Virus record (IMG/VR): IMGVR_UViG_3300036466_000585
Span: 1 to 64,000 of that record
Source: a virus
Strand: one strand, 5' to 3'
DNA length: 64,000 bases
Both the position numbers and the translations under genes were made by a program. This document shows positions 1-64,000 of this stretch, in pieces. The notes under the pieces are model-generated. The model searched no databases and was not told where the DNA came from. It saw only the letters and a list, made by a program, of their open reading frames with translations. Every line of letters starts with the position of its first letter. The stretch's first letter is position 1.

Positions 1-1242
1 ATGCCGCTCACCGACAGCTGGCTGAAGGCCAACCACGGCAAGGCCGTAGACAGGATACAGACGCGGAGCGACCAGAACGGGCTGGGAGTCAGGGTCTCCA
101 AGAAGGGCAAGCTGACCTTCTACGTTCGGTACTGGCTCAACGGCAAGCAGAACCGCATCGATATCGGCTCCTACCCGCTCAAGAGCCTCAAGGCGGCCAG
201 GGCAGAGGCTGAGGACATCCGGCGCATGGTCGAGGATGGCCAAGACCCGAAGCTCGCCAAGGAGCTCGAGCGACTGTCACAGGCTGAGGCGCCCAGCGTC
301 GAACAGCTATTCAACGAGTGGTACGAGAAATACTGCATCAAGCACAAATCCAATGCCCACCTGATCAAGCGCAGCTTCGAGATTCACCTGTTCCCCGAGA
401 TTGGGCACCTGCCGGCCGATCAGCTGGAGCTGCGCCACTGGATGGAGCAGTTCGAGCGCGTGCAGGCCGGGGCGCCCTCGATTGCCGAGCGCCTGGTCAT
501 CAACTCCAAGCAGATGCTGAAGTGGGGGGTGAGGCGTCAACGGGTGCCGACGAACGTGATCGCGCATGTCGGCACTCGCACCGACCTCCACATCAAGAAG
601 AACATCGGGAAGCGGGTTCTGAACAGGGCGGAGGTGAGCCTGGTCTGGGAGGTTCTGGATCGCTCCCGCATGACGCGCAAAAATGCACTCTTTGTCATGC
701 TGTGCCTGGCCTTTGGGTGCCGCACCGGCGAGCTCCGGTTGAGCGACAAGGTGCATTGGGATCTGGATAAGGGGGTGTGGACGGTTCCGCCCGAGAATCA
801 CAAAACAGGGAAGGTGACGGGGCTGCCGATCGTCAGGCCGATCATTGAGCCCGTGAAGGAGCTGGTGAGGGAGGCCATGCAGCTTTCGGCATCGCCTACG
901 GAGGGGCCGCTGTTCAACAACAGGGATAGCAGGGAAAGGATCAGCCGTAGTTCGCTGTTGCCGCTGCCCTACAACATAATGCAGTGGCTGCGCCGGCACC
1001 GTAAGGTCGAAATGGAGCACTGGTCCATGCACGACCTCCGGCGCACGGTGCGAACCAACCTGTCGGACCTCACGGCACCGCATATCGCCGAGAAGATGCT
1101 GGGGCACACGATGCCTGGTCAGTGGCGGGTTTACGATCACTACGACTACCTGGTCGAGCAGAAGGAGGCCTACCAGGCTTGGTGGGAGAGGTTGCAGCAG
1201 ATGGTGGCGGCCGATCAGGCCGCTTCCAGCGACGCCTCGTAG
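1..1242 (+). CDS. int: Tyrosine integrase with N-terminal arm-binding domain
   Basis: N-terminal 'GLGVRVSKKGKLTFYVRY...RIDIGSYP' arm-binding motif; catalytic motifs GCRTGE, HDLRRT, LGH and Y(DHY). Confidence 0.95.
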   Translation: MPLTDSWLKANHGKAVDRIQTRSDQNGLGVRVSKKGKLTFYVRYWLNGKQNRIDIGSYPLKSLKAARAEAEDIRRMVEDGQDPKLAKELERLSQAEAPSVEQLFNEWYEKYCIKHKSNAHLIKRSFEIHLFPEIGHLPADQLELRHWMEQFERVQAGAPSIAERLVINSKQMLKWGVRRQRVPTNVIAHVGTRTDLHIKKNIGKRVLNRAEVSLVWEVLDRSRMTRKNALFVMLCLAFGCRTGELRLSDKVHWDLDKGVWTVPPENHKTGKVTGLPIVRPIIEPVKELVREAMQLSASPTEGPLFNNRDSRERISRSSLLPLPYNIMQWLRRHRKVEMEHWSMHDLRRTVRTNLSDLTAPHIAEKMLGHTMPGQWRVYDHYDYLVEQKEAYQAWWERLQQMVAADQAASSDAS

Positions 1243-1403
1243 GCTTCGATGTCGTCGATTGCCCAGCGATTGAGGCCCGCCTTGCCACTGATGCGTGGCG
1301 CCGGCAGGGGGTTCTCCTTGCGCTTCATCCACCGATAGAGGGTGGTGCGTTCGACCTTGTAGCGCTCACACAGGTCTTTGGTGGTCAGATAGCCTTTGAC
1401 CAT
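1215..1403 (-). CDS. Excisionase / AlpA-like HTH protein (62 aa)
   Basis: MVKGYLTTKDLCERYKVERTTLYRWMK...LPAPR...RW motif; convergent with int, with a 28-bp 3' overlap. Start trimmed from ORF 1215..1535. Confidence 0.85.
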   Translation of the reverse strand: MVKGYLTTKDLCERYKVERTTLYRWMKRKENPLPAPRISGKAGLNRWAIDDIEAYEASLEAA

Positions 1404-1419
1404 GAGTATTTCGCCTCCA

Positions 1420-1710
1420 TCAGTCACTTTGCGGCACTGGAATAGGGCCGGCCCACTCCAGGGGCGCCCATCCCGGTAGCATCTCGTGGTTGGTGAAGCG
1501 CGGGCTGGCGGTGGACTCCAGCACCTCCTTTCCACCCACGCTAACCACGGTCACGAAATTCTCCAGCGGGTCGACGCGGGTGGAGACCGATACCTCGGCG
1601 ATCACCGGCCGGTTGAAGTTCCAGCCGCGCGCCCAGTAGTGGGCCACGCCTCCCGCGGCCACGACCTCCTCCAGGGTGGGCGGCTTCGGCCGCCATACAA
1701 AGCTAGGCAT
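1420..1710 (-). CDS. Hypothetical phage protein (96 aa)
   Basis: ATG at 1710 with upstream GAGGAG; overlaps the stop of the upstream gene. Confidence 0.6.
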   Translation of the reverse strand: MPSFVWRPKPPTLEEVVAAGGVAHYWARGWNFNRPVIAEVSVSTRVDPLENFVTVVSVGGKEVLESTASPRFTNHEMLPGWAPLEWAGPIPVPQSD

Positions 1711-1963
1711 CGCTCTCCTCCTCGACGTCCTCGCGCATCGGCTCGGCGGCGCCGCCCGGGCGCCCCTCCTTGACGATGATCTCGCCGCCGGAATAGCGGA
1801 CCAGTACCGAGTCCTCGCCGGCAATCTTGGCCAGCAGGCCGAATATCTCGCCGACGCGCCCCATGTCCATATCGCTGAACCGGGCGCCCTCGATGCTCAG
1901 GGTAAGCACGGCACGGCCCGAAAGGTCGGGCACGTCCTTCTCCTCGCAGAACTTGACCATCAT
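1703..1963 (-). CDS. Hypothetical phage protein (86 aa)
   Basis: ATGA coupling with the upstream gene; GAGGA RBS. Confidence 0.6.
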   Translation of the reverse strand: MMVKFCEEKDVPDLSGRAVLTLSIEGARFSDMDMGRVGEIFGLLAKIAGEDSVLVRYSGGEIIVKEGRPGGAAEPMREDVEEESDA

Positions 1964-3312
1964 GCTTCCTCGCTTTGCCGGTTGTGCTCGATGGCCTTGG
2001 TCCGGTCGGCAGTTCGCCAGTCCGGCCAGTCGCGCCCTTCGTTCCTGGTGAGCTTCGCGTCCAGCCCAGCCGCCACCTGCTCGGCGGAATGGCCGGCACG
2101 CCAAGCGCCATCCAGGGCGAGCAATACGACGTCGACCCACTCCTCGAGGTCGCGCGGGGCGGCCTCGATCTCCTTCAACTCCTTGCGGATATGGTCGACC
2201 ACGCCGGCCTGGCGGTCTCCGGGCCCAAAGGCGCGAGTCGAGAACGCCATCTGGCGCTTCATGTGGGCCACCAGGTCGTAGCCGGACGTGTCGCCGCCGC
2301 TGGTGGCCGCCCACGCCTTGGCGGCGTCGCTGACCACCGGCTGCACCTTGTAGTTGCACACGTACTCGAAGTCGCCCCAGTGGTAGCCTTCGGGGTCGCA
2401 ACCGTCTTCATCCAGTTGACTCTCGTCCGGACGGTCGACGCGATCTACCTGACTGCTGATCTGAGTGGTGCGGCCGACGAACACCTGATCGACTTGCTCA
2501 TCCCAGCCGGTGTCGCCATCCAGCCAGCTGTCGATGAAGTCGGTGGCCTGCTCGACGGCCTCGGCCTCGGTACCGAAGGCCATCAGGCCCTGATCGGGAC
2601 AGTAGGCGAACCACGGCTTGTCGTCGGTGACGTACCAGGGCGGCGCCTCACCGGTCTGCCTCGGGGCCGCGCGATCGAGGCTGGTGCGTCCGCCAAGGGC
2701 GTGGATCATGGCGGCGAAGTTGAGCACGTCCACCGGGTCGCCCTTGGCGATGTGGTTGACCAGCATGCTGTTCAGGCGGGGGATGCTGCAGGTCTCCCAG
2801 CCGCCCCGGCCTTCGCCTCGCTTGTCGGCGAGCTTCTTGCGCATGGCCAGCGCCGCGGCTTCCACCATGGCGTCGTCGGGGTGCAGTTCGTGGGGCGTCA
2901 GCGCCTCCTGCAGCACGTCGATATACCACTCCAGGTACTTGTACTCGTAGACCTCGCCGCCCAGGTCGGCGCGCTCCTCCCACATATCGGGTGCGCAGGC
3001 GAAGTCGATGGCTTCCTCCATGCGCCGGCTGCGCTCGACGAGGGTGTCCAGCGCTTCCAGAATCTGCTCATCCTTGCCCTGGTGGGGCTCGCCGGCCACG
3101 CCTAGGTGCTCCGCGACCATGCCCAGCATCCGGGCCCGGTCCTCGGCATAGTCGGTAGCGGCCGCCAGCTTCTCCTCGGCGAGCATCAGGTCGCGGGTGT
3201 TCATCACGTGGCCGTGGGGCGACACGTTGGCCAGGCGCTCGTTCTCCGCCTTGAGCCGTGCGTTCTCCTGCTCGACCGCTTGAAGCCGCTGTATCAGCGC
3301 CGTCTCGCTCAT
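1960..3312 (-). CDS. Multidomain early protein with C-terminal DUF550 (dATP/dGTP pyrophosphohydrolase-like) domain
   Basis: C-terminal 'RQMAFSTRAFGPG...VVDHIRKELKEI...EEWVDVVLLALDGAWRAG...KLTRNEGRDWPDWR' matches the recalled DUF550 pattern. Confidence 0.75.
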   Translation of the reverse strand: MSETALIQRLQAVEQENARLKAENERLANVSPHGHVMNTRDLMLAEEKLAAATDYAEDRARMLGMVAEHLGVAGEPHQGKDEQILEALDTLVERSRRMEEAIDFACAPDMWEERADLGGEVYEYKYLEWYIDVLQEALTPHELHPDDAMVEAAALAMRKKLADKRGEGRGGWETCSIPRLNSMLVNHIAKGDPVDVLNFAAMIHALGGRTSLDRAAPRQTGEAPPWYVTDDKPWFAYCPDQGLMAFGTEAEAVEQATDFIDSWLDGDTGWDEQVDQVFVGRTTQISSQVDRVDRPDESQLDEDGCDPEGYHWGDFEYVCNYKVQPVVSDAAKAWAATSGGDTSGYDLVAHMKRQMAFSTRAFGPGDRQAGVVDHIRKELKEIEAAPRDLEEWVDVVLLALDGAWRAGHSAEQVAAGLDAKLTRNEGRDWPDWRTADRTKAIEHNRQSEEA

Positions 3313-4079
3313 GATTGACTCTCCTCGAAGACTTGAAGGGGGATGCCCACGGTGGCGAGCTCCATGCCCGCCCGGGCGCGCAGGTTCTCGATGACGTCGG
3401 CGTCGACGTCCATGTCGCGGTATTCGCGGGACAGCTCCAGCAGCAGGGTGGCCTTTGCCTTTGCGGCCTCCGTGGCGTCCGGCTGTTGGCTGCCGGCCTG
3501 CTCCCGGGCCAGGCTCATGGCCGGGTAGCCGCGCAGCGCCTCGGCAGCGGCATCGTGGATATCCAGCAGCGGTTGCCGCAGAGTGTCGGCCGGGCCGATG
3601 TCCGAGCGCTCTGCCATACGCTCGGCCACGCGGGCAGCCTCTACGCCGGCGGCAAAGAGCTCCGACCGGAGCTCACGGCAGTGGGCCTTCAGGGCGGTGA
3701 CCTCTTGGGCCACCGGGTTCTTCGGGCACTGGCGATCGTGCTCCAACAGCAGCTGGTGGGCGGCCTCCATGTCGTCGACCTTGCGCGTGTCGTAGATGAT
3801 GGCCTCGCCGCAGTAGATGCACGACGCCGCGTGGTTGCCTTCGGCATCGCGCAACCGTCTAAGCAGGCCCAGCACCACCTTGGGGTTGGTGGCGGCCACG
3901 AAGGCCTCGTTGGCCTCGGCATTGGGGCGGCTGGTGTGGTCGGAGTAACGGGCGTGGACAATGCAGGGTCCGCGCGTGCTCTCGTCGTCGGGGTAGATGC
4001 CGCCGTATCGGCCGCGCACCCAAGGACCTGGCGTGGCCGCCTTGGCGGCGGCCTCCAACGCTTCGATATCGATGGTCAT
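3309..4079 (-). CDS. Ead/Ea22-like protein (256 aa)
   Basis: 'LEAAAKAATPGPW...ANEAFVAATNPKVVLGLL' motif; ATG at 4079 with GGAG RBS. Confidence 0.75.
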   Translation of the reverse strand: MTIDIEALEAAAKAATPGPWVRGRYGGIYPDDESTRGPCIVHARYSDHTSRPNAEANEAFVAATNPKVVLGLLRRLRDAEGNHAASCIYCGEAIIYDTRKVDDMEAAHQLLLEHDRQCPKNPVAQEVTALKAHCRELRSELFAAGVEAARVAERMAERSDIGPADTLRQPLLDIHDAAAEALRGYPAMSLAREQAGSQQPDATEAAKAKATLLLELSREYRDMDVDADVIENLRARAGMELATVGIPLQVFEESQS

Positions 4080-4099
4080 GATGTTCTCCGGGGGGGCTG

Positions 4100-4327
4100 C
4101 TAGAGAGAGTGGCTGTGGGTATCGGCGGCGGCGCCTATCAGGCAGCGCCGGCACAGGCAGGTATCGGCTCCGGTCTCCGGATTGGTATCGCGCTCTACGT
4201 ACATGCACCAGCACAGCGATGCGCTGTGCCCGGCTTCCATCGCGCAGTAGGCTGGACCGCCGCACTTCGGGCAGTCGTGCGTACTGACCTGTTCGCGCAC
4301 CTTGGTGAGGGTGGCTGCGTGAGTCAT
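4100..4327 (-). CDS. Cysteine-rich CWC family protein
   Basis: CPKCG...C...CWC...CLCRRCL. Confidence 0.7.
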   Translation of the reverse strand: MTHAATLTKVREQVSTHDCPKCGGPAYCAMEAGHSASLCWCMYVERDTNPETGADTCLCRRCLIGAAADTHSHSL

Positions 4328-4962
4328 GGCGCCGCCTTAGCCTTTTGGCGAAGGCTCTCGGCATCCCTGTCCATGTCGCAGCACAACTCCCGGATCATCT
4401 GCAAACTGATCGGCGGCCAGCTGGGGTCCTCGGCATGCTTGGCGGAGACCCATTCCATGAGCTGGATGATCGTCGCTGACCACTTGTCGATAGCGGCAGC
4501 CTGCTGTTCCGCGTCTCGGCTGGCGAGGCTGACAGCGGGATCCTCCTCCAAGGCTTTTTTCATTGCCGGGAGGGCCTTTTCAGCCTCGTTCCACGCCTGT
4601 CCGTCATCCCCTTCCAGCATGTCTTCAAGGCGATAGATGGCCGACTGGAGCTGCTTATTAAGCCGTTCCGACTGCGTAACCAGGGCGTCCCTCTGCTCGG
4701 CTCGGCAATTTGCCAGCCTCTGCAGCGCGTCACGATCCGCCTTGAGCTCCGCCACCAACGAAAGCGCCGGGCCTGTTGGCACCGCGTCGCCTTCCTCCAC
4801 CAGGGCGGCCTTCAGGGCAGTCAGCTCCTCGCAAGCGCTGTGGAAGCAGCCACGCAGCTGGTCACGGTCCTGCTCCGCCTCTACCAGTCGGCGAGCCAGC
4901 TCATAGGCCGACGCAGTGTCGGCCAGTTGCTGGGCTCTCTCGTGAAGGTCGAAGTTGGTCAC
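4324..4962 (-). CDS. Hypothetical coiled-coil protein
   Basis: ORF overlaps both neighbours by 4 bp in the operon. Confidence 0.6.
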   Translation of the reverse strand: MTNFDLHERAQQLADTASAYELARRLVEAEQDRDQLRGCFHSACEELTALKAALVEEGDAVPTGPALSLVAELKADRDALQRLANCRAEQRDALVTQSERLNKQLQSAIYRLEDMLEGDDGQAWNEAEKALPAMKKALEEDPAVSLASRDAEQQAAAIDKWSATIIQLMEWVSAKHAEDPSWPPISLQMIRELCCDMDRDAESLRQKAKAAP

Positions 4963-5720
4963 CGGCCACCTGCCTTTCGCGCGGCGCGCGCGATCTTCTG
5001 GATGGTGGCCGGGCCGATGCCCTTGATGCCGGCGAGCGCCTTGCGCTTGGACTCGGTGTTGATCTCGCTCAGCAGCTCGTAGCCGGCGTCCTCGAGCTGG
5101 TTGACGACACGGCCCGGCAAGTCGAGGTCTTCGATGCGCTGGCAGCCGTTCTCTTTGCGCCAGTGGCCGGCCAGGCGGTGGATGGCGCCCTTGATGAAGT
5201 GCTTGTGCTCGCCGGCCATGATGCCGTCGATCAGCCCGCAGAAGATCATGCGGTGTTTCTCCGCCTGGTCGAGCGGCTTGCTGCTGACCATGTACCAGCG
5301 GTCGGGCTCGTGGATGTGCACCTGGTTGAAGGCCAGTTGCACGATCACGGCGCCGTCCTCGCTCTTGATCGTGGCGTGCGGCCCCGGATCCTCGCCGGCC
5401 TTCTCGGCGGGCGCCTTCTCCTTGCGGGCCAGCTCGGCCTCCAGCTGCTGGACGCGCTGCCGGGCTTGATGGCGGACTTGAGTCAGCTCCTTCTTGCCGG
5501 CCGCCTTCTCGGCGGCCAGGCGGTCGGCGCGTTCGCGCTGCTGGTCGGCGTCGGCCTTGGCCTTGTCCCGGCTGGCGGTCGCGCGCTCGGCGAGACGCTG
5601 GGCGGCCAGCAGCTCCTCGCGGAGCTCCTGGTTCTCCAAGGCCAGGCGGATGGCCTCGTCGTAGGGGTCGAGCGAGACACGCGCGGGCGCGCCCTCGCTG
5701 GCGTGGGCGTATGCGTTCAT
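4959..5720 (-). CDS. Coiled-coil protein with C-terminal RNAP alpha-CTD-like / HhH domain
   Basis: C-terminal 'IEDLDLPGRVVNQLEDAGY...LAGIKGIGPATIQKI'; ATG at 5720 with GGAG RBS. Confidence 0.6.
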   Translation of the reverse strand: MNAYAHASEGAPARVSLDPYDEAIRLALENQELREELLAAQRLAERATASRDKAKADADQQRERADRLAAEKAAGKKELTQVRHQARQRVQQLEAELARKEKAPAEKAGEDPGPHATIKSEDGAVIVQLAFNQVHIHEPDRWYMVSSKPLDQAEKHRMIFCGLIDGIMAGEHKHFIKGAIHRLAGHWRKENGCQRIEDLDLPGRVVNQLEDAGYELLSEINTESKRKALAGIKGIGPATIQKIARAARKAGGR

Positions 5721-5748
5721 CGTGGGCTCCATCGGTGGTGGGCGGACG

Positions 5749-6018
5749 TCAGGCGCGATGGCTGGCCAGCTGCCGGCGAAGCTCGTGGTTGTCCTCGCAG
5801 ACGGCGACCACGGCTTCCAGGAAGGTGGCGGGCTTCTTGAACATGCCGGAGCGCCGAATGACCTCATCCAGGTGGCGGCGCGCCTCGTCTTGATCCTCGA
5901 GCTGGTCGGCCAGGCTCACCTTGTCGTCTTCCAGCTCCTGGTTGCGCTGCAGGACCTGCTCGCAGAACGGGCAGTCCGTCGCCGTGACCGGGGTAGGGGT
6001 GTGGGCCAGTGATGTCAT
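5749..6018 (-). CDS. Hypothetical protein (CPFC plus coiled coil)
   Basis: ATGA coupling with rdgC. Confidence 0.6.
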
Positions 6019-7172
6019 GCCGCCTCCTTGAGCACTTTGCGGGAACCGCTGTTGTCCATGGGGGAAACCACGCCCTGGCGCTCCAGGTCCTCGATGAGGC
6101 GCGCCGCGCGGTTGTAGCCAATCTTGAAGTGCCGCTGTACGGCCGATATCGACGCTCGCCGGCTCTCGATCACGAAGCCGCGCACCTCGCCCAGCAGCGG
6201 GTCGGGCTCGTCGGTACCGGGCGAGGCGGGCGTCGGTGCCGCCTCCTCCATGCTCTTGAGCTCGGGCACGGCCTCGCCACCCAGGCCGACCAGCAGCAGC
6301 CTGATGACGTCGCGCAGGGCGTTGGCCATCAGGATGAAGTCGGTTTCCATCCGAATGATGGCGTCGTCGCCATCGTCGGCCTGGCTGGCCTCGTCCAGCA
6401 GGGCGTCGGAGAAGCGCAGGCCCTTGAGCGTCAGGCCGTCGGTCAGCGTCAGCGATACGCGCTCGTCGAGTGTGATGCTCAGCTGGGCGGCCTGGCGGCC
6501 GGACTCCAGCAGCCGCTGCATGTCGTCGGTGTCGAGGTCGACATGCTTGGCCGTCACCTTGCCGTCGTCGCCTTGCTCACGGAGCTGCACGCTGTCGCCG
6601 ACCTCCAGCCAGGACGGGCGAAGGCTCGGGTCTTGCAGCCAGTGCGTCATGACTCTCATGGGCAGGGAGTGAGTAGCGACCGGCACCACCTTCAGGCTGC
6701 CCAGCGTGGCGCGCAGCAAGTCCAGTGCCTCCTCGGCACGCTTCGCCGACGAGGTGTTGACCGCGATCATGCCGCCGGCCATGTCCCACCAGAGGTCGAC
6801 CCGATGGCTGCGCACGAAGGCGCGGGGCAGGAACTCCTCGTAGACCTGCTCCTTGATGCTCATCTTCTCCGCGCGCGGTACCGGGCCGCCGCGAACGGTC
6901 TCGATCTCCTCGCAGCGGGCCTCCACCTCCTCCTTCACCACGGACGAGGGCAGGATTCGCTCCTGGCGCTGCATGGTCAGCAGGAACTGACCCTGAATGG
7001 CATGGACCAGGGTCTCGCTCTTGCGGCCGGCTGGTGGCACCCAGCCCAGATGCTTGGCTTCTTGGCCGCCCATGTCGCGGGTGGCGAAGCGGCCCATGGC
7101 TTCGGCCAGGGCTTCAACGGCGATGCTGCCGGCGGCGGGCAGGCGATACAGACGAAGGTTTCTGAACCACAT
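6015..7172 (-). CDS. rdgC: Recombination-associated protein RdgC fused to a C-terminal FtsK-gamma domain
   Basis: N-terminal [11 protein letters not shown] and GWVPP; C-terminal 'DPLL...[31 protein letters not shown]' FtsK-gamma motif. Confidence 0.9.
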
Positions 7173-7200
7173 GGTGATTCTCCAGGTTGAAAGGGCCGCC

Positions 7201-8898
7201 TCAGTGGGCGGCCTTGGGGTCGGGTTTCTCGGGGCGGTGGAGTGATAGGCCGGCGGCGACTTGGCGAACCCATATCGGGGTGCTGCCCAGGGCGAACGTC
7301 TCGCCGCTCCACGCCAACAGCAGGGTGGTGCCCATGACGCCGGCGATGGCCTCGGCAGCCGGCGCTGGCACTGCGTTTCCAATTCTTTCCCTCCAAGCGC
7401 TATCGTTCAGCCCCTCCAGCTCCAGGTGCTCACAGGGATCGACGAGGCCTTGCAGCGCTGCGAGCTCGAGCGTCGTGAAGGGCCGGTGCCAGCAGCCGTC
7501 CAGCGACCTGATCACGGCCACCAGCTTGTCGTTGGGCTCGGGCAGGCGCGGGTCGGCCACCGACCAGCTGCCGTTGTCGTGGCCCGCCGATGCCGAGACG
7601 GCGCCGCATGGGGCGCGCCAGGGCACGACGCCGTAGTGTCCGGCGGTGAGGTAGTGGTCACCCTTGCCGCGGCTCAGGCCGGGCCGTGGGTCGGCGACGG
7701 CATAGGCGCCCTGCCCGGTGGTGCTGCCGGATATGACGGTGCCGCTGTGCTCCTCCCAGCGGGTGACCATGTACTTGCCGAACGACGGCCCTGCCCGGCG
7801 AGGATCCGCGACGGCGAAAGCGCCTTGCCCGGGCGACTGCTGGCCGGTCACGGCTCCGGTGGGTCCATCCCAGCGGCGGACGCCGTAGGCCTGGCCATCC
7901 TTCCACTTGGCCGACTGGTTGAAGCGGGGGTCGGCGACGCTGAAGGCGCCATTGGTCGGCGTGCTCCGGCCGGCCACGGTGCCCATCGGCTCGCTCCAGT
8001 GGTTCACGCCTATGTAGCCCGACCGGTATTCGGGTACCAGCAGGTAGTCCTTGAGGAAGCCGTCTTCGACTGCCAGCCGGTTGAGCGACCGCCAGTCGCC
8101 GCCGGCCTCCACGAAGGCGAGCCTGACCCACGTCTTCCATTGCAGGCGCGGGATGCGGTGCATGGCCCCGGCCAGCTCGTCGCCGGGCAGCGGCATGTCA
8201 CCCAGCACGTCGCCAACCGCGCGCAGCGGGCGGCAAACCGGCTCGTAGAGGAAGGGCGGCACCTTCTCGGCATGCCTGGCGACCAGCAGGAAGCGCTTGC
8301 GTGACTGCGCCAGGCCGCCTATCTCGCCGCAGTCGTGCGTGGTTTCCGCGACGTGGTAGCCGTAGTGCTCGAGCATGGCCACGATGCGATCGAGCAGCGG
8401 CCTCCCCCTGGTGGCGATCCTCGGCACGTTCTCGAAGATGATCAGCTCCGGCGGGTCGTCGGCGAACGCTTCCAAGGTCAGCCACATGCCGCGAAGTGTC
8501 AGGCGGTTGAGCGCCTGGTACCGGGGCGTGGTGCTGCGCGACTGCGACAGCAGGCCGCTGAAGCCCTTACAAGGCGCGCTCAGGAAGACGATGTTCGGCG
8601 CCTCGCCGCCGGCTGCCGCCTGAATGTCGGCGGGCGTGGCCTCTCGCCAGCCAGCGGGAGGCTCCACGCCGTGGAAAGTGCGGTACTGGTCGCGATCGAA
8701 CATGTCGAGCACGGTGCCCGGGGCGCCGGCCAGGCGCTGGAAGTCGGCGATGGCGGCGGCATCGACGTCGACGCCGCCGATGCAGCGGAAGCGCGCCTCC
8801 ATGTTGCCGACGCGCGCGTGCCCGCGGTTGAAGCCCTTGGCGCCGCCGCCCAGCCCGCAGAACAGGTGGAAGTGCCGAATCTCGCGCTGCTCAATCAT
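7201..8898 (-). CDS. C5 DNA cytosine methyltransferase
   Basis: Motif I LFCGLGG, catalytic APCKGFS, ENV, QSRKR and motif X IGNAV. Confidence 0.9.
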
Positions 8899-9094
8899 GC
8901 GTGCCGCCCTCCAGGTTGGCCTTGATCCACTCCAGTTCGCCGGCGTGGCCGGCGTCCTGAAGCACGACGCGCCCCTCGGGGTCGCGGATGATGCGGTGAT
9001 GGCCGCCGCTCCCGCGGCGCGGGATGCGCTCGACCTGGTAGCCGTGCCGCGCCCACTTGGCGTTCGGTGAATCGGGGTGCGGCTGGCCGGTCAT
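8891..9094 (-). CDS. Hypothetical protein (67 aa)
   Basis: Overlaps both neighbours in the operon. Confidence 0.55.
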   Translation of the reverse strand: MTGQPHPDSPNAKWARHGYQVERIPRRGSGGHHRIIRDPEGRVVLQDAGHAGELEWIKANLEGGTHD

Positions 9095-9183
9095 GACAGC
9101 CAGGCCTCGAGCTGCTGGGCGGCGAGGGCATTGGCTTGGGCGGCCTGGTGCCAGGCCTCAAAAACGGTGTCGATGTCGTGCAT
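9091..9183 (-). CDS. Small protein MHDIDTVFEAWHQAAQANALAAQQLEAWLS (30 aa; not in ORF track)
   Basis: GAGGAG RBS; stop overlaps the next ATG (ATGA). Confidence 0.5.
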   Translation of the reverse strand: MHDIDTVFEAWHQAAQANALAAQQLEAWLS

Positions 9184-9201
9184 GTCGGTCTCCTCGAGCA
9201 T

Positions 9202-9229
9202 GAAAAAGGCCACCTCGGTGGGGTGGCCT
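9202..9229 (-). terminator. Rho-independent terminator
   Basis: AGGCCACC-7nt-GGTGGCCT followed by a T run on the minus strand. Confidence 0.75.
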
Positions 9230-9230
9230 A

Positions 9231-9410
9231 TCAGAAGTGGTTGAGCCGCCTGGCGCGTCGTCGCGCGCGGCGCTTGGCGGCGTGCCGCTGGTGAGCCTTC
9301 ACGCTGCCGTACTTGGGCTTACGGGGCGCCTCGTGGCGAGGTATCGGGATGCCGGCCCATGTCCGGGCCTTGGTGCCGAGCATGGCGGCGATGCTGGTCA
9401 GTAGATTCAA
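9231..9410 (-). CDS. Small basic Arg-rich protein (59 aa; not in ORF track)
   Basis: TTG start overlapping the upstream stop, GGAGG RBS; ends ...HQRHAAKRRARRRARRLNHF. Confidence 0.5.
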   Translation of the reverse strand: MNLLTSIAAMLGTKARTWAGIPIPRHEAPRKPKYGSVKAHQRHAAKRRARRRARRLNHF

Positions 9411-10126
9411 GCCACAAACCTCCCGCCCGGCACCACGCGAATCCGGGGCTTGGCCCTGGCTTCCATCCAGCCCTTGGTATACGCGACCGGGCCAGCGTGG
9501 ATATTCATGATGACCCCTGCCGCCTCCACGTTGTCCGTGATGGGCATGACGACGATCTTCCGGTTGGGTCGCTCTCCCTCAGGCGTCTCGCAGCGCAGCT
9601 CCACGCCCTCCCAGCCATCTCGCTCCATCCCCGCCATTGCCGAGAAAGAGTCGCTGAACAGGCCGACGTAGTGGCTGTTGATGCAGAAACTTGGCGAGCT
9701 GTGCGGATCCATCGCCGCCTCATCAGGGAAGGCTCCAGCAATGTCCGGCGGGTCGCCTTTGATCAGCCGGGCCTTGCCAGCAGTCAGGCAGGCATCCAGC
9801 TCGCTCTCACCGGCGGGCCGCCCCTTCCTGCTGCCGATAAGGGCTAGCCCTGAATCGGTGAGAAGGAATCGCCCATCCGGGCGTGCAACCGACGCCTCGA
9901 CAAGGCTTTGCTCGGGCTGAAAGGTGACACGGGCGGTGCCGGCCATCTTCCCGCCAGGGTCGCGCGCGATGATGGCCACGTGCCCGTTTGTAGCGGCCAG
10001 CAGCACGCCGCCCTTGGCGGCCGGAATGACCTGCATACCGGCCAGGCCCTCTCTCACGCCATCCCGGTCAGCGAAACGCATGACCGGCTCCAGGAAGCAT
10101 GCGCTGAACTCGGCGATTGTTTTCAT
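9407..10126 (-). CDS. DNA polymerase III beta-clamp-like protein
   Basis: 'LAATNGHVAI' resembles clamp ATDGHRL, and 'FCINSHYV' resembles clamp GFNxxYL. Confidence 0.5.
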   Translation of the reverse strand: MKTIAEFSACFLEPVMRFADRDGVREGLAGMQVIPAAKGGVLLAATNGHVAIIARDPGGKMAGTARVTFQPEQSLVEASVARPDGRFLLTDSGLALIGSRKGRPAGESELDACLTAGKARLIKGDPPDIAGAFPDEAAMDPHSSPSFCINSHYVGLFSDSFSAMAGMERDGWEGVELRCETPEGERPNRKIVVMPITDNVEAAGVIMNIHAGPVAYTKGWMEARAKPRIRVVPGGRFVA

Positions 10127-10413
10127 GCCGCCTCCTTGTCGTCATCGGGCTTGGCGGCCTTGCCGCAGAAAGGGCAGAAGTTGGCGGTCACGAAGGTGTC
10201 GATCTTCTGGCGCTTGAGGCCGTCACCGTTCTTCTTCGGAACCCAGGCCTCGCCCTGGTAGCTGATCATGAACGGCGACATAAGCTGGTTGCCGGCCATG
10301 GCGAAGCCGTATCCCTTGAGCTTGGCGTCGAAGTCCTTGAATCCTTCAGGAAGCTTCGCCTTGACGTGCTCGGCCAGCTTCTCGGCGACCTTCGTTTGGC
10401 AATCGCACTGCAT
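10123..10413 (-). CDS. Hypothetical Zn-binding phage protein (96 aa)
   Basis: N-terminal CDC, C-terminal FCPFCG; GGAGG RBS. Confidence 0.7.
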   Translation of the reverse strand: MQCDCQTKVAEKLAEHVKAKLPEGFKDFDAKLKGYGFAMAGNQLMSPFMISYQGEAWVPKKNGDGLKRQKIDTFVTANFCPFCGKAAKPDDDKEAA

Positions 10414-10487
10414 GGTGTCCTCCAGAAACAGGAAGCCCCGCGGCATGGCGGGGCAGGGTAGTTGAGCCCCGCGGGCGCGGGGAACGG

Positions 10488-11579
10488 TCAGGCTGCCTTG
10501 GCTTGATCGCCGTCGAGGGGGACGATCCGGCTCAGGTCGTCCTCCATGCTGCCGTCGGCGGGGCGGAAGCGCCCCAGGTCTTCCCAGGTGAACTTGCCCG
10601 CCTCGATAGGGTTGCTGGTGTACCCGCAAGCACCGGGGCGATGGTAGGCGCCATGCCCCTTGTGCCAAATCATGTAGAGAGGCTCGTCGGCCGGAAACAG
10701 GATGCCTTTCAGGGTTTCGGCTCGCCGGAAGTCCATCGCCTTGACGGCCCTCGCCAGCTCCTGCTCGAGACGTCTGCGCCGCCGGCCGTCGTTGCGCTTG
10801 CGGCGGAGGTCGCCGGGGTTCTCCAGGTAGATGGCGCCGCTGTGCACGTTGATCACGTCGTACTTGCCGGTCACCACCCACCACATGTTGTTGAGGTTGT
10901 AATAGGCGGTGCCGACCACCATCCGGTCGTCGTATCCGATGGCGTAGACGCGCGCGCCATGGGTGATGGTGCCGCCGTCGGCGGATTTGGCATTGCACGC
11001 CATGTTGATGCGGGCATGGCCCAGCTCTGCGACATAGTGGCCGCTGGAGCGATTGGCTTGCTCGACCCATTCCAGGGCGGTGAGCGCGCCTGGCCCGCGC
11101 TTAGCATGACGCCCATCGCGCAGCTTGTCGTTGAACCCATACCCGGCGAAGACGTTGCACAGGTAGGCGCGCAGTCGGCGGCGGGTGCGCTCCATCTCCA
11201 GCCAAAGCAGATAGGGCATCCGCTTTTCTTTATCGAAGTCGTAGCGCCCGCCGTTGGGATTCTCGACGTTGGCGACGTCCTGCCACATCTCGAACTTGAT
11301 GCAGCGGCCGGTGACTTCGAGCCGACCCTGCAGGTCGCCCTTTCGGCAGTAGCGGTAACCCTCGGCGAAGCGCCGGCCGTACCGCTCGACCATGTCCTCC
11401 GGCACCTCCGTCTGCCAGCCAATCCGGCGAAGCTGCTGGGCGATGCGCAGGAAGGCATCCTTCTTGAACTGGCGCTCCCATGCCTGCCACTGAAGCGGAC
11501 CTTGGCGTTTCGGGTCCTCCCAGACGTTCAGACTGGCATCGCCGAAGCTCACGGTGCCGTTTCGATCAATCGTTGGCAT
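10488..11579 (-). CDS. Hypothetical phage protein (363 aa)
   Basis: Long ORF with GGAGG RBS, in the operon. Confidence 0.7.
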   Translation of the reverse strand: MPTIDRNGTVSFGDASLNVWEDPKRQGPLQWQAWERQFKKDAFLRIAQQLRRIGWQTEVPEDMVERYGRRFAEGYRYCRKGDLQGRLEVTGRCIKFEMWQDVANVENPNGGRYDFDKEKRMPYLLWLEMERTRRRLRAYLCNVFAGYGFNDKLRDGRHAKRGPGALTALEWVEQANRSSGHYVAELGHARINMACNAKSADGGTITHGARVYAIGYDDRMVVGTAYYNLNNMWWVVTGKYDVINVHSGAIYLENPGDLRRKRNDGRRRRRLEQELARAVKAMDFRRAETLKGILFPADEPLYMIWHKGHGAYHRPGACGYTSNPIEAGKFTWEDLGRFRPADGSMEDDLSRIVPLDGDQAKAA

Positions 11580-11603
11580 GCTGCCTCCTTGTAGCTGCCC
11601 GGG

Positions 11604-12155
11604 TCAGCCCCCGGCGATATTCGGGAACCGGGCGAAGGGGATCTCGTCGTTGAAGTCGTCGAAGCCGCCGCCACCGCCTTGCGGGGCCTGGCTGGGCGGC
11701 GGGGCGCCGTAACCGGGCGGCTGGCTCTGTGGCGGCCGGCGCTGCTGCTGGCCGCCCTGGCCATAACCGCCTTGTGGCTGGCCGCCGTAGCCGCCGGCCG
11801 ACTGCCCCTGCTGGTCGCCGCGCGAGTCGAGCATCTGCATGTCGTTGGCGACGATTTCCGTGCTGTAGCGGTCCTGGCCGTCCTGCCCCTGCCACTTGCG
11901 GGTCTGAAGCCGCCCCTCGATGTAGACCTTGGAGCCCTTGCGCAGGTACTGCTGGGCGATCTCGGCCAACTTGTTGAACAGCACGACGCTATGCCATTCG
12001 GTGCGCTCCTGGCGCTGGCTGCTCTGGCGGTCCATCCAGCTGTCGGTGGTGGCCAGCCTCAGGTTGGCGACCGGGTTGCCGGACGGCATGTAGCGCGTCT
12101 CCGGATCCTGCCCCAGGTGGCCGATGAGGATGACCTTGTTCACTCCGCGTGCCAT
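11604..12155 (-). CDS. ssb: Single-stranded DNA-binding protein
   Basis: [19 protein letters not shown]...TEWH...[16 protein letters not shown]; acidic tail [10 protein letters not shown]. Confidence 0.97.
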
Positions 12156-12200
12156 GGCGGCTCCTTGTAGGCGGGCGGCCGCGTGGGCCGCCCTGGTGGG

Positions 12201-13214
12201 TTACTGCGCGCTGGTCTTCAGTTCGGCCAGGCGCGCCTTGTAGGCCTCGTTGACCACGCCGTGGTCGGACTCCGGCACGTGGCGAGCCAGGTCGATGGCC
12301 TCGGCCATCTCGTCCCGGGTGGTGGCCTTCTTGATCTGCTCGCAGACGTAGGCGCAGGTGATCTCGCCGCCGGGGCCGGCGCCTTCCGGCGGCGTGTCGT
12401 CGGCCTTGGGCTCGGCCGTGGTCTCGTAGACCTCCCGGGCCTGGCGTTGCTGCTGGGCCTTCTGGCGGCGCTGGGCCAGCTTGTCGCCGACCCGTCCGGC
12501 GGTACCGGCGCGCTGCTGCTGGCCGCCGTTGGCGGGCGCCTGCTGGGCGGGCTGCCCGGCCTCGGGGGTGATATCGCGCTCCTCCTCGGCCATGCGGATG
12601 CCCTTCAGCTCCGGGGTGAAGGTGTCGCGCAGCGCGAAGCCGCGGGCGCGCATTTGCAGCATGCGCTTGGGGTACTGCTGCCAGGGTCCTTGCTTGCCCA
12701 GCAGCCCGGCGTCCTTGGCATCGGCCATGCTGAAGGTGTAGTGGGCGACGTTGCCGTTCGGCCGGCGGCGCACCGTGCAATTGGCGACCATCTGGGCGCC
12801 TTCGCCCTCTATCCACTCCTGAAAGTCGGCCTCGGACCAGGCTGGTGCCGCGCGGCAGATGGCCAGCATCATGTCGCCCCAGATGGTGGGCCGGCCGTTG
12901 ATCACCGCGATGTTCTGGATGGCTTGCAGCGGGCTGGTGATACCCAGCTCGACGCCGGTCTGCCAGGCGATCATCACGTTGCCGGGCTTGCCCTTGTAGT
13001 CCTTCGGCGCCAGGTCGCTCTGGGCGATCATGTCGGACATGCGCCACACGTCATCGAAGGTGCGCGGCGTCATGGCCTTCATGAACTGGTTGCGCACCTC
13101 GTTGCTCGCCAGCTCGACGTCGCTGGAGGATTCGGCCGAGGCCGGAGCGTGGAACTCCGGCTCCTGCAGGTTCTGATGCTGGACGGCTTCGGCGGTCTGG
13201 GTGTCGGTGGTCAT
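12201..13214 (-). CDS. RecT/Red-beta-like single-strand annealing protein
   Basis: 'QAIQNIAVINGRPTIWGD...WQQYPKRMLQMRARGFALRDTF'; lies between exonuclease and ssb. Confidence 0.8.
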   Translation of the reverse strand: MTTDTQTAEAVQHQNLQEPEFHAPASAESSSDVELASNEVRNQFMKAMTPRTFDDVWRMSDMIAQSDLAPKDYKGKPGNVMIAWQTGVELGITSPLQAIQNIAVINGRPTIWGDMMLAICRAAPAWSEADFQEWIEGEGAQMVANCTVRRRPNGNVAHYTFSMADAKDAGLLGKQGPWQQYPKRMLQMRARGFALRDTFTPELKGIRMAEEERDITPEAGQPAQQAPANGGQQQRAGTAGRVGDKLAQRRQKAQQQRQAREVYETTAEPKADDTPPEGAGPGGEITCAYVCEQIKKATTRDEMAEAIDLARHVPESDHGVVNEAYKARLAELKTSAQ

Positions 13215-13504
13215 GATTCGCTCCTTTTGACGTATCCACGGATGAGGGCTTCGCGTTCGAACTCCTCATCGGGCGTGCGCATGGCGTAGAGGGGGCTGCC
13301 GAGCTGGCGGTGGGTGAGCTGGGCCACATGGCCCAGCATCTCGTCCCAGGCGAGACGGTCGACGCGGCGGTCGCCTTCGATCACGTCGAAGTGCCCGTCG
13401 CTGTACTGCTGGATGATGAAGGTCCGCGCAAGCTCGCGGGGCGGCAGGCGAGGCGGCTCGGCAGGTGCCGGCCGCCGCTTGGGGATGACGGTGACCTCGC
13501 CCAT
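13211..13504 (-). CDS. Hypothetical protein (97 aa)
   Basis: Tightly packed in the operon. Confidence 0.6.
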   Translation of the reverse strand: MGEVTVIPKRRPAPAEPPRLPPRELARTFIIQQYSDGHFDVIEGDRRVDRLAWDEMLGHVAQLTHRQLGSPLYAMRTPDEEFEREALIRGYVKRSES

Positions 13505-13505
13505 G

Positions 13506-14597
13506 TCAGGCCGCCTCCTCGGTCTCGTGTTCGCTCTGGGCAGCCAGCTGGTCCTTCTCGGCCTTGTTCATCTTCCCGTAGCGGATATCGACGTACTCGC
13601 TCTCGCCGACCTCGACGGTGTAGGCCTTGCGCTTCACCACCTTGCGGCGCATCACCTGGTCGTCGCCGAAGGTGGCCACCGCGGCGTCGCCCATGGCCTT
13701 GAGGATGCGGGCGCGGGCCACCTTGGCGGTGGTCTCCAGGGCCTTGATCTCCTCCTTGGCCTGCTGCTCGACCTTGCGCCAGTGCTCGAGCTCGGCCAGG
13801 TCGACCATGCTGCCATCGGTGCCCGGGTACAGGCGCTTGAGCAGCTCGATGGCCTTGGGGTGCTCGACGTCGATGTCCGGAAGCTCGCCGCGCTGAATGG
13901 TGGCCCACAGCTCGCCCTCCAGGGCGATCAGGTCATCGATCAGGTCGTCATCGCGCAGGATGGGGTACCAGCGGGTCTCCCAGCCGGCGATGGTCACCAC
14001 CAGGAAGCCCCACTCGTAGCCGGTGACGGCCAGCTGGTGTTGCACCTGAATGAAGTAGTCCTCCGGCACCTCGCCTGTGGTGCACAGCCCCCCGGTGGTA
14101 TGCACGTTGTCCGGCTTGCCCCAGCCCTTGGCGAACTCGACGTTCTTGAGCTCGGCCACGCCCGGGCCCTTCACGGTCTGGCCCATGACCAGCTCGAGCC
14201 AGGCCGACTGGGCATCGGTGACGCCGACGATGCGGCGGTCGATGTTGGCCATCATGAAGGGGTGCTCGGGGTGGGCCAGCATGCAGTTGAAGTTCTGGAC
14301 GTTGAGCCCCGTGAACTCGGCGAAGCGGGCAGCGGTCACCGGCTCCATGACGTGGCCCATGGCCATCTTCTGGCGGCGCCGGTAGTTGGCGTCGGCGTCG
14401 TCGCTGGAAAGGCCCAGCTTGCGCTCGGCGATCTCGAAGGGAGTGCGGTGCTCGCTGGCTCCGACGGCGGCCGCGGCCTCGCTGGCCCCGATGCCCAGGC
14501 CGCGCAGCGACAGCCACACCTCCTCGGGCATATCCAGGGTGGCGACGCGATGATTGGTGGTCAGCTCGTGCTTGGCTTGTTCAATGGTCATGCGCAT
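13506..14597 (-). CDS. YqaJ / lambda-exonuclease family protein
   Basis: 'WLSLRGLGIGASEAAAAVG...GHVME...MANIDR...ELK...QVQHQL'; start at 14597 with GAGGA RBS. Confidence 0.9.
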   Translation of the reverse strand: MRMTIEQAKHELTTNHRVATLDMPEEVWLSLRGLGIGASEAAAAVGASEHRTPFEIAERKLGLSSDDADANYRRRQKMAMGHVMEPVTAARFAEFTGLNVQNFNCMLAHPEHPFMMANIDRRIVGVTDAQSAWLELVMGQTVKGPGVAELKNVEFAKGWGKPDNVHTTGGLCTTGEVPEDYFIQVQHQLAVTGYEWGFLVVTIAGWETRWYPILRDDDLIDDLIALEGELWATIQRGELPDIDVEHPKAIELLKRLYPGTDGSMVDLAELEHWRKVEQQAKEEIKALETTAKVARARILKAMGDAAVATFGDDQVMRRKVVKRKAYTVEVGESEYVDIRYGKMNKAEKDQLAAQSEHETEEAA

Positions 14598-14680
14598 GGT
14601 GCTATCCTCGTTCGGGTGATGCGATATAGGTTGTCGGTCACTGCAACGGGCCCCGTCAGGTGCGAACTGGCGGGGCCTTT

Positions 14681-14998
14681 TCATGCGAATTGAGAGGCGC
14701 GCCTGCAGCGCTCTCGGTCGGCGAAGTTCCAGTAGCCGTCCTTGCAGTTGCGCTTCCCCTTGGTGCGGCTGCGGCCGTTCGAGCAGAACACCTTCTGGTA
14801 AGTGGTCTTCACGTGAAGGCGGCGGCAAGTAGGGCAGCGGATGGTGGCGCCGACTTGGGCGCGCCGGGCGTCGGCGTAGAGCGCGCGCATGCGGTCGCGA
14901 TCCGACTCGATGCGCTCGTCTTCCAGCTCTCGAAGATCATCCTCGGCGCCACCGTCGGACATGTCGTCCAGGGCATCGGCTTCACTGCATGTATTCAT
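14681..14998 (-). CDS. Hypothetical Cys-rich protein (105 aa)
   Basis: CPTC...FCS...C motif; AGGAG RBS. Confidence 0.6.
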   Translation of the reverse strand: MNTCSEADALDDMSDGGAEDDLRELEDERIESDRDRMRALYADARRAQVGATIRCPTCRRLHVKTTYQKVFCSNGRSRTKGKRNCKDGYWNFADRERCRRASQFA

Positions 14999-15438
14999 GA
15001 CGTCTCCTGTGTTTGTTCGCCGCGAGCCTTGGCCAGGGCGGTGCGAGCCTGGTCCTGTGCCGGGCCGCTGTTTCCACATACGCTGCGCTCCACAGCTGCG
15101 AGCAGAGTTTCCAGTGCCTCGTACAGCTCCTCGCCTGCCTTGCGCTTCATGCCGCGGGCCTCGGAAATACGGCGCTGCTCGGCCGCCAAGTCGTCAACAT
15201 CACCCTCTCGGAACATCTGCCGGCAGAGGTTGTTGAAGTGCTTGTGCGTCGGTATCCATGGTCTGTCCTCGCCGCTGAATGACAGCCGAGCGACCTCTCG
15301 CGCATCCAGGTCCCTGGTCCGGGCCATGACTTTGCCGTCGTTGAACAGCTGAAAGCGCACGCCTTCTTTGTGGTACTCCGGGTAAACCGGGGTGGGCTGA
15401 TCGTTCATGTCAGGTCCTCTGAGGCTCGGGATTGTCAT
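14995..15438 (-). CDS. Hypothetical protein
   Basis: Coupled ORF; start may instead be 15408. Confidence 0.55.
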   Translation of the reverse strand: MTIPSLRGPDMNDQPTPVYPEYHKEGVRFQLFNDGKVMARTRDLDAREVARLSFSGEDRPWIPTHKHFNNLCRQMFREGDVDDLAAEQRRISEARGMKRKAGEELYEALETLLAAVERSVCGNSGPAQDQARTALAKARGEQTQETS

Positions 15439-15713
15439 GCCAGGGCGCGGGCTTCAAGGGAATCGAGGTGGGCATCGATGCGTGCCTCGTCTCGGCGTGA
15501 TTGGAGCGTGGCTTCGTGCTGATCCAGGATGGCGAGGTCGTCGGCGTCGGTGATCTTGGCCAGCAGCCAGTTGGCCTTGTAGCCGCGCCGGTCGTAGACC
15601 TCGTATTCGATTTCCGGCCCGCTGGGCGGCTCGAAGAAGCTGCCCGAATCGGCGGGGGTGTAGCTGATGACATCCACTAGGCAGGGGATGCCGGCGATGC
15701 GGGTCTTCATCAT
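15435..15713 (-). CDS. Hypothetical phage protein (92 aa)
   Basis: 'TRIAGIPC...EYEVYDRRGYKANWL' resembles a recurrent phage family. Confidence 0.65.
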   Translation of the reverse strand: MMKTRIAGIPCLVDVISYTPADSGSFFEPPSGPEIEYEVYDRRGYKANWLLAKITDADDLAILDQHEATLQSRRDEARIDAHLDSLEARALA

Positions 15714-15931
15714 GAGCCGTGACCCTCCCGGCCCTGGCGTTCGCGATGCCAGTCGATAACCGCCCGCAGGCTGCCGCGGGCAGCGCTGGCGGCGTCCAGG
15801 CTATCGATCCGCGTGGCGTCCTCGCTGGCGGCGAGCAGTCGGCCCAGTCCGACGGATAGTTCGGGGCCAAGGTTCGGGTCGTGGACGGCTTCACGCAGGG
15901 CGCTCAACAGCTCGATGTCGTCGATTTCCAT
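15710..15931 (-). CDS. Hypothetical protein (73 aa)
   Basis: GGAGG RBS; ATGA overlap. Confidence 0.55.
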   Translation of the reverse strand: MEIDDIELLSALREAVHDPNLGPELSVGLGRLLAASEDATRIDSLDAASAARGSLRAVIDWHRERQGREGHGS

Positions 15932-16027
15932 GCAACCTCCGTCAGCGGGTCAGAAAGGCGAGCACCACGGCGGAGACGATCAGCGCCATGGCGATGCTCA
16001 GTCCGTGATTGACGATCAATTCGGTCA

Positions 16028-16243
16028 CTACGCGCTCCACAGTTGGAGCAGCGGGGCAGACTGCCCGGCGTAGCGGTTATGGAAGTCGGCCCAGCGCCTG
16101 GCGTTGGCCTTGTCTTGAGCGCTGAGGATATTGCGCGGGTTGAACGGCCGACTGGCGATAATGGGGTGCTCGGGGCCGGTGATAATCACGCCGCGCGCTC
16201 GTTGCTGGGCAACGTGTTCGATGAAAACCGGGCTGCGTTTCAT
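16028..16243 (-). CDS. Hypothetical protein (71 aa)
   Basis: GAGG RBS. Confidence 0.5.
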   Translation of the reverse strand: MKRSPVFIEHVAQQRARGVIITGPEHPIIASRPFNPRNILSAQDKANARRWADFHNRYAGQSAPLLQLWSA

Positions 16244-16328
16244 GGCTGCACCTCGTCACCGCAAAAGCGTGTGATAACGGCCGGATCGATGTGGGTGGCC
16301 AGCGCTCTGGCCACGGCTGCCGCTGGGT

Positions 16329-16466
16329 TCATTGCCATACCTCCTTGAGCTCACGCTTGAGCTGCATGTCGCGCAGCTTTTGGTCAATGAGTCGTCGGCA
16401 GGCGTAGCGGGAGGCGCCGCGCTGGTCGTTCAGCATGCGGCGTTCGTTTTTTGTGATCGGCGTCAT
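16329..16466 (-). CDS. Small protein (45 aa; not in ORF track)
   Basis: MTPITKNERRMLNDQRGASRYACRRLIDQKLRDMQLKRELKEVWQ; GGAG RBS. Confidence 0.45.
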   Translation of the reverse strand: MTPITKNERRMLNDQRGASRYACRRLIDQKLRDMQLKRELKEVWQ

Positions 16467-16486
16467 ACCAGGCTCCGTGTATCCGT

Positions 16487-16510
16487 AAAAAAGCCCGCGC
16501 GGTGGCGGGC
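16487..16510 (-). terminator. Rho-independent terminator
   Basis: GCCCGC-6nt-GCGGGC followed by TTTTTT on the minus strand. Confidence 0.75.
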
Positions 16511-16935
16511 AATACGCAGGGAACTGAAGTGCCGGTTACAGCGTTCGGCGCACTTTTCGCAGGCTTGGTTATCGCCCTGTGCTGAAACATCGGTGAGAGC
16601 CCTCACTGCCAGGGCGTTTCAGCAAAGACTCTCACCGGTGCCGCCTGTATTCCGGCCCAGGCGCGGGCTCGATCCTGCTCGCGGTCATGGCGCGCCGTAT
16701 CAACCTCGACTGTGCTCATGACTGCTCTCCCCGTGCTTCATGCCACTGTCGTTTTGTGCAAACCACCCAGGCGTGAGAAAGCCCGACGTGGTGATCGCGC
16801 TTGATGTAATTCTTGCGCCACCACCGATTTTTCGAACCGATGTATCGGGCAACGCTGACATGATCTCCGTCCCATTGGGGTATATTGGCGGCACACCATT
16901 TGATGAACGCTCTTGCCTTATCGGATGGAGCGGGG

Positions 16936-17196
16936 TTATGGCAATACCTGGTCACATGCCTTCTCCACTCGACGCCGTGCCGACAACAGCGCGTCGACAG
17001 CATCGATAATCGGATTGATCTGTTCCGCTGCTAGGCCTTTGAGATGCCGAGGCGCGGCGCTCTTTGCGTACCGAAGCGCTGATTCGCACATGATCCAGTC
17101 GCCTGCGTAGGCGAAATGAAGCGCTGTAGATAGGCTTCGATGCGTCTGCGAATTGGGCTCGTACAGACCGACGAGCGATGAGATTTCGGCGATCAT
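16936..17196 (-). CDS. Hypothetical protein (86 aa)
   Basis: ATGA overlap with the upstream gene. Confidence 0.5.
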   Translation of the reverse strand: MIAEISSLVGLYEPNSQTHRSLSTALHFAYAGDWIMCESALRYAKSAAPRHLKGLAAEQINPIIDAVDALLSARRRVEKACDQVLP

Positions 17197-17411
17197 GTGG
17201 GGCGCTCCAGTGAGGCTAGGAGGGCGTCGGCATGCTCGATGGCCTCACTTGTTACATCGGCGACACGGTGTCGCCCGTCGTCGAAGTATCCGCTGGCAAG
17301 CAGTCCTTGCATCGCCGCCATGGCGAATCGCTCGCGCTTGGATAAACCATTGAAATCCTCGTCTTCGTGAAGACCTGGCACCGGCATCGCCGGCCTATCT
17401 GCATTTTTCAT
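17193..17411 (-). CDS. Hypothetical phage protein (72 aa)
   Basis: 'GLSKRERFAMAAMQGLLA...ADALLA' is a common phage motif. Confidence 0.75.
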   Translation of the reverse strand: MKNADRPAMPVPGLHEDEDFNGLSKRERFAMAAMQGLLASGYFDDGRHRVADVTSEAIEHADALLASLERPT

Positions 17412-17438
17412 CTAACACGCTCCGTCATTGAGTGAATT

Positions 17439-17494
17439 GCGCCAAGGCGGGATTCGAACCCGCAACCAGCGGCTTATGAGGCCGATGCTCTAAC
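17439..17494 (-). pseudogene. 5'-truncated tRNA with CAT anticodon (Met/Ile2-like)
   Basis: Minus strand GTTAGAGCA-TCGGC-CTCATAA-GCCGC-TGGTT-GCGGG-TTCGAAT-CCCGC-CTTGGCGC. The D-arm 3' side, anticodon arm and T arm are present. The adjacent 5' acceptor and D strands are absent, and CCA is not encoded. Confidence 0.7.
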
Positions 17495-17507
17495 GCAGGG
17501 GTAGGGG

Positions 17508-17722
17508 GATGCGGTGGCCGGTACTGATCTCCGGCCTGGACTTTCACCGCAGGGGCGGGGCGCGATCCCCGCATTGTGTCGTCAGGCATTCATCCCAACC
17601 CGAGCGTACCGAGCTACCGGCATGCCCAGTTTTGGGCGGCTGCATCAAAGGCTTTCGTCCTGCCGTTTGCACGGCTTTTCCAGACGCACCTGCTGCGCAT
17701 CAGCCTGCGCATTCACCGCATC
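17508..17722 (-). ncRNA. C4-antisense-like RNA with an enlarged (~157 nt) central arm
   Basis: 9-bp closing stem GATGCGGTG/CACCGCATC; hairpin TGCGCA-GGCTGA-TGCGCA; hairpin GGCCGG-AGATCAGTA-CCGGCC. Resembles the recalled C4/c4-2 phage RNA pattern. Confidence 0.6.
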
Positions 17723-18145
17723 GGGAAGGGCTCGAGCGCGGACCCTAGCCGTCTGCCGGGGCTACCCGCAGCATTGCCGGTTAAATGCCGGGTGCTTCTA
17801 GGCGTCAGCCGTCGCCGACCCTGCTTGCAGGCCGAACCCTTCCCGATGGCCCCTGTTGCCAGGGGCCGGGCGTTACTGAAGCCGTCGGTCGCCGATGATT
17901 GCGCGACCGCGACTCATGCCCGGTATTCTCAGCCCCGGGCGGGGCGCCAAGTGCCACTGTCGCAGCTGCCGCGTCTTGCTGGTGACACGTCGTGGAGTCG
18001 CTTTCCTCCGCGCTTGCCGGCGCTCGCCAGGGTCTACGGCATCCCACCGCGATTATCCTGACGACCCGCTAGGGTCGACGTGCCCGCCTGTCCGGCATGA
18101 GGCCGGATGGCGCCCCCTTACCAAGCCAGGGGGAGGCGTGACCAG

Positions 18146-18157
18146 TTGTTAAAGAGC
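18146..18157 (-). promoter_or_regulatory. boxA antitermination element
   Basis: GCTCTTTAACAA on the minus strand matches the rrn/nut boxA consensus, just after the first gene of the leftward operon. Confidence 0.8.
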
Positions 18158-18170
18158 CGTGGCGGCCGCG

Positions 18171-18479
18171 TCAGATGACGACGGCCGGGATGTCGTCAAG
18201 ACGCTTCGTCAGGCGCCGAGGCGCGTTGCGACGAAGGCTGTCTGGATGCCCGTCGCACATGGCGACGATGAGCAGCAGGCACAGCGGCTTGATGAATCCA
18301 CGGCTGATGGAGAGGGCGACGAGGTGGGCAGTGTTACGTGCTCCTTCACGCTCGCAAGCGATCTGGAGATGGCGACGAACCGTTGCCAGTGCGCAGCACA
18401 GGGTGTCGGCGACTTCCTGAGCGGTGTTGCCGCGTGCCAGGAGCTCGACTATCTGTGTTTGACGCTTGGTCAGGCTCAT
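18171..18479 (-). CDS. LuxR-type HTH regulator (102 aa)
   Basis: 'LTKRQTQIVELLARGNTAQEVADTLCCALATVRRHL...GARNTAHLVA'. Confidence 0.85.
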   Translation of the reverse strand: MSLTKRQTQIVELLARGNTAQEVADTLCCALATVRRHLQIACEREGARNTAHLVALSISRGFIKPLCLLLIVAMCDGHPDSLRRNAPRRLTKRLDDIPAVVI

Positions 18480-18496
18480 CTCGTCCGCCTCAACAA

Positions 18497-18552
18497 TCAA
18501 CCGATGCGTTGATAGTAGGAGTCGAGGCGGAACCAGTCAACTATAGAATTGA
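18497..18552. promoter_or_regulatory. Two candidate repressor operators (TCAA-N8-TTGA) overlapping pL
   Basis: TCAAccgatgcgTTGA 18497-18512 and TCAActatagaaTTGA 18537-18552; related TCTAccataatgTTGA at 20628-20643 upstream of cro. Confidence 0.55.
18512..18540 (-). promoter_or_regulatory. Sigma70 promoter of the leftward early operon (pL-like)
   Basis: TTGACT (18540-18535), 17-nt spacer, TACTAT (18517-18512). Confidence 0.75.
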
Positions 18553-18907
18553 CTTTCTACCGGGCGGGACGCCTAATTTTGGCGTAAAGAGTTGAATCTA
18601 CAGTAGAAAAAAATTTCCCTGCACGCTCCTCCCTGAGTCGGTCGAAGGCGGTGTCCAAGCGGCGGAGGGCGTCGCGTGTCATCGTCCCTGACGCTGGTAA
18701 AGGCTGGTTGTTGCGGTTCTCCATTGGTACCCCACGGCATAGCTGTGCTGGCGGGTCTTTCCTGCCCGCTGAGCACGGTGACTTGGTTGCGATGGCCCTC
18801 CCGGAGGGAAATTCCATTATATCGCCGGCTAACTGACTTTTGGGAAAGTCCGCAGTTGATTTCGGAGATTCAGGGGAATTCGGCCCAACAAGGACGGAGG
18901 CGGCGAG

Positions 18908-19966
18908 TTATCGCAAGACAAGGGAGGCGAGGTAATCGTAGGCAGCCCTGGCAGCACGAAAGTCGGCAGCCTGGCCGCCGCGGTCGGGGTGAGAGAGTCG
19001 GGCGGCGCGCCGGAAGGCAGCCTTGAGGGAGGCAAAGGGTAGCGGCCAGCTGTCGCGCGCAAGGCCAAGCGTGGCGAGCGCCCAGGAGAGGCTGTTCTCG
19101 GGGAGTTCGATCAAGGTGTCGAGTGGCGGTCTCGAGCCAGCATGATGATACTCGGGCGGGTGATCGTCGTTCATGAAGGCATCGAAGTCGTCGTCGACCT
19201 CCTCGTCATAAGGCAGGAAGTCGGCGGGCGGCGCCACATGATAGGTGCGCCCGGTCGGGCGGTGCTCGACCTGCCCCGTCACCTCCAGCGTGTCCCGAGG
19301 CAGGGCGGCGATGTCGACCAAGTGAAGGCGCCAGGCCGGATGCAGGAAGCCGGCTGACGGCTGGAAGGGCAGGGCATCGACCAGGACGCGGCGGGGCGTG
19401 CGGCGAATGACGCGATGCAGGGTGTCGCGACCGTACCAGTCGCGGGCGTATAGCAGGGTCACGGTCGTCGGCTGGCAGCGCTCCGAGGCGGGACGAGCCG
19501 CCCTGGCAGTGAGGCGCTGGCGTGTGAGGTATCGCTGCAGGAAGGAGGTCGGGCGCCTGATCACATCGCCGCGGACCACCGCCTGCAGGGGTGGGGCGTC
19601 GTCGTCGCGAAGCGCGAGTGGCGGCTGGCCGATGAGGTAGCTGGTCGGGCTGGCCCACACTGCCCATTGCCTGCCATGCGTGGACAGGAAGGGGCGAGCG
19701 TCTCCGGACAGCTCAGCCAGGTTGGCGTTGATGTGGTGATCAGGGCTGAAGCGCAGGCGTTTGGCCATGCCGAGCATGACGGCGGTGGCCAGCATGTCGG
19801 CCTGGTGGGCGGCATAGCCTGAAGTCAGCGGGGCTCGGCTCACGTCAGGGCTGGGCGCGATGTCCCACAGGCACCACAGCCAGCCGCCGCGGCGCTCGGC
19901 CCAGGTTACCAGGTCGTGAGACCCCGCCCCGGGCAGGGCGACGACAGACAGATAGTGCTCCTTCAT
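18908..19966 (-). CDS. Protein with C-terminal DnaJ (J) domain
   Basis: 'LATLGL...LKAAFRRAARLSHPDRGG...FRAARAAYDYL' with intact HPD. Confidence 0.75.
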   Translation of the reverse strand: MKEHYLSVVALPGAGSHDLVTWAERRGGWLWCLWDIAPSPDVSRAPLTSGYAAHQADMLATAVMLGMAKRLRFSPDHHINANLAELSGDARPFLSTHGRQWAVWASPTSYLIGQPPLALRDDDAPPLQAVVRGDVIRRPTSFLQRYLTRQRLTARAARPASERCQPTTVTLLYARDWYGRDTLHRVIRRTPRRVLVDALPFQPSAGFLHPAWRLHLVDIAALPRDTLEVTGQVEHRPTGRTYHVAPPADFLPYDEEVDDDFDAFMNDDHPPEYHHAGSRPPLDTLIELPENSLSWALATLGLARDSWPLPFASLKAAFRRAARLSHPDRGGQAADFRAARAAYDYLASLVLR

Positions 19967-19974
19967 GGCAGTGG

Positions 19975-20481
19975 TTAGCCGTTGGCTTCCGTGCCGCCGT
20001 CAGTGCGCGACTGCCATTCGCGCTTCTTCTGAGACACCTCGAGCAACAGCTCGCCGCGCGCCTCGCTTTCCGTTCTGCCGGCTAGCAACAGGTCATGCGC
20101 CCGCCGCATTACCCACAAGAACTGCTCCATGGAGCCGTTGGGAAGGAGCTCGGATACCACCAGCTCGGTGACGTCGTAGGCGGTGCCGAGCAGCTGATCC
20201 GCCGGCCCAAAGCTGCCTTCTCCGCTCGAGACGCCGGTTCGCCCCGATAGCCAGGCCAGCGACACGCCGTAAAGGTCTGCCAGTCGTCGCAAGGTCTCGC
20301 GCTCCGGCTTCGACTTGCCCTTGGCCCACTTAGATACCGCCGCCGTGCCGGCGCCGGAGTCTTGAGCGATGACCTTCTGCATGCCGTAGACCTTCTCCCG
20401 GCGATGATGCTTGAGGGCGGACTCCAGGATCCGTTCCCAGACAAGGCGCTTCTCTTCTTCTTCCGAGGCAGGTCTCGGCAT
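19975..20481 (-). CDS. XRE-family HTH protein, probable phage repressor (168 aa)
   Basis: 'QKVIAQDSGAGTAAVSKWAKGKSKPERETLRRLADLYGVSLAWL'; divergent from Cro-like genes; GGAGG RBS. Confidence 0.8.
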   Translation of the reverse strand: MPRPASEEEEKRLVWERILESALKHHRREKVYGMQKVIAQDSGAGTAAVSKWAKGKSKPERETLRRLADLYGVSLAWLSGRTGVSSGEGSFGPADQLLGTAYDVTELVVSELLPNGSMEQFLWVMRRAHDLLLAGRTESEARGELLLEVSQKKREWQSRTDGGTEANG

Positions 20482-20662
20482 TGGCTTGTTCCTCCGCCAT
20501 GCCAGCGATGGGTGGGTGATGAACGTCGAATCAACAATCGTTTGGTTGATTATAGGCGCCATTCCCGCCTTGCCAATTCATCGGAAACAACCATTTTTTT
20601 GCAGAATCAAATCTACGTGGCATACTCTCTACCATAATGTTGATTCTTCTGGTGGAAGGCCC

Positions 20663-20908
20663 GTGACGCAGAACGCTAGCAAGGCAGAGATGCCGACCCT
20701 CCGAGAGCTCATCCGTGATTGCGGCGGCCCCACGGCCGTAGCGCGGGAGCTCGGCTGCTCGACGCAGAACGTTCACAAGATGATTCAGCGCGGCCATCTG
20801 CCGTACTCCGAGCTTCGCGAGAGGTCTCGTGCCGATGTGCTGGCCGGGATGCAGCGGGAGGGAGGGCTTACGGCCGACCAGATTCGCCGAATTGGGTTCG
20901 GCATCTGA
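20663..20908 (+). CDS. Cro-like HTH protein
   Basis: 'GGPTAVARELGCSTQNVHKMIQRGHLP'; start is GTG 20663 or ATG 20690. Confidence 0.7.
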   Translation: MTQNASKAEMPTLRELIRDCGGPTAVARELGCSTQNVHKMIQRGHLPYSELRERSRADVLAGMQREGGLTADQIRRIGFGI

Positions 20909-20922
20909 CAGGAGGTACGGCA

Positions 20923-21168
20923 ATGGTGGTTTCCAGTGTGTCAGAGCTGATCGACGTAGTGGGTAATGGTCGCCTGGCAGCGGCTTGCGACGTCCATCAC
21001 GCCACTCCATGGCATTGGCGTACCAAGGGGCTTCCCGCGCAGCCCAAGCGCCGAGCCCAGCATTATCGCCGAGTGCTCGCCGATCTGGCGGGCATCAGCA
21101 CGTCGGAACTCTCTCGGCTGGAAGCCGGGGAGGCGGTTGAGGTTTCCGATGTGCAAAACGCCGGGTAA
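20923..21168 (+). CDS. Second Cro-like HTH protein (81 aa)
   Basis: 'LIDVVGNGRLAAACDVHHATPWHWRTKGLP'; AGGAGG RBS. Confidence 0.6.
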   Translation: MVVSSVSELIDVVGNGRLAAACDVHHATPWHWRTKGLPAQPKRRAQHYRRVLADLAGISTSELSRLEAGEAVEVSDVQNAG

Positions 21169-21242
21169 TCCCCGGACACAACAACGCCCCGATCGGCTGC
21201 CACCGCGGGGCGTTGCTGCACACCTAGTTTGTGAGGTCCAGT

Positions 21243-22058
21243 ATGAATGAAAAGGCATCAAGCGTCCAGTTGACTCCGTTCACGTTCGATGAACGTCAAG
21301 TCCGTGTGATTCAAGGCGAAGACGGCGAGCCGCGCTTCGCTGCCAAGGATGTGGCCGAGGCCCTTGGCTACGTCTGGAAGGGGCAGTCCGGCTCCCTTGG
21401 GCACGTTCCCGAGGAATGGAAAGGGGTCTGTTCCGTTCAGACCCCCTCCGGACGCCAGCAGATGGCTGCCCTGACCGAGCAAGGCCTGTACTTCTTCGTC
21501 GCCCGTAGCGACAAGCCCAAGGCGCTACCCTTCCAGAAATGGCTGGCCGGCGAGGTGCTGCCCGCCATTCGCCAGACCGGCGGCTACCAGCTGCCCGCTA
21601 CCCAGCCCGACCAGGCGCGCCTTACCGGCGAGCTGGCCCTGCTGGAGTGTTTCTGCACCCTGAACAACCCGGCGCCGTCGAGCCGTGTCGTGCTGCTGGA
21701 GAAAATCGGCAGCGCTCACGGGCTGAATACCGCCTGGCTGCCCGGCTATGTCGAAGACGCCCCCGAGAGCGGGCAGGGATCCCTGGACACCGATAGCGCC
21801 ACCGCCCTGCTGGCCGAGTTTGGTGTGCGCATCACCACGCCGGTGTTCAACCAGCGCCTGGCCAGCATGGGTCTGCTCAAGCGTCGCAGCCGCAAGGCGC
21901 GCAGCGGCAGCAAGTCCTACTGGTGCGTGACCGACAAGGGCCAGGCCTACGGCAAGAACATCACCGCCCCGCAGTCGCCCCGCGAAACCCAGCCCCACTG
22001 GTACCGCGACCGCTTCCTCGACCTGCTGGCCCTGGTCGGCATGGAAGGTGCGGCATGA
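21243..22058 (+). CDS. Bro-N domain antirepressor-like protein
   Basis: 'FTFDERQVRVI...PRFAAKDVAEALGY...LTEQGLYFFVARSDKPKALPFQKWLAGEVLPAIRQTGGY'. Confidence 0.85.
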   Translation: MNEKASSVQLTPFTFDERQVRVIQGEDGEPRFAAKDVAEALGYVWKGQSGSLGHVPEEWKGVCSVQTPSGRQQMAALTEQGLYFFVARSDKPKALPFQKWLAGEVLPAIRQTGGYQLPATQPDQARLTGELALLECFCTLNNPAPSSRVVLLEKIGSAHGLNTAWLPGYVEDAPESGQGSLDTDSATALLAEFGVRITTPVFNQRLASMGLLKRRSRKARSGSKSYWCVTDKGQAYGKNITAPQSPRETQPHWYRDRFLDLLALVGMEGAA

Positions 22059-22957
22059 GCATCCGTCGTGCGCCACGCCCGCAGAGCAATTTCTACATGC
22101 TCGACAAGCGGATAAGTGAGGATCGACGCCTGACGTGGGCTGCCCGCGGCCTGCTGGTGTTTCTGCTGGGCAAGCCCGACCACTGGGAGGTCAGCGTTAA
22201 GCACCTGATCAAGGAGACCGCAGATAGCGCCAAGCCATCGCGTCGGGATGCGGTCTACGGCCTGCTGCGTGAGCTCGAAGACGCGGGCTATCTGGAGCGC
22301 AGCCAGGGCCGCGGCCAGGGTGGCTCCTTCGGCAGTGCCGACTATGTCGTGCACGAGTCACCGTGTACGGAAAATCCGGACACGGATGAGCCGCAACCGG
22401 ATTCGCCGGATACGGCTCAACCGGATACGGCTCAACCGGATACGGCTCAACCGGATACGGCTCAACCGGATACGGCCAACCCGACACAAGTAAGTACTGA
22501 GGGGTTAGAGAGTATTGAGGGGTCAGGAAGTATTGACTCCCAGCAACAGGATGGCGAGCCCGATGCCGCACCTGCTGCTGATGCCGATAAGCCTGGCATC
22601 GCCCCGCTGGACGCTGCCTTCGAGACCTTCTGGCAAGCCGGCATGCGCAAGGCCAACCGCAAGGCGGCTCGCAAGGCCTTCGAGGCGGCTGCCAAGGCGG
22701 CTGACAGGCCTGTGGCGGAGTTCGCCCAGTTCCTGTCCGACGACATCGCCCGCCGCATCGCTGCCGAACAGCTCGGCTTCGATCGCATGCACCCCACGAC
22801 CTACCTGAACGGCGAGCGCTGGGAAGACGACATGCCACCCCCGCCTGCCCAGACCAATGCCAAGCCCGGGCGAGCCGGTTTCGCCCAGCCCAAGCCTGCC
22901 GGCAGCTACCGCCCGGCCGATAACGACATGCCCCAGTGGGCCACGGAGGGATCATGA
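22055..22957 (+). CDS. Phage replication initiator (O-like; N-terminal wHTH)
   Basis: 'DRRLTWAARGLLVFLLGKPDHW...LRELEDAGYL'; C-terminal 'HPTTYLNGERWED'; directly upstream of a DnaC-like gene. Confidence 0.8.
   Translation: MSIRRAPRPQSNFYMLDKRISEDRRLTWAARGLLVFLLGKPDHWEVSVKHLIKETADSAKPSRRDAVYGLLRELEDAGYLERSQGRGQGGSFGSADYVVHESPCTENPDTDEPQPDSPDTAQPDTAQPDTAQPDTAQPDTANPTQVSTEGLESIEGSGSIDSQQQDGEPDAAPAADADKPGIAPLDAAFETFWQAGMRKANRKAARKAFEAAAKAADRPVAEFAQFLSDDIARRIAAEQLGFDRMHPTTYLNGERWEDDMPPPPAQTNAKPGRAGFAQPKPAGSYRPADNDMPQWATEGS
22406..22476 (+). repeat. 15-bp tandem repeat CCGGATACGGCTCAA x4 plus a partial copy (probable iterons/origin)
   Basis: Perfect copies at 22406, 22421, 22436 and 22451; partial copy at 22466; encodes PDTAQ. 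Confidence 0.9.
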
Positions 22958-23775
22958 GCCAGCACCTGACTACCACCCCGGAAGTTCGCGGCCACCTGGC
23001 CAGCCTGATGGCCGGCAAGGCCAAGACGGCCGACAAGGCGTGCCGGATCCACGGCGACTACGCGGCGACCCTGATGCCCAACGGCAAGTGGAGCGAGTGC
23101 CCGCAGTGCCTGGACGAGGACCTTCGAGCGCAGAGCCAGGCCGCCATCCGCGAGCAACGTTCGACGTCCGTGGAGCAGCGCCGCGCCAAGATGCGCGAAG
23201 GCGCCATGATCCCCAAGCGTTTCCGCAACCGCACCCTGGACGGCTACCAGACCGAGGACAGCCGCGACAAGGCCCGCGTGAAGGCCATCTGCCAGGCCTA
23301 CGTCGATCGCTTCGACGACCGCTTGGCACAAGGTGGCGGCCTGGTGTTCGTCGGCGGCGTGGGTACCGGCAAGTCGCACCTCGCCTATGCCATTGGCAAT
23401 GCCCTGCTGGATCGCGAGCACACCGTGCTGGGCATCGACGTCTACGAGCTCATCGACCTGGTGAAGGAGAAGGTCTACCGCGACGGCGGCATGTCCGAGC
23501 GTCAGGCCGTGCGCACCCTGGTGGACGGCCTCGACTTGCTGATCCTCGACGAGGTGGGCGCCCAGCTGGGTACCGACTGGGAGATGGTCATGCTCTTCAA
23601 GGTGATTAACGAGCGCTACAAGGAGGAGCTGCCGACCATCCTGATCTCCAACCTGGACAAGCCCGAGCTCGAGGGCTACCTGGGGCCCCGGGTCATGAGC
23701 CGCACCGAGGAGGGTGGCGGCACCACCCTGGTGCTCGACTGGGAAGACTACCGCAGCCGCGGCAAGGGGGCGTGA
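22954..23775 (+). CDS. DnaC/IstB-like helicase-loader ATPase
   Basis: Walker A GGVGTGKSHLA, Walker B LLILDEVG, INERY and PTILISN. Confidence 0.9.
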   Translation: MSQHLTTTPEVRGHLASLMAGKAKTADKACRIHGDYAATLMPNGKWSECPQCLDEDLRAQSQAAIREQRSTSVEQRRAKMREGAMIPKRFRNRTLDGYQTEDSRDKARVKAICQAYVDRFDDRLAQGGGLVFVGGVGTGKSHLAYAIGNALLDREHTVLGIDVYELIDLVKEKVYRDGGMSERQAVRTLVDGLDLLILDEVGAQLGTDWEMVMLFKVINERYKEELPTILISNLDKPELEGYLGPRVMSRTEEGGGTTLVLDWEDYRSRGKGA

Positions 23776-24284
23776 CCATGACGCGATACGAGCGCGAGGC
23801 CCTGGCCGTCATCCGCGACGAGCACCGGCAGACGCGGCGCCCCGTCACGGAACGGATCATCCGCATTGGCTGCAATGCCACGAGTCAAGCCGACGCGCGC
23901 GCCGTGAATCGCGCCCTGGGCCGCCTTCGTGACAAGGGACTGGTGGGCATGGCCTCAGGCGGCTGGCTGCCGACGGCTCACGGCATGACTGCCGACCTGG
24001 AGGCCGTCGAGCGGGCTGAGGAGGCCAAGCCCGATCCCGCCCCGGAGAGCGTGGGCGTGGATCTCGCCAAAGGGCCCGACACCACTGCTGTCGCCACCAT
24101 CGTTCGCCAGGAGCCGGCCGCGATGCCAGCCGAGCTCGTCAACCGTTGCGCTGCCATGCATCAGGCCCTGTGGAAGCATGCCACCGCGGCGTATGAGCGA
24201 GGGGATGCAGGGGCGGCCGGGGACCTCCTCTGGCTGGCGGAGACCGGCAAGCAACTGCTGGTCGCAGGAGGCGTCGAGGCATGA
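23772..24284 (+). CDS. Hypothetical protein (possible N-terminal wHTH)
   Basis: Coupled ORF in the operon. Confidence 0.6.
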   Translation: MTMTRYEREALAVIRDEHRQTRRPVTERIIRIGCNATSQADARAVNRALGRLRDKGLVGMASGGWLPTAHGMTADLEAVERAEEAKPDPAPESVGVDLAKGPDTTAVATIVRQEPAAMPAELVNRCAAMHQALWKHATAAYERGDAGAAGDLLWLAETGKQLLVAGGVEA

Positions 24285-24739
24285 CCCGCACCGCTTCCGC
24301 CAACCAGGTCGAGTACGTGATCCAGCACCCGGGGCAGCTGGCCCCGGTCATGAGCCAGGCCATGGAGATGGCCGGCCGCGGCCTCAAGGGCGGCCCGGTG
24401 CGCGTGATCCTGACCCGCATCGAGGAGAAGCGCACCGACAGCCAGAACAAGAAGCTGTGGCCGATGCTGAACGACCTCTCCGAGCAGGTCACCTGGTACG
24501 GCTACAAGCTCACGCCGGCAGAGTGGAAGGACTTCTCTACGGCGGCCCTGAAGCGCCATCGCATGGTGCCCGGCATCGACGGGGGCATCGTCATGGTGGG
24601 GCTCAGCACCAGTCGCATGAGCAAGCGCGTGTTCTGCGACCTGATCGAGTGCATGTACGCCTTCGGTACCGAGCAGGGCGTCCAGTGGAGCGAGCCCGCG
24701 CTGGCCCTCTACGAGGAGTACAAGGAGGCCCGCCAATGA
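24281..24739 (+). CDS. ninB: NinB-family recombination protein
   Basis: 'RTDSQNKKLWPMLNDLSEQVTWYG...EWKDF...VPGIDGG...GLSTSRMSK'. Confidence 0.9.
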   Translation: MTRTASANQVEYVIQHPGQLAPVMSQAMEMAGRGLKGGPVRVILTRIEEKRTDSQNKKLWPMLNDLSEQVTWYGYKLTPAEWKDFSTAALKRHRMVPGIDGGIVMVGLSTSRMSKRVFCDLIECMYAFGTEQGVQWSEPALALYEEYKEARQ

Positions 24740-25083
24740 TCGCCAAGAGCAAGGCCTGGCGCAGCGAGCGCTATCTGGCATGGGTGCGCAGCCTGCCGTG
24801 TTGCATGACCGGCGAGGAGGGCTGTGAGGCTCACCACGTCATCGGGCTGGGGTGGGGCCTGTCCGGCTGGGGCCTCAAGGCGCCCGACTCGTTCGTGATG
24901 CCCCTGACCCCGTGGGCGCATCGCATGGTGCACCAGCGCGCCGAGTGGCAGCCCTGGCAGGTGGAGTGGCTACAGCAGACCATCCGCGCCGGCCTGACCC
25001 ACTTCGCCAACGACCCCGACATCCGCGAGCAGCTGACGCACGCGCTCGCCTTCATCGACGCCAGGGAGGGCGCTACGGCATGA
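24736..25083 (+). CDS. DUF968-like His-Me finger protein
   Basis: 'WRSERYLAWVRSLPCCMTG...AHHVIG...GLKAPD...PL...H...H'. Confidence 0.75.
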   Translation: MIAKSKAWRSERYLAWVRSLPCCMTGEEGCEAHHVIGLGWGLSGWGLKAPDSFVMPLTPWAHRMVHQRAEWQPWQVEWLQQTIRAGLTHFANDPDIREQLTHALAFIDAREGATA

Positions 25084-25550
25084 ACATCATCGGTATCGAC
25101 CCCGGCAAGTCCGGCGGCATCGCCTCCATCAACGCCACCGGCCAGGCCTCCGGCGACGTGATGCCCATCATCGGCAAGGAGATCGATGGGCACGAGCTGG
25201 CCCGGATCCTCACCGCGACCGCCCCTGACCTGGTGATCATCGAGAAGGTCGGCGCCATGCCCAAGCAGGGCGTGACGTCGACGTTCACCTTCGGGGCCGG
25301 CTATGGGCGCCTGCTGGGCGTGTGCGAGGCCCTGGGCATCCCGTATCGCCTGGTGACCCCGCAGGCCTGGAAGAAGCGCGTGCTCGCCGGTACCACCAAG
25401 GACAAGGAAGCCGCCATCGCGTTCGTGAAGCGGGCCTTCCCCATGGTCGACCTCACGCCGGGCAAGAAGCGGGTGCCCCATGACGGTATCGCCGACGCCG
25501 TGTGCCTGGCCGAGTACGGCCGCCAGCTCATGGCCAAGGGGGCGGCGTGA
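25080..25550 (+). CDS. RuvC-like Holliday junction resolvase
   Basis: IIGIDPG, VIIEKV, TPQAWKK and DGIADA motifs. Confidence 0.85.
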   Translation: MNIIGIDPGKSGGIASINATGQASGDVMPIIGKEIDGHELARILTATAPDLVIIEKVGAMPKQGVTSTFTFGAGYGRLLGVCEALGIPYRLVTPQAWKKRVLAGTTKDKEAAIAFVKRAFPMVDLTPGKKRVPHDGIADAVCLAEYGRQLMAKGAA

Positions 25551-25744
25551 AGGCGGGTCTCGAGTGGCAGAAGGTCAGCAACTACTGCATCCGGGCCGGG
25601 CAGTACCGCATCGCCAAGGTGGTGTTGTCCGGCGAGGAGTGGTTCGAGCTGCATGCCGGGGATGAACGCCTGGGCATGTGGCGCGGGAATGCGGCCGCCG
25701 CGAAACGGGCCGCGAAGGCGCACAGCAACGGCACATCGAGCTGA
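25547..25744 (+). CDS. Hypothetical protein (65 aa)
   Basis: GTGA overlap with the upstream gene. Confidence 0.55.
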   Translation: MKAGLEWQKVSNYCIRAGQYRIAKVVLSGEEWFELHAGDERLGMWRGNAAAAKRAAKAHSNGTSS

Positions 25745-25756
25745 CACGGGGGTGGC

Positions 25757-26431
25757 ATGGAGCAGGTCGAAGCGGCAGCCAATGCGGTAGTGGGACGAAA
25801 GCGCCGGGGTGGGCGTGGTGTCCCGTCTCGCCAGGAGCAGGTATTGCTGGCGTGCAAGGTGGGGGAGCGGCTGCGCGAAGCTCGTGAGATGCAGGGGTAT
25901 TCGCAGGTCAAGGCCGCCCAGCTTCTGGGCTATGCCAACTCCACCAAGCTGGCCAAGATCGAGGGTGGTCGCGACAGCTCGCAGATACCGCTGTGGGTAG
26001 TGAAGCGGGCTGCCCTGCTGTACGACGTGTCTATCGACTACCTGCTGGGCAACACGGAGAACATGGAGGTCGACGAGCGGCGCTGCCACGCCGCCCGGGA
26101 CACCATCATCCTGATGCGCGAGGAGTGGGAGCGGCACCGCTGGCGAGACATGTTGGTCACCCGCGAGGTGCAGGAGCGCGTCGAGGCCGTGGAGGAGTTG
26201 GCCATGCTCATGGCGCAGCAGCTTCAGGAAGCCCAAGACGCCCTGTCCCGCGTCGAGGAGCTGAACCCGCGTCGCTGGGAGAACGTGAAGGGCGGGGCCC
26301 GGCTGCAATCCGCCGTCGAGCGCGCTGCCGCCACCGGACGTACCGCCGAGTCGAAGCTGAAGCGCCTGCATCGCGAGGCCCGGGCCGCTGCCGGGGGTGT
26401 GCAACCCGAACTGGAGCTGGTGTACACCTGA
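25757..26431 (+). CDS. XRE HTH plus coiled-coil regulator; candidate late-gene activator
   Basis: 'GERLREAREMQGYSQVKAAQLLG...LAKIEGG...VSIDYLLG'; immediately upstream of terS, the position lpa holds in P1. Confidence 0.7.
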   Translation: MEQVEAAANAVVGRKRRGGRGVPSRQEQVLLACKVGERLREAREMQGYSQVKAAQLLGYANSTKLAKIEGGRDSSQIPLWVVKRAALLYDVSIDYLLGNTENMEVDERRCHAARDTIILMREEWERHRWRDMLVTREVQERVEAVEELAMLMAQQLQEAQDALSRVEELNPRRWENVKGGARLQSAVERAAATGRTAESKLKRLHREARAAAGGVQPELELVYT

Positions 26432-27432
26432 TGGCGAAGTTGACGGAGCAGCAGTGGCAGAAGGCGAGAGAAACCTGGGAGGCGGATTCCCGCGACGGGT
26501 ATGCCTGGCTGATTCGGGAACTGGGGCTCGACGTGTCGGGCCCTGCCGTGCGCAAGCGCGCCCTCAAGGAGGAGTGGAGCAAGGGCGGCGGCAAGGCGAA
26601 ACCGGGCGGGAAACCGAAAACCCAGAAACCCAAGGCGAAAACCGGAAACCGGAAACCACGGCAGAAACCGGAAACCCCCGTCGAGGAGCTGGAGGAGCTG
26701 CCGCCGGAGCTTGCAGACAAGGCGGAACCGCTGGAGGAGGCCGATTCCATCCCGTTCGATGAGGGGGAGGAGGGGCAGGGCGCACCACTTCACGGCTTGA
26801 CCCTAACGCGCGTGACCACGATTTCGCTCGAGGACGACTTCGGCGACAGTCCGCTTCACGACATCTACGAGACCGACGCCCCGGGGCGCACCAAGTACCG
26901 CCGGCAGTACGCCCGGCTGGCCTACAAGCATGCCCTGCTGGGCGCGACGCCCGCCCACGTCGCCAGCCTGCTGGAGGTGACCGAGCAGACCGTCTACGAC
27001 TGGATGAGCGCCCATTCCGAGTTCCGCGCCGCCATGGAGCAGGGGCGCATGGACGCCGACGCCAACGTGGCGCGCTCGCTGTACAAGAAGGCCACCGGCT
27101 ACACGCATCAGGCGGTGAAGGTGTTCCAGTACCAGGGGCAGCCGGTCGTCGTGCCCTATACCGAGATCGTCCCGCCGGATACCGAGGCCGCGAAGTTCTG
27201 GCTCAAGAATCGCCAGCCCGAGATGTGGAAGGACAAGGTGGAGGTCGAGGAGAAGCCCAGCATCGCCCTGGTGGATCGCGAGGCACGCCGGGAGCGCATC
27301 GAGGCCGCGCTGGAGAAGGCCGCGCAGGTCGAGCGCGAGATGCGCGACCGGGCCAACCGCCTGGGGCTGATCATCGACGGCAGCACGGGCGAGGTCGACG
27401 ATGGCGGCATAGGCGGGGTGGGCGATGGCTAG
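26431..27432 (+). CDS. Terminase small subunit
   Basis: Upstream of terL; 'GRTKYR...LGAT...ADANVARSLYKKATGY...PPDTEAAKFWLKNRQPEMWKDK'. Confidence 0.85.
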   Translation: MAKLTEQQWQKARETWEADSRDGYAWLIRELGLDVSGPAVRKRALKEEWSKGGGKAKPGGKPKTQKPKAKTGNRKPRQKPETPVEELEELPPELADKAEPLEEADSIPFDEGEEGQGAPLHGLTLTRVTTISLEDDFGDSPLHDIYETDAPGRTKYRRQYARLAYKHALLGATPAHVASLLEVTEQTVYDWMSAHSEFRAAMEQGRMDADANVARSLYKKATGYTHQAVKVFQYQGQPVVVPYTEIVPPDTEAAKFWLKNRQPEMWKDKVEVEEKPSIALVDREARRERIEAALEKAAQVEREMRDRANRLGLIIDGSTGEVDDGGIGGVGDG

Positions 27433-28948
27433 GAAGCGCACCCTGCTGCACGAGGATCCGCGCTGGGAGGAGTTCAGCGACGACTTCGCCGGCGACCTGG
27501 TGGGCTTCGCCATCGATGTCGTCGAGCTGCCGCCCACGCCTCAGCAGATCACGCTCTACAACAGCGTGGCGCCGTCGCGTTCCATGGTCTCGGTGGCGTC
27601 CGGCCACGGCACGGGCAAGACGACCGCATTGGCCACCATCGTGCTGTGGCACATGCTCTGCTATCCGCAGTCGATCACCCTGCTGACCGCCAACGACATG
27701 GCGCAGCTCAAGGCCACGCTGTGGAAAGAGATTGGCATGGCCGTCGAGCGCATCCGCAAGGGGCCCTACGGCTGGATCGCCGACCATATCGAGATCCTGG
27801 CCAACGGCCAGATGCGCATCATCGGCTTTCCCGACACCTGGTTCGTCGAGTCCAAGACCGCCAACGAGAAGACCGCCAACAAGATGGCGGGGCGTCACGG
27901 CGAGTGGCTGATGATCATCGGTGACGAGGCGTCGACGCTCCCCGACGCGGTACTGACCACGCTGCGCGGCGCCCTGACCGAAGAACACAACCGCATGCTG
28001 CTGACCTCGCAGCCGACCCGCAACTCGGGGTTCTTCTACCGGACGCATCACGACCTGAGCAAGCTCAACGGCGGCGACTGGACGCCGCTGGTGTTCTCCT
28101 CGCTGGAGTCGCCGCTGGTCAGTGACCAGGCCCTCAAGGAGCTGTGGGACAGCTACGACGAGGACGAGCGGCGTGTGCGCCTGCTGGGCCAGTTCCCGCA
28201 GGAATCGGGCAAGCACATGATGAACCTGCCCGTGGCGGAGTCCATGTATCGCCGGGGCCGCATCATCGGCGACGACGAGCCCTATGGCTGGGTGGTGCTG
28301 TCCGATATCGCCAGCGGCGAAGGCTTGCGCGACAAGTCGGCTATCGTCGTGGCTCGGATCATCGGTTATGGCGAACGCGGCCCCGATGCGCGCCGCGTGG
28401 AGATTGTGACCGTGCCGGTGGTGACCAACAACGTGCGCGCCAACGTCTTCGCCGGCGCCGTAGCCGAGCAGGGCGACCCCTATGACGGCGTGACCTATGC
28501 CGTCGACTCCGGCGGGCTGGGCATCAACGTCTGCCAGGACCTGGAGGACATGGGCAAGCCGCTTCATCGCATCAACTGGGGAAACCCGTGCTTCCAGAAC
28601 AAGAACAAGGAGCGCTACCTTAACCTTCGCGCTCAGGCCATGCACCAGGCCGCGCGCGCCGCCAAGGAGGGGAGGCTGTCGATCCTGACCGGCGAGTACC
28701 GCAACGCCATGCTGTCGCAGTCGAGCCGCATCCCCAAGACCTTCACTGACAAGGGGCGCATCCGCGTGCCGCCCAAGCACAGCAAGGAGTGGGAGGGCAT
28801 GGCGTCTCCCGACCTATGGGACGCCGTGTGCTTCGCCTTCATCGAGGGGCTGGTCTACACCGCCAGCCAGGAAGGGCCGGGCGAGGGCCGCACTCTGGGT
28901 GAATCACTGGAGAGTGAGGTCGAAGCGCTCTTTGGTGACGTGGTGTAA
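27425..28948 (+). CDS. Terminase large subunit, P1 PacB-like
   Basis: N-terminal DPRW, Walker A SGHGTGKT, Walker B IIGDEAS, nuclease SDIASGEG and SPDLWDA. Confidence 0.92.
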   Translation: MARKRTLLHEDPRWEEFSDDFAGDLVGFAIDVVELPPTPQQITLYNSVAPSRSMVSVASGHGTGKTTALATIVLWHMLCYPQSITLLTANDMAQLKATLWKEIGMAVERIRKGPYGWIADHIEILANGQMRIIGFPDTWFVESKTANEKTANKMAGRHGEWLMIIGDEASTLPDAVLTTLRGALTEEHNRMLLTSQPTRNSGFFYRTHHDLSKLNGGDWTPLVFSSLESPLVSDQALKELWDSYDEDERRVRLLGQFPQESGKHMMNLPVAESMYRRGRIIGDDEPYGWVVLSDIASGEGLRDKSAIVVARIIGYGERGPDARRVEIVTVPVVTNNVRANVFAGAVAEQGDPYDGVTYAVDSGGLGINVCQDLEDMGKPLHRINWGNPCFQNKNKERYLNLRAQAMHQAARAAKEGRLSILTGEYRNAMLSQSSRIPKTFTDKGRIRVPPKHSKEWEGMASPDLWDAVCFAFIEGLVYTASQEGPGEGRTLGESLESEVEALFGDVV

Positions 28949-28988
28949 ACTGATCGCTCTCATCATCGCAACGCCACGGAGCCATGGA

Positions 28989-29441
28989 ATGACCCGAGTC
29001 CGCCACGCCATCGCCACTACCCTGGGCGCCGCCGCCCTGTTCGCCAGCACGGTCCACGCCGAGCCACTGGTGACCCGCGACCAGGTGCGTGAAATCACGA
29101 CCATGATGTACAACGCCTACCAGTATGGCGGGGCGGCGGAGATGTACCGGGCGGAGAGTCAGTGCTGGGAAGACCTGACGGCTGCCACGGGCGATGCCGA
29201 GGTGATCGCGGCGGCTTGCGGCATTGCCAACGTGGCGGCAGCCACGATCGAGGCCGGGTATGCGCAACAGCAGGGCCGCCTACCGGTGCTTGAGTATCGC
29301 GCCGATGCCGCCATTACCCGCATCGAGGAGCGCATGGCTGAGAATCAATTCAGTCAGGCATCCATTGAGCGCATGAAGTCCGAAACCCTGAACCCGCACT
29401 TGGGCAGCGTGCTGGCCGCACTGTCCCTGGCCGGAATGTGA
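28989..29441 (+). CDS. Exported hypothetical protein (Sec signal peptide)
   Basis: MTRVRHAIATTLGAAALFASTVHA|EP; two Cys in the mature part. Confidence 0.7.
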   Translation: MTRVRHAIATTLGAAALFASTVHAEPLVTRDQVREITTMMYNAYQYGGAAEMYRAESQCWEDLTAATGDAEVIAAACGIANVAAATIEAGYAQQQGRLPVLEYRADAAITRIEERMAENQFSQASIERMKSETLNPHLGSVLAALSLAGM

Positions 29442-29452
29442 GGAGAAGTCCT

Positions 29453-29758
29453 ATGGAAGTGACGATCAAACTCGAGAGCATGCTGTTTCCCTATCGCGAG
29501 GCTATTGTTGAGTCTGCGTCGCGCGTATTGCCTGCCGGAAGCACATTGAGCGCCGAGGCGCTCGACAACGATGACATGGGCGCCGGCCAAGGGGTGAGCA
29601 TCCAAGTCATCGAGCGTGAGGATGAGCTGGATTACAGTCTTCGCGAAAAGCTGCTGGGCGCAATCAAGGAGCGCGCGGAGCTCGAGGTCTTTCGGGAGTG
29701 GTACAGGAGCTTCCCGTTGCGCGGCAGTGCGTCTCCATTTTCCATTTCATCCCAATAG
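29453..29758 (+). CDS. Hypothetical protein
   Basis: GAGGAG RBS. Confidence 0.6.
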   Translation: MEVTIKLESMLFPYREAIVESASRVLPAGSTLSAEALDNDDMGAGQGVSIQVIEREDELDYSLREKLLGAIKERAELEVFREWYRSFPLRGSASPFSISSQ

Positions 29759-29774
29759 ATAGCGGGGGCTAAGC

Positions 29775-30449
29775 ATGCAGTGGTGGAAGTTCGCTTGCCC
29801 TCGATGCGAGGCTGGAGTTCTGGGTTACACCATCCGCGAACCAAAGGAGGGTGATGATCGTGAAGACGTCTGGAACCATAACACTTTCCTGATTCATGGT
29901 GATGGTGCCGCGACAAAGGAATACGATATTGTCGCCTGCGCATCGTGCGGCGCTCAGCGCGTAGAGGTTGGCGAGCTATCCATGCGGCATGTTGAGCGTT
30001 GCGATGCCGAGCAGTCGCGGCAGCTGACAGAAAGAGTGGAAAAGTCCAATAGCGGAGAAGCGCTCGACCCTTTTCCGTCCAGCCATCAATTACATGGCTT
30101 CTGGGAGCTTTCCGAGCGTGAGCGCGAGGGACCAGTTTGGGCGCTAGGGTTCCAATCCCCCAACAGGCAGCCGGCCCGGAATGGATCTATAATCATGATT
30201 AGTAACATGAAAAAAATTGCTAGTAACGTGTACTTGGTGAGGACTCAGGCTGGGTTCAGAAAAGCTGTTCAGGATTGCTTTTCTGATACATTTGAGGACT
30301 TGCCGTGGATGATGAGAAGTAGAATGGACGGGAACCCTGATAGTTATCCAGCCGTCGTGTCTCTAACGCTAGGCTACAAAGGAGATGTGTTCATTCAGTG
30401 CTCCAGCGTTCATGTTGAGGTAATGAAAGAGGCGTTAAGTAATGCTTAA
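29775..30449 (+). CDS. Hypothetical protein (N-terminal CxxC...CxxC; low-GC 3' half)
   Basis: CPRC and CASC; may be a fusion, or have an internal start near 30208. Confidence 0.5.
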   Translation: MQWWKFACPRCEAGVLGYTIREPKEGDDREDVWNHNTFLIHGDGAATKEYDIVACASCGAQRVEVGELSMRHVERCDAEQSRQLTERVEKSNSGEALDPFPSSHQLHGFWELSEREREGPVWALGFQSPNRQPARNGSIIMISNMKKIASNVYLVRTQAGFRKAVQDCFSDTFEDLPWMMRSRMDGNPDSYPAVVSLTLGYKGDVFIQCSSVHVEVMKEALSNA

Positions 30450-30684
30450 TGTAGCGCAGACAATAGCGCAGACAAAGAAGGCGCCGCCGGCGGTTATGTT
30501 CTACCCGGCTTGGGTGACGGGGGCGGATGTCGTCATGTCTACAGCGGGCCATTCCTCGCGCGAGGAGGCATTGACTGCAGCCAAGGCTGATCCTCGTTGC
30601 GGAGAGGGGGTGACTCCCATTGCTATGCCGGGCCCTGGAGGAGGGGTGGTGGTGTTGGATAAAGCGGGTAGGGTAAAGGCATAA
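30442..30684 (+). CDS. Hypothetical protein (80 aa)
   Basis: GAGG RBS; overlaps the upstream stop. Confidence 0.5.
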   Translation: MLNVAQTIAQTKKAPPAVMFYPAWVTGADVVMSTAGHSSREEALTAAKADPRCGEGVTPIAMPGPGGGVVVLDKAGRVKA

Positions 30685-30750
30685 GGATAGCGTTAAGCTA
30701 GTTGACGAAAAAGGCTTTGGAGTCTTCGTCCTTAAAGCACAGGAGTATCC

Positions 30751-31116
30751 ATGGAAAGTCCCAATATATACCGAGACATGCTGAATAAAAGAGATGTGCA
30801 GGGATTAGCGAAGCGCTGCGGACTGAAGTCTTTTTTAATGGAAAGAGGCGACGCGCCCTTTGTTAGAGTTGAGTCGGGTCATGGGTCAGGCCCTCGGGGG
30901 AGCTATTACCATTACGCGCTTCTTTCTACCGACGGAAAGCTTGTAGCGCTAGGTGAGGAACAGGGTAATTATGCGGGCGGTGAGTATGCTTTCGCTCCCG
31001 GCGCTGAACCAAGAGGTTTTGCTTTCCCCCGTAGGATTGACCTTGCGGCGATAGAAGAGCTCCCCTCTGAGCTGTCTGGCTTTCTGAAGAGTATCGGGGC
31101 AACCAAGGGGCTTTAA
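30751..31116 (+). CDS. Hypothetical protein (121 aa, low GC)
   Basis: AGGAG RBS. Confidence 0.6.
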   Translation: MESPNIYRDMLNKRDVQGLAKRCGLKSFLMERGDAPFVRVESGHGSGPRGSYYHYALLSTDGKLVALGEEQGNYAGGEYAFAPGAEPRGFAFPRRIDLAAIEELPSELSGFLKSIGATKGL

Positions 31117-31118
31117 TA

Positions 31119-31162
31119 CCAGGAAAACCCCGCACCAACCCCTGACATCCCTACCGCATCAT
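31119..31162 (+). promoter_or_regulatory. Candidate late promoter 1
   Basis: GGAAAA 31122-31127, 29 nt, CATCAT 31157-31162. Confidence 0.7.
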
Positions 31163-31190
31163 GCCCCTTGTGGAAACAACCGTGAGGGGC

Positions 31191-32021
31191 ATGACCATGC
31201 AGCAACCTCCGCTGATCAAGTACAACCTGAAGGATCGTGGCCGCCAGCATCGCGGCGTGGAGCGTCACTTCGACATTCCGGCCATCGTGGCCAGCATCAA
31301 CGGCCCGGCCACTCAGGAGCGCGTGCAGACGCGCGGCATGCTGGGCTACTTCGGCCACTGGCCGCGCGTGCGCTTCGGCATGGAGCCCGCCGAGGGAGGT
31401 GTGGCCGACGGCAAGGCGCACGCCATCGAGCCCGCCGTGGTCACCACCCACCTGAAGGCCTACGACGACGGCACCATCGAGCACCAGACCGAGTTCCTCG
31501 ATACCGCCACCGGCCAGCTGGCGTCGCGCATGTACGCCAACCGGGTGGGCGGCTTCTCGACCGCCATCGATCCGCGCAAGCCCGAGCTCTACGGCTTCGA
31601 TTGGGTCAACGACCCGAACTACTCGACCAACCGCGGCTATGACCTGGTGCTGGACAGCGTGACCAGCGGCGAGATGACCTTCGACGACGTGCTGTCCGCC
31701 GAGCATGCCGAGCAGGTCGACGCCATGAACCGGCTGTTCGAGATGATGGAGGCCAACCTGCGCCTGGCCATGGATTCGGCGACCCGCTTCGAGCACGAGA
31801 ACAGCGAGCTTCTCGACCTGCTGAGCAAGCGCGAGGAGCAGGCCAGCCAGGCCGCCCTGGTCACCGACAGCGCGGCCGCTGCCGACACCGCTCGCCAGCT
31901 GGACCGCGACCGCCGCTTCTTCATGGACTCCGCGCTGCCGCGCTTTCAGGATCCCGAGACCCGGGAGGAGCACGACCGCGACTACCTGCGCCTGAAGCGT
32001 CGGATGTTCTTCCATGTTTGA
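31191..32021 (+). CDS. Prohead protease, P1 Pro-like
   Basis: GYFGHWPR, HQTEFLDTATG and GGFSTA resemble recalled P1 Pro motifs. Confidence 0.75.
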   Translation: MTMQQPPLIKYNLKDRGRQHRGVERHFDIPAIVASINGPATQERVQTRGMLGYFGHWPRVRFGMEPAEGGVADGKAHAIEPAVVTTHLKAYDDGTIEHQTEFLDTATGQLASRMYANRVGGFSTAIDPRKPELYGFDWVNDPNYSTNRGYDLVLDSVTSGEMTFDDVLSAEHAEQVDAMNRLFEMMEANLRLAMDSATRFEHENSELLDLLSKREEQASQAALVTDSAAAADTARQLDRDRRFFMDSALPRFQDPETREEHDRDYLRLKRRMFFHV

Positions 32022-32739
32022 GCCCGTCAAGGTCGGTCTCGGCGAGTTCCTGCAGGACTTCTACGCCGAAGTGGTGCCCACCACCAAGCCCCTGCAGGAG
32101 TTCGTCGAGCGCGGCTTCCCGTACTGCGCGGCCTGGGCGCCGGCGCGCATGGTCGACAAGGCCGAGGAGATGCTGTCGCAGTGGCAGCGCAACGACACGC
32201 ACCAGGCCGCGACCCGGCCGCCCAGCCTGCCGGTGATCCTGGTCGCCGTGGCCAAGGACTGGACGCCGACCGAGCGCAGCTTCACCACGCAGATCGCCGA
32301 CCCGGTGGACATCACCTTCCCCGACGACCCCAAGCAACGCTACTTCCGGGTGCGCACTGTGGCCGGCGAGGTCCGCGCCCAGCTGGCGTTCTTCGCCAGC
32401 GACGAGCCCACGGCCAAGAGCCTGGCCGCCCAGTTCCTGCTGTACCTGGATTCGCCCAGCCGTCGCCGCTTCCTGGCCCGCTACCCGTTCGCCGGGCTCG
32501 AGCACGAGTACCCGGCTCAGGTGGAGGCCCCGGACAACCCGGCGATGAACGTCGAGACCGGCAACAAGAACCTGTCCGTGCTGGCCGTCGACCTGGTGCT
32601 CAAGGTCACGGTGCCGCTGTTCATGGCGCCCAAGGCCGGCGAGCCCAACGACGGCAAGGGCGTTCCCGGTACCGACGACCCGGCCGGCTATCCGCTGGTG
32701 TCCGAGGTCGATCCCGAGGAGAGAGAGGTCGCCCCATGA
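32014..32739 (+). CDS. Virion morphogenesis protein (possible tail terminator)
   Basis: Position in the late operon only. Confidence 0.45.
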   Translation: MFEPVKVGLGEFLQDFYAEVVPTTKPLQEFVERGFPYCAAWAPARMVDKAEEMLSQWQRNDTHQAATRPPSLPVILVAVAKDWTPTERSFTTQIADPVDITFPDDPKQRYFRVRTVAGEVRAQLAFFASDEPTAKSLAAQFLLYLDSPSRRRFLARYPFAGLEHEYPAQVEAPDNPAMNVETGNKNLSVLAVDLVLKVTVPLFMAPKAGEPNDGKGVPGTDDPAGYPLVSEVDPEEREVAP

Positions 32740-33221
32740 TCCAGCTGCAGGCCAATATCAGCGGCTTCGCCGGCAGGCCCGCCACGGTGCTGGGCGCCCT
32801 CGACGAGGAGACCGGCATCCTGGTGGTGGCCGCCGTGACCGACATCATGCCTCGCCGCGACGGCTGCGTGGTGATCGACACCAACACGCGGGCCGACCGC
32901 GATTCGCTGTTCGAGTACGGCGACCTGAAGGAGGCCATCACCGCCTATTACGACCTCAAGGGCACGGTGGCCGCCGACGGCCGTAGCGCCTGCCTGCGCT
33001 TCATGGAGCGCGCCATGCGCGCCGACCCGGCCGGCGGCATCGAGATGGACGGCGTGGACACGACGGGCCCCATCTACCGCATCTCGCCGGACGCCGGCAA
33101 TGCACAGGTGGGCGCCCTGGCGCTGTGCCGCTACGCCAAGCACTACGGCGCGGTGGCCGACACCCTGGCCATGGCCGATGAGCTCTCCCGGCTGCTGGCC
33201 GGGCAGGCGGTGACCATATGA
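32736..33221 (+). CDS. Hypothetical late protein (161 aa)
   Basis: ATGA coupling on both sides; start trimmed from ORF 32181..33221. Confidence 0.6.
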   Translation: MIQLQANISGFAGRPATVLGALDEETGILVVAAVTDIMPRRDGCVVIDTNTRADRDSLFEYGDLKEAITAYYDLKGTVAADGRSACLRFMERAMRADPAGGIEMDGVDTTGPIYRISPDAGNAQVGALALCRYAKHYGAVADTLAMADELSRLLAGQAVTI

Positions 33222-33556
33222 GCGTCGACCGCAAGAGCCAGGCCGCGCGGGTGTTCTATCGCCTGGTGCGCGACTTCTCGCAGTCGGTGAAGCCCTGGGA
33301 GCAGGCCATCTATCACGACGTGGCCCCGGACGAGCGCTGGGACATCACGCTCACCGCGCGCAAGGTCTACGGCGACGCCGGCGAGTTCCTGGCCATCATG
33401 GCCGCCGCCGGCATGGAGACCGTCGACCAGCCCCTGGAGCAACAGCGCCTGGTGCTGCCCAGCGCCGACCGGCTGCGCGCCTTCAAGCGCCGTGCCGGCT
33501 TCGAGTCGCGTGCCGACTACCGCGACCGCGACGGACCGACGTGGAGGACTGATTGA
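33218..33556 (+). CDS. Baseplate protein, P1 gp26-like (LysM-like)
   Basis: 'ERWDITLTARKVYG...IMAAAG...LVLP' resembles recalled gp26. Confidence 0.6.
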   Translation: MSVDRKSQAARVFYRLVRDFSQSVKPWEQAIYHDVAPDERWDITLTARKVYGDAGEFLAIMAAAGMETVDQPLEQQRLVLPSADRLRAFKRRAGFESRADYRDRDGPTWRTD

Positions 33557-34608
33557 TGGCCGGTGATCCGAGGGCGATATCCAGGCTCAGCGGCAGCGCC
33601 GCCGAGGCGCGCGCGCGCGCGAGCGAGGACAGGCAGCAGCGCCAGGCGGCGCCCAACATCCTCAACCCCAACGAGGTGCGCGGCGACTACGACGCCAGCC
33701 GCATGCTGATGACCACCCTGGGCGGCGAGGTGCGCCCCGTCACCGCCGACGACCTGGCCATGTTCCGCCACAACGCGCGCACGGCCGGCCAGCGCTTCAA
33801 GGGGGGTATCACCGCGCGCCAGGTCATCGACCTGTCGCTGTCCGTCGATCGCGACCGCGCCCGGCGGCAGATCACCATGGCGGTACCGTCGGCGGCCCGT
33901 GGCGTGCGCAGCAGCAACCGCCAGGTGTCCGCCCTGGAAGTGCGCTTCATCACCAATGCCGGCCCGGACAGCGACGTCAGTCGCCACCACGTCACGGTGG
34001 AGTTCACCGGCTACCAGACGGCCATCGCCTCCGGAGCGGAGAGCGTGAAGCGTGCGGCCGCCCGCCTGCGCAAGGAGGGCATTCGCTTCGACTGCGACTG
34101 TGGGCGCCACCGCTACTGGTACCGCTACATCGCCACTATCGGCCGCTACAACGCCGGCCGTCCCGAGACCGGCTACCCCAAGATCCGCAACCCCAAGCTC
34201 AACGGCGTGGCGTGCAAGCACGTGCTGCGCGTCATGTCGGAGATCGAGGGCGGCAGCGCCGTGCAGGCTTTCCTGGCCCGCGCCATCGAGAAGGGGCGGC
34301 AGACCGAGGACGGCAGCGGCCACATTCGTCAGCGGCAGAAGGAGGCCGAGAAGCTGGCCGACAAGCAGGCCAAACGCCCACGGGGCGGGCCTTCCAATAC
34401 CGGTGACCGCGACTTCGACCGCGCCCGGCGTGCCCTGCGTCGGCAGAGCCGGGCCACCACCACCAAGCCCAAGCGCACGGCCAATGGCAGCAAGCGAATG
34501 CAGGCCCTGGGCGCTTCACCGGCCGCCCGTGACAAGCTGATCGCCACCGCCCGCGAGCTGGGCCTGACGCCCGAGCAGGCCATCGCCATTCTTCAGGGAG
34601 GCAAGTAA
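33553..34608 (+). CDS. P1 gp25-like protein with SWIM-type Zn finger
   Basis: 'FDCDCGRHRYWYRYIATIG...YPKIRNPKLNGVACKHVL'. Confidence 0.7.
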   Translation: MMAGDPRAISRLSGSAAEARARASEDRQQRQAAPNILNPNEVRGDYDASRMLMTTLGGEVRPVTADDLAMFRHNARTAGQRFKGGITARQVIDLSLSVDRDRARRQITMAVPSAARGVRSSNRQVSALEVRFITNAGPDSDVSRHHVTVEFTGYQTAIASGAESVKRAAARLRKEGIRFDCDCGRHRYWYRYIATIGRYNAGRPETGYPKIRNPKLNGVACKHVLRVMSEIEGGSAVQAFLARAIEKGRQTEDGSGHIRQRQKEAEKLADKQAKRPRGGPSNTGDRDFDRARRALRRQSRATTTKPKRTANGSKRMQALGASPAARDKLIATARELGLTPEQAIAILQGGK

Positions 34609-35136
34609 ATGCTCAACAACGTGCCGACCGGCATCAACGCCATGGCCCGCAACGTCATCATCAACCACCCCAACGCCTACAACTGCGAGGTCTACCGGCG
34701 CCGCGTTGGTCGCACCAGCGCCGATGAGGTCGGCGGCGCGCCCACGCTTGGCGGCATGGCGGTCATGAGCTCCGAGGACGAGGACGATATCCGCTGGGAG
34801 CTGGTCGGCCTGGGCTTCGCGCTGCCGGCCGAGCAGTTCCAGCCGTCGCCGATGATGGACCGTCGCGACGCCAACAACGGCTATGCCGACGAGCTGCGCT
34901 TCCTGATCGAGCCCGAGGAGATGGTCGGCGACCCCGGCGGCTTCGAGGTGCTGAAGCGCGACGTCATCTACCTGCTGCTGGGGGAGGGCGAGAACGCGCC
35001 CAAGGTGGCCTACGAGATCGTCGAGGTCGAGGCCGTGGTCAACGTGCCGCCCTTCGTGCCGCGCTACGTGGTCAACCGCCGCGACGACCTGGACATCATC
35101 GACCCCTCCGCCCCCGAGGACGACACCATTGCCTGA
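34609..35136 (+). CDS. Head-tail connector candidate (P1 gp7 position)
   Basis: Follows gp26- and gp25-like genes as in P1; GGAGG RBS. Confidence 0.45.
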   Translation: MLNNVPTGINAMARNVIINHPNAYNCEVYRRRVGRTSADEVGGAPTLGGMAVMSSEDEDDIRWELVGLGFALPAEQFQPSPMMDRRDANNGYADELRFLIEPEEMVGDPGGFEVLKRDVIYLLLGEGENAPKVAYEIVEVEAVVNVPPFVPRYVVNRRDDLDIIDPSAPEDDTIA

Positions 35137-35160
35137 CTTCAGCTGCTGCTGTCGATCGTT

Positions 35161-35183
35161 GCCGGCCTAGCGCCGGCTTTTTT
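35161..35183 (+). terminator. Rho-independent terminator
   Basis: GCCGGC-CTAGC-GCCGGC-TTTTTT. Confidence 0.8.
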
Positions 35184-35193
35184 GTGCCGCAAA

Positions 35194-35237
35194 CCCGGAA
35201 AAACGCCCGAAACCGGCCGTCGCGGCACCTTCAGACT
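35194..35237 (+). promoter_or_regulatory. Candidate late promoter 2 (capsid operon)
   Basis: GGAAAA 35197-35202, 29 nt, CAGACT 35232-35237. Confidence 0.7.
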
Positions 35238-35296
35238 CGAACCATCCGGCCACCTGGTCGGCCTTGCACTTCCCTGTGAGCAAAGGAGAGAGGGCT

Positions 35297-36973
35297 ATGC
35301 CTCAGCACTACTACAGCCGCGAGACCGCCGAGGTCGCCGAGTTCATCGACAGCCTGAAGCAGGAGTCGGTCAAGGGCGGCGTCTTCGATTCGGCCGCCGC
35401 TGACGACTTCCTGGCGAATGCCATCAACCAGGCCACCGGCGTCAAGGTGCCGGAGAAACTGCAGGTCGCCCTCGACGAGGCCGACGACAAGACCGCCAGC
35501 ATGGTGACCCGCGCCATTCTGGACGGCGTGGCTGTCTACGAGCAGGCCCACGGCACGTCCTGCCCGGCCGACGTAATGCAGCAGGCGATGCACCTGGCCT
35601 ACGCCACCACCAACGACGCCCGCCGCAAGATGGGCATGCAGCTCGACTCCGCGACCAGCGAGGGCCACGACGCGCACTCGCTCCAGCCCAACCGGGCGGT
35701 GGTCGCCATCCTGGCCACCCTGACCGAGGCTATCCCGTTCGCCCACTACCTGCCGGCGGACATCAACTCGAACGAGGCCAAGCTGGCCATCATGACTCAC
35801 CAGGCCGGCCGCAACTACGGCAGCTACTCCGTGGGCGACATCATGGACGGCGGCAACAGCGGCGACGCCTACATCACCTCCGGCCGCGAGCACAAGTGCA
35901 CTATCGTGACCGACGTCGACGGCCCGACCGGCGACATTACCGGAAAGATCACCGCCGTGCAGGCCACGCCGGAGACCTGCGACCCGGGCGCCGCCACCGT
36001 CAAGCTGCTGCGCGGTCGCTCCCTGGTCTACCTCGACGGCATGATCGTCGCCAAGGAGGTCAACGCCACCGGTACCGGCGCCTCCACCGTCAGCGGTCAG
36101 GCCGAGATCGGCGGCACTACCCACCAGATCGGCGGCACCATCAACCCGGATAACGGCGACATCGCGCTGACCGCCAACCCGCCGCTGCCCGAGTCCGCGC
36201 ATGTGCTGGTGGAGGCCTTCGTCGACTACGAGCGGGCCCCGGAGCTGACTCCGGAGATCATCACCGCCGTCGACACCTTCCAGCTGTTCGCTAAGCCGTG
36301 GCGCGTGACCACTCACCAGACCATCGACAGCCGCACGCAGATGGCCAACGAGCTGGGTCTGGATCCGTACAGCGAGGGCGTGCTCGGCATCCAGTCGCAG
36401 TTCGCCAACGAGCGCCACTACGAGGTGCTGCGCAAGGCTCGCCGCCTGGCGTCCCGCAACCAGGAGAGCTTCGACTTCGCCTGGGCGACGCAGGGCGACT
36501 ACAAGTCACGCTCCGACGTGTGGCGCGACTTCAACGCCGTCGTGGGCGCCGTCAGCCAGCGCATGGCGCTGACCACCATGAACCACGGCGTCACCCACCT
36601 CTACGTGGGCGAGAACGTCGCCGCCCAGATGCAGGGCCTGCCCGCCGATATCTGGGAGCCCTCCGGTGTCGTCGAGCGCCCCGGCATCTTCCGCCTGGGC
36701 CGCCTGTTCGGCCGCTACGACGTCTACTACAGCCCCAAGGTGGTGCTCGAGAGCGGTGGCAGCGCCGAAGTGCTGTGCGTGGGCCGCGCCACCGACGTGA
36801 CCCGCAACCCGTTCGTGCTGGGCGATGCCGTGCCGCCGACCGTGATCCCGCTGGCCACCAACGCCGACCTGAAAAGCGGCGCCGGCTTCTACGCGCGCAA
36901 CTTCACCAGCGTGAACCCGCACCAGCCCAGCTCCACCGGCTGTGCGCTGATCAACGTCACCAACCTGTTCTAA
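35297..36973 (+). CDS. Major capsid protein, P1 gp23-like (558 aa)
   Basis: Size, strongly biased codon usage, and position upstream of the sheath gene as in P1; AGGAG RBS. Confidence 0.75.
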   Translation: MPQHYYSRETAEVAEFIDSLKQESVKGGVFDSAAADDFLANAINQATGVKVPEKLQVALDEADDKTASMVTRAILDGVAVYEQAHGTSCPADVMQQAMHLAYATTNDARRKMGMQLDSATSEGHDAHSLQPNRAVVAILATLTEAIPFAHYLPADINSNEAKLAIMTHQAGRNYGSYSVGDIMDGGNSGDAYITSGREHKCTIVTDVDGPTGDITGKITAVQATPETCDPGAATVKLLRGRSLVYLDGMIVAKEVNATGTGASTVSGQAEIGGTTHQIGGTINPDNGDIALTANPPLPESAHVLVEAFVDYERAPELTPEIITAVDTFQLFAKPWRVTTHQTIDSRTQMANELGLDPYSEGVLGIQSQFANERHYEVLRKARRLASRNQESFDFAWATQGDYKSRSDVWRDFNAVVGAVSQRMALTTMNHGVTHLYVGENVAAQMQGLPADIWEPSGVVERPGIFRLGRLFGRYDVYYSPKVVLESGGSAEVLCVGRATDVTRNPFVLGDAVPPTVIPLATNADLKSGAGFYARNFTSVNPHQPSSTGCALINVTNLF

Positions 36974-36985
36974 GGGGAGTAGCAC

Positions 36986-37534
36986 ATGACTCGACTGGTG
37001 ATTGGGCGCCCCGTGGTGGGCAAGACCGGCGCCAATGAAGCGGCCAAGCAGGCGTTCAGCGGGGAGAAGTTCCCCCTGACCGTGCGGGTCGTCAACAAGA
37101 TGACCGTCGTCCTCAGTCTGCCCGAGGCCGGCATCAAGCTCCGCCCACTGGCCAGTGGCGTGGCCACCTTCCGCGACTTCGACCGCCTCCAGCGCGCGGT
37201 GTCGAGCCTCGAGCAGATTGCGCGCCTCAACAATGCCAAGGCGCTGGTCGAGCTCGTGGCCGGCGAGACCGCAGGCGAAGCCGACCAGGAAAGCGGTGGC
37301 GAGACCACTGGCGAGGGAGGTGGCCAGGCCTCGAGCGAAAGCGAAGCCGACGGCAATCAGTCCGGCGACCCGGCGGTTACCGTGATTCAGGACGACGACG
37401 AGGCCTTCATCGTCGAGGTGCAGGGCGTTCGCTTCGAGCCGCTGCGCAACCAGGTGTGGGAAGACGGCACGCTGACCGCCGGTGGGCTCAAGGCCTTCGA
37501 GGAAGCCAAGGCCGCCGCCGAGTCCGCAGAGTAA
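36986..37534 (+). CDS. Hypothetical virion-associated protein
   Basis: GGAG RBS; between capsid and sheath. Confidence 0.6.
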   Translation: MTRLVIGRPVVGKTGANEAAKQAFSGEKFPLTVRVVNKMTVVLSLPEAGIKLRPLASGVATFRDFDRLQRAVSSLEQIARLNNAKALVELVAGETAGEADQESGGETTGEGGGQASSESEADGNQSGDPAVTVIQDDDEAFIVEVQGVRFEPLRNQVWEDGTLTAGGLKAFEEAKAAAESAE

Positions 37535-37548
37535 GGGGGTAGCAACCG

Positions 37549-39201
37549 ATGAGCGTGTCATTCGTTCGACAGCTCGGGGCCGAATCGGGGGTTCAGCTGA
37601 ACCCCCTGGTCGACAACTCCGAGATCCCGACGACCGGGATGCAAGACCAGGTGTTCGCTATCGCCATGCGCGCCACGCGCGGGCGTATCGATCGCGCCTT
37701 CAAGGTCAACCGCAGCGACGTCCGCCAGCGCCTGGGGCACGGCGAGCCGATGCGCGACAACGAGCTCAACGAGGCCTATGTCCACGTCCGCGAGGCGCTG
37801 GACAGCGGCGCCTACGAGGCCGTGGTGGCGCGCCTGCATTCCGATGCCGCCGTGCTGAGCTGGATCGTTGCCACCGAGGTGCTGGACGACGTGTCCAGCG
37901 AGCCCACCGGTGAAATCGCGTTCACCGTCTCCGAGACTGAGCCGGCGACCGACTTCCTGTTCGCCGTGAAGCATCTGGAGTGCTTCAACGATGGCGTCAT
38001 GGTCGAGTTCCGCGCCGACGAGAAGCGCGAGGGCGGGGTCAACGTCGCCAACGACGTCATTACCCTGCGCCTACTGGAGCCCAACGGCGAGAAGCTGATC
38101 GAGATCACCGGCTCCCTGGATCGCGACGCCAAGGACGACAACGGCAACAGCTTCTACCTGCCGACCGTCATCGAGGCGCGCACCGACCGCCTGGAGGTGA
38201 TCACCGGGGCTACGACCACCATCGCGCCGGAATCCGACGCCTACGGCTACGACGGCCTGTACCGCGAGAAGTGGTCGACCTCCGCGGTCATGAGCTACTT
38301 CGACGAGGGCGGTACCGCCTACACCGTCGATGACTACGTGCGTGCTCGCGAGCAGCTGTACGGCACCCAGCACGGCTATGCCTACATCGCCTCCGGCGGG
38401 AGCGAGGCCCCGGGGCTGATCGCCGAGCTGGCGAGCCTGGCCTTCGACACCAACCGCCAGCTGCGCATCGACGTTCCCGGCGGACTGGACGTGGAGGGCG
38501 CCATCGCCTTCGTGGAGCAGATGAACCTGGGCGGCCAACCCGAGGCCCACCTGCTGCATGCCTTCTGGGCGCCGCTGAAGTCCATGGACCCGACCGGCAT
38601 CAACGGCAAGCGCCACTTCGGTACCGCCACGCTCAACATCGCCATGGCGTGCGGGCGCAATGCGCGGATCAACGCCAAGGGCTTCGCGCCCAAGCACTAC
38701 CCGGTGGCCGGGCGCGAATGGCCTATCAGCCGTCAGGGCATCGTGCAGACCTACAGCCCCAACAACCAGGAGCTCAACGCCCTGGCCCGGGCGAAGATCA
38801 ACCCGGTGATCTTCGAGAACTACTCCGGGGGCGGGCGTTATGTGTTCCGCGACTCGCTGACCAGCGCCATGGTCGACTCCAGCCTGAAGAAGCTGATCGC
38901 CGTCGCCGACATGTCGACTTCCATCGACGACGCCGTGACTCGCTTCGGCAAGGACATCCTGCAGCTGCCGATGACGGTCGCCATCAAGAAGATGCGCGAC
39001 TTCCTGACCACGCATTTCGAGGCGGCTCAGGCATCTGGCTGGCTGGTGCCGTCCGACGACCCGGCGATGAATGGCGCGGCCTGGCGCTTTGAGGTGCAGC
39101 CCAACGAGCAGCGGCCCTATGAGCTGATGGATGTCCGTTACTGGCTGCGCTACGACGGCACCACTCGCCAGATCCACGTGACCCAGACGCTGAGCCGCTA
39201 A
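37549..39201 (+). CDS. Tail sheath protein, P1 gp22-like
   Basis: 550 aa; 'RGRIDRAFKV' and 'ELNALARAKINPV...FRDSLT' sheath-like motifs. Confidence 0.75.
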   Translation: MSVSFVRQLGAESGVQLNPLVDNSEIPTTGMQDQVFAIAMRATRGRIDRAFKVNRSDVRQRLGHGEPMRDNELNEAYVHVREALDSGAYEAVVARLHSDAAVLSWIVATEVLDDVSSEPTGEIAFTVSETEPATDFLFAVKHLECFNDGVMVEFRADEKREGGVNVANDVITLRLLEPNGEKLIEITGSLDRDAKDDNGNSFYLPTVIEARTDRLEVITGATTTIAPESDAYGYDGLYREKWSTSAVMSYFDEGGTAYTVDDYVRAREQLYGTQHGYAYIASGGSEAPGLIAELASLAFDTNRQLRIDVPGGLDVEGAIAFVEQMNLGGQPEAHLLHAFWAPLKSMDPTGINGKRHFGTATLNIAMACGRNARINAKGFAPKHYPVAGREWPISRQGIVQTYSPNNQELNALARAKINPVIFENYSGGGRYVFRDSLTSAMVDSSLKKLIAVADMSTSIDDAVTRFGKDILQLPMTVAIKKMRDFLTTHFEAAQASGWLVPSDDPAMNGAAWRFEVQPNEQRPYELMDVRYWLRYDGTTRQIHVTQTLSR

Positions 39202-39210
39202 GGAGAAACC

Positions 39211-39924
39211 ATGAGTGAACTGCAGAACGTGCTCCGCGGGCTGATGTACCCCGCGAAGCGTGAGCCCAAACCCGCTGCCGATCCCGAGGGCACGCCCCGG
39301 CGCTTCCTGGTGCTCGACGACGCGGGCGAGCCGGTGCTCGACTCCGCCGGCGAATATGAGCACATGAGCCTGCGCATGGATGCCGTCGCCGTCATCCAGC
39401 AGTGGATCGAGGAAGACGACCTGGACGATGGCGAGAGCAGCGCCGACCGGCTGCTGGCGATGATGGTCGGCATCGCCGACGACAACCAGGACGGCGAGCT
39501 CGACGAGGACGAGAACGAGGTGGTCGACGTCGCCCGTGAGGCGGCCTGGGATTACCTGTCCGCCGTGGGGATCGAGGACGAGGATATCGGCCTGCTGCTG
39601 GACGACTGGGACGACGAGGCCGCCGAGCGCATCCGCGACGCCGTGGCGGCCGCGCTGCCCGACGGGGATGCCGCCTTCGACGCCATCGACGACTTCACCT
39701 TCGACGAGGCCGACCAGGAGCCGGTGTTCGACGCCGCCTATCGGAAGCGAACCGTGGTTCGAAACGGCAAGAAGAAGCGCGTCAACAAGCGCGTGGCCGG
39801 CAACGTGCGGCTGTCCGGCAAGCAGAAGCTGGCCATCCGCAAGGCGCGCAAGAAGGCTCATAACCCGCGGGCCAAGGCGCGTCGCCTGAAGTCCATGAAA
39901 GTGCGCCGCCGCATGGGCATGTAA
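39211..39924 (+). CDS. Acidic/basic bipartite protein (P1 gp21 position; possible head core protein)
   Basis: D/E-rich body and a K/R-rich C-terminal ~60 aa. Confidence 0.55.
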   Translation: MSELQNVLRGLMYPAKREPKPAADPEGTPRRFLVLDDAGEPVLDSAGEYEHMSLRMDAVAVIQQWIEEDDLDDGESSADRLLAMMVGIADDNQDGELDEDENEVVDVAREAAWDYLSAVGIEDEDIGLLLDDWDDEAAERIRDAVAAALPDGDAAFDAIDDFTFDEADQEPVFDAAYRKRTVVRNGKKKRVNKRVAGNVRLSGKQKLAIRKARKKAHNPRAKARRLKSMKVRRRMGM

Positions 39925-39946
39925 TCCGACGACGGGTGGGGTGCTT

Positions 39947-39969
39947 GGCGGCCAGTGGCCGCCTTTTTT
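39947..39969 (+). terminator. Rho-independent terminator
   Basis: GGCGGCC-AGT-GGCCGCC-TTTTTT. Confidence 0.75.
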
Positions 39970-39985
39970 CTGACGGGAGCCTGAT

Positions 39986-40747
39986 ATGACGCTGCCATTT
40001 ACCGGCCTGGGGCCGTTGTGGGACGGCATCAATCCCAGCCTGATCGCCTCGATCTACGAGGTGGATCACAAGGGCGAGCCGCTCGACGAGAGCGCGCGCG
40101 TCCGCTGTCTGTTCGTCGACGACGCCAACCTGGAGGCGACCTTCAACTGGCAATCGCCGTTCGATGGCGCCGGCCCCGAGGCGAGGGCGCCGACGCTGGC
40201 CGCCATGCTGCAAAGCGGGGCCATTCAGCCCATTGCCGAGCGACTGGGCGAGGGCGCGGGGAGCGCCACCAAAGAGGTCAGCGAGACCGCGCGCGGGCGC
40301 ACGGGCATCACCAAGCTCAACAGCACGCAAGTGTTCAGCGGTATGCCGCCCATCCGCCTGCAGACCACGCTCATGCTGCGCGCCTGGCGCGACCCCGGCG
40401 CTGAGGTCGAGGAGCCGCTAGACCAGCTCATGCGCTGGGTGTTGCCCCAGTACCTGGCTCCTGAGGGAACGCTGCTGACCGCAGCGCTGGACTGGTACCA
40501 GCAGGGCGAGCGCGACGTGAACGGCTTCGTCGAGGCGGCCATGCCGTCGGCAGCGCCTTCCCTGCTGGCCATCCGCTACAAGGGTCGCACCTATGCCCCG
40601 ATGGTCGTCGAGAGTATCGGCGTGCCGCTCAATTCCCCCTCCGACAAGTTCGGTCGATTCATCCAACTCCAGCTGCCGGTGACGTTCAGCACGCTGACCG
40701 CCATTGATCGCCACGACTGGGATGCCATGAAAGGAGAGTCCCGATGA
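39986..40747 (+). CDS. Tail/baseplate protein (tube-initiator-like)
   Basis: Position, plus a beta-rich C-terminus 'PMVVESIGVPLNSP'. Confidence 0.5.
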   Translation: MTLPFTGLGPLWDGINPSLIASIYEVDHKGEPLDESARVRCLFVDDANLEATFNWQSPFDGAGPEARAPTLAAMLQSGAIQPIAERLGEGAGSATKEVSETARGRTGITKLNSTQVFSGMPPIRLQTTLMLRAWRDPGAEVEEPLDQLMRWVLPQYLAPEGTLLTAALDWYQQGERDVNGFVEAAMPSAAPSLLAIRYKGRTYAPMVVESIGVPLNSPSDKFGRFIQLQLPVTFSTLTAIDRHDWDAMKGESR

Positions 40748-41502
40748 TCCACTTCCCGGTGCTGCGCACCCGCCGACTGACGGTGCGCATGAAGGAGCTG
40801 GCGATGATCGACGCCATCGCCCTGGCGGCGATACCGCCGCACCTCAACGAGGAGGCCACCACTGCCTTTCTGCGCGCCGCCGTCGATGATGTGCAAGGGG
40901 TGGAGAGCCCCGAGGACTGGACGGTGCAGGAGCGCACCATGGCCGTCTGCCACTACATGGCGTCCACGCTCGACGATGGCCCGGACTTCAGCCTGGCCGA
41001 CGGCAAGGCCAGCTTCTCCGACTACCTGCTGGGTGAGCAGGACTACCCGGGGGAGTGCGTCGAGGTCGGCACCCTCGAAGGCGACCGCTGGGAGGCGCGC
41101 CACCTAACTGGGGCCCTGGCCGGCGCCATCGAGCGCCTGCAGGGTGAGCTGCCCGGGGTGTCCGGGCATGCCCACTGGCGTATCGGCCGCATGGCGGCCC
41201 AGCTGATCCCCAACGGCGATGCCGTACCGTCTTCCGGCGACGTCGATGCCGCGCTGATCGAGCGCATGCGGGTCATCGCCAACTACCCGGAGAGCGCCTT
41301 CGTCCAGCTGATGGACGCTTTCGAGCGCGCCCGGGCAGAGCTTGATCACCTGTTCCTGGTGGATACGGACGAGCACGGCTTGATGGCCCTGCCAAGGGAG
41401 GGCAGCGCGGCTGAAAAGCCGCCTGCGCGATTTCCAGTTGGCACCTGCATCACCGACCTCGCGCTCTACCTGGGCGGAAAACCAGCGGCTGCTGGCCCAT
41501 AG
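40744..41502 (+). CDS. Tail assembly chaperone, P1 PmgB-like
   Basis: 'DAIALAAIP...EEATTAFLRA...WTVQER' resembles recalled PmgB; followed by an overlapping +1-frame ORF. Confidence 0.6.
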   Translation: MIHFPVLRTRRLTVRMKELAMIDAIALAAIPPHLNEEATTAFLRAAVDDVQGVESPEDWTVQERTMAVCHYMASTLDDGPDFSLADGKASFSDYLLGEQDYPGECVEVGTLEGDRWEARHLTGALAGAIERLQGELPGVSGHAHWRIGRMAAQLIPNGDAVPSSGDVDAALIERMRVIANYPESAFVQLMDAFERARAELDHLFLVDTDEHGLMALPREGSAAEKPPARFPVGTCITDLALYLGGKPAAAGP

Positions 41503-41716
41503 CCTCGCCCTATATTCGTCGACATCGCTGCCCGATGCGCTACGCATGACGCACAGCGAGGCCGAGGCCTTCTTCGAGGGCAAGGCCTACGCCGATTGGC
41601 GCAAGGGCAAAGAGCAGGAACTGAAGCTGCAGGCGGCCGTGAATGACCGGCTCAACGGGGTGATTCGCGCCTGTGGCGCCATCGTGAAGACAGTGGCATC
41701 GCTAGGGCGCCGGTGA
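41432..41716 (+). CDS. Probable frameshift extension of the tail chaperone (GT-like)
   Basis: Open +1 frame with no RBS-backed start; fills the gap to the holin. Confidence 0.5.
   Translation, partial: FQLAPASPTSRSTWAENQRLLAHSLALYSSTSLPDALRMTHSEAEAFFEGKAYADWRKGKEQELKLQAAVNDRLNGVIRACGAIVKTVASLGRR
41474..41516 (+). promoter_or_regulatory. Candidate late promoter 3 (intragenic; upstream of lysis genes)
   Basis: GGAAAA 41476-41481, 29 nt, TATATT 41511-41516. Confidence 0.6.
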
Positions 41717-41760
41717 TAGGCGCCGCAAAGGTGCCGGCCATGCGCAATGAGGAGGGCGAT

Positions 41761-42117
41761 GTGGCAGAACCAACGACCAGCGCAGCGGCGGCAACGGCGA
41801 CAGCGACCGGTATCGGGCTGGCGGCCCTGCTGCCCTGGATCAACGCCAACGCCCTGATGGGAGCCGCCCTGGGGGCCGGGCTGGTGGCCTACACCAAGAC
41901 CGACCTTCGGGCCTGGCAGCGTATCGGCGCGCTGCTGTTCTCCGCCCTGTGCGGCTACCTGATGACGCCCGAGATCGTCGCCCAGACCCCGGTCACCCAT
42001 GACGGGGCCGGCGGCTTCATCGGCGCCATTGTGATCGTCCCGCTGTCGCTGAAACTCATCCAGCACGTCGAAAGGTTCGACCTGGCGACGTGGCTCGACC
42101 GCCGCAAAGGCAAGTGA
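41761..42117 (+). CDS. Putative holin
   Basis: GAGGAGG RBS plus GTG; about 3 hydrophobic segments and a basic C-terminus. Confidence 0.7.
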   Translation: MAEPTTSAAAATATATGIGLAALLPWINANALMGAALGAGLVAYTKTDLRAWQRIGALLFSALCGYLMTPEIVAQTPVTHDGAGGFIGAIVIVPLSLKLIQHVERFDLATWLDRRKGK

Positions 42118-42126
42118 GGCGAGGCA

Positions 42127-42435
42127 ATGGCTGAGACGAGCGTTATCCAGAGCATCGCACCCGTCGTGGCGGCGTTCAGTTACTTCATCGCGGCCGTGCG
42201 GCTGGCCACTTTCCGGCGTGGCAGCCGCCGCTACAAGCGCCACCTGTCGCTATTCGCCAGCGCCCTCATCGGCACCCTGCTGTGTGCCGGGCTCGAGGTC
42301 GTATTCCTCGAGCCGGAGGTGAGCGTCTTCCAGAGCGCGCTGGCCCTGCTGTTCTGTGTCCTGACGCTACGCGCGCGGGGCAATGTCGCCACCCTGATGA
42401 GGATGCCCCATGACGGATCTACTCAAGCGCGGTAG
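42127..42435 (+). CDS. Holin-family membrane protein
   Basis: 3 TM segments; C-terminal 'RARGNVATL'. Confidence 0.7.
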   Translation: MAETSVIQSIAPVVAAFSYFIAAVRLATFRRGSRRYKRHLSLFASALIGTLLCAGLEVVFLEPEVSVFQSALALLFCVLTLRARGNVATLMRMPHDGSTQAR

Positions 42436-43210
42436 CCGCAGCGATGCGGTGCGCCACCTGCAACGCGAACTTGGCTTCGCTGGCGATGATGTCGACGGCA
42501 TCTACGGGGCTATGACCGAGCGCGCCGTGCGGCGCTTCCAGAAGTCGAGAGGCCTGGTCGCCGACGGCATCGCCGGCCCGAAGACGTTCGAGGCGCTGTC
42601 CGGCGAGGACACGGCGCGCCGCCTTGGCCAGGGCGATATCGAGCGCGTCGCCGCGAGACTGGGAGTCGAGGCGGCGGCCGTTATGGCGGTCAATGAGGTC
42701 GAGTCCAGGGGTAGCGGCTTCCTCGACGATGGTCGTCCGGTGATCCTTTTCGAGCGTCACGTTATGCGGCGCAATCTGCGCGACATCGGGCGCGACGCCG
42801 ACCTGCTGGCACGCCACCTGCCGGAAGTCGTCAACAGCACGCCTGGCGGCTATGACGGCGGCGCTGACGAGCACCGTCGCCTGCACCTGGCGCGCCAGAT
42901 CGATGAGGGCTGCGCCATCTGCGCGGCGTCCTGGGGTCTGTTCCAGATCATGGGGCATCACTACGCCAGGCTGGGATTTGACACGCCGCAGGAGATGGAG
43001 GCGGCAGCCGGCGACAGCGAGGGGGCCCAGCTGGAGATGTTCGCCGCGTTCATCGAGTCCGATCCGCGTCTGCACCAGGCGCTTCGAGCGCACGACTGGG
43101 AGGCGTTCGCGCGGATCTACAACGGCCCGGCCTATGCCAAGCATGACTACCACGGCCGCATGGCGGCGGCATTCGACAACCACAGCGAGGCGCTGAAGGA
43201 GGCGGCATGA
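42410..43210 (+). CDS. Endolysin: peptidoglycan-binding domain plus N-acetylmuramidase (DUF3380 type)
   Basis: 'DGIYG...AVRRFQ...DGIAGPKT'; 'AVNEVESRG...ILFERH...SWGLFQIMG...FARIYNGP'. Confidence 0.9.
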   Translation: MTDLLKRGSRSDAVRHLQRELGFAGDDVDGIYGAMTERAVRRFQKSRGLVADGIAGPKTFEALSGEDTARRLGQGDIERVAARLGVEAAAVMAVNEVESRGSGFLDDGRPVILFERHVMRRNLRDIGRDADLLARHLPEVVNSTPGGYDGGADEHRRLHLARQIDEGCAICAASWGLFQIMGHHYARLGFDTPQEMEAAAGDSEGAQLEMFAAFIESDPRLHQALRAHDWEAFARIYNGPAYAKHDYHGRMAAAFDNHSEALKEAA

Positions 43211-43656
43211 ACCTGATCACCAATATCGTCGGTACCGTGGCAAAGCCCGTGTTCGACATCATCGACAAGGCGGTCACCGACAAGGACCAGGCTGCCCGGC
43301 TCAAGGCCGATTTGCAGCGTCGCCTGATCGACCAGCAAGATGCCGGCCTGAAGGCGCAGATGCAGATCATCCTCGCCGAGGCGACGGGCGAGAGCTGGGC
43401 GCAGCGCAACTGGCGCCCGGTGTTGATGCTGGTCATCGTCGCGATCATCGCCAACAACTACCTGCTTGCGCCTTACCTGGGGGCCATGTTTGGCGTCGGG
43501 CTCCAGCTCGAGCTGCCCGAGCACATGTGGAACCTGATGACGCTGGGCGTCGGCGGCTACATCGCCGGCCGGTCGGGGGAGAAGATTGCCGGCACGCTCA
43601 AGCGGGGCAGCGATTCAGGGGGTGGCAACCTGATGGGCAGCATCGACACACGGTAG
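43207..43656 (+). CDS. 3TM (GTA-type) holin-like protein
   Basis: 'AEATGESWAQRNWRP...LGVGGYIAGRSGEK'. Confidence 0.75.
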   Translation: MNLITNIVGTVAKPVFDIIDKAVTDKDQAARLKADLQRRLIDQQDAGLKAQMQIILAEATGESWAQRNWRPVLMLVIVAIIANNYLLAPYLGAMFGVGLQLELPEHMWNLMTLGVGGYIAGRSGEKIAGTLKRGSDSGGGNLMGSIDTR

Positions 43657-43666
43657 CGGTAGTCGA

Positions 43667-43710
43667 CCAGGAAAACCGAGACCCTTGCAGCCTTGGGGCG
43701 GCGATACGCT
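43667..43710 (+). promoter_or_regulatory. Candidate late promoter 4 (tube operon)
   Basis: GGAAAA 43670-43675, 29 nt, TACGCT 43705-43710. Confidence 0.7.
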
Positions 43711-43781
43711 GGCACCCCAAGGCCATGCTGCGCCATGGCTGCGTCGCCTCCGACTCACGCTGACCCAACGGGAATAACGCC

Positions 43782-44282
43782 ATGACCGTATCTACCGCCA
43801 ACTACCTCAAGGGTTTTTACGACCAGACGAAGGCCATGGGCCAAAAGGTCGTGAACTCCGACTTCACCTTCGAGATCGAGGGGTTCGAGCAGACCTACCT
43901 ACTGGCCCGGCAGTGCCCGTGGCCGACGGTTGCCACGCAAGGCGAAATCGAGGTGCCGACCCCGCTGGGCGCCGCGGCGTTTGAGCCGCAGCAGATCCGC
44001 ACCAACCACCAGGGGCAGGTGACCCTGATGGAAGTGACGGCCGGCACCATTGACCAGATGCTGGTCGACATCATCGCCAACGGTGGCACCTTCAACGCCA
44101 AGATCTACGAGGGCACGCCCGAGCGTTACCTGCGCTACAAGCGCATCACCGATGCCTTCGTCCAGATCGACGATCCGGACCGCGACTGGGAGAACCGCAG
44201 CCAGGTTCTCACCTTCAGCGGCACCATGTTCTTCCACTACTTCGGCGAGATCGTGGAAGGCAACAGCACGGATTACCGCTGA
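43782..44282 (+). CDS. Tail tube protein (P1 BplB-like)
   Basis: 166 aa; tube-like sequence; own promoter. Confidence 0.65.
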   Translation: MTVSTANYLKGFYDQTKAMGQKVVNSDFTFEIEGFEQTYLLARQCPWPTVATQGEIEVPTPLGAAAFEPQQIRTNHQGQVTLMEVTAGTIDQMLVDIIANGGTFNAKIYEGTPERYLRYKRITDAFVQIDDPDRDWENRSQVLTFSGTMFFHYFGEIVEGNSTDYR

Positions 44283-44659
44283 TGGCCACCCTGGCGAGCC
44301 TGGCGACCCGGTTTGCCGAGCACGAGCGCGGCGCCGCCAACATCCTGCCGCCCGAGTCCGTCACGGCCCTGGCCGTGGCGGCGGTGTCGTTCTACGCCGG
44401 CTTCGCCGAGCTCACGCACCTGACCGACGGCGCCGATATCGATGAGAACCTGGAGGTCACGGTGTCCGAGTGGGCGGAGATTCGCCCGCTGTTCGTGCTC
44501 TACGTCGAGCGCGAGAACGCGCTGCAGCTGGAGGCGACCGGCATCCTCAGTGCCGGCGGCGGCTTCGGGCGGTCCAGCTCCGAGGTCGGCGGCGAGATTG
44601 CCCAGATGGAAGCCGAGCTGCCGCGTCGCGTCTTCTATCACCCGGTCATCACGATCTAG
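44282..44659 (+). CDS. P1 UpfB-like protein
   Basis: 'SEWAEIRPL...LEAT...FGRSSSEV...LP..VF' resembles recalled UpfB. Confidence 0.5.
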   Translation: MATLASLATRFAEHERGAANILPPESVTALAVAAVSFYAGFAELTHLTDGADIDENLEVTVSEWAEIRPLFVLYVERENALQLEATGILSAGGGFGRSSSEVGGEIAQMEAELPRRVFYHPVITI

Positions 44660-44669
44660 GGGGTAGGGC

Positions 44670-45569
44670 ATGGAGCTGTATTTCGGCGAGAACGGCGACC
44701 AGCGCATCCGCGGCGACTTCATCCGCCGGGCGGTGCTGCGCTCCGACCTGGTGCCGATACCGCTCACCCTGGAAGCCGAGATCCGCGTCGGTACCGAGAC
44801 CGCCCAGCACTTCGAGGTCGGGCGCTCGATCACCACCTATGACGGCGACGCGCTGGAGATCATCAAGTCCGAGCACGTCCAGCAGGCGCGCATGCAGGGC
44901 GACGACCTGTCCGGCTATGTGAGGCTGATCGCCACCCTGAAGCCAGTGACGCCTGTGGCGTTCATCAAGCCCCGGGCGGTGATCAAGCACGGCGCCACCC
45001 TGGCCGAGGTCTACCGCGCGTGCGGGGCCACGCTGCGCGGCATCGAGGGCGACTTCGCGGTACCGCGCTTCGTCTGCCTGGCCGGCGAGGCCCACACCTA
45101 TCACATCGCTCGCGCCCTGCAGGAGGCGGGCGGCGTCGTCAGGTGGCGAAACGGCCGCCTGGCGTTCATCCCGCTGGGATCGCTGTTCGACCAGGAGCCG
45201 GTGGACACCATCGTCGACTCCGCCTCCGATGACGTGGAGTCCGGCTTTCTTGAGCGCCACGACATCCCGTGGTTCTACAGCCTGAATGCCGATGGCGAAT
45301 TCGTGTATGGCAATCGCGGCAAGCCGCGTGCGGCGCGCTTCCAGCCCGGCGCCAACGCGATGACGCTGCGCAATATGACGGGCTGCCTGGTGCTGACCAA
45401 GGTCACGCGCCTGAAGTACACACAGAGGATCGCCGCCGGCGACCTGATTGAGGTCGTGGGCGGGGAGCCGCTGGTGGCCATGACGGTCGCCAACCTGTTC
45501 GCGCCCGGGGCCGATGGCGACGCCCCGGAGCAATTCACCCGCGTATGGCTGGGGAGGTGGGAGCGGTGA
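44670..45569 (+). CDS. Baseplate hub protein (P1 gp6-like)
   Basis: 'LRSDLVPIPLTLE'; directly upstream of the spike gene. Confidence 0.6.
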   Translation: MELYFGENGDQRIRGDFIRRAVLRSDLVPIPLTLEAEIRVGTETAQHFEVGRSITTYDGDALEIIKSEHVQQARMQGDDLSGYVRLIATLKPVTPVAFIKPRAVIKHGATLAEVYRACGATLRGIEGDFAVPRFVCLAGEAHTYHIARALQEAGGVVRWRNGRLAFIPLGSLFDQEPVDTIVDSASDDVESGFLERHDIPWFYSLNADGEFVYGNRGKPRAARFQPGANAMTLRNMTGCLVLTKVTRLKYTQRIAAGDLIEVVGGEPLVAMTVANLFAPGADGDAPEQFTRVWLGRWER

Positions 45570-46036
45570 GTGCGACCGGAGGCGGCCTGCTGGCCGGGAA
45601 GTGGCCGGCGGTGATCACGGCCTACGACGGAGACACTCGCACCTGCGAGGTCAGCATCCCGGGCATCACCGACGGTGCCGAGGGCGGGCTGATCGCCGAG
45701 ATCGAGTATCCCATCGGCGACAAGTCGCGCCACGAGACCATGACCGAGATCGAGGTGCTGGCCGGCGACAAGGTGTGGGTGGAGTTCATACAAGGTGATC
45801 CGCGCCACCCGCTGATCACCGGCTGGCGAAACCCGACGACCGGCAACTCCATCGGCTGGCGGCGTTGGCACAAGGAGAACATGCAGCTGCTCACCGATGC
45901 CGAGATGCGCCTGCAGTCCGGCGGTCTGGTGCACGTCAGCGCCAAGGACAGCATCACGCTGCAGGTGGGCAGCTCAACCATCACTCTGACGCCAGATGAC
46001 ATCACGCAGCTGGCGAGCATGATCAACCTGAACTGA
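45566..46036 (+). CDS. Baseplate spike (gpV/gp5-like OB fold)
   Basis: 'GDKVWVEFIQGDPRHPLITG' plus beta-helix tail. Confidence 0.8.
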   Translation: MSATGGGLLAGKWPAVITAYDGDTRTCEVSIPGITDGAEGGLIAEIEYPIGDKSRHETMTEIEVLAGDKVWVEFIQGDPRHPLITGWRNPTTGNSIGWRRWHKENMQLLTDAEMRLQSGGLVHVSAKDSITLQVGSSTITLTPDDITQLASMINLN

Positions 46037-46049
46037 CAAGGAGGCCGCC

Positions 46050-46529
46050 ATGGCTGCCAATCTCCTTTTCTCCTTCGATGACCTGACCCGCAAGGACAAG
46101 GCCGTCAAGGAGATCGAAAAGCACTTCAAGCGCGCCGGCGCCAACCCGGTGAGCGTCGACGTCGACTCCCGCGTCAAGCGCACCAGCGGCGTCAGCTACC
46201 GCGAAATCAGCCTGACCTTCTCCGACAGCCAGGTGGTCAAGCTGCGCATCAAGCGCCCGGGTGACATCTTTCAGGTCATGCTCAACCGAAAGGTCATGCC
46301 GATGGCCAACCAGGACGATCACACCAAGGCCATCGGCGAGATCGTGCAGGCCATGGACCGGGGCCGGACGGCCTTTCAGAAGCGTCTGGCCAAGGCCAAG
46401 GTGAAGCTGCCCAAGCGCATGAAGACGGCGGCCCCGCGCATGGAGAAGCGACTCGAGGAGAAGCGCGACGCCCTCAGGGAAGCCGTGGAAGACGCTCGCC
46501 AGCAGCTCGCCGAGCTCACGGCGGCCTAA
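46050..46529 (+). CDS. Hdf-like (DarA N-terminal homolog) protein
   Basis: 'KRTSGV...FSDSQVVKLRIK..GDIFQVMLN.KVMP'. Confidence 0.6.
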   Translation: MAANLLFSFDDLTRKDKAVKEIEKHFKRAGANPVSVDVDSRVKRTSGVSYREISLTFSDSQVVKLRIKRPGDIFQVMLNRKVMPMANQDDHTKAIGEIVQAMDRGRTAFQKRLAKAKVKLPKRMKTAAPRMEKRLEEKRDALREAVEDARQQLAELTAA

Positions 46530-46538
46530 GGAGGCTCC

Positions 46539-46829
46539 ATGCCAGCGGTCACGAGGCAGGGCGACAGCTGCACCGGTCACGGGTCATTCCCGCCGCGCAA
46601 CAGCACGAGCGGCAGCCCCGACGTCATGGTCAACGGCATCCCGGCCCACCGCGTGGGCGATGGCTGGGCCACGCACTGCAACGACGTGCCGGTCTGCCAC
46701 GGTGGCGCTTTGGCAGCCGGGTCGGGCAGCGTCAACGTCAACGGCAAGCCCCTGGGGCGAATCGGCGACCCCGTGGATTGCGGTTCCGCCGTGGCGGCCG
46801 GCTCCGGCGACGTGTTTGCCGGCGGCTAG
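46539..46829 (+). CDS. PAAR spike-tip protein
   Basis: MPAVTRQGD.CTGH...NGIPAHRVGD...NGKPLGRIGD..CG. Confidence 0.9.
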   Translation: MPAVTRQGDSCTGHGSFPPRNSTSGSPDVMVNGIPAHRVGDGWATHCNDVPVCHGGALAAGSGSVNVNGKPLGRIGDPVDCGSAVAAGSGDVFAGG

Positions 46830-46852
46830 GCCCGCTACAGAGCCCGGCGCGG

Positions 46853-46896
46853 CCAGGAAAAGCCGACCCGGCCCACCCCTCCCCCTCCCATAGCAT
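46853..46896 (+). promoter_or_regulatory. Candidate late promoter 5 (dar operon)
   Basis: GGAAAA 46856-46861, 29 nt, TAGCAT 46891-46896. Confidence 0.75.
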
Positions 46897-46949
46897 GGCC
46901 CCATGACGCGCCCGACGTGGCGCCATCCCGCAACCATAGGGGCTATGCC

Positions 46950-49900
46950 ATGACTGGAACCTCACCGCCCGTTCTGTGGAACGACAGTAGCGCCATGCCG
47001 GTGGGCATGTCGCTGGATCAACTGCTGTACCGCATCCGGCGCTCCGACGCCGACGACGGCCTGATCTTCGACAGCGTGACGCTCGACGACATTCTGGAGG
47101 AGGCCGAGGCCGTCTTCGAGCTGGATGCTCTGGTCGCCACCCAATCCAGCCTGGGACGCAAGGTGCGCAGCCTGGAGCGCGTCATGTCGGCCGGCGGTGG
47201 CGAGCTGGAGGTCGTGGCCTCTCAGGTGTCCAGCCCCTTCAAGCGCCAGGGCGTGGTCAACGTCGCCGCCATCTTCGAGCTGAGCGACGGCCAGACCGTG
47301 ACCGTCATGTTCCACAACCCCGACGCCGGTACCGCGAAGTCGCTGAAGCCCACCGACGAGCTCATCAGCTGGAAGTGGCTGCTCAACAAGAAGGACATCA
47401 CCATCGTGGTGGCCCCGGAGCGCGGCAGCGACCTGCCGATTCGCCAGGTGGCGAAGCGCATCATGAAACTGGCCGAGAAGAACTCCAAGACCTTCGCGCG
47501 CATGAACCAGAAGCGTGCCGAGCGGCTGGAGTACATCGAAGGCCTGAAGGGCGAGATCGGCGAGCTGGAAACCGAGCTCGACGGCCTGACCCGACAGATC
47601 GAGATTGCCCGGATTGAGGCCGAGGACAAGGCGCTGAACACGCCCAAGCCGCTGACCAAGCAGGAAGGCCTCGACATGCTGGACGAGCTGCGCCCCTGGC
47701 TGTCTCGCCAGCAGTACCGGGCCATGGCCGACGTCATCCGCAAAGGCGAGGAGTCCGAGGCCTACATCGACCGCGCGCAGGTGCTGGCCAACATCATCGA
47801 CGGCATGGCCAAGACCTATGAGCAGGACGGCAAGGAAATGGGCGAGACCACCGCCTACCTGCACTACTTTCGCGGCGGCGGCGACTGGTACATCACCGAG
47901 AAGGACGCCAAGGGCGACGGTACCGAGCAGGCCTTCGGTTGGGCCGACCCTGGATTGGGTCATGGCGAGCTCGGCTACATCGGCGTCGATGAGCTGACCG
48001 ATGCCGGCGTGGAGCTCGACCTGTACTTCGAGCCCAAGCCGCTGAGCCAGGCGGTGAGTGAAGGCGAGGAAGGCAGCTCGGAGCAGGAGGCCGGGGGCTT
48101 CCCGGATGCCGCCGATGCGCCCGGTGCCCTTCCTCAAGATCCGCAGACCGCTGGCGACTTCGCGCGCATCATCGCGGCCGGCGATGAGGCCAAGGAGCGC
48201 TACCAGGATCAGCTCGACAGCTTCTTCCAGGGTCGCGTCATCGAGGTTCGCAACGCCCTTCGTGAGCTGGGCTGGGGCGGCGAAAGCTACGGCGACCTGT
48301 CGAAGGGCGACGTCGCGCTAGTGGTCAACACCGAAAGCGTCGGCGCCGGCGGCAACGTGGTGGGTATGAACTACACGCTCTCTGGGGTTGCTGGCTTCTT
48401 CATGAGCGATTCTCTGGACCTGACCCCTGAGGAGCTGGCGGAGCGTATCGACCTGGGGGTCACGAGTCGCGACAACAACGCCGCGGCCCGCCGCGAAGCG
48501 GCCGAGGCCACCATCGCCGGCTGGAAGGCGTCGCTCGCCGCCGGCGAGGCGCCGAGCCAGGTCGATGCCGAGGCGTGGGCGGCCTTCCAGAAGGCTTACC
48601 CGATTCAGGCGGCGGCCGTTAAGAACACGCTCTCCGAGCAGATTGGCTGGGAGCGCTTCGTGGAGCTGACCGAGGGCGAGCCGCCCGCCGAGCCCACCGG
48701 AAAGGACACGCCGACCGGCGTCAACGAAGACGGCGAGCTCGAGCCCGAAGGCGCCGAGAACGTGGTCAAGACCGCCAAGGGCTCCGAGGTGCAGACCGGC
48801 TTTACCGTGGTCGAGGCCGATGAGCTGATCGCCTCCCATGACATCAATGGTGACCCCAATCCCGCCTTCCCGACCGAGCTCCAGCCCCGCGACCGCGGGC
48901 GCGATGCGTCCATCGCCTGGGTCAAGAAGACCGCCCGCCAGCTGGATCCGGACAGCCTGGGGCGCACGCGCCGCGCCGACACCGGGGCGCCCATCGTCGG
49001 CCCGGATCGCGTCGTGGAGTCCGGCAACGGCCGCACCATGGCCATTCAGGAGGCGTACCGCAGCGGCAACGCCGACGAGTACCGCGACTGGCTGATCGAG
49101 GAGGCGCACCACTACAACCTGGATGCCGGCCGCGTGCGCGCCATGAAGGCGCCCGTGCTCGTGCGCGTGCGCACGTCCGCGCTCGATCGCCGGGAGTTCG
49201 CCGTCGAGGCCAACCAGGACGACAAGCTGAGCATGACCGGTACCGAGAAGGCCAGGGCCGACGCCGACCGCCTGGACGAGGGGCTGGTCGCCAAGCTGGC
49301 CGATGACGGCAACCTGCTGGCCGCGTCCAACCGCGACTTCATCAACGGCTTCCTGCAGTCCCTGGGCGACACCGAGGCCGCCCAGTACATGACCAGCGAC
49401 GGCAACCCCACCGGGGCGCTGATCGCGCGCATTCAGGCCGCCATCTTCGCCAAGGCCTACAACGACGAGCGCCTGCTGGAAATGACCGCCGACGCCAGCA
49501 AGCCGGAAGTGGCCAACGTGGTCAACGCCCTCAACGTGGCCGCGCCGGAGTTCATTCGCGCGCAGGCCGCCGACCAGGCCGGTACCGACGCGCTGACCAA
49601 CCAGCTGGTGGATAGCGTCGAGGTCTCGCTGAACGAGCAGGCGGTGCAGGCCATCATCGACGCCACCAACCTGGTGCGCCGCGCCAAGGCGGACGGGTCG
49701 AGCGTCGAGGAGATGGTCAACCAGATGGGGCTGTTCGGCGACATTCCGCCGGCCACCTCCGCCATGGCCCTGTTCATCAACCAGAACAATCGCAGTGCCA
49801 AGCGCCTGGGGCTGGCCTTCAAGGCCATGGCCGAGTTCGTGCGCCAGGAAGCCGAGCGCGGCCAGACCGTGGACATGTTCGGCGAGGGCCAGCAGGCCAC

Positions 49901-51143
49901 CCTCGAGCAGATCATCGATGCCGCCAACCGGGAGCTGGAGAAAGAGTACGGCGAGGGCAGCTACGCCATCGAGTCGCTGGACATGTTCAGCGCGCCTCCG
50001 GCCGAAGCTCCCGCCGGTGACGGCCAGCCGAACGAGGACGATATCGAGCAGGCCCGCCAGGCCACCGATACCGAGCCGACCGAGGCGGAGAAGGAGAGCG
50101 GCGAGTACGCCAAGGGCGAGGTCGAGATCCACGGCCTGACGGTAGCCATCGAGAACCCCAAGGGCAGCGAGCGTTCGGGCACCACGCAGGAAGGCGAGGC
50201 GTGGTCGGTCTCGATCGCTCACGATTACGGCTACATCAAGGGCACCAAGGGCGCCGACGGTGATGAGGTCGACGTGTTCATCGGCCCCGACCTGGAGAGC
50301 GAGCGCGTGTTCGTCATCAACCAGGTCGGCAAGGACGGCGAGCTGGACGAGCACAAGGTGATGCTGGGCTTCGCCACCAGAGAGGACGCCGAGCAGGGCT
50401 ACCTGTCCAGCTACCGCGCCGGCTGGGACGGGCTGGGCAGCACGCAGGAGATGAGCGTCGACGAGCTCAAGGCCTGGCTGCCGAGCGCCGCGGAGGGCAA
50501 GCCCGCGGCCGCCGAGGATCCTGCCGAGGAGGCGCCCGTCGCCGACCCGCTGGAGCAGGCCCGGGCCGTCACCCAGCGCGACGAGTTCGCCTCGCTGACC
50601 CGCGACTTCACGCGCTCGCTGGCCACCATCAAGGGCATCGATGCCGGCACCATGCCGGGCATGGAGCGCTCGCTGTTCGTCAACTCGATCACCGGCAAGA
50701 TCAAGACCCGCGCCAAGCGCGACCCGCTGATGGCCGGCGCGCTGCTGGCCTGGCTGGCCGAGCAGCAGAAGGACTGGGACAAGCCGGCCGTCACCGCGCG
50801 AAATGCCGTGTGGAAGGCTGCCGACGACTGGGAGGCATACCGCCCCCTGTTCAACCGTGACGCCGCGCCCAGCGGCGGCCAAGAGGCCGGCGAAGGCGAG
50901 GGCGGCGCAACCCCCGAGCCCGCCGCGCCGGAAAGCGAGGAGGAGGCCATGCGCCGCAACGACCGCCAGTTCCTGCAATCCGTGATCGACGGCACGGTGC
51001 CCGACATGCTGTCCCCCGACCTGGCCGACCGGATCCTGGCCGTCATGGAGCGCCAGTCCGGCGACGCCGAGATGGAAGACCTGATCGAACGCGCGGGCGC
51101 CGCCTATGAGCGCGCCATGCTGTCCGCCACCGAAGACCTGTAA
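46950..51143 (+). CDS. DarA-like polyvalent protein (DarA-type N-terminus, DUF2958-like, DdrB-like ParB and InPase domains)
   Basis: 'ELSDGQTVTVMFH...WLLNKKDIT'; 'LHYFRGGGDWYITE...ELGYI'; 'LQPRDR...GAPIV...VESGNGR'; 'IENPKGSERSG...DYGYIKGTKGADGDEVDVF...DEHKVMLGF'. Confidence 0.75.
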   Translation: MTGTSPPVLWNDSSAMPVGMSLDQLLYRIRRSDADDGLIFDSVTLDDILEEAEAVFELDALVATQSSLGRKVRSLERVMSAGGGELEVVASQVSSPFKRQGVVNVAAIFELSDGQTVTVMFHNPDAGTAKSLKPTDELISWKWLLNKKDITIVVAPERGSDLPIRQVAKRIMKLAEKNSKTFARMNQKRAERLEYIEGLKGEIGELETELDGLTRQIEIARIEAEDKALNTPKPLTKQEGLDMLDELRPWLSRQQYRAMADVIRKGEESEAYIDRAQVLANIIDGMAKTYEQDGKEMGETTAYLHYFRGGGDWYITEKDAKGDGTEQAFGWADPGLGHGELGYIGVDELTDAGVELDLYFEPKPLSQAVSEGEEGSSEQEAGGFPDAADAPGALPQDPQTAGDFARIIAAGDEAKERYQDQLDSFFQGRVIEVRNALRELGWGGESYGDLSKGDVALVVNTESVGAGGNVVGMNYTLSGVAGFFMSDSLDLTPEELAERIDLGVTSRDNNAAARREAAEATIAGWKASLAAGEAPSQVDAEAWAAFQKAYPIQAAAVKNTLSEQIGWERFVELTEGEPPAEPTGKDTPTGVNEDGELEPEGAENVVKTAKGSEVQTGFTVVEADELIASHDINGDPNPAFPTELQPRDRGRDASIAWVKKTARQLDPDSLGRTRRADTGAPIVGPDRVVESGNGRTMAIQEAYRSGNADEYRDWLIEEAHHYNLDAGRVRAMKAPVLVRVRTSALDRREFAVEANQDDKLSMTGTEKARADADRLDEGLVAKLADDGNLLAASNRDFINGFLQSLGDTEAAQYMTSDGNPTGALIARIQAAIFAKAYNDERLLEMTADASKPEVANVVNALNVAAPEFIRAQAADQAGTDALTNQLVDSVEVSLNEQAVQAIIDATNLVRRAKADGSSVEEMVNQMGLFGDIPPATSAMALFINQNNRSAKRLGLAFKAMAEFVRQEAERGQTVDMFGEGQQATLEQIIDAANRELEKEYGEGSYAIESLDMFSAPPAEAPAGDGQPNEDDIEQARQATDTEPTEAEKESGEYAKGEVEIHGLTVAIENPKGSERSGTTQEGEAWSVSIAHDYGYIKGTKGADGDEVDVFIGPDLESERVFVINQVGKDGELDEHKVMLGFATREDAEQGYLSSYRAGWDGLGSTQEMSVDELKAWLPSAAEGKPAAAEDPAEEAPVADPLEQARAVTQRDEFASLTRDFTRSLATIKGIDAGTMPGMERSLFVNSITGKIKTRAKRDPLMAGALLAWLAEQQKDWDKPAVTARNAVWKAADDWEAYRPLFNRDAAPSGGQEAGEGEGGATPEPAAPESEEEAMRRNDRQFLQSVIDGTVPDMLSPDLADRILAVMERQSGDAEMEDLIERAGAAYERAMLSATEDL

Positions 51144-51155
51144 GGAGACCCAAGG

Positions 51156-54100
51156 ATGAAGCCTATCTACGACGATGCCTCTGCCGGTGGCGGCGCTCAG
51201 GCGATGATGGCCCGGCTCAAGCTGGTGTCCGAGCTGGGCCGCGTGCGCAAGGAGCTTATCGCCCTGCCGCAAGGCATCGCCGCCATGGCGCAGCGCCTGA
51301 CGCTGGTCAAACGGGCCAACGAGATTCGCACCGAGCTCAAGGCGGCCACCCTGGCCGCCGACCCGAGCAAGGCGATGAAGGCCGAGCGCGACCCGCCCGA
51401 GCCCGTCGAGACGCCGCGACAGCCCACGGCAGGGCTGTACAGCCACGACGAGAAGCGCACCAAGGGGCAGCGCCAGAAGGCCAACAACGCCGCCGTTGAG
51501 CTGCTGGCCCGCATCCAGTCCGGCGAGACCTCCCGCGAGGAGCTGACCGACGAGGATCGCGCCGTGCTGGCCGGCTACTCCGGTAACGGCGGCGCCCTGG
51601 TCGGCGCCGACGGCAAGAAGGGGTCGGCCTACGAGTATTACACGCCCAAGCCGATTGCCGAGGGCATCTGGGACGCCCTGGGCGCGATGGGCTTCAGCGG
51701 TGGCAAGATTCTCGACCCGGCGGCCGGTACCGGCGTGTTCGGCGCCACGGCGCCGCGCCATGCCGCCGTGGATGCCGTGGAGCTCGACGAGACGTCGGGC
51801 ACCATCAACGCCCTGGTCAATGCCGGCCCCGGCTACACGGCCACGGTGTCGCCCTTCGAGGCCGTGGCGGCGGCCACCCCCGACGAGAGCTATGACGCCG
51901 TGGTGACCAACGTGCCGTTCGGCACCGTGGCCGACCGTGGTGGCAATCAGAACCTGGACCCCAAGTACCAGAAGGAGACCCTGGAGGCCTACTTCATCCT
52001 GCGCTCCCTGGACAAGCTGAAGCCCGGCGGCCTGGCCGCCTTCGTGGTGCCGCCGCGCTGCGTGTCGGGCCGGGGCGGTGCCGAGGTCAAGCTACGCCAG
52101 CGGGCCAGCCTGAAGGCCGAGTTCCTGGGCGCCTACCGGTTGCCCAACAGCGTGTTCGGCGCCGCCGACGCGGACACCATCACCGACGTCATCTTCTTTC
52201 GCAAGTACGGCCGCGACGCCGCCGAAAAGATCGAGGAGCTACACGAGCAGGCGCCCGAGACCCTGGCCGAGGCCAAGGTCATGTGGGGCGAGTTCGTCGA
52301 GGGGCGCTACTTCAAGGGCGAGGGCCGGCGCTTCGTGCTCGGCGAGTTCGTGCCCAAGGACCCCGAGAAGTTCCGCGACGTCGATCGCGTCAAGAACCCG
52401 GCCAGCGTCCCCGAGGTGGCCAAGCTGATTCGCCGCCTGCCGGGCAGCCGCGTCGACTGGACGCTGCTGGAGGCCGCCGAGACCCAGCCCATCATCTACC
52501 ACGAGGGCGACACCCTGACCCAGGCCGGCCAGACCCTGCAGCTGCAGGACGGCCAGTGGGTGCCGCTGGAGGCCGGCAGCCGCGACGTGCGCGGCGCCGA
52601 ACTGCTGGGGCAGTTCAAGGACGCCTACACCGCCTTCGACGCCGGCATGGGCTATGACGATGCGCTGACCCTGCGCCAGTACATGCGCGATACCTCCCAG
52701 AGCCTGGACATGCCGGCCTGGCTGGCGTCGGCGCTGGCCACCCTGGACAAGCTGCCCGACGACGATGCCCGCGCCCGCGCGTGGACGCCCGGCCTGGTGG
52801 GCCTGGCCGTGTCTCAGGTGCTGGACGAGAGCGGGCGGGGCAGCGGTACCGACTTCTTGTCCGGCTACGCCAAGCTCTCCGAGGCAATGAAGCGCCAGGC
52901 GGCCGCCGCGCGGCGGGTCAAGGGCGTGGACGGCGAGCTGCGTCGCGGCCTGGGCGAGCTGGCCGCCCACTACCAGCGAAAGGCCGGCTTCAGCGCGCTG
53001 TGGCGTGGCGACGTGCAGGAGGCGCCCGCCGTGCAGGTGAGTGCCGAGCACGGCTTCGAGGGCCTGCTGTACGAGAATCAGTCGAGCTGGGTCAGCCTGG
53101 AGCAGGCGCGCACCGTGCTGGGCGACGGCTTCGACCCGTTCGCCAACGACGACTGGTGCGTGTCCGCCGACGGCAGCCAGGTGAGCCGTGCCGACGACTA
53201 CTACGTGGGCAGCTACGGCGAGTTCGTGAAGCGCATCGACGCCGAGATGGCGGCGGCACCCAACGACAAGGTGCGCGCCAAGCTGATGCGCCAGAAGGCG
53301 GTTGCCGCCGAGCGCATCGACCGCGTGGACGTGTCGCGTATCAGCTTCAACCTGTTCAGCCCCTACGTCACCCTCGAGGAGAAAGCCGAGTTCCTGCGTC
53401 GCTTCGTGCACCCCGGGGCGGTGGTCACCTTCGACGACAAGACCAGCGAGCCGCGCATCGAGTTCGACATCCCGGGCAGTCAGCTGACTGACCGCGAGAA
53501 GCTGATCCGCCGCATCGGCGCCTACCTGAAGAACGGCACCATCACCCTGGGCGGCACCAAGCTGGACATGGGGGACGCCGAGGGCATCCGCGAGCTGCGC
53601 GCCTTGGTCAACAAGGCCAACGAGCAGTTCAACGGCTGGGCGCGGGGCAACGCCAACGTGGTGTCGAGGCTGGAGAGTCAGGCCAACGACCCGGAGAAGC
53701 TGCGCTTCGCCCAGCCCGAGGACGAGAGCCCGCTGGCCATCCCGGGCATGAATCCCGAGCTCGAACTGCACGGCTACCAGAACGCCTACGTGCGCTCCCG
53801 CGCGCGCGACTTCTCCGGCATCAACGGCTTCGACGTGGGGCTGGGCAAGACCTTCACCGCTTTGGCGGTGGCCCAGTACGTGCAGTCCATCGGCGCCAAG
53901 AAGAAGACCGTCTTCGTGGTGCCCAACTCCGTGCTGTCGAACTGGCAGAAGGAGAGCGCCAAGGCCTACGCCAGCACCGATGACTGCCTCTACGTGGGGC
54001 TGCGCGACGGCCGCGTGGATTCGTCGGCCTACGACGAAGACCTCAACCGCATCATGGAGAACCGCCACAGCAAGATCTTCATGACCATGGAGGCCTTCGA

Positions 54101-57100
54101 GCGGATCCGGCTGCGCGACGACACCATCACCGGCTACGAGTCCTACATGCGCAGCGCCGACCAGTCCTTCGCCGAGAGCGAGGACCGCAAGGCCGACGAA
54201 CGCGCCAAGGGCAAGGCGGCGACCATCGTCGACGTGCTGGGCAAGAAGGACGGCGCCGCCCCCTTCCTGGAAGACATGGGCATCGACTCGCTGGTGATCG
54301 ACGAGGCCCACGTGTTCAAGAACTCGGCAACCACCGTCGACTTCAAGGGCGGCAAGTACCTGTCGCAGTCGCCGGCGTCCAAGCGCGGCCTCGACGCGCA
54401 GGCCAAGGCCTGGGCCATCCGCGGCGGCAGCGGCGCCCGGGGCGATGGCGTCATGCTGCTGACCGCCACGCCCATCACCAACAGCCCGCTGGAGATCTAC
54501 TCCATGATGGCCCTGGCCGTGGGCCACGACCGCGTGAACGACATGTTCATCGGCACATCGGGCGCCGACGGCTTCATGAACACCGTGTGCCAGATCGAGA
54601 ACGAGGACGACGAGTCCATCGACGGCGAGAGCCGGGCCATCAACGTGTTCAAGGGGCTCAACAACGTCGAGATGCTGCGCGGCGCCATGCGCCAGGTGGC
54701 TACCATCAAGAACGCCGATGACGTCGGCAGCCAGATCAAGGTGCCGGACGCCCCGGAGCGGGCCAGCAGCATCCAGCTGCCGGAGGCGACCGTGGTGCGG
54801 CTGGAGGAGTACAAGCAGGCCTATCGCTATGCCGCCGACGCCATGGCGGAGCGAGGCGAGAACCGCGGCGACGCGGCATCCTTCGAGCGCATCGCCGGCA
54901 AGTTCGGCGAGCCCATGGAGCTCATCGGCCACCCCTTCAACCTGATCAACAAGATGACCATGCTCATCGCCGACCCCGACCTCGATGCCCGGGTGTCGCG
55001 CTATGTGATCAACGACGGCGAGGAGGAGCAGGCCCGCGCCCTGGTGGAGCAGTGGAACGCCAAGCCGCCCACCGAGCAGCGCACCCGCCCCGGGCCCAAT
55101 GCCACGGCAGAGGAGGCGGTCAGCGTGAAGACCATCCGCGACGCCAATCGCGAGGTGGTCGGCCGCCAGTACAAGATGCCGGTCAAGGCCTGGGTCGAGA
55201 ACGGCGCCGTCGTGCTCGACACCGTAAGCTCGGACACGCAGGACCGCTTCGAGGCCATGGCCGACAAGGCCGGCGTCGAGCTCGACGTCTCGGTACCGCC
55301 CAAGCTGGCCGCCATGCTCGAGAACTTCCAGACCGAGGCGGCGACCCCGCGCGGCGTGGATGCCGAGGGCAACCGCATCCCGCACGCCAAGCAGATCATC
55401 TTCTGTGACCTGCTGGGACTTCACAACAAGATCCGCCGGCTGCTGACTCGCCGGGCCGGCGTGCCGGCATCGGCCATCGCCGTCGTCACCGGGCAGCGCA
55501 ACAACAGCCCGGAGGAGATCATGGAGGTGCAGGACGGCTTCAACGCCCCGGGCGAGGCCAACAAGTACCGCGTGATCATCGCCAACGAGAAGGCGGAAGT
55601 CGGCATCAACCTGCAGAAGGGCACTCAGGCCATCCACCACCTGACCATCGGCTGGACGCCGGACAGCCTGACCCAGCGCAACGGTCGCGGCGTGCGCCAG
55701 GGCAACAAGACCGAGCAGGTCACGGTCTACCACTACGACGCCGACGGCACCTTCGACACCGCCAAGCGCTCCCTGGTCAACAGCAAGGCGGACTGGATTG
55801 GCGCCATGATGAAGCCCGACGGCGGCGACAGCCTGGCCATCAGCGGCGGCATGAGCCGCGAGCAGATGGAGGCGCTGATCGATGTCGTGGGCGATGCCGA
55901 TGCCGTGACCCGCATTCAGGAGGCGATGGCCGCCAAGGAGGCCGAGCGCCGGGCCACGACCAACCGCGAGCGTCAGCGCATCAACCTGGACACCATCGAC
56001 AAGCAGAACCAGTTCCTGGCCGACAACGAGCAGGCCAGCGACTGGGTGGCGCGCAAGATGGGTCAACTGCTGAGCGCCATGGGGCAGACCGAGAAGGTCC
56101 GCAAGCGGCTGTCGCGCCCCAAGATGAGCGAGTCGGCCCGCGCCAAGAACGAGGGCCTGCTGGCCGAGCTGGAGGTCAAGGAGCGCGGCCTGCAACGCCA
56201 GATCGAGGAGGCGGCGACCTTCCATCGGGCCAGCTACAACTACCAGACCCGCCAGAACGAGCGCAGCGGCGACGCCCCGCTGAGCCCGCGCGAGGTGGTG
56301 ACCACCTTCCTGGATCGCGCCAAGCGCGGCGAGAATCGCGCGTCCGACCTGGTGGAGGCCTTGCGCCGGGGGCGGCTGGGCTTCGGGGCCGTCGATATCG
56401 ATGTCGACCACGAGTCGGAGCTGGTCAACGAGTGGGAGTCCGAGGTCGACATGGCGCGCCAGATGCGCCGTCAGGCGGTGGAGAGCTACCAGCGCCAGGC
56501 CAAGGAGGCCGGCGGCCTGCCCGATGGCGTGGCCGAGGCCTTCGAGGCCGGCAACGGCGTGCTGGTGGGCGACCAGCCGGTGATCGCCGAATGCTTCGTG
56601 CTGGCCGACGGCGAGCTGTTCGTGGTCGGTCGCGGCGGCCTGTCCGACTTCCGTCCCGGGGCCACGGCCGTGGTGAACGGTCGCGAGCGTCGCGCCCTGC
56701 TGTATGCCCTGGTGCCGGTGGGCGAGATCGTCTACCCGGGATCCGCCAAGTACGAGGAGTGCCTGACCCGGGCCGCGGCCATCGAGGACGCGGCGGAGCG
56801 CGCCGGCGAAACGCTCAACACCTACTCCACGGCCTGCCCGGCGGTGGCCACGCGCCGCGAGACCGACGTATCGGCCGCCTACTCGAGCTATACCTATTCG
56901 CTGCCGGCCCCGCACTTCCCGCTGGCGGTACGCGCCGAGGAAGTGCCGGCGGGGTCCGAGGTGCTGGCCAGGATCGTGGAGGAGCAGAAGGCCGTCATCA
57001 AGCGCTGGGAGGGGTCCGACTTCGTGGTCGGCAACGACGTCGAGGTGGTTCGCGACCGCCCGGCCAAGGCGGAGGCGCTGCGCGACTACGCCATTGCCCA

Positions 57101-57602
57101 CGGCCTCAAGCTCAAGGCGTCCGACCTGCCCGGCGAGCTCTATCGGCTGCGCCAACTGATTCGCGAGGGACTGGACGAGGAGGCCTTCGCCGCGACCCTG
57201 GTCGGCGAAGATGGCGACGAGATTGGCCGCAACGTCGAGGCCTTCATGGAGGCCCACGCCCCGTGGTTCGACTTCGACGGCGAGGGCCATTCATACTTGC
57301 CGCACCACCTGCAGCGCCGGGCCATGGTCGCCATCGCCGAGAAGCTGCCCGACGACACCGGCGGCGCGCCGGCAGATGAGCCCGCGCCCGCGGGAAGCGA
57401 CGACGGCGACCCCGACGAGATGGTGCTGATCGAAGGCGATACCCGCGCCTGGAAGGATCGCATCAAGGAGTACGGCACCCGGCATGGCAGCTACCGGCGC
57501 TGGGTGCGCAAGGAGACGGCATGGCGCGTGCGCCGCCAGGCCTGGAATGCGCTGATCGCCGACCATCCGCGCGCCGCCCAAGAACTCAACCTGAGAGGCT
57601 GA
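51156..57602 (+). CDS. darB: DarB-like N6-adenine methyltransferase plus SNF2 helicase (2148 aa)
   Basis: EYYTP, LDPAAGTG, NVPFG; helicase DVGLGKT, IDEAH, TATP, GINLQ and QRNGR. Confidence 0.88.
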   Translation: MKPIYDDASAGGGAQAMMARLKLVSELGRVRKELIALPQGIAAMAQRLTLVKRANEIRTELKAATLAADPSKAMKAERDPPEPVETPRQPTAGLYSHDEKRTKGQRQKANNAAVELLARIQSGETSREELTDEDRAVLAGYSGNGGALVGADGKKGSAYEYYTPKPIAEGIWDALGAMGFSGGKILDPAAGTGVFGATAPRHAAVDAVELDETSGTINALVNAGPGYTATVSPFEAVAAATPDESYDAVVTNVPFGTVADRGGNQNLDPKYQKETLEAYFILRSLDKLKPGGLAAFVVPPRCVSGRGGAEVKLRQRASLKAEFLGAYRLPNSVFGAADADTITDVIFFRKYGRDAAEKIEELHEQAPETLAEAKVMWGEFVEGRYFKGEGRRFVLGEFVPKDPEKFRDVDRVKNPASVPEVAKLIRRLPGSRVDWTLLEAAETQPIIYHEGDTLTQAGQTLQLQDGQWVPLEAGSRDVRGAELLGQFKDAYTAFDAGMGYDDALTLRQYMRDTSQSLDMPAWLASALATLDKLPDDDARARAWTPGLVGLAVSQVLDESGRGSGTDFLSGYAKLSEAMKRQAAAARRVKGVDGELRRGLGELAAHYQRKAGFSALWRGDVQEAPAVQVSAEHGFEGLLYENQSSWVSLEQARTVLGDGFDPFANDDWCVSADGSQVSRADDYYVGSYGEFVKRIDAEMAAAPNDKVRAKLMRQKAVAAERIDRVDVSRISFNLFSPYVTLEEKAEFLRRFVHPGAVVTFDDKTSEPRIEFDIPGSQLTDREKLIRRIGAYLKNGTITLGGTKLDMGDAEGIRELRALVNKANEQFNGWARGNANVVSRLESQANDPEKLRFAQPEDESPLAIPGMNPELELHGYQNAYVRSRARDFSGINGFDVGLGKTFTALAVAQYVQSIGAKKKTVFVVPNSVLSNWQKESAKAYASTDDCLYVGLRDGRVDSSAYDEDLNRIMENRHSKIFMTMEAFERIRLRDDTITGYESYMRSADQSFAESEDRKADERAKGKAATIVDVLGKKDGAAPFLEDMGIDSLVIDEAHVFKNSATTVDFKGGKYLSQSPASKRGLDAQAKAWAIRGGSGARGDGVMLLTATPITNSPLEIYSMMALAVGHDRVNDMFIGTSGADGFMNTVCQIENEDDESIDGESRAINVFKGLNNVEMLRGAMRQVATIKNADDVGSQIKVPDAPERASSIQLPEATVVRLEEYKQAYRYAADAMAERGENRGDAASFERIAGKFGEPMELIGHPFNLINKMTMLIADPDLDARVSRYVINDGEEEQARALVEQWNAKPPTEQRTRPGPNATAEEAVSVKTIRDANREVVGRQYKMPVKAWVENGAVVLDTVSSDTQDRFEAMADKAGVELDVSVPPKLAAMLENFQTEAATPRGVDAEGNRIPHAKQIIFCDLLGLHNKIRRLLTRRAGVPASAIAVVTGQRNNSPEEIMEVQDGFNAPGEANKYRVIIANEKAEVGINLQKGTQAIHHLTIGWTPDSLTQRNGRGVRQGNKTEQVTVYHYDADGTFDTAKRSLVNSKADWIGAMMKPDGGDSLAISGGMSREQMEALIDVVGDADAVTRIQEAMAAKEAERRATTNRERQRINLDTIDKQNQFLADNEQASDWVARKMGQLLSAMGQTEKVRKRLSRPKMSESARAKNEGLLAELEVKERGLQRQIEEAATFHRASYNYQTRQNERSGDAPLSPREVVTTFLDRAKRGENRASDLVEALRRGRLGFGAVDIDVDHESELVNEWESEVDMARQMRRQAVESYQRQAKEAGGLPDGVAEAFEAGNGVLVGDQPVIAECFVLADGELFVVGRGGLSDFRPGATAVVNGRERRALLYALVPVGEIVYPGSAKYEECLTRAAAIEDAAERAGETLNTYSTACPAVATRRETDVSAAYSSYTYSLPAPHFPLAVRAEEVPAGSEVLARIVEEQKAVIKRWEGSDFVVGNDVEVVRDRPAKAEALRDYAIAHGLKLKASDLPGELYRLRQLIREGLDEEAFAATLVGEDGDEIGRNVEAFMEAHAPWFDFDGEGHSYLPHHLQRRAMVAIAEKLPDDTGGAPADEPAPAGSDDGDPDEMVLIEGDTRAWKDRIKEYGTRHGSYRRWVRKETAWRVRRQAWNALIADHPRAAQELNLRG

Positions 57603-57603
57603 C

Positions 57604-58023
57604 ATGGCATTCACGGAACACCTGTTCGACGAGGACGAGATCAAGGCGCTGGCCCGGCAGCGGGCCGCCGCCCTCAAGGAGAATCGCGGCTTCTCAGACT
57701 TCCCCGGCTTCGCGCTGGGGGTGATCGAGCGCCGTCTGGCCAAGGATCCGCTTCGGTACCGGGACTATGGGCCCTACTGGTGGTCGCTCAAGGCGCTGCT
57801 GATCGACGGCGGCCGGGAGCTGGGCGAGCGCGACGACCCGATGGTGCGTGCCGCTTACCAGGGTGGGACGCCGGCCGAGACCATCGTCATGGCCGACGAG
57901 TTCCGCACCCGCTACCTGGCCACGCAGGCGGTGGGCACCAACCAGTTCATCCTGGATGGTGAGACCGGCGCCACCTACACCCTGGAAGACGAGGACATGG
58001 AATCCCGCCTCGCCGGCGCCTAA
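57604..58023 (+). CDS. P1 Ulx-like protein
   Basis: 'RRLAKDPLRYRDYGPYWWSLKALL' resembles recalled Ulx; directly after darB as in P1. Confidence 0.65.
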   Translation: MAFTEHLFDEDEIKALARQRAAALKENRGFSDFPGFALGVIERRLAKDPLRYRDYGPYWWSLKALLIDGGRELGERDDPMVRAAYQGGTPAETIVMADEFRTRYLATQAVGTNQFILDGETGATYTLEDEDMESRLAGA

Positions 58024-58067
58024 GCCGGAAAACGCCCCGCTGATCCTGCCCTGGTATGGCCCACCAT
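58024..58067 (+). promoter_or_regulatory. Candidate late promoter 6 (portal)
   Basis: GGAAAA 58027-58032, 29 nt, CACCAT 58062-58067. Confidence 0.7.
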
Positions 58068-58073
58068 CGGGCC

Positions 58074-59615
58074 ATGCCTAAATCATCTTCCACTGGGCAT
58101 CGGCGAGGGCTTCTCTCACGACTCGGCATTGGTGCCAAGAAGTGGGAGAGCGAGCACCTCCCCGAGAGCCACGAAATATCGCCGTCCGACACCATGCTCT
58201 ATGGTGCCGGCACGACCACGGTCGCGAGCCTGCTGGCGTCGGGGTCGCGCCAGGCGCGCACGCGACAGGCCATCTACGACAAGTGGGCGCAGATGGAGGC
58301 CGACCCCATCGTTTCGTCCGCCATCAAGCTGCTGGTGACCTCCGCCCTGGGCGGGCACGAGACGTCGGGCGATATCGTCTTCATCGAGAAGCGCCCGGCC
58401 GCTGAGCAGAACGAGCAGCTGGGCAAGATCGTGGAGGAGATTCGCGAGGACCTGTCCGGCATCCTCAACCGGTCCGCCTACCCCATGGCCTATCTGGGTA
58501 GCGTGTTCGGCGACAGCTACGCCCGCATCTACACGGACAAGCGCGGCGTCGTCGACCTCTACGTGGACGAGCTGGTCAGGCCGCCCCTGGTGCAGCCGTT
58601 CGACCGCGGCAGCCGCACCGTGGGCTATGCCATCTACACCGGCGAGCGCAACTTCCAGCGCCTGGACACCACGCAGATGGCGCGCCTCAAGATGCCGCGC
58701 AGCCAGTGGGTGCCGCAACACGGCGTGTTCGAGAAGTCGCTGAAGCTGGCCCTGAGCACCGATGACGTCAACGACCTGCCGTTGATGCCCGCCATGGCTG
58801 GCGGCTCGCTGATCTATCCCGCCGAGGAGCCCTACGACAAGCTGACGGCCAGTCTGCTGGGCCTGGTCGGCCAGCGCTGGATGGACTCGATCGACGAGCA
58901 GATGCTGACCGTGAACCTCAACGACATGTCGCAGGACATGCAGAAGAAGTTCATGGGCTCCATCAAGGACATGCTGACGCGCTCCAAGGAGATCGCCGAG
59001 GAGGCGGTGAAGGGCGGCCGGCCCATCATGGAGCGCGTGCGCCACGTCATCCCGGTGTTCGGTGACAAGCAGCTGACCCGCATGGAGGGTGGCGGCCAAA
59101 GCGGTCGCTCGGACCGCATCAGCATCGAGGACGTCATGCTGCACGCCCGCCTGCTAGCCGGGGCCATCGGCGTCGACCTGTCGATGATTGGCTTCGCTGA
59201 CCAGATGAGTGGCGGCCTGGGGGAGGGCGGCTTCTTCCGCACGTCCGCGCAGGCGGCCGAGAGCGCGCGCGTGATCCGCGTGGCCCTGGCTGAGGCCTTC
59301 AACCACATCATCGACATGCACACCCTGAAGCGCTACGGCACGGTCTTCCCGGCCAGTGAGCGGCCGTGGAAGATCAACTTCTACGGCTCCATCTCCGCGC
59401 TCGAGGCCGAGCGTCAGCGCACCCTCAACGACGGCATGAGTGTCGGCATCGGGCTGACGCAGGCCATCGGCGCCATGCGCGACATGGGCGCCAACAAACG
59501 GATCATGGAGGCCTTCCTGACCGACACCATGCAGCTGGACGAGGAGCAGGCCAAGCTCTATGCCGAGCTGGCCGAGATGGGCAAGGATCAAGGCGGCGGC
59601 CAGGGGTGGCCATGA
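58074..59615 (+). CDS. Portal protein, P1 Prt-like
   Basis: 'R..IY..W.QMEADPIVSSA...FGDSYAR...LAGAIGVDLSMIGFADQMSGGLGEGGFFRTS'. Confidence 0.75.
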   Translation: MPKSSSTGHRRGLLSRLGIGAKKWESEHLPESHEISPSDTMLYGAGTTTVASLLASGSRQARTRQAIYDKWAQMEADPIVSSAIKLLVTSALGGHETSGDIVFIEKRPAAEQNEQLGKIVEEIREDLSGILNRSAYPMAYLGSVFGDSYARIYTDKRGVVDLYVDELVRPPLVQPFDRGSRTVGYAIYTGERNFQRLDTTQMARLKMPRSQWVPQHGVFEKSLKLALSTDDVNDLPLMPAMAGGSLIYPAEEPYDKLTASLLGLVGQRWMDSIDEQMLTVNLNDMSQDMQKKFMGSIKDMLTRSKEIAEEAVKGGRPIMERVRHVIPVFGDKQLTRMEGGGQSGRSDRISIEDVMLHARLLAGAIGVDLSMIGFADQMSGGLGEGGFFRTSAQAAESARVIRVALAEAFNHIIDMHTLKRYGTVFPASERPWKINFYGSISALEAERQRTLNDGMSVGIGLTQAIGAMRDMGANKRIMEAFLTDTMQLDEEQAKLYAELAEMGKDQGGGQGWP

Positions 59616-60511
59616 GCCTGTTCGACAAGATCTCGGCGGCCGGGGCCAGCGGCAACGTTCTCGGCCAGGCCGACGGCGCGATACGCAGCGGGGCCGGCAG
59701 CATCGGCGAGCAAGTCGGCAGCCTAGCCGGCGGCGGCAAGCTGGCCAGTGCCGTCAGCCAGGCGGGCGCCACCATGGGCGGGCAGGCCGTCAGTCGGGCG
59801 ATGAACAGCCATATCCCGCCCGGCATGCGCGGAGCCATCAACTCGGGCGCCGAGGCGGCCAGCCAGATCGCCGGCGGCGATGTCGAGGGCGGCATCCTCA
59901 CCGCGCTGGAATCCGGCCTGGCCGGCGACGCGCTGGGCAACCTGCTGGGCGGTCAAGCCAGCCAGGGCCGCTACTGGAGCGGGGCCAACATGCTGTACGG
60001 CGGCATCACGCCGTCCGAGGCCAAGCGCATTTATCAGGAAGCCATCGACACCGGTCGCGCCAAGAAGAACCTGTTCCTCCTCAAGGCGCAGAGCGCGCTG
60101 GCCGGTGACTTCTCGCACGAGTTCAACCTGTTCTGCACCGACATTGAGCGCGGACCCAGCGAGGTCTCGGGCGGCAAGGTGCGGGCCGGCAGCGCCCAGC
60201 TCGACACCCTGACTCAGGCCGAACCTGTGGTGCTGCGCATCACCACCATGGATGATCGTGCCGGGACGCTGAAGCGGTGGTTCGAGGCCCATATCGCAGC
60301 CGTTGCCGCGCAGGACGGCTCCTTCGGCGTGCCGGCCGACTACGCCATCGTCTTCACCATCCAGCACGCCTTCGTGGGAGAGGCTGACGCCTTTACCGGC
60401 CGCGTGCTGTGCCGCGCCCAGTCCTACGAGGTTGGGCTGTCGCGCCGAGAGGACGCCATGGAGGAGCTGCAGATGACCTTCACCCAGCTCGACACCTTCA
60501 TGAGTCCCTAG
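59612..60511 (+). CDS. Baseplate/tube-initiator-like protein with Gly/Ala-rich N-terminus
   Basis: ATGA coupling with the portal; upstream of the tape measure gene. Confidence 0.5.
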   Translation: MSLFDKISAAGASGNVLGQADGAIRSGAGSIGEQVGSLAGGGKLASAVSQAGATMGGQAVSRAMNSHIPPGMRGAINSGAEAASQIAGGDVEGGILTALESGLAGDALGNLLGGQASQGRYWSGANMLYGGITPSEAKRIYQEAIDTGRAKKNLFLLKAQSALAGDFSHEFNLFCTDIERGPSEVSGGKVRAGSAQLDTLTQAEPVVLRITTMDDRAGTLKRWFEAHIAAVAAQDGSFGVPADYAIVFTIQHAFVGEADAFTGRVLCRAQSYEVGLSRREDAMEELQMTFTQLDTFMSP

Positions 60512-60513
60512 CC

Positions 60514-63500
60514 ATGGCATTAAACCACGACAATCAGGGCTTTCTGGTCGGCGAGCGGCTGGATGCCGACGACATCACCGGTCGCCTCGACTCCATTCGC
60601 GATGAGATACGGTCATTGCGTCACGACCTTGCGGGAAGCGTGGTCAGCGCGCCGCCGGCGCCACCCAAGACATCGGCAGACGAAGGCGTCAGCGGAAGTC
60701 GTGCGGCCCCCGACCCGCAGCGCAGCCGGTCATCCCGGCCTAGCGCCGAAGCAGGTCGCGACGAGGTGGTCATTCGCATTGATCGCCCGGCCGTAGCAGC
60801 CACGCCGCCGGAAAGGCGGGCGCCTGGACGCTTCGTTTATAGCTCGGCGGGGGAAGCAAAAGCCGACGAATCGAGAGAGGAAGCTTCGTCCGCCGCTGTC
60901 GCCATGCCCATCCGTGAGCGCGACGCCAGCGACCGCTATGCCTCCCGTGGCGTGGCGGCTTCGCCTGTCCGCGACCTTTCCGGGTCCCGGCCAAGGGTCG
61001 GAGGGGGGCGCGGCCCTGACGGCCGTTTCGTCTCGGGCGGCGGCGACCCATCGGCAGGCGATGACGAGGCCGGGCTGCTGTCGCGCTCCATCGATGGGCT
61101 AAGTGATCGACTGAGTGGTGCCGTACAGGAGATGGGGGCCGGTACCGAGGATGCCGACCCTGCCGTCAAAGCGTTCAACGAGGTTGCCCAGCCGCTGCAA
61201 CGCGGCTTCAGCAAGATCCTTGGGGATGGCGATAGCCGCAAGCAGGAGCGCTGGTACCGCCGATTCTGGATGATGATGCGCGGCTCTCGCCGCGAGGATC
61301 GCGCGGCCGACAAGCAACAGCGCCGCATCCTGAAGAACATCGAGCGCAAGCCGACCGGTGGTGACAACGGCTCAATGCTGTGGCGTGGTCTCATGCTGCT
61401 GCTGGCTCCCATCACCGGCATGCTGTCGCTGCTGGGCGGCCTGCCGATGGCGCTGGCCGGAGCGGTGATCACCGGCCTAAAGGCGCTGTTGACCGCCATG
61501 GGGCTCGGCCGCGTGGCGAGACGCATGACCGTGCCCAGCAGCGGCCGCTCCACGCCCCGTCGTGGTGGCGGAGGGTCGGCCGGAAGGGCTGCCGCCAGGG
61601 GCGGGGCGTCCGGAACGCCAGCCGCTCGACCGTCGGGCCAAGGCGGCACCACGTCACGCCCCGGGGCATCGACGACTCAAGGCGGCAGTCGATTTGGCCG
61701 CCTGCTGAAAGGCGGGGCGCGTCGCATCCCGGGTATTGGTGCGCTGCTGGGCCTGGGGTTCATGGCCAGCGACATCGCCGCCAGCGAAGGCAGCAACGCC
61801 AGCCGGGCCGAGAAAGACGTCACGACCGGGCGCGCCATCGGTGGCGGCCTGGGCGGCATCGGCGGCATGGCCGGCGGCGCCGCTGCGGGCGCGGCCATCG
61901 GCTCCGTGGTGCCGGGCATCGGCACCGCCATCGGAGGCATCATCGGCGCCGCGGCGGGCGGCTTCTTCGGCGGCAGTGCCGGCGAGGTCGTCGGCGAGAA
62001 GGTCGGCGGTTGGGTCACCGACCTTCGTAAGTCCAACCTGGTGCAGAGCCTCTCCCAGCGCTGGGAGTACGCCACCACCTTCATGTCGAGCCTGTGGGAG
62101 CAGACCAGCGAAGGCGTGTCGGCGCGCTGGGAGTCGGCCACCGCCACCTTCAGCAGCCTGTGGGCGTCTGCCACGCAGGGCCTGTCCGACCGCTGGGAGG
62201 CGCTGTCGACCAGCATCGCCGAGCGCTGGACGGCCGTCACCGACGAGATGAAAGGGCTGTGGGACAGTGCCGTCAGCCTGGCCGCCGAGGGCTGGGGGGC
62301 GCTGACCGACATGGCGGAAGGCGCCAACGCCTGGATCGCAGAGAAGACCGGCGTCGACGTGGCGGAAACCGCCCGCGAGACTGGGCAATGGGTCTCTGAC
62401 CGCGCCATCGAGACGTCCGAGTGGGTCTCCGAGCGCGCGGGCAGTGCGGCCGACTGGGCGGGCGAGCGCGCTGACGCCGCCGCTGCCTGGACGGCCGACA
62501 GGGCTGAGGCGGCCGCCGGCTGGCTGGGCAACAAGCTGTCATCCGGGGCGAGCTGGCTGGGCGAGAAGACCGGTATCTCGTCGGCCGTGGGCATGGTGCG
62601 CAACGCTCATAACGAGGCGGCTGCCGTGCCTGCCCTGACGCAGGCCATGGCCGAGGCCGGCATCACCGACCCCAACGAGCAGGCGGCCTTCATGGGGCAG
62701 ATGCACCACGAGTCCAGCGGCTTTCGCACCATGGAGGAGAGCTTCAACTACCGCAGCGCCGACCGGATCATGGAGGTCAGCGCCACGGCTCGAAACCAGG
62801 GCCGCGAAGCGGTCGAGGCGGCCATGGCACAGGGTCCGGAGGCGGTCGCCGAGCTCATGTATGGCGGGCGCATGGGCAACACAGAGGCTGGTGACGGCTA
62901 CCGTTATCGCGGGCGTGGCTTCACCCAGCTGACCGGGCGCGACAACTACACGGCGGCCAGCGAAGCGCTGGGCGTCGACCTGGTGAACAACCCCGACCTG
63001 GCCGCCGACCCCGAGGTGGCGGCGCGCATCGCCACCTGGTACTGGCAGAGCCGTGACGGACTATCTGAGGCAGCCAGACAGGGCGATACCCGAGAAGTCA
63101 CCCGGCTGATCAACGGCGGCACCAACGGCCTGGCCGACCGCCAGGCGGCAACGGACGAATACCTGGCCGCCGCCCGTTCCGGCGAGTTCGCCGTCTCGCC
63201 ATCGGCCGGCGGCGCGTCCTCCATCGCCGGAGTGGTTGCACCGTCGCCCGGTGAGTCCGTGAGCGCGACGGTTGCGGGCGCAGCAAGGGCTGACCGCCTG
63301 GCGGCGCTCGGCCTGGCCTCCACTCGCCAACCGGTGGGGGCCTCTCCACAGCCGGCCGTCACCATACCCGCCCCCCGGGCTCCAGCCCTGGCCGAGGCGC
63401 CGAGCGTCAGCGCGCCGATGTCGTCACCGCAGGGGCAAGGAGGCGATCGCCAGCCCTCTCGCGGGCCAGAGGACGTCAGCCGCGACGTGCCGGATCGTCG

Positions 63501-63543
63501 CATCGCCCATATCGTCACCGGCGCCTACAGCGGTATGGGATAG
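60514..63543 (+). CDS. Tape measure protein with GH19 (chitinase/lysozyme-like) domain
   Basis: Gly-zipper/hydrophobic segments and 11-residue Trp periodicity; 'FMGQMHHES...GDGYRYRGRGFTQLTGRDNY...VTRLINGG.NGLADR'. Confidence 0.85.
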   Translation: MALNHDNQGFLVGERLDADDITGRLDSIRDEIRSLRHDLAGSVVSAPPAPPKTSADEGVSGSRAAPDPQRSRSSRPSAEAGRDEVVIRIDRPAVAATPPERRAPGRFVYSSAGEAKADESREEASSAAVAMPIRERDASDRYASRGVAASPVRDLSGSRPRVGGGRGPDGRFVSGGGDPSAGDDEAGLLSRSIDGLSDRLSGAVQEMGAGTEDADPAVKAFNEVAQPLQRGFSKILGDGDSRKQERWYRRFWMMMRGSRREDRAADKQQRRILKNIERKPTGGDNGSMLWRGLMLLLAPITGMLSLLGGLPMALAGAVITGLKALLTAMGLGRVARRMTVPSSGRSTPRRGGGGSAGRAAARGGASGTPAARPSGQGGTTSRPGASTTQGGSRFGRLLKGGARRIPGIGALLGLGFMASDIAASEGSNASRAEKDVTTGRAIGGGLGGIGGMAGGAAAGAAIGSVVPGIGTAIGGIIGAAAGGFFGGSAGEVVGEKVGGWVTDLRKSNLVQSLSQRWEYATTFMSSLWEQTSEGVSARWESATATFSSLWASATQGLSDRWEALSTSIAERWTAVTDEMKGLWDSAVSLAAEGWGALTDMAEGANAWIAEKTGVDVAETARETGQWVSDRAIETSEWVSERAGSAADWAGERADAAAAWTADRAEAAAGWLGNKLSSGASWLGEKTGISSAVGMVRNAHNEAAAVPALTQAMAEAGITDPNEQAAFMGQMHHESSGFRTMEESFNYRSADRIMEVSATARNQGREAVEAAMAQGPEAVAELMYGGRMGNTEAGDGYRYRGRGFTQLTGRDNYTAASEALGVDLVNNPDLAADPEVAARIATWYWQSRDGLSEAARQGDTREVTRLINGGTNGLADRQAATDEYLAAARSGEFAVSPSAGGASSIAGVVAPSPGESVSATVAGAARADRLAALGLASTRQPVGASPQPAVTIPAPRAPALAEAPSVSAPMSSPQGQGGDRQPSRGPEDVSRDVPDRRIAHIVTGAYSGMG

Positions 63544-63586
63544 CCGGAAAAGCAGCCCCCTGCCTGCGTCGGCGTCGCCGTAGCAT
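63543..63586 (+). promoter_or_regulatory. Candidate late promoter 7
   Basis: GGAAAA 63546-63551, 29 nt, TAGCAT 63581-63586. Confidence 0.75.
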
Positions 63587-63592
63587 GGCGCC

Positions 63593-63898
63593 ATGAAGAC
63601 GATAACCGGTGATGACATTCAGGCGATGGTGCGCCACTGGCTGGAAACGCCAGTCAACGGCTACCTGGGATCCGGCTACGGCGCCGACACCAAGAGCCTG
63701 CTGCAGCGTGCGCAGTCGGATGAGGAGCAGGCAGACCGCTATCTGCGCAAGCTGAAGCGGGACGTCAGTGTGCTCGAGGTTCTGCCCAATAGCGCGGTGT
63801 CCCTGTACGGCACGCCCGAAGGGGTCGACCGGCTGCGTCTGACCCTGGACGTTGCCGGGCGTTCCTACGACCTCAACGATATCGAGGGCTCCCGGTAA
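63593..63898 (+). CDS. Baseplate wedge/sheath initiator (P1 PmgA position)
   Basis: 'HWLETPVNGYLGSGYG'; follows the tape measure gene. Confidence 0.6.
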   Translation: MKTITGDDIQAMVRHWLETPVNGYLGSGYGADTKSLLQRAQSDEEQADRYLRKLKRDVSVLEVLPNSAVSLYGTPEGVDRLRLTLDVAGRSYDLNDIEGSR

Positions 63899-64000
63899 TG
63901 CTCACCCGTGAAGACTTCCAGCAGGCCATCGAAGACAGCGTTGCGCGCTACCCGGCGGTCGGCGCCCTTCATCGCGCGCGCGATCCTCGCATTCTCCAGC
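63898..64000 (+). CDS. Baseplate protein (P1 BplA position), truncated by the window edge
   Basis: TAATG overlap; MLTREDFQQAIEDSVARYPAVGALHRARDPRILQ... Confidence 0.5.
   Translation, partial: MLTREDFQQAIEDSVARYPAVGALHRARDPRILQ

What the first reader, a model, noticed from the sequence alone, without database searches (positions are those of the whole stretch)
17430..18157. ~720-nt structured non-coding leader: boxA, long-range stems, C4-like RNA and tRNA piece in one transcript
Seen: no RBS-backed ORF lies between luxR (ends 18171) and the gene at 17411, yet the region is packed with complementarity on the minus strand. There is a 16-bp stem 17833-17848/17719-17734 (one G-U, on the minus strand only) and GCAA tetraloop hairpins (17848-17867, 17662-17675). 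T-loop-like motifs occur (GCUGAGAAUACC in hairpin 17918-17940; GGUGAAAGUCC at 17538-17548), as do three GACGGCU repeats (17747, 17807, 17880). A consensus boxA opens the region. Established: boxA recruits NusB/S10, and phages encode large structured RNAs near tRNAs (e.g. GOLLD). Inference: a large multi-domain phage ncRNA, or a cis-acting antitermination/processing platform for the ~17-kb leftward operon, which has internal terminators at 16487 and 9202 and no recognisable N gene. I cannot assign it to a known family.
Basis: partly seen in the sequence, partly recalled or inferred. Interest (0 to 1): 0.85.

Follow-up and report, generated by a model that had tools for sequence, protein, structure and literature searches.

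The report
Mosaic phage leader with kissing cloverleaf
A 760-base gene-free stretch at the head of a prophage's early operon is a patchwork of RNA parts: an anti-termination signal, a folded domain, a gene scar, a broken tRNA, and a tRNA-shaped RNA that is common in phages but in no RNA catalogue searched.

Summary
The stretch 17412-18170 (minus strand) is non-coding and structured, but it is a mosaic, not one RNA.

Parts, 5' to 3':
1. A perfect boxA (18146-18157) lies just after a small LuxR-type gene. A boxA holds this position in 6 of 7 related loci.
2. A folded domain of about 225 nt, shared with only two relatives.
3. A 45-nt scar of a 71-codon ORF that both relatives keep.
4. A GCAA hairpin and a 130-nt domain closed by the 16-bp stem.
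5. A 211-nt tRNA-shaped "kissing cloverleaf" (17510-17720).
6. A 5'-truncated tRNA(CAU).

It has a 7-bp acceptor-like stem, two hairpins whose loops pair (GCUGA/UCAGY) and a hypervariable middle arm.

Its 21-nt core occurs exactly in at least 119 IMG/VR contigs. A 41-nt query across that core matches 240 isolated-phage records, among them HK620 and PMG1. Copies sit in early-left or late leaders, often beside tRNA genes.

It matches no Rfam 15 family. Its shell is that of the prophage sRNA STnc100/PasD. This scan met the family before on other DNA.

Function is untested. I favour a boxA-protected untranslated leader carrying RNA cargo that tRNA-processing enzymes cut out.

The parts
18171..18479 (-). 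Small LuxR/GerE-type HTH gene (102 aa from the conserved Met; the longest ORF runs to 18500). It is the first gene after a promoter-like site at 18512-18540(-). Context, not part of the RNA.
   Evidence: Pfam GerE 2.4e-08. 11 homologues, all about 102 aa. Promoter-like TTGACT-17-TACTAT.
18146..18157 (-). boxA (GCUCUUUAACAA)
   Evidence: The only perfect match in the 64 kb. A boxA lies 15-45 nt after the LuxR-type stop in the window, L071, L073, L074, L075 and L076, but not in L072.
17918..18143 (-). Module A: a conserved folded domain. It holds hairpins CCCCCU../..AGGGGG and CCGGC-CUCAU-GCCGG, a multi-branch domain closed by about 9 bp, and a terminal hairpin with the loop GCUGAGAAUA (17918-17940).
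   Evidence: 90% identical to L071 and 74% to L073. RNAalifold gives 75 pairs, 12 of them kept through changes on both sides, but from only 3 sequences, two of them near-identical. A pattern scan found it in no other IMG/VR contig.
17873..17917 (-). Scar of a 71-codon ORF. The window lacks the RBS and most of the ORF and keeps only its last codons and stop; by chance the scar reads as a 14-codon ORF.
   Evidence: L071 5606-5821 and L073 (about 5554-5772) carry the ORF. Homology with L071 breaks at window 17917 and resumes at 17884-17839.
17848..17867 (-). GCAA-tetraloop hairpin (GGCCCCUG-GCAA-CAGGGGCC)
   Evidence: Read. Kept in L071 5826-5846.
17719..17848 (-). Long-hairpin domain closed by the 16-bp stem. 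It abuts the cloverleaf and shares 2 nt with its first stem.
   Evidence: L073 has a 13-bp stem at the same place with several positions changed on both sides, and L071 has two such hairpins (read). In the family, an uninterrupted stem of 10 bp or more ends at the cloverleaf's start in 52 of 92 members, against 9 of 92 at a control position 40 nt upstream.
17510..17720 (-). Kissing cloverleaf (model R1).
- P1: 17714-17720 with 17510-17516 (UGCGGUG/CACCGCA).
- Junction: AAU.
- P2: 17695-17710 (GCGCA-GGCUGA-UGCGC).
- 160-nt variable insert.
- P4: 17517-17535 (GCCGG-AGAUCAGUA-CCGGC).
- Loop-loop pairing: 17700-17704 with 17523-17527.
   Evidence: Exact 21-nt core plus the 3' motif. R1 matches of 32.2 and 30.6 bits, split by the long insert. 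Family covariation.
17438..17496 (-). 5'-truncated tRNA(CAU) pseudogene. The anticodon arm, T arm and 3' acceptor strand remain; the 5' acceptor strand and most of the D arm are gone, and no CCA is encoded.
   Evidence: Rfam tRNA 28.1 bits against a cut-off of 29. ARAGORN finds nothing. Intact tRNA(CAU) genes sit immediately 3' of the cloverleaf in L078, L113 and L141, and align with it.
17193..17411 (-). First downstream gene (72 aa, PHROG 2201, function unknown). Context.

Best explanation
The region is the untranslated leader segment of the prophage's early-left operon. The gene order is repressor, a 352-aa gene, [promoter-like site], the LuxR-type gene, this region, then the recombination genes and integrase. 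It is assembled from independent modules.

SHOWN
- A perfect boxA that holds its position in related loci.
- A lineage-specific folded domain.
- A deletion scar of a small ORF.
- A cassette of 'long hairpin + kissing cloverleaf + tRNA(CAU)' whose tRNA is truncated.
- The cloverleaf belongs to a very widespread phage RNA family with tRNA geometry. A 7-bp stem stacks directly on a 5-bp stem. A D-arm-like and a T-arm-like hairpin are joined by a 5-bp loop-loop helix in place of the tRNA elbow. The anticodon-arm position holds a hypervariable insert of 25-163 nt.
- The family's shell is that of the prophage sRNA STnc100.

INFERRED
- boxA loads NusB/S10 and the other Nus factors on RNA polymerase. 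That would let polymerase cross this ribosome-free stretch of about 760 nt, and perhaps the terminator-like sites at 16493-16510 and 9207-9229, without Rho-dependent termination, as in rRNA operons.
- The cloverleaf, and in relatives the tRNA next to it, is RNA cargo. tRNA-processing enzymes would cut it out of the transcript: RNase P at the 5' end of the 7-bp stem, and possibly RNase III in the long hairpin.
- The released stable RNA would carry a conserved scaffold and a phage-specific variable arm. That arm may be a base-pairing or specificity module, as reported for the related PasD sRNAs.
For: ANATOMY AND MOSAICISM
- The blastn break-points against L071 and L073 and the reading of those loci.
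- R1 has no match in L071.
- The tRNA alignment.

NON-CODING
- Flat codon-phase G+C.
- Insert lengths are not multiples of three (25, 33, 34, 35, 37, 38, 39, 43, 47 ...).

FAMILY SIZE
- A 41-nt query across the core matches 240 isolated-phage records: Klebsiella 62, Pseudomonas 53, Escherichia 39, with Burkholderia, Erwinia and others.
- A 351-nt query holding the L087 copy and its flanks matches at least in part in 1404 of 5426 complete E. coli genomes; 67 cover 80% or more of it.

STRUCTURE
- On 108 matches, 94.1% of cells pair against 86.2% in shuffles. 128 cells change on both sides against 31.2. 0 of 500 shuffles reach this, and slid controls pair at 22-47%.
- The 7 inner pairs of P1 pair in 97% of sequences or more. 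The two outer pairs fail in 30 and 51 of 108, so the stem is 7 bp long.
- G-U pairs on this strand (for example U-G 10 times at one P1 pair) point to RNA read from this strand.

LOOP-LOOP HELIX
- In 95 distinct copies the P4 loop keeps C, A and G in 95 of 95 and U in 92 of 95. The last position is C (84) or U (11), never a purine, while the flanking loop bases vary.
- In copies with the partner G changed to A (41 loci), the partner is U in 15 and C in 7 distinct sequences, against C 84 and U 11 with G. Fisher p = 1.9e-7.
- On alignment A6 the pair types are GC 53, AU 14, GU 9, other 7.

tRNA KINSHIP
- The HK75 copy has a canonical D arm and a GGUUCGAUUCC T arm in the same shell.
- 13 of 60 family loci carry tRNA genes. 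Comparing the coordinates, 12 of these have a tRNA on the same strand within a few hundred nt.

CONTEXT
- Upstream ORF clusters whose representatives I scanned are S24 repressors (7 + 2 loci) or Q antiterminators (4 + 4 loci).
- Downstream clusters are holins (8 weak, 4, 2) or small terminase (2).
- In HK620 the copy lies between pR'/qut and the annotated late terminator.
- In Stx2a_1447 it lies after cI, as in the window.

STnc100 LINK
- Rfam's STnc100 consensus has the same closing helix UGGUG/CACCA, an AAU junction, a first hairpin, variable arms, and a last hairpin abutting the closing helix.
- Tandem second copies in L160 and L174 are hit by both R1 (27.9 and 25.7 bits) and STnc100 (34.7 and 30.1 bits, model positions 31-147 only).

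boxA
-.
- The established role of BoxA with NusB/NusE against Rho-dependent termination is taken from the abstracts of PMC4807359 and bioRxiv 10.1101/091223, seen in the listing.
Against: - No expression or processing data exist for this phage. My one RNA-seq attempt, on the E. coli copy, gave no read ends.
- The boxA function is inferred from sequence and position alone.
- Module A's structure rests on three sequences, two of them near-identical.
- The window's cloverleaf has the second-longest insert of 95. The model splits it into two local matches of about 31 bits. The insert holds a second, partial 5'-half-like stretch, so it may be rearranged.
- The neighbouring ORF scar and truncated tRNA show the cassette is decaying in this lineage.
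- CCA follows the 7-bp stem in only 8 of 95 copies, so a tRNA-like 3' end is not encoded as a rule.
- A family-wide test found no excess complementarity between the variable insert and the 300 nt downstream: mean rank 0.49, Wilcoxon p = 0.70, on 68 non-redundant copies, with the last row unfinished.
- The window's element does not reach the Rfam STnc100 model, even at E<=10.
Confidence: 0.6

Rival explanations
1. The whole stretch of about 720 nt is one large, multi-domain phage ncRNA of the GOLLD/ROOL kind that folds and acts as a unit.
For: Dense pairing and a below-shuffle folding energy on the minus strand (z -2.58; -4.62 for 17715-17945). No terminator-like site inside it on that strand.
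Against: Relatives split it with a protein gene. L071 lacks the cloverleaf. Module A is confined to three loci, while the cloverleaf occurs alone in hundreds of phages. Two parts are decay products. No Rfam large-RNA family matches.
Confidence: 0.06
2. The cloverleaf is itself a cis-acting antiterminator RNA that modifies RNA polymerase, like HK022 put or a boxB equivalent bound by a phage protein.
For: It sits where nut and put sites sit: just downstream of the early-left promoter region or of pR'/qut, and upstream of terminators. The core sequence is extremely conserved across hosts, which suggests contact with a conserved host machine.
Against: HK022 has no match, and put is two stem-loops of about 70 nt, not a four-way junction (PMC9378689, passages read). 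In HK75 the copy lies after the annotated Tr' and in HK620 before the late terminator. boxA-like words are not enriched next to it: 22 of 95 have one within 30 nt, mostly one sub-lineage, and within 400 nt upstream 26 have one against 28 for the reverse-complement control. The 'GUGCUCUUU' next to it proved to be an arm of the long hairpin. Tandem copies and tRNA neighbours fit RNA genes better.
Confidence: 0.12
3. Apart from boxA the region is evolutionary debris: remnants of genes, tRNAs and mobile RNA cassettes left at a recombination junction, with no present function in this phage.
For: The ORF scar and the truncated tRNA. A segment of about 1.4 kb, present in the window but not in L071, starts here. 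Weak coding signal continues down to about 16400.
Against: The window's cloverleaf keeps the exact 21-nt core, the P4 hairpin, a P1 whose two strands differ from the common form yet still pair (UGCGGUG/CACCGCA), and a G-U-compatible loop partner. Module A and the long stem keep their pairing through changes on both sides in L073 (read).
Confidence: 0.15
4. The inverted repeats act at the DNA level, as an attachment-site remnant, origin or recombinase site, and the tRNA piece marks an old integration junction.
For: tRNA 3' fragments are typical of att sites (general knowledge). The region is a mosaic junction relative to L071.
Against: The integrase gene is 16 kb away at the window's left end. 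G-U pairs exist on one strand only. Intact tRNA(CAU) genes occupy the same place next to the cloverleaf in other phages. Cloverleaf copies always lie on the strand of the flanking ORFs picked; those ORFs were chosen on that strand, so this is not an independent test.
Confidence: 0.04

Closest known systems
STnc100 (Rfam RF02076) and the related PasD1/PasD2 prophage sRNAs of Salmonella and pathogenic E. coli
   Same: The same shell: a closing helix ..UGGUG/CACCA.., an AAU junction, a first hairpin, variable middle arms, and a last CCGG-type hairpin abutting the closing helix. The same neighbourhood, Q and lysis genes of lambdoid prophages (bioRxiv 10.64898/2026.05.13.724894, sections 12 and 17 and passages read). 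Intermediate copies are hit by both models.
   Different: The window's RNA does not match RF02076 even at E<=10, and R1 scores STnc100 at only 7.0 bits. STnc100 and PasD are stand-alone genes with their own terminator. The cloverleaf has none and sits inside operon leaders. The GCUGA/UCAGY loop-loop helix and the 21-nt core are specific to the cloverleaf.
C4 antisense RNA of phages P1/P7 (Rfam RF01695)
   Same: A phage leader RNA with a long closing stem, a GCGC-type and a GCCGG-type hairpin and a ..CCACC 3' side (consensus seen). That C4 is released from its precursor by RNase P is recalled, not checked.
   Different: No C4 match in the window region at E<=10, or in seven family loci at E<=1. 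C4's two loops pair with a target mRNA (recalled), whereas here they pair with each other and are nearly invariant. No antirepressor gene was seen downstream, but I did not search for one.
tRNA and phage tRNA-like stable RNAs
   Same: A 7-bp stem stacked on a 5-bp stem, and a four-way junction with an elbow made by D-like and T-like loops. The HK75 copy has real D and T arms. Copies sit in tRNA clusters.
   Different: No anticodon arm, an insert of 25-163 nt, an elbow replaced by a 5-bp Watson-Crick helix, and CCA rarely encoded (8 of 95). Neither Rfam's tRNA model nor ARAGORN calls it.
boxA of rRNA operons and lambdoid nut sites
   Same: GCUCUUUAACAA matches the rrn-type boxA consensus as I recall it. 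It lies early in a long operon, upstream of terminator-like sites.
   Different: No boxB-like GNRA-type pentaloop hairpin is evident beside it, and no N-like gene was identified. It follows the first gene rather than preceding it.
HK022 put RNA
   Same: A protein-independent RNA element in early leaders of a lambdoid phage.
   Different: Two stem-loops of about 70 nt (PMC9378689, passages). The R1 model finds nothing in HK022 27000-40751.

Membership tests
   Exact match at 17696-17716(-).
   UGCGGUG/CACCGCA. P4 at 17517-17535.
   The window has GCUGA and UCAGU, with a terminal G-U (read; family data).
   Two local matches of 32.2 and 30.6 bits (E about 1e-6 to 1e-5) instead of one, because of the 160-nt insert.
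STnc100 (RF02076) | Rfam model at or above 47 bits | tested here: not met
   No STnc100 match at E<=10 in 17100-18500.
STnc100 (RF02076) | Its own intrinsic terminator 3' of the shell | tested here: not met
   No terminator-like site on the minus strand between 17400 and 18170.
STnc100 (RF02076) | Shell: closing helix UGGUG/CACCA, AAU junction, first and last hairpins | tested here: met
   Comparison with the Rfam consensus line. Bridging copies.
C4 antisense RNA (RF01695) | Rfam model at or above 45 bits | tested here: not met
   No match at E<=10. A true C4 in L086 scores 80.7 bits at a different place from that locus's cloverleaf.
C4 antisense RNA (RF01695) | Loops complementary to sites upstream of an antirepressor gene | not tested
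   No antirepressor was looked for. The general insert-versus-downstream test showed no excess.
tRNA (RF00005), for 17438-17496 | Rfam model at or above 29 bits and a complete cloverleaf | tested here: not met
   28.1 bits, D arm absent. ARAGORN finds 0 genes. The alignment shows a 5' truncation.
nut site (boxA + boxB + N) | boxA consensus | tested here: met
   12 of 12 match, unique in the window.
nut site (boxA + boxB + N) | An adjacent boxB hairpin with a GNRA-like pentaloop, and an N-type protein | tested here: inconclusive
   The hairpins after boxA have the loops GGCUUGGU and CUCAU, which are not GNRA-like. No N gene was recognised among the 20 window ORFs scanned against PHROGs; 10 of them were also scanned against Pfam.
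HK022 put RNA | Two-stem RNA of about 70 nt, homologous to putL/putR | tested here: not met
   R1 has no match in the HK022 locus L198 better than E 0.73. The architecture differs (PMC9378689, passages).
Large ornate phage RNAs (GOLLD, ROOL, HEARO, OLE) | A match to the Rfam model | tested here: not met
   0 gathering-level matches in the 64-kb window.

The most novel reading that the evidence does not exclude
The kissing cloverleaf is a distinct class of phage tRNA mimic. A Watson-Crick loop-loop helix replaces the tRNA elbow, and a nearly invariant 21-nt core is kept from enterobacterial to Pseudomonas, Burkholderia and Ectothiorhodospira-type phages. That constancy would arise because the RNA docks on a universally conserved host machine that reads tRNA shape, such as RNase P, the ribosome, a tRNA-modifying enzyme or an anticodon-nuclease defence. 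The hypervariable arm would give each phage its own specificity. STnc100 and PasD would then be terminator-bearing offshoots of this older scaffold.
Probability: 0.2. Interest if true: 0.8.

Novelty: new variant of a known kind. Interest (0 to 1): 0.55.

Why it matters
The cloverleaf's core matches hundreds of phage and prophage records, among them long-studied phages such as HK620 and PMG1. Its 21-nt core is better conserved across hosts than any alignable DNA around it. It is nevertheless unannotated or overlaid by 'hypothetical protein' calls, and it is absent from Rfam 15.

It links tRNA genes, the STnc100/PasD sRNAs and phage leader regions into one structural lineage. If the tRNA-processing route is right, phages would have a general way to make stable RNAs from operon leaders.

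For this window, the result replaces 'one mysterious 720-nt RNA' with a parts list, and each part can be tested on its own. It also shows a boxA tied to a small LuxR-type gene in a group of phages with no recognised N protein.

Tried and rejected
- Whole region against isolated phages (blastn, 801 nt): no match.
- Two 31-nt exact patterns from the region in IMG/VR: no match.
- 69 loci encoding relatives of the 72-aa downstream gene: no DNA similarity to the region, and no R1 match better than E 0.82. The cloverleaf is therefore not tied to that gene.
- LuxR-type protein as a single query in IMG/VR: nothing. As an alignment it gave 4 viral, 2 genome and 1 metagenome locus. The metagenome locus L199 is 76% identical, like L073, and I did not examine it further.
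- Module A pattern scan: only L073's own contig.
- R1 over 151 genomes of the class of L071's genome: 3 weak matches (E 0.004-0.007), with only 25 candidates scored per genome. This is uninformative. The two handle genomes gave 0 matches.
- Antisense idea: the variable insert is no more complementary to its own downstream 300 nt than to those of other loci. The test is crude, because duplex energies are dominated by length and G+C, and the last row was unfinished. Short C4-like loop contacts would be missed.
- boxA next to the cloverleaf: not enriched.
- RNA-seq: 20 of the 24 runs listed hold part of the E. coli-type copy, 13 of them on record as RNA. On laying four runs, the two raw-read runs gave 0 reads. 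The two contig runs cover it but cannot show ends, strand or transcription, and their joints only show other family copies with different inserts. No verdict on expression.
- HK022 put: no relation.
- Pas sRNA preprint: PasA-D have terminators. They are not this RNA, except through the PasD/STnc100 shell.
- Paper searches: searches returned no description of the cloverleaf. One search was only for boxA. Subscription papers on HK620, D3 and P1, and all supplementary files, were not seen and may bear on this.
Full report
WHERE IT IS
The window is the first 64 kb of a 72-kb IMG/VR provirus record. The region lies in the leftward early operon. The gene order on the minus strand is:
- an HTH repressor (19975-20562), followed directly by a 352-aa gene;
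- a gap of about 400 nt holding a promoter-like site (TTGACT-17-TACTAT, 18512-18540);
- a small LuxR/GerE-type gene (18171-18479);
- the region in question;
- small genes, a YuA gp49-like gene, RecT-like, RusA-like and methyltransferase genes, with an integrase at the window's left end.
Terminator-like hairpins lie downstream at 16493-16510 and 9207-9229 on the same strand.

Yes, in the main.
- Codon-phase G+C is flat across 17740-18190.
- No ORF in the region has a family match.
- The minus strand folds better than shuffles. The whole region gives z -2.58, 17715-17945 gives -4.62 and 17505-17724 gives -2.46. The plus strand gives -1.25.
- Rfam finds nothing at gathering level in the whole window. 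At E<=10 it finds only a near-threshold tRNA fragment (28.1 bits against 29) at 17438-17496. ARAGORN finds none.
- GACGGCT is not over-represented in the window: 22 matches against 15.3 +/- 4.1 expected.

RELATIVES SHOW A MOSAIC
The LuxR-type protein has 11 homologues. An alignment of them brought in L071 (Ectothiorhodospira mobilis DSM 237), L073 to L076 (IMG/VR) and L072 (a Halomonas).

L071 is about 90% identical to window 20600-17917. The two then part until 16531, apart from a 47-nt island. L073 is 74% identical down to 17977.

In both relatives the conserved stretch after boxA is followed by a 71-codon ORF. The window keeps only that ORF's last codons and stop (17873-17917).

After that ORF:
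- L071 has the same GCAA hairpin, two long hairpins and a terminator, but no cloverleaf.
- L073 has a GCUGAGAAUA hairpin, a long hairpin whose 13-bp stem differs from the window's at several positions on both sides, and a cloverleaf.

The parts are therefore separable.

boxA
- GCTCTTTAACAA is the only perfect match in 64 kb.
- A boxA follows the LuxR-type stop in the window, L071 and L073.
- It also follows that stop in L074, L075 and L076. Their LuxR proteins are only 54-57% identical, and their downstream DNA does not align with the window.
- L072 lacks it there. That makes 6 of 7 loci.
- The role of BoxA with NusB/NusE in preventing Rho-dependent termination is established for rRNA operons (abstracts of PMC4807359 and bioRxiv 10.1101/091223, seen in the listing). 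Applying it here is inference.

MODULE A (17918-18143)
RNAalifold on the three sequences gives two hairpins, a multi-branch domain closed by about 9 bp and the terminal GCUGAGAAUA hairpin. 12 of 75 pairs are kept through changes on both sides. With three sequences this is suggestive only. A pattern scan found no further copy.

THE CLOVERLEAF
A 30-nt island shared by the window and L073 led to the 21-mer GTGAATGCGCAGGCTGATGCG.
- 102 of 121 occurrences have the motif GCCGGAGATCAGCACCGGCCACC (up to 5 changes) within 500 nt downstream. These give 95 distinct sequences with 25-163 nt in between.
- I built model R1 from 16 short-insert copies. It finds 108 matches at E<=0.001 in 100 sources.
- On these, 94.1% of cells pair, against 86.2% in shuffles and 22-47% in slid controls. 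128 cells change on both sides, against 31.
- The seven inner P1 pairs hold in 97% of sequences or more. The two outer pairs fail in 30 and 51 of 108.
- The stem is thus 7 bp long and stacks directly on the 5-bp P4, which is tRNA geometry.

The two hairpin loops are complementary.
- With the 5' loop fixed at GGCUGA, the 3' loop keeps UCAG (U 92 of 95; C, A and G 95 of 95). The next position is C (84) or U (11), and the flanking loop bases vary.
- I then scanned for the variant GACUGA and got 41 loci. There the partner is U in 15 and C in 7 distinct sequences. Fisher p = 1.9e-7 against the canonical set.
- On a joint alignment the pair types are GC 53, AU 14, GU 9, other 7, and the helix pairs in 97.5% of cells.
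- Both sets were selected by exact 21-mers and the sequences are related, so the p value is indicative only.

THE LONG HAIRPIN BELONGS TO THE UNIT
An uninterrupted stem of 10 bp or more ends within a few bases of the cloverleaf's start in 52 of 92 copies. At a control position 40 nt upstream the figure is 9 of 92. The window's 16-bp stem is one of these. This also explains the boxA-like 'GUGCUCUUU' beside many E. coli-type copies: it is an arm of that hairpin, not a boxA (read).

KINSHIP WITH tRNA
- In phage HK75 the same shell carries a canonical D arm (GCUC-AAUGGC-GAGC) and T arm (GCCGG-UUCGAUU-CCGGC).
- 13 of 60 family loci have tRNA genes. Set against the cloverleaf coordinates, 12 have one on the same strand within a few hundred nt.
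- In L078, L113 and L141 a tRNA(CAU) starts within about 12 nt of the cloverleaf's end.
- The window's tRNA piece aligns with these but lacks the 5' acceptor strand and most of the D arm.
- CCA follows the 7-bp stem in only 8 of 95 copies.

CONTEXT AND SPREAD
- Where clusters of flanking ORFs could be named, the upstream gene is an S24 repressor (9 loci) or a Q antiterminator (8 loci). The downstream gene is a holin (14 loci, 8 of them on a weak match) or a small terminase (2 loci). Most of the 71 upstream and 66 downstream clusters are singletons that I did not annotate.
- In HK620 the copy lies between pR'/qut and the annotated late terminator. In HK75 it lies after Tr'. In Stx2a_1447 it lies after cI, as in the window. 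In PMG1 it lies before a tRNA and the holins.
- A 41-nt query across the core matches 240 isolated-phage records from many proteobacterial hosts. The feature under the match is 'none' or 'hypothetical protein' in every annotated record among the 40 rows shown.
- A 351-nt query holding the L087 copy and its flanks matches at least in part in 1404 of 5426 E. coli genomes; 67 cover 80% or more of it.

WHAT IS IT CLOSEST TO?
No Rfam family matches the cloverleaf in 20 loci at gathering level or in 7 loci at E<=1.
- A true STnc100 in Stx2a_1447 scores 153.8 bits. Rfam's consensus for it has the same shell: a closing helix UGGUG/CACCA, an AAU junction, a first hairpin, variable arms, and a CCGGG-AGGCA-CCCGG hairpin abutting the closing helix.
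- R1 scores it at only 7.0 bits.
- Tandem second copies in L160 and L174 are hit by R1 (27.9 and 25.7 bits) and by STnc100 (34.7 and 30.1 bits, below the 47-bit cut-off, model positions 31-147 only).
- They bridge the two families.

STnc100 and PasD are described as prophage-encoded sRNAs near Q and the lysis genes. They carry terminators, and PasD has RIL-seq targets (bioRxiv 10.64898/2026.05.13.724894; outline, sections 12 and 17 and passages read).

The cloverleaf is not C4 and not put.

HOW IT MOST LIKELY WORKS
Shown: the anatomy, the conservation and the contexts.

Inferred:
(a) boxA makes polymerase Rho-resistant across the ribosome-free leader. My odds are about 50%.
(b) The cloverleaf is released by tRNA-processing enzymes as a stable RNA. 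About 40%.
(c) Its variable arm gives specificity, by analogy with PasD and STnc100. About 25%.

A first test of (c), against the adjacent 300 nt, showed no excess.

In this window the cassette looks partly decayed. It has an ORF scar, a truncated tRNA and a very long insert holding a partial second 5'-half-like stretch. The cloverleaf's own defining features are nevertheless intact.

VERDICT
The leader is ordinary in kind: a mosaic, boxA-headed phage leader. It carries a member of a widespread, uncatalogued, tRNA-shaped RNA family related to STnc100, which this scan had already met on other DNA.

Noticed in passing
window 18908-19966 (-): A 352-aa gene directly after the repressor ends in a J-domain-like stretch (..LSHPDRGG..AAYDYL..). 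It has only weak PHROG matches to families of unknown function and no Pfam match.
   Followed up: no
window 18171-18479 (-) and L071-L076: A small LuxR/GerE-type protein with a hydrophobic stretch after the HTH (..LCLLLIVAMC..) is always followed by boxA. It occupies the place of N in lambda and is the first gene after a promoter-like site. Its role is unknown.
   Followed up: partly
L071 5606-5821; L073 about 5554-5772; L072 about 5325: A conserved 71-codon ORF (MAIDTIDAAM...) has no PHROG match (one search list). It is deleted in the window and seems interrupted by an early stop in L072.
   Followed up: partly
window 16400-17200: Weak codon-phase signal. The 86-aa ORF 16936-17196 has no family. 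The whole 17917-16531 segment is absent from L071, so it may be an inserted cassette.
   Followed up: no
L071 5840-6065: Two tandem long hairpins (arms CAUCGAGAAGCG../..CGCUUCUCGAUG) followed by a terminator stand where the window has a long hairpin plus the cloverleaf.
   Followed up: no
L196 (HK75) 2583-2727: A form of the shell with canonical tRNA D and T arms and an insert of about 75 nt. It may be a link between tRNA genes and the cloverleaf family.
   Followed up: partly
L160 6302-6446(-), L163 3614-3748(+), L174 3545-3679(+): Second, tandem copies of a sub-type (P4 loop AGGCA) lie about 230-260 nt downstream of a canonical cloverleaf. They are intermediate between R1 and STnc100.
   Followed up: partly
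L077 5199-6319: An IS3-family element lies between two oppositely oriented cloverleaf copies. Rfam gives IS1222 frameshift element, 156.6 bits.
   Followed up: no
L197 (Stx2a_1447) 2400-2510 and 2700-2720: Several T-arm-like fragments lie upstream of the cloverleaf, and a boxA-like CGCUCUUUUUACAA lies about 45 nt downstream of it in that phage's early-left leader.
   Followed up: no
window 17747, 17807, 17880 (-): Three GACGGCU words lie within 140 nt. This is locally unusual, though the word is not enriched across the window. The 17880 copy is not kept in L071.
   Followed up: partly
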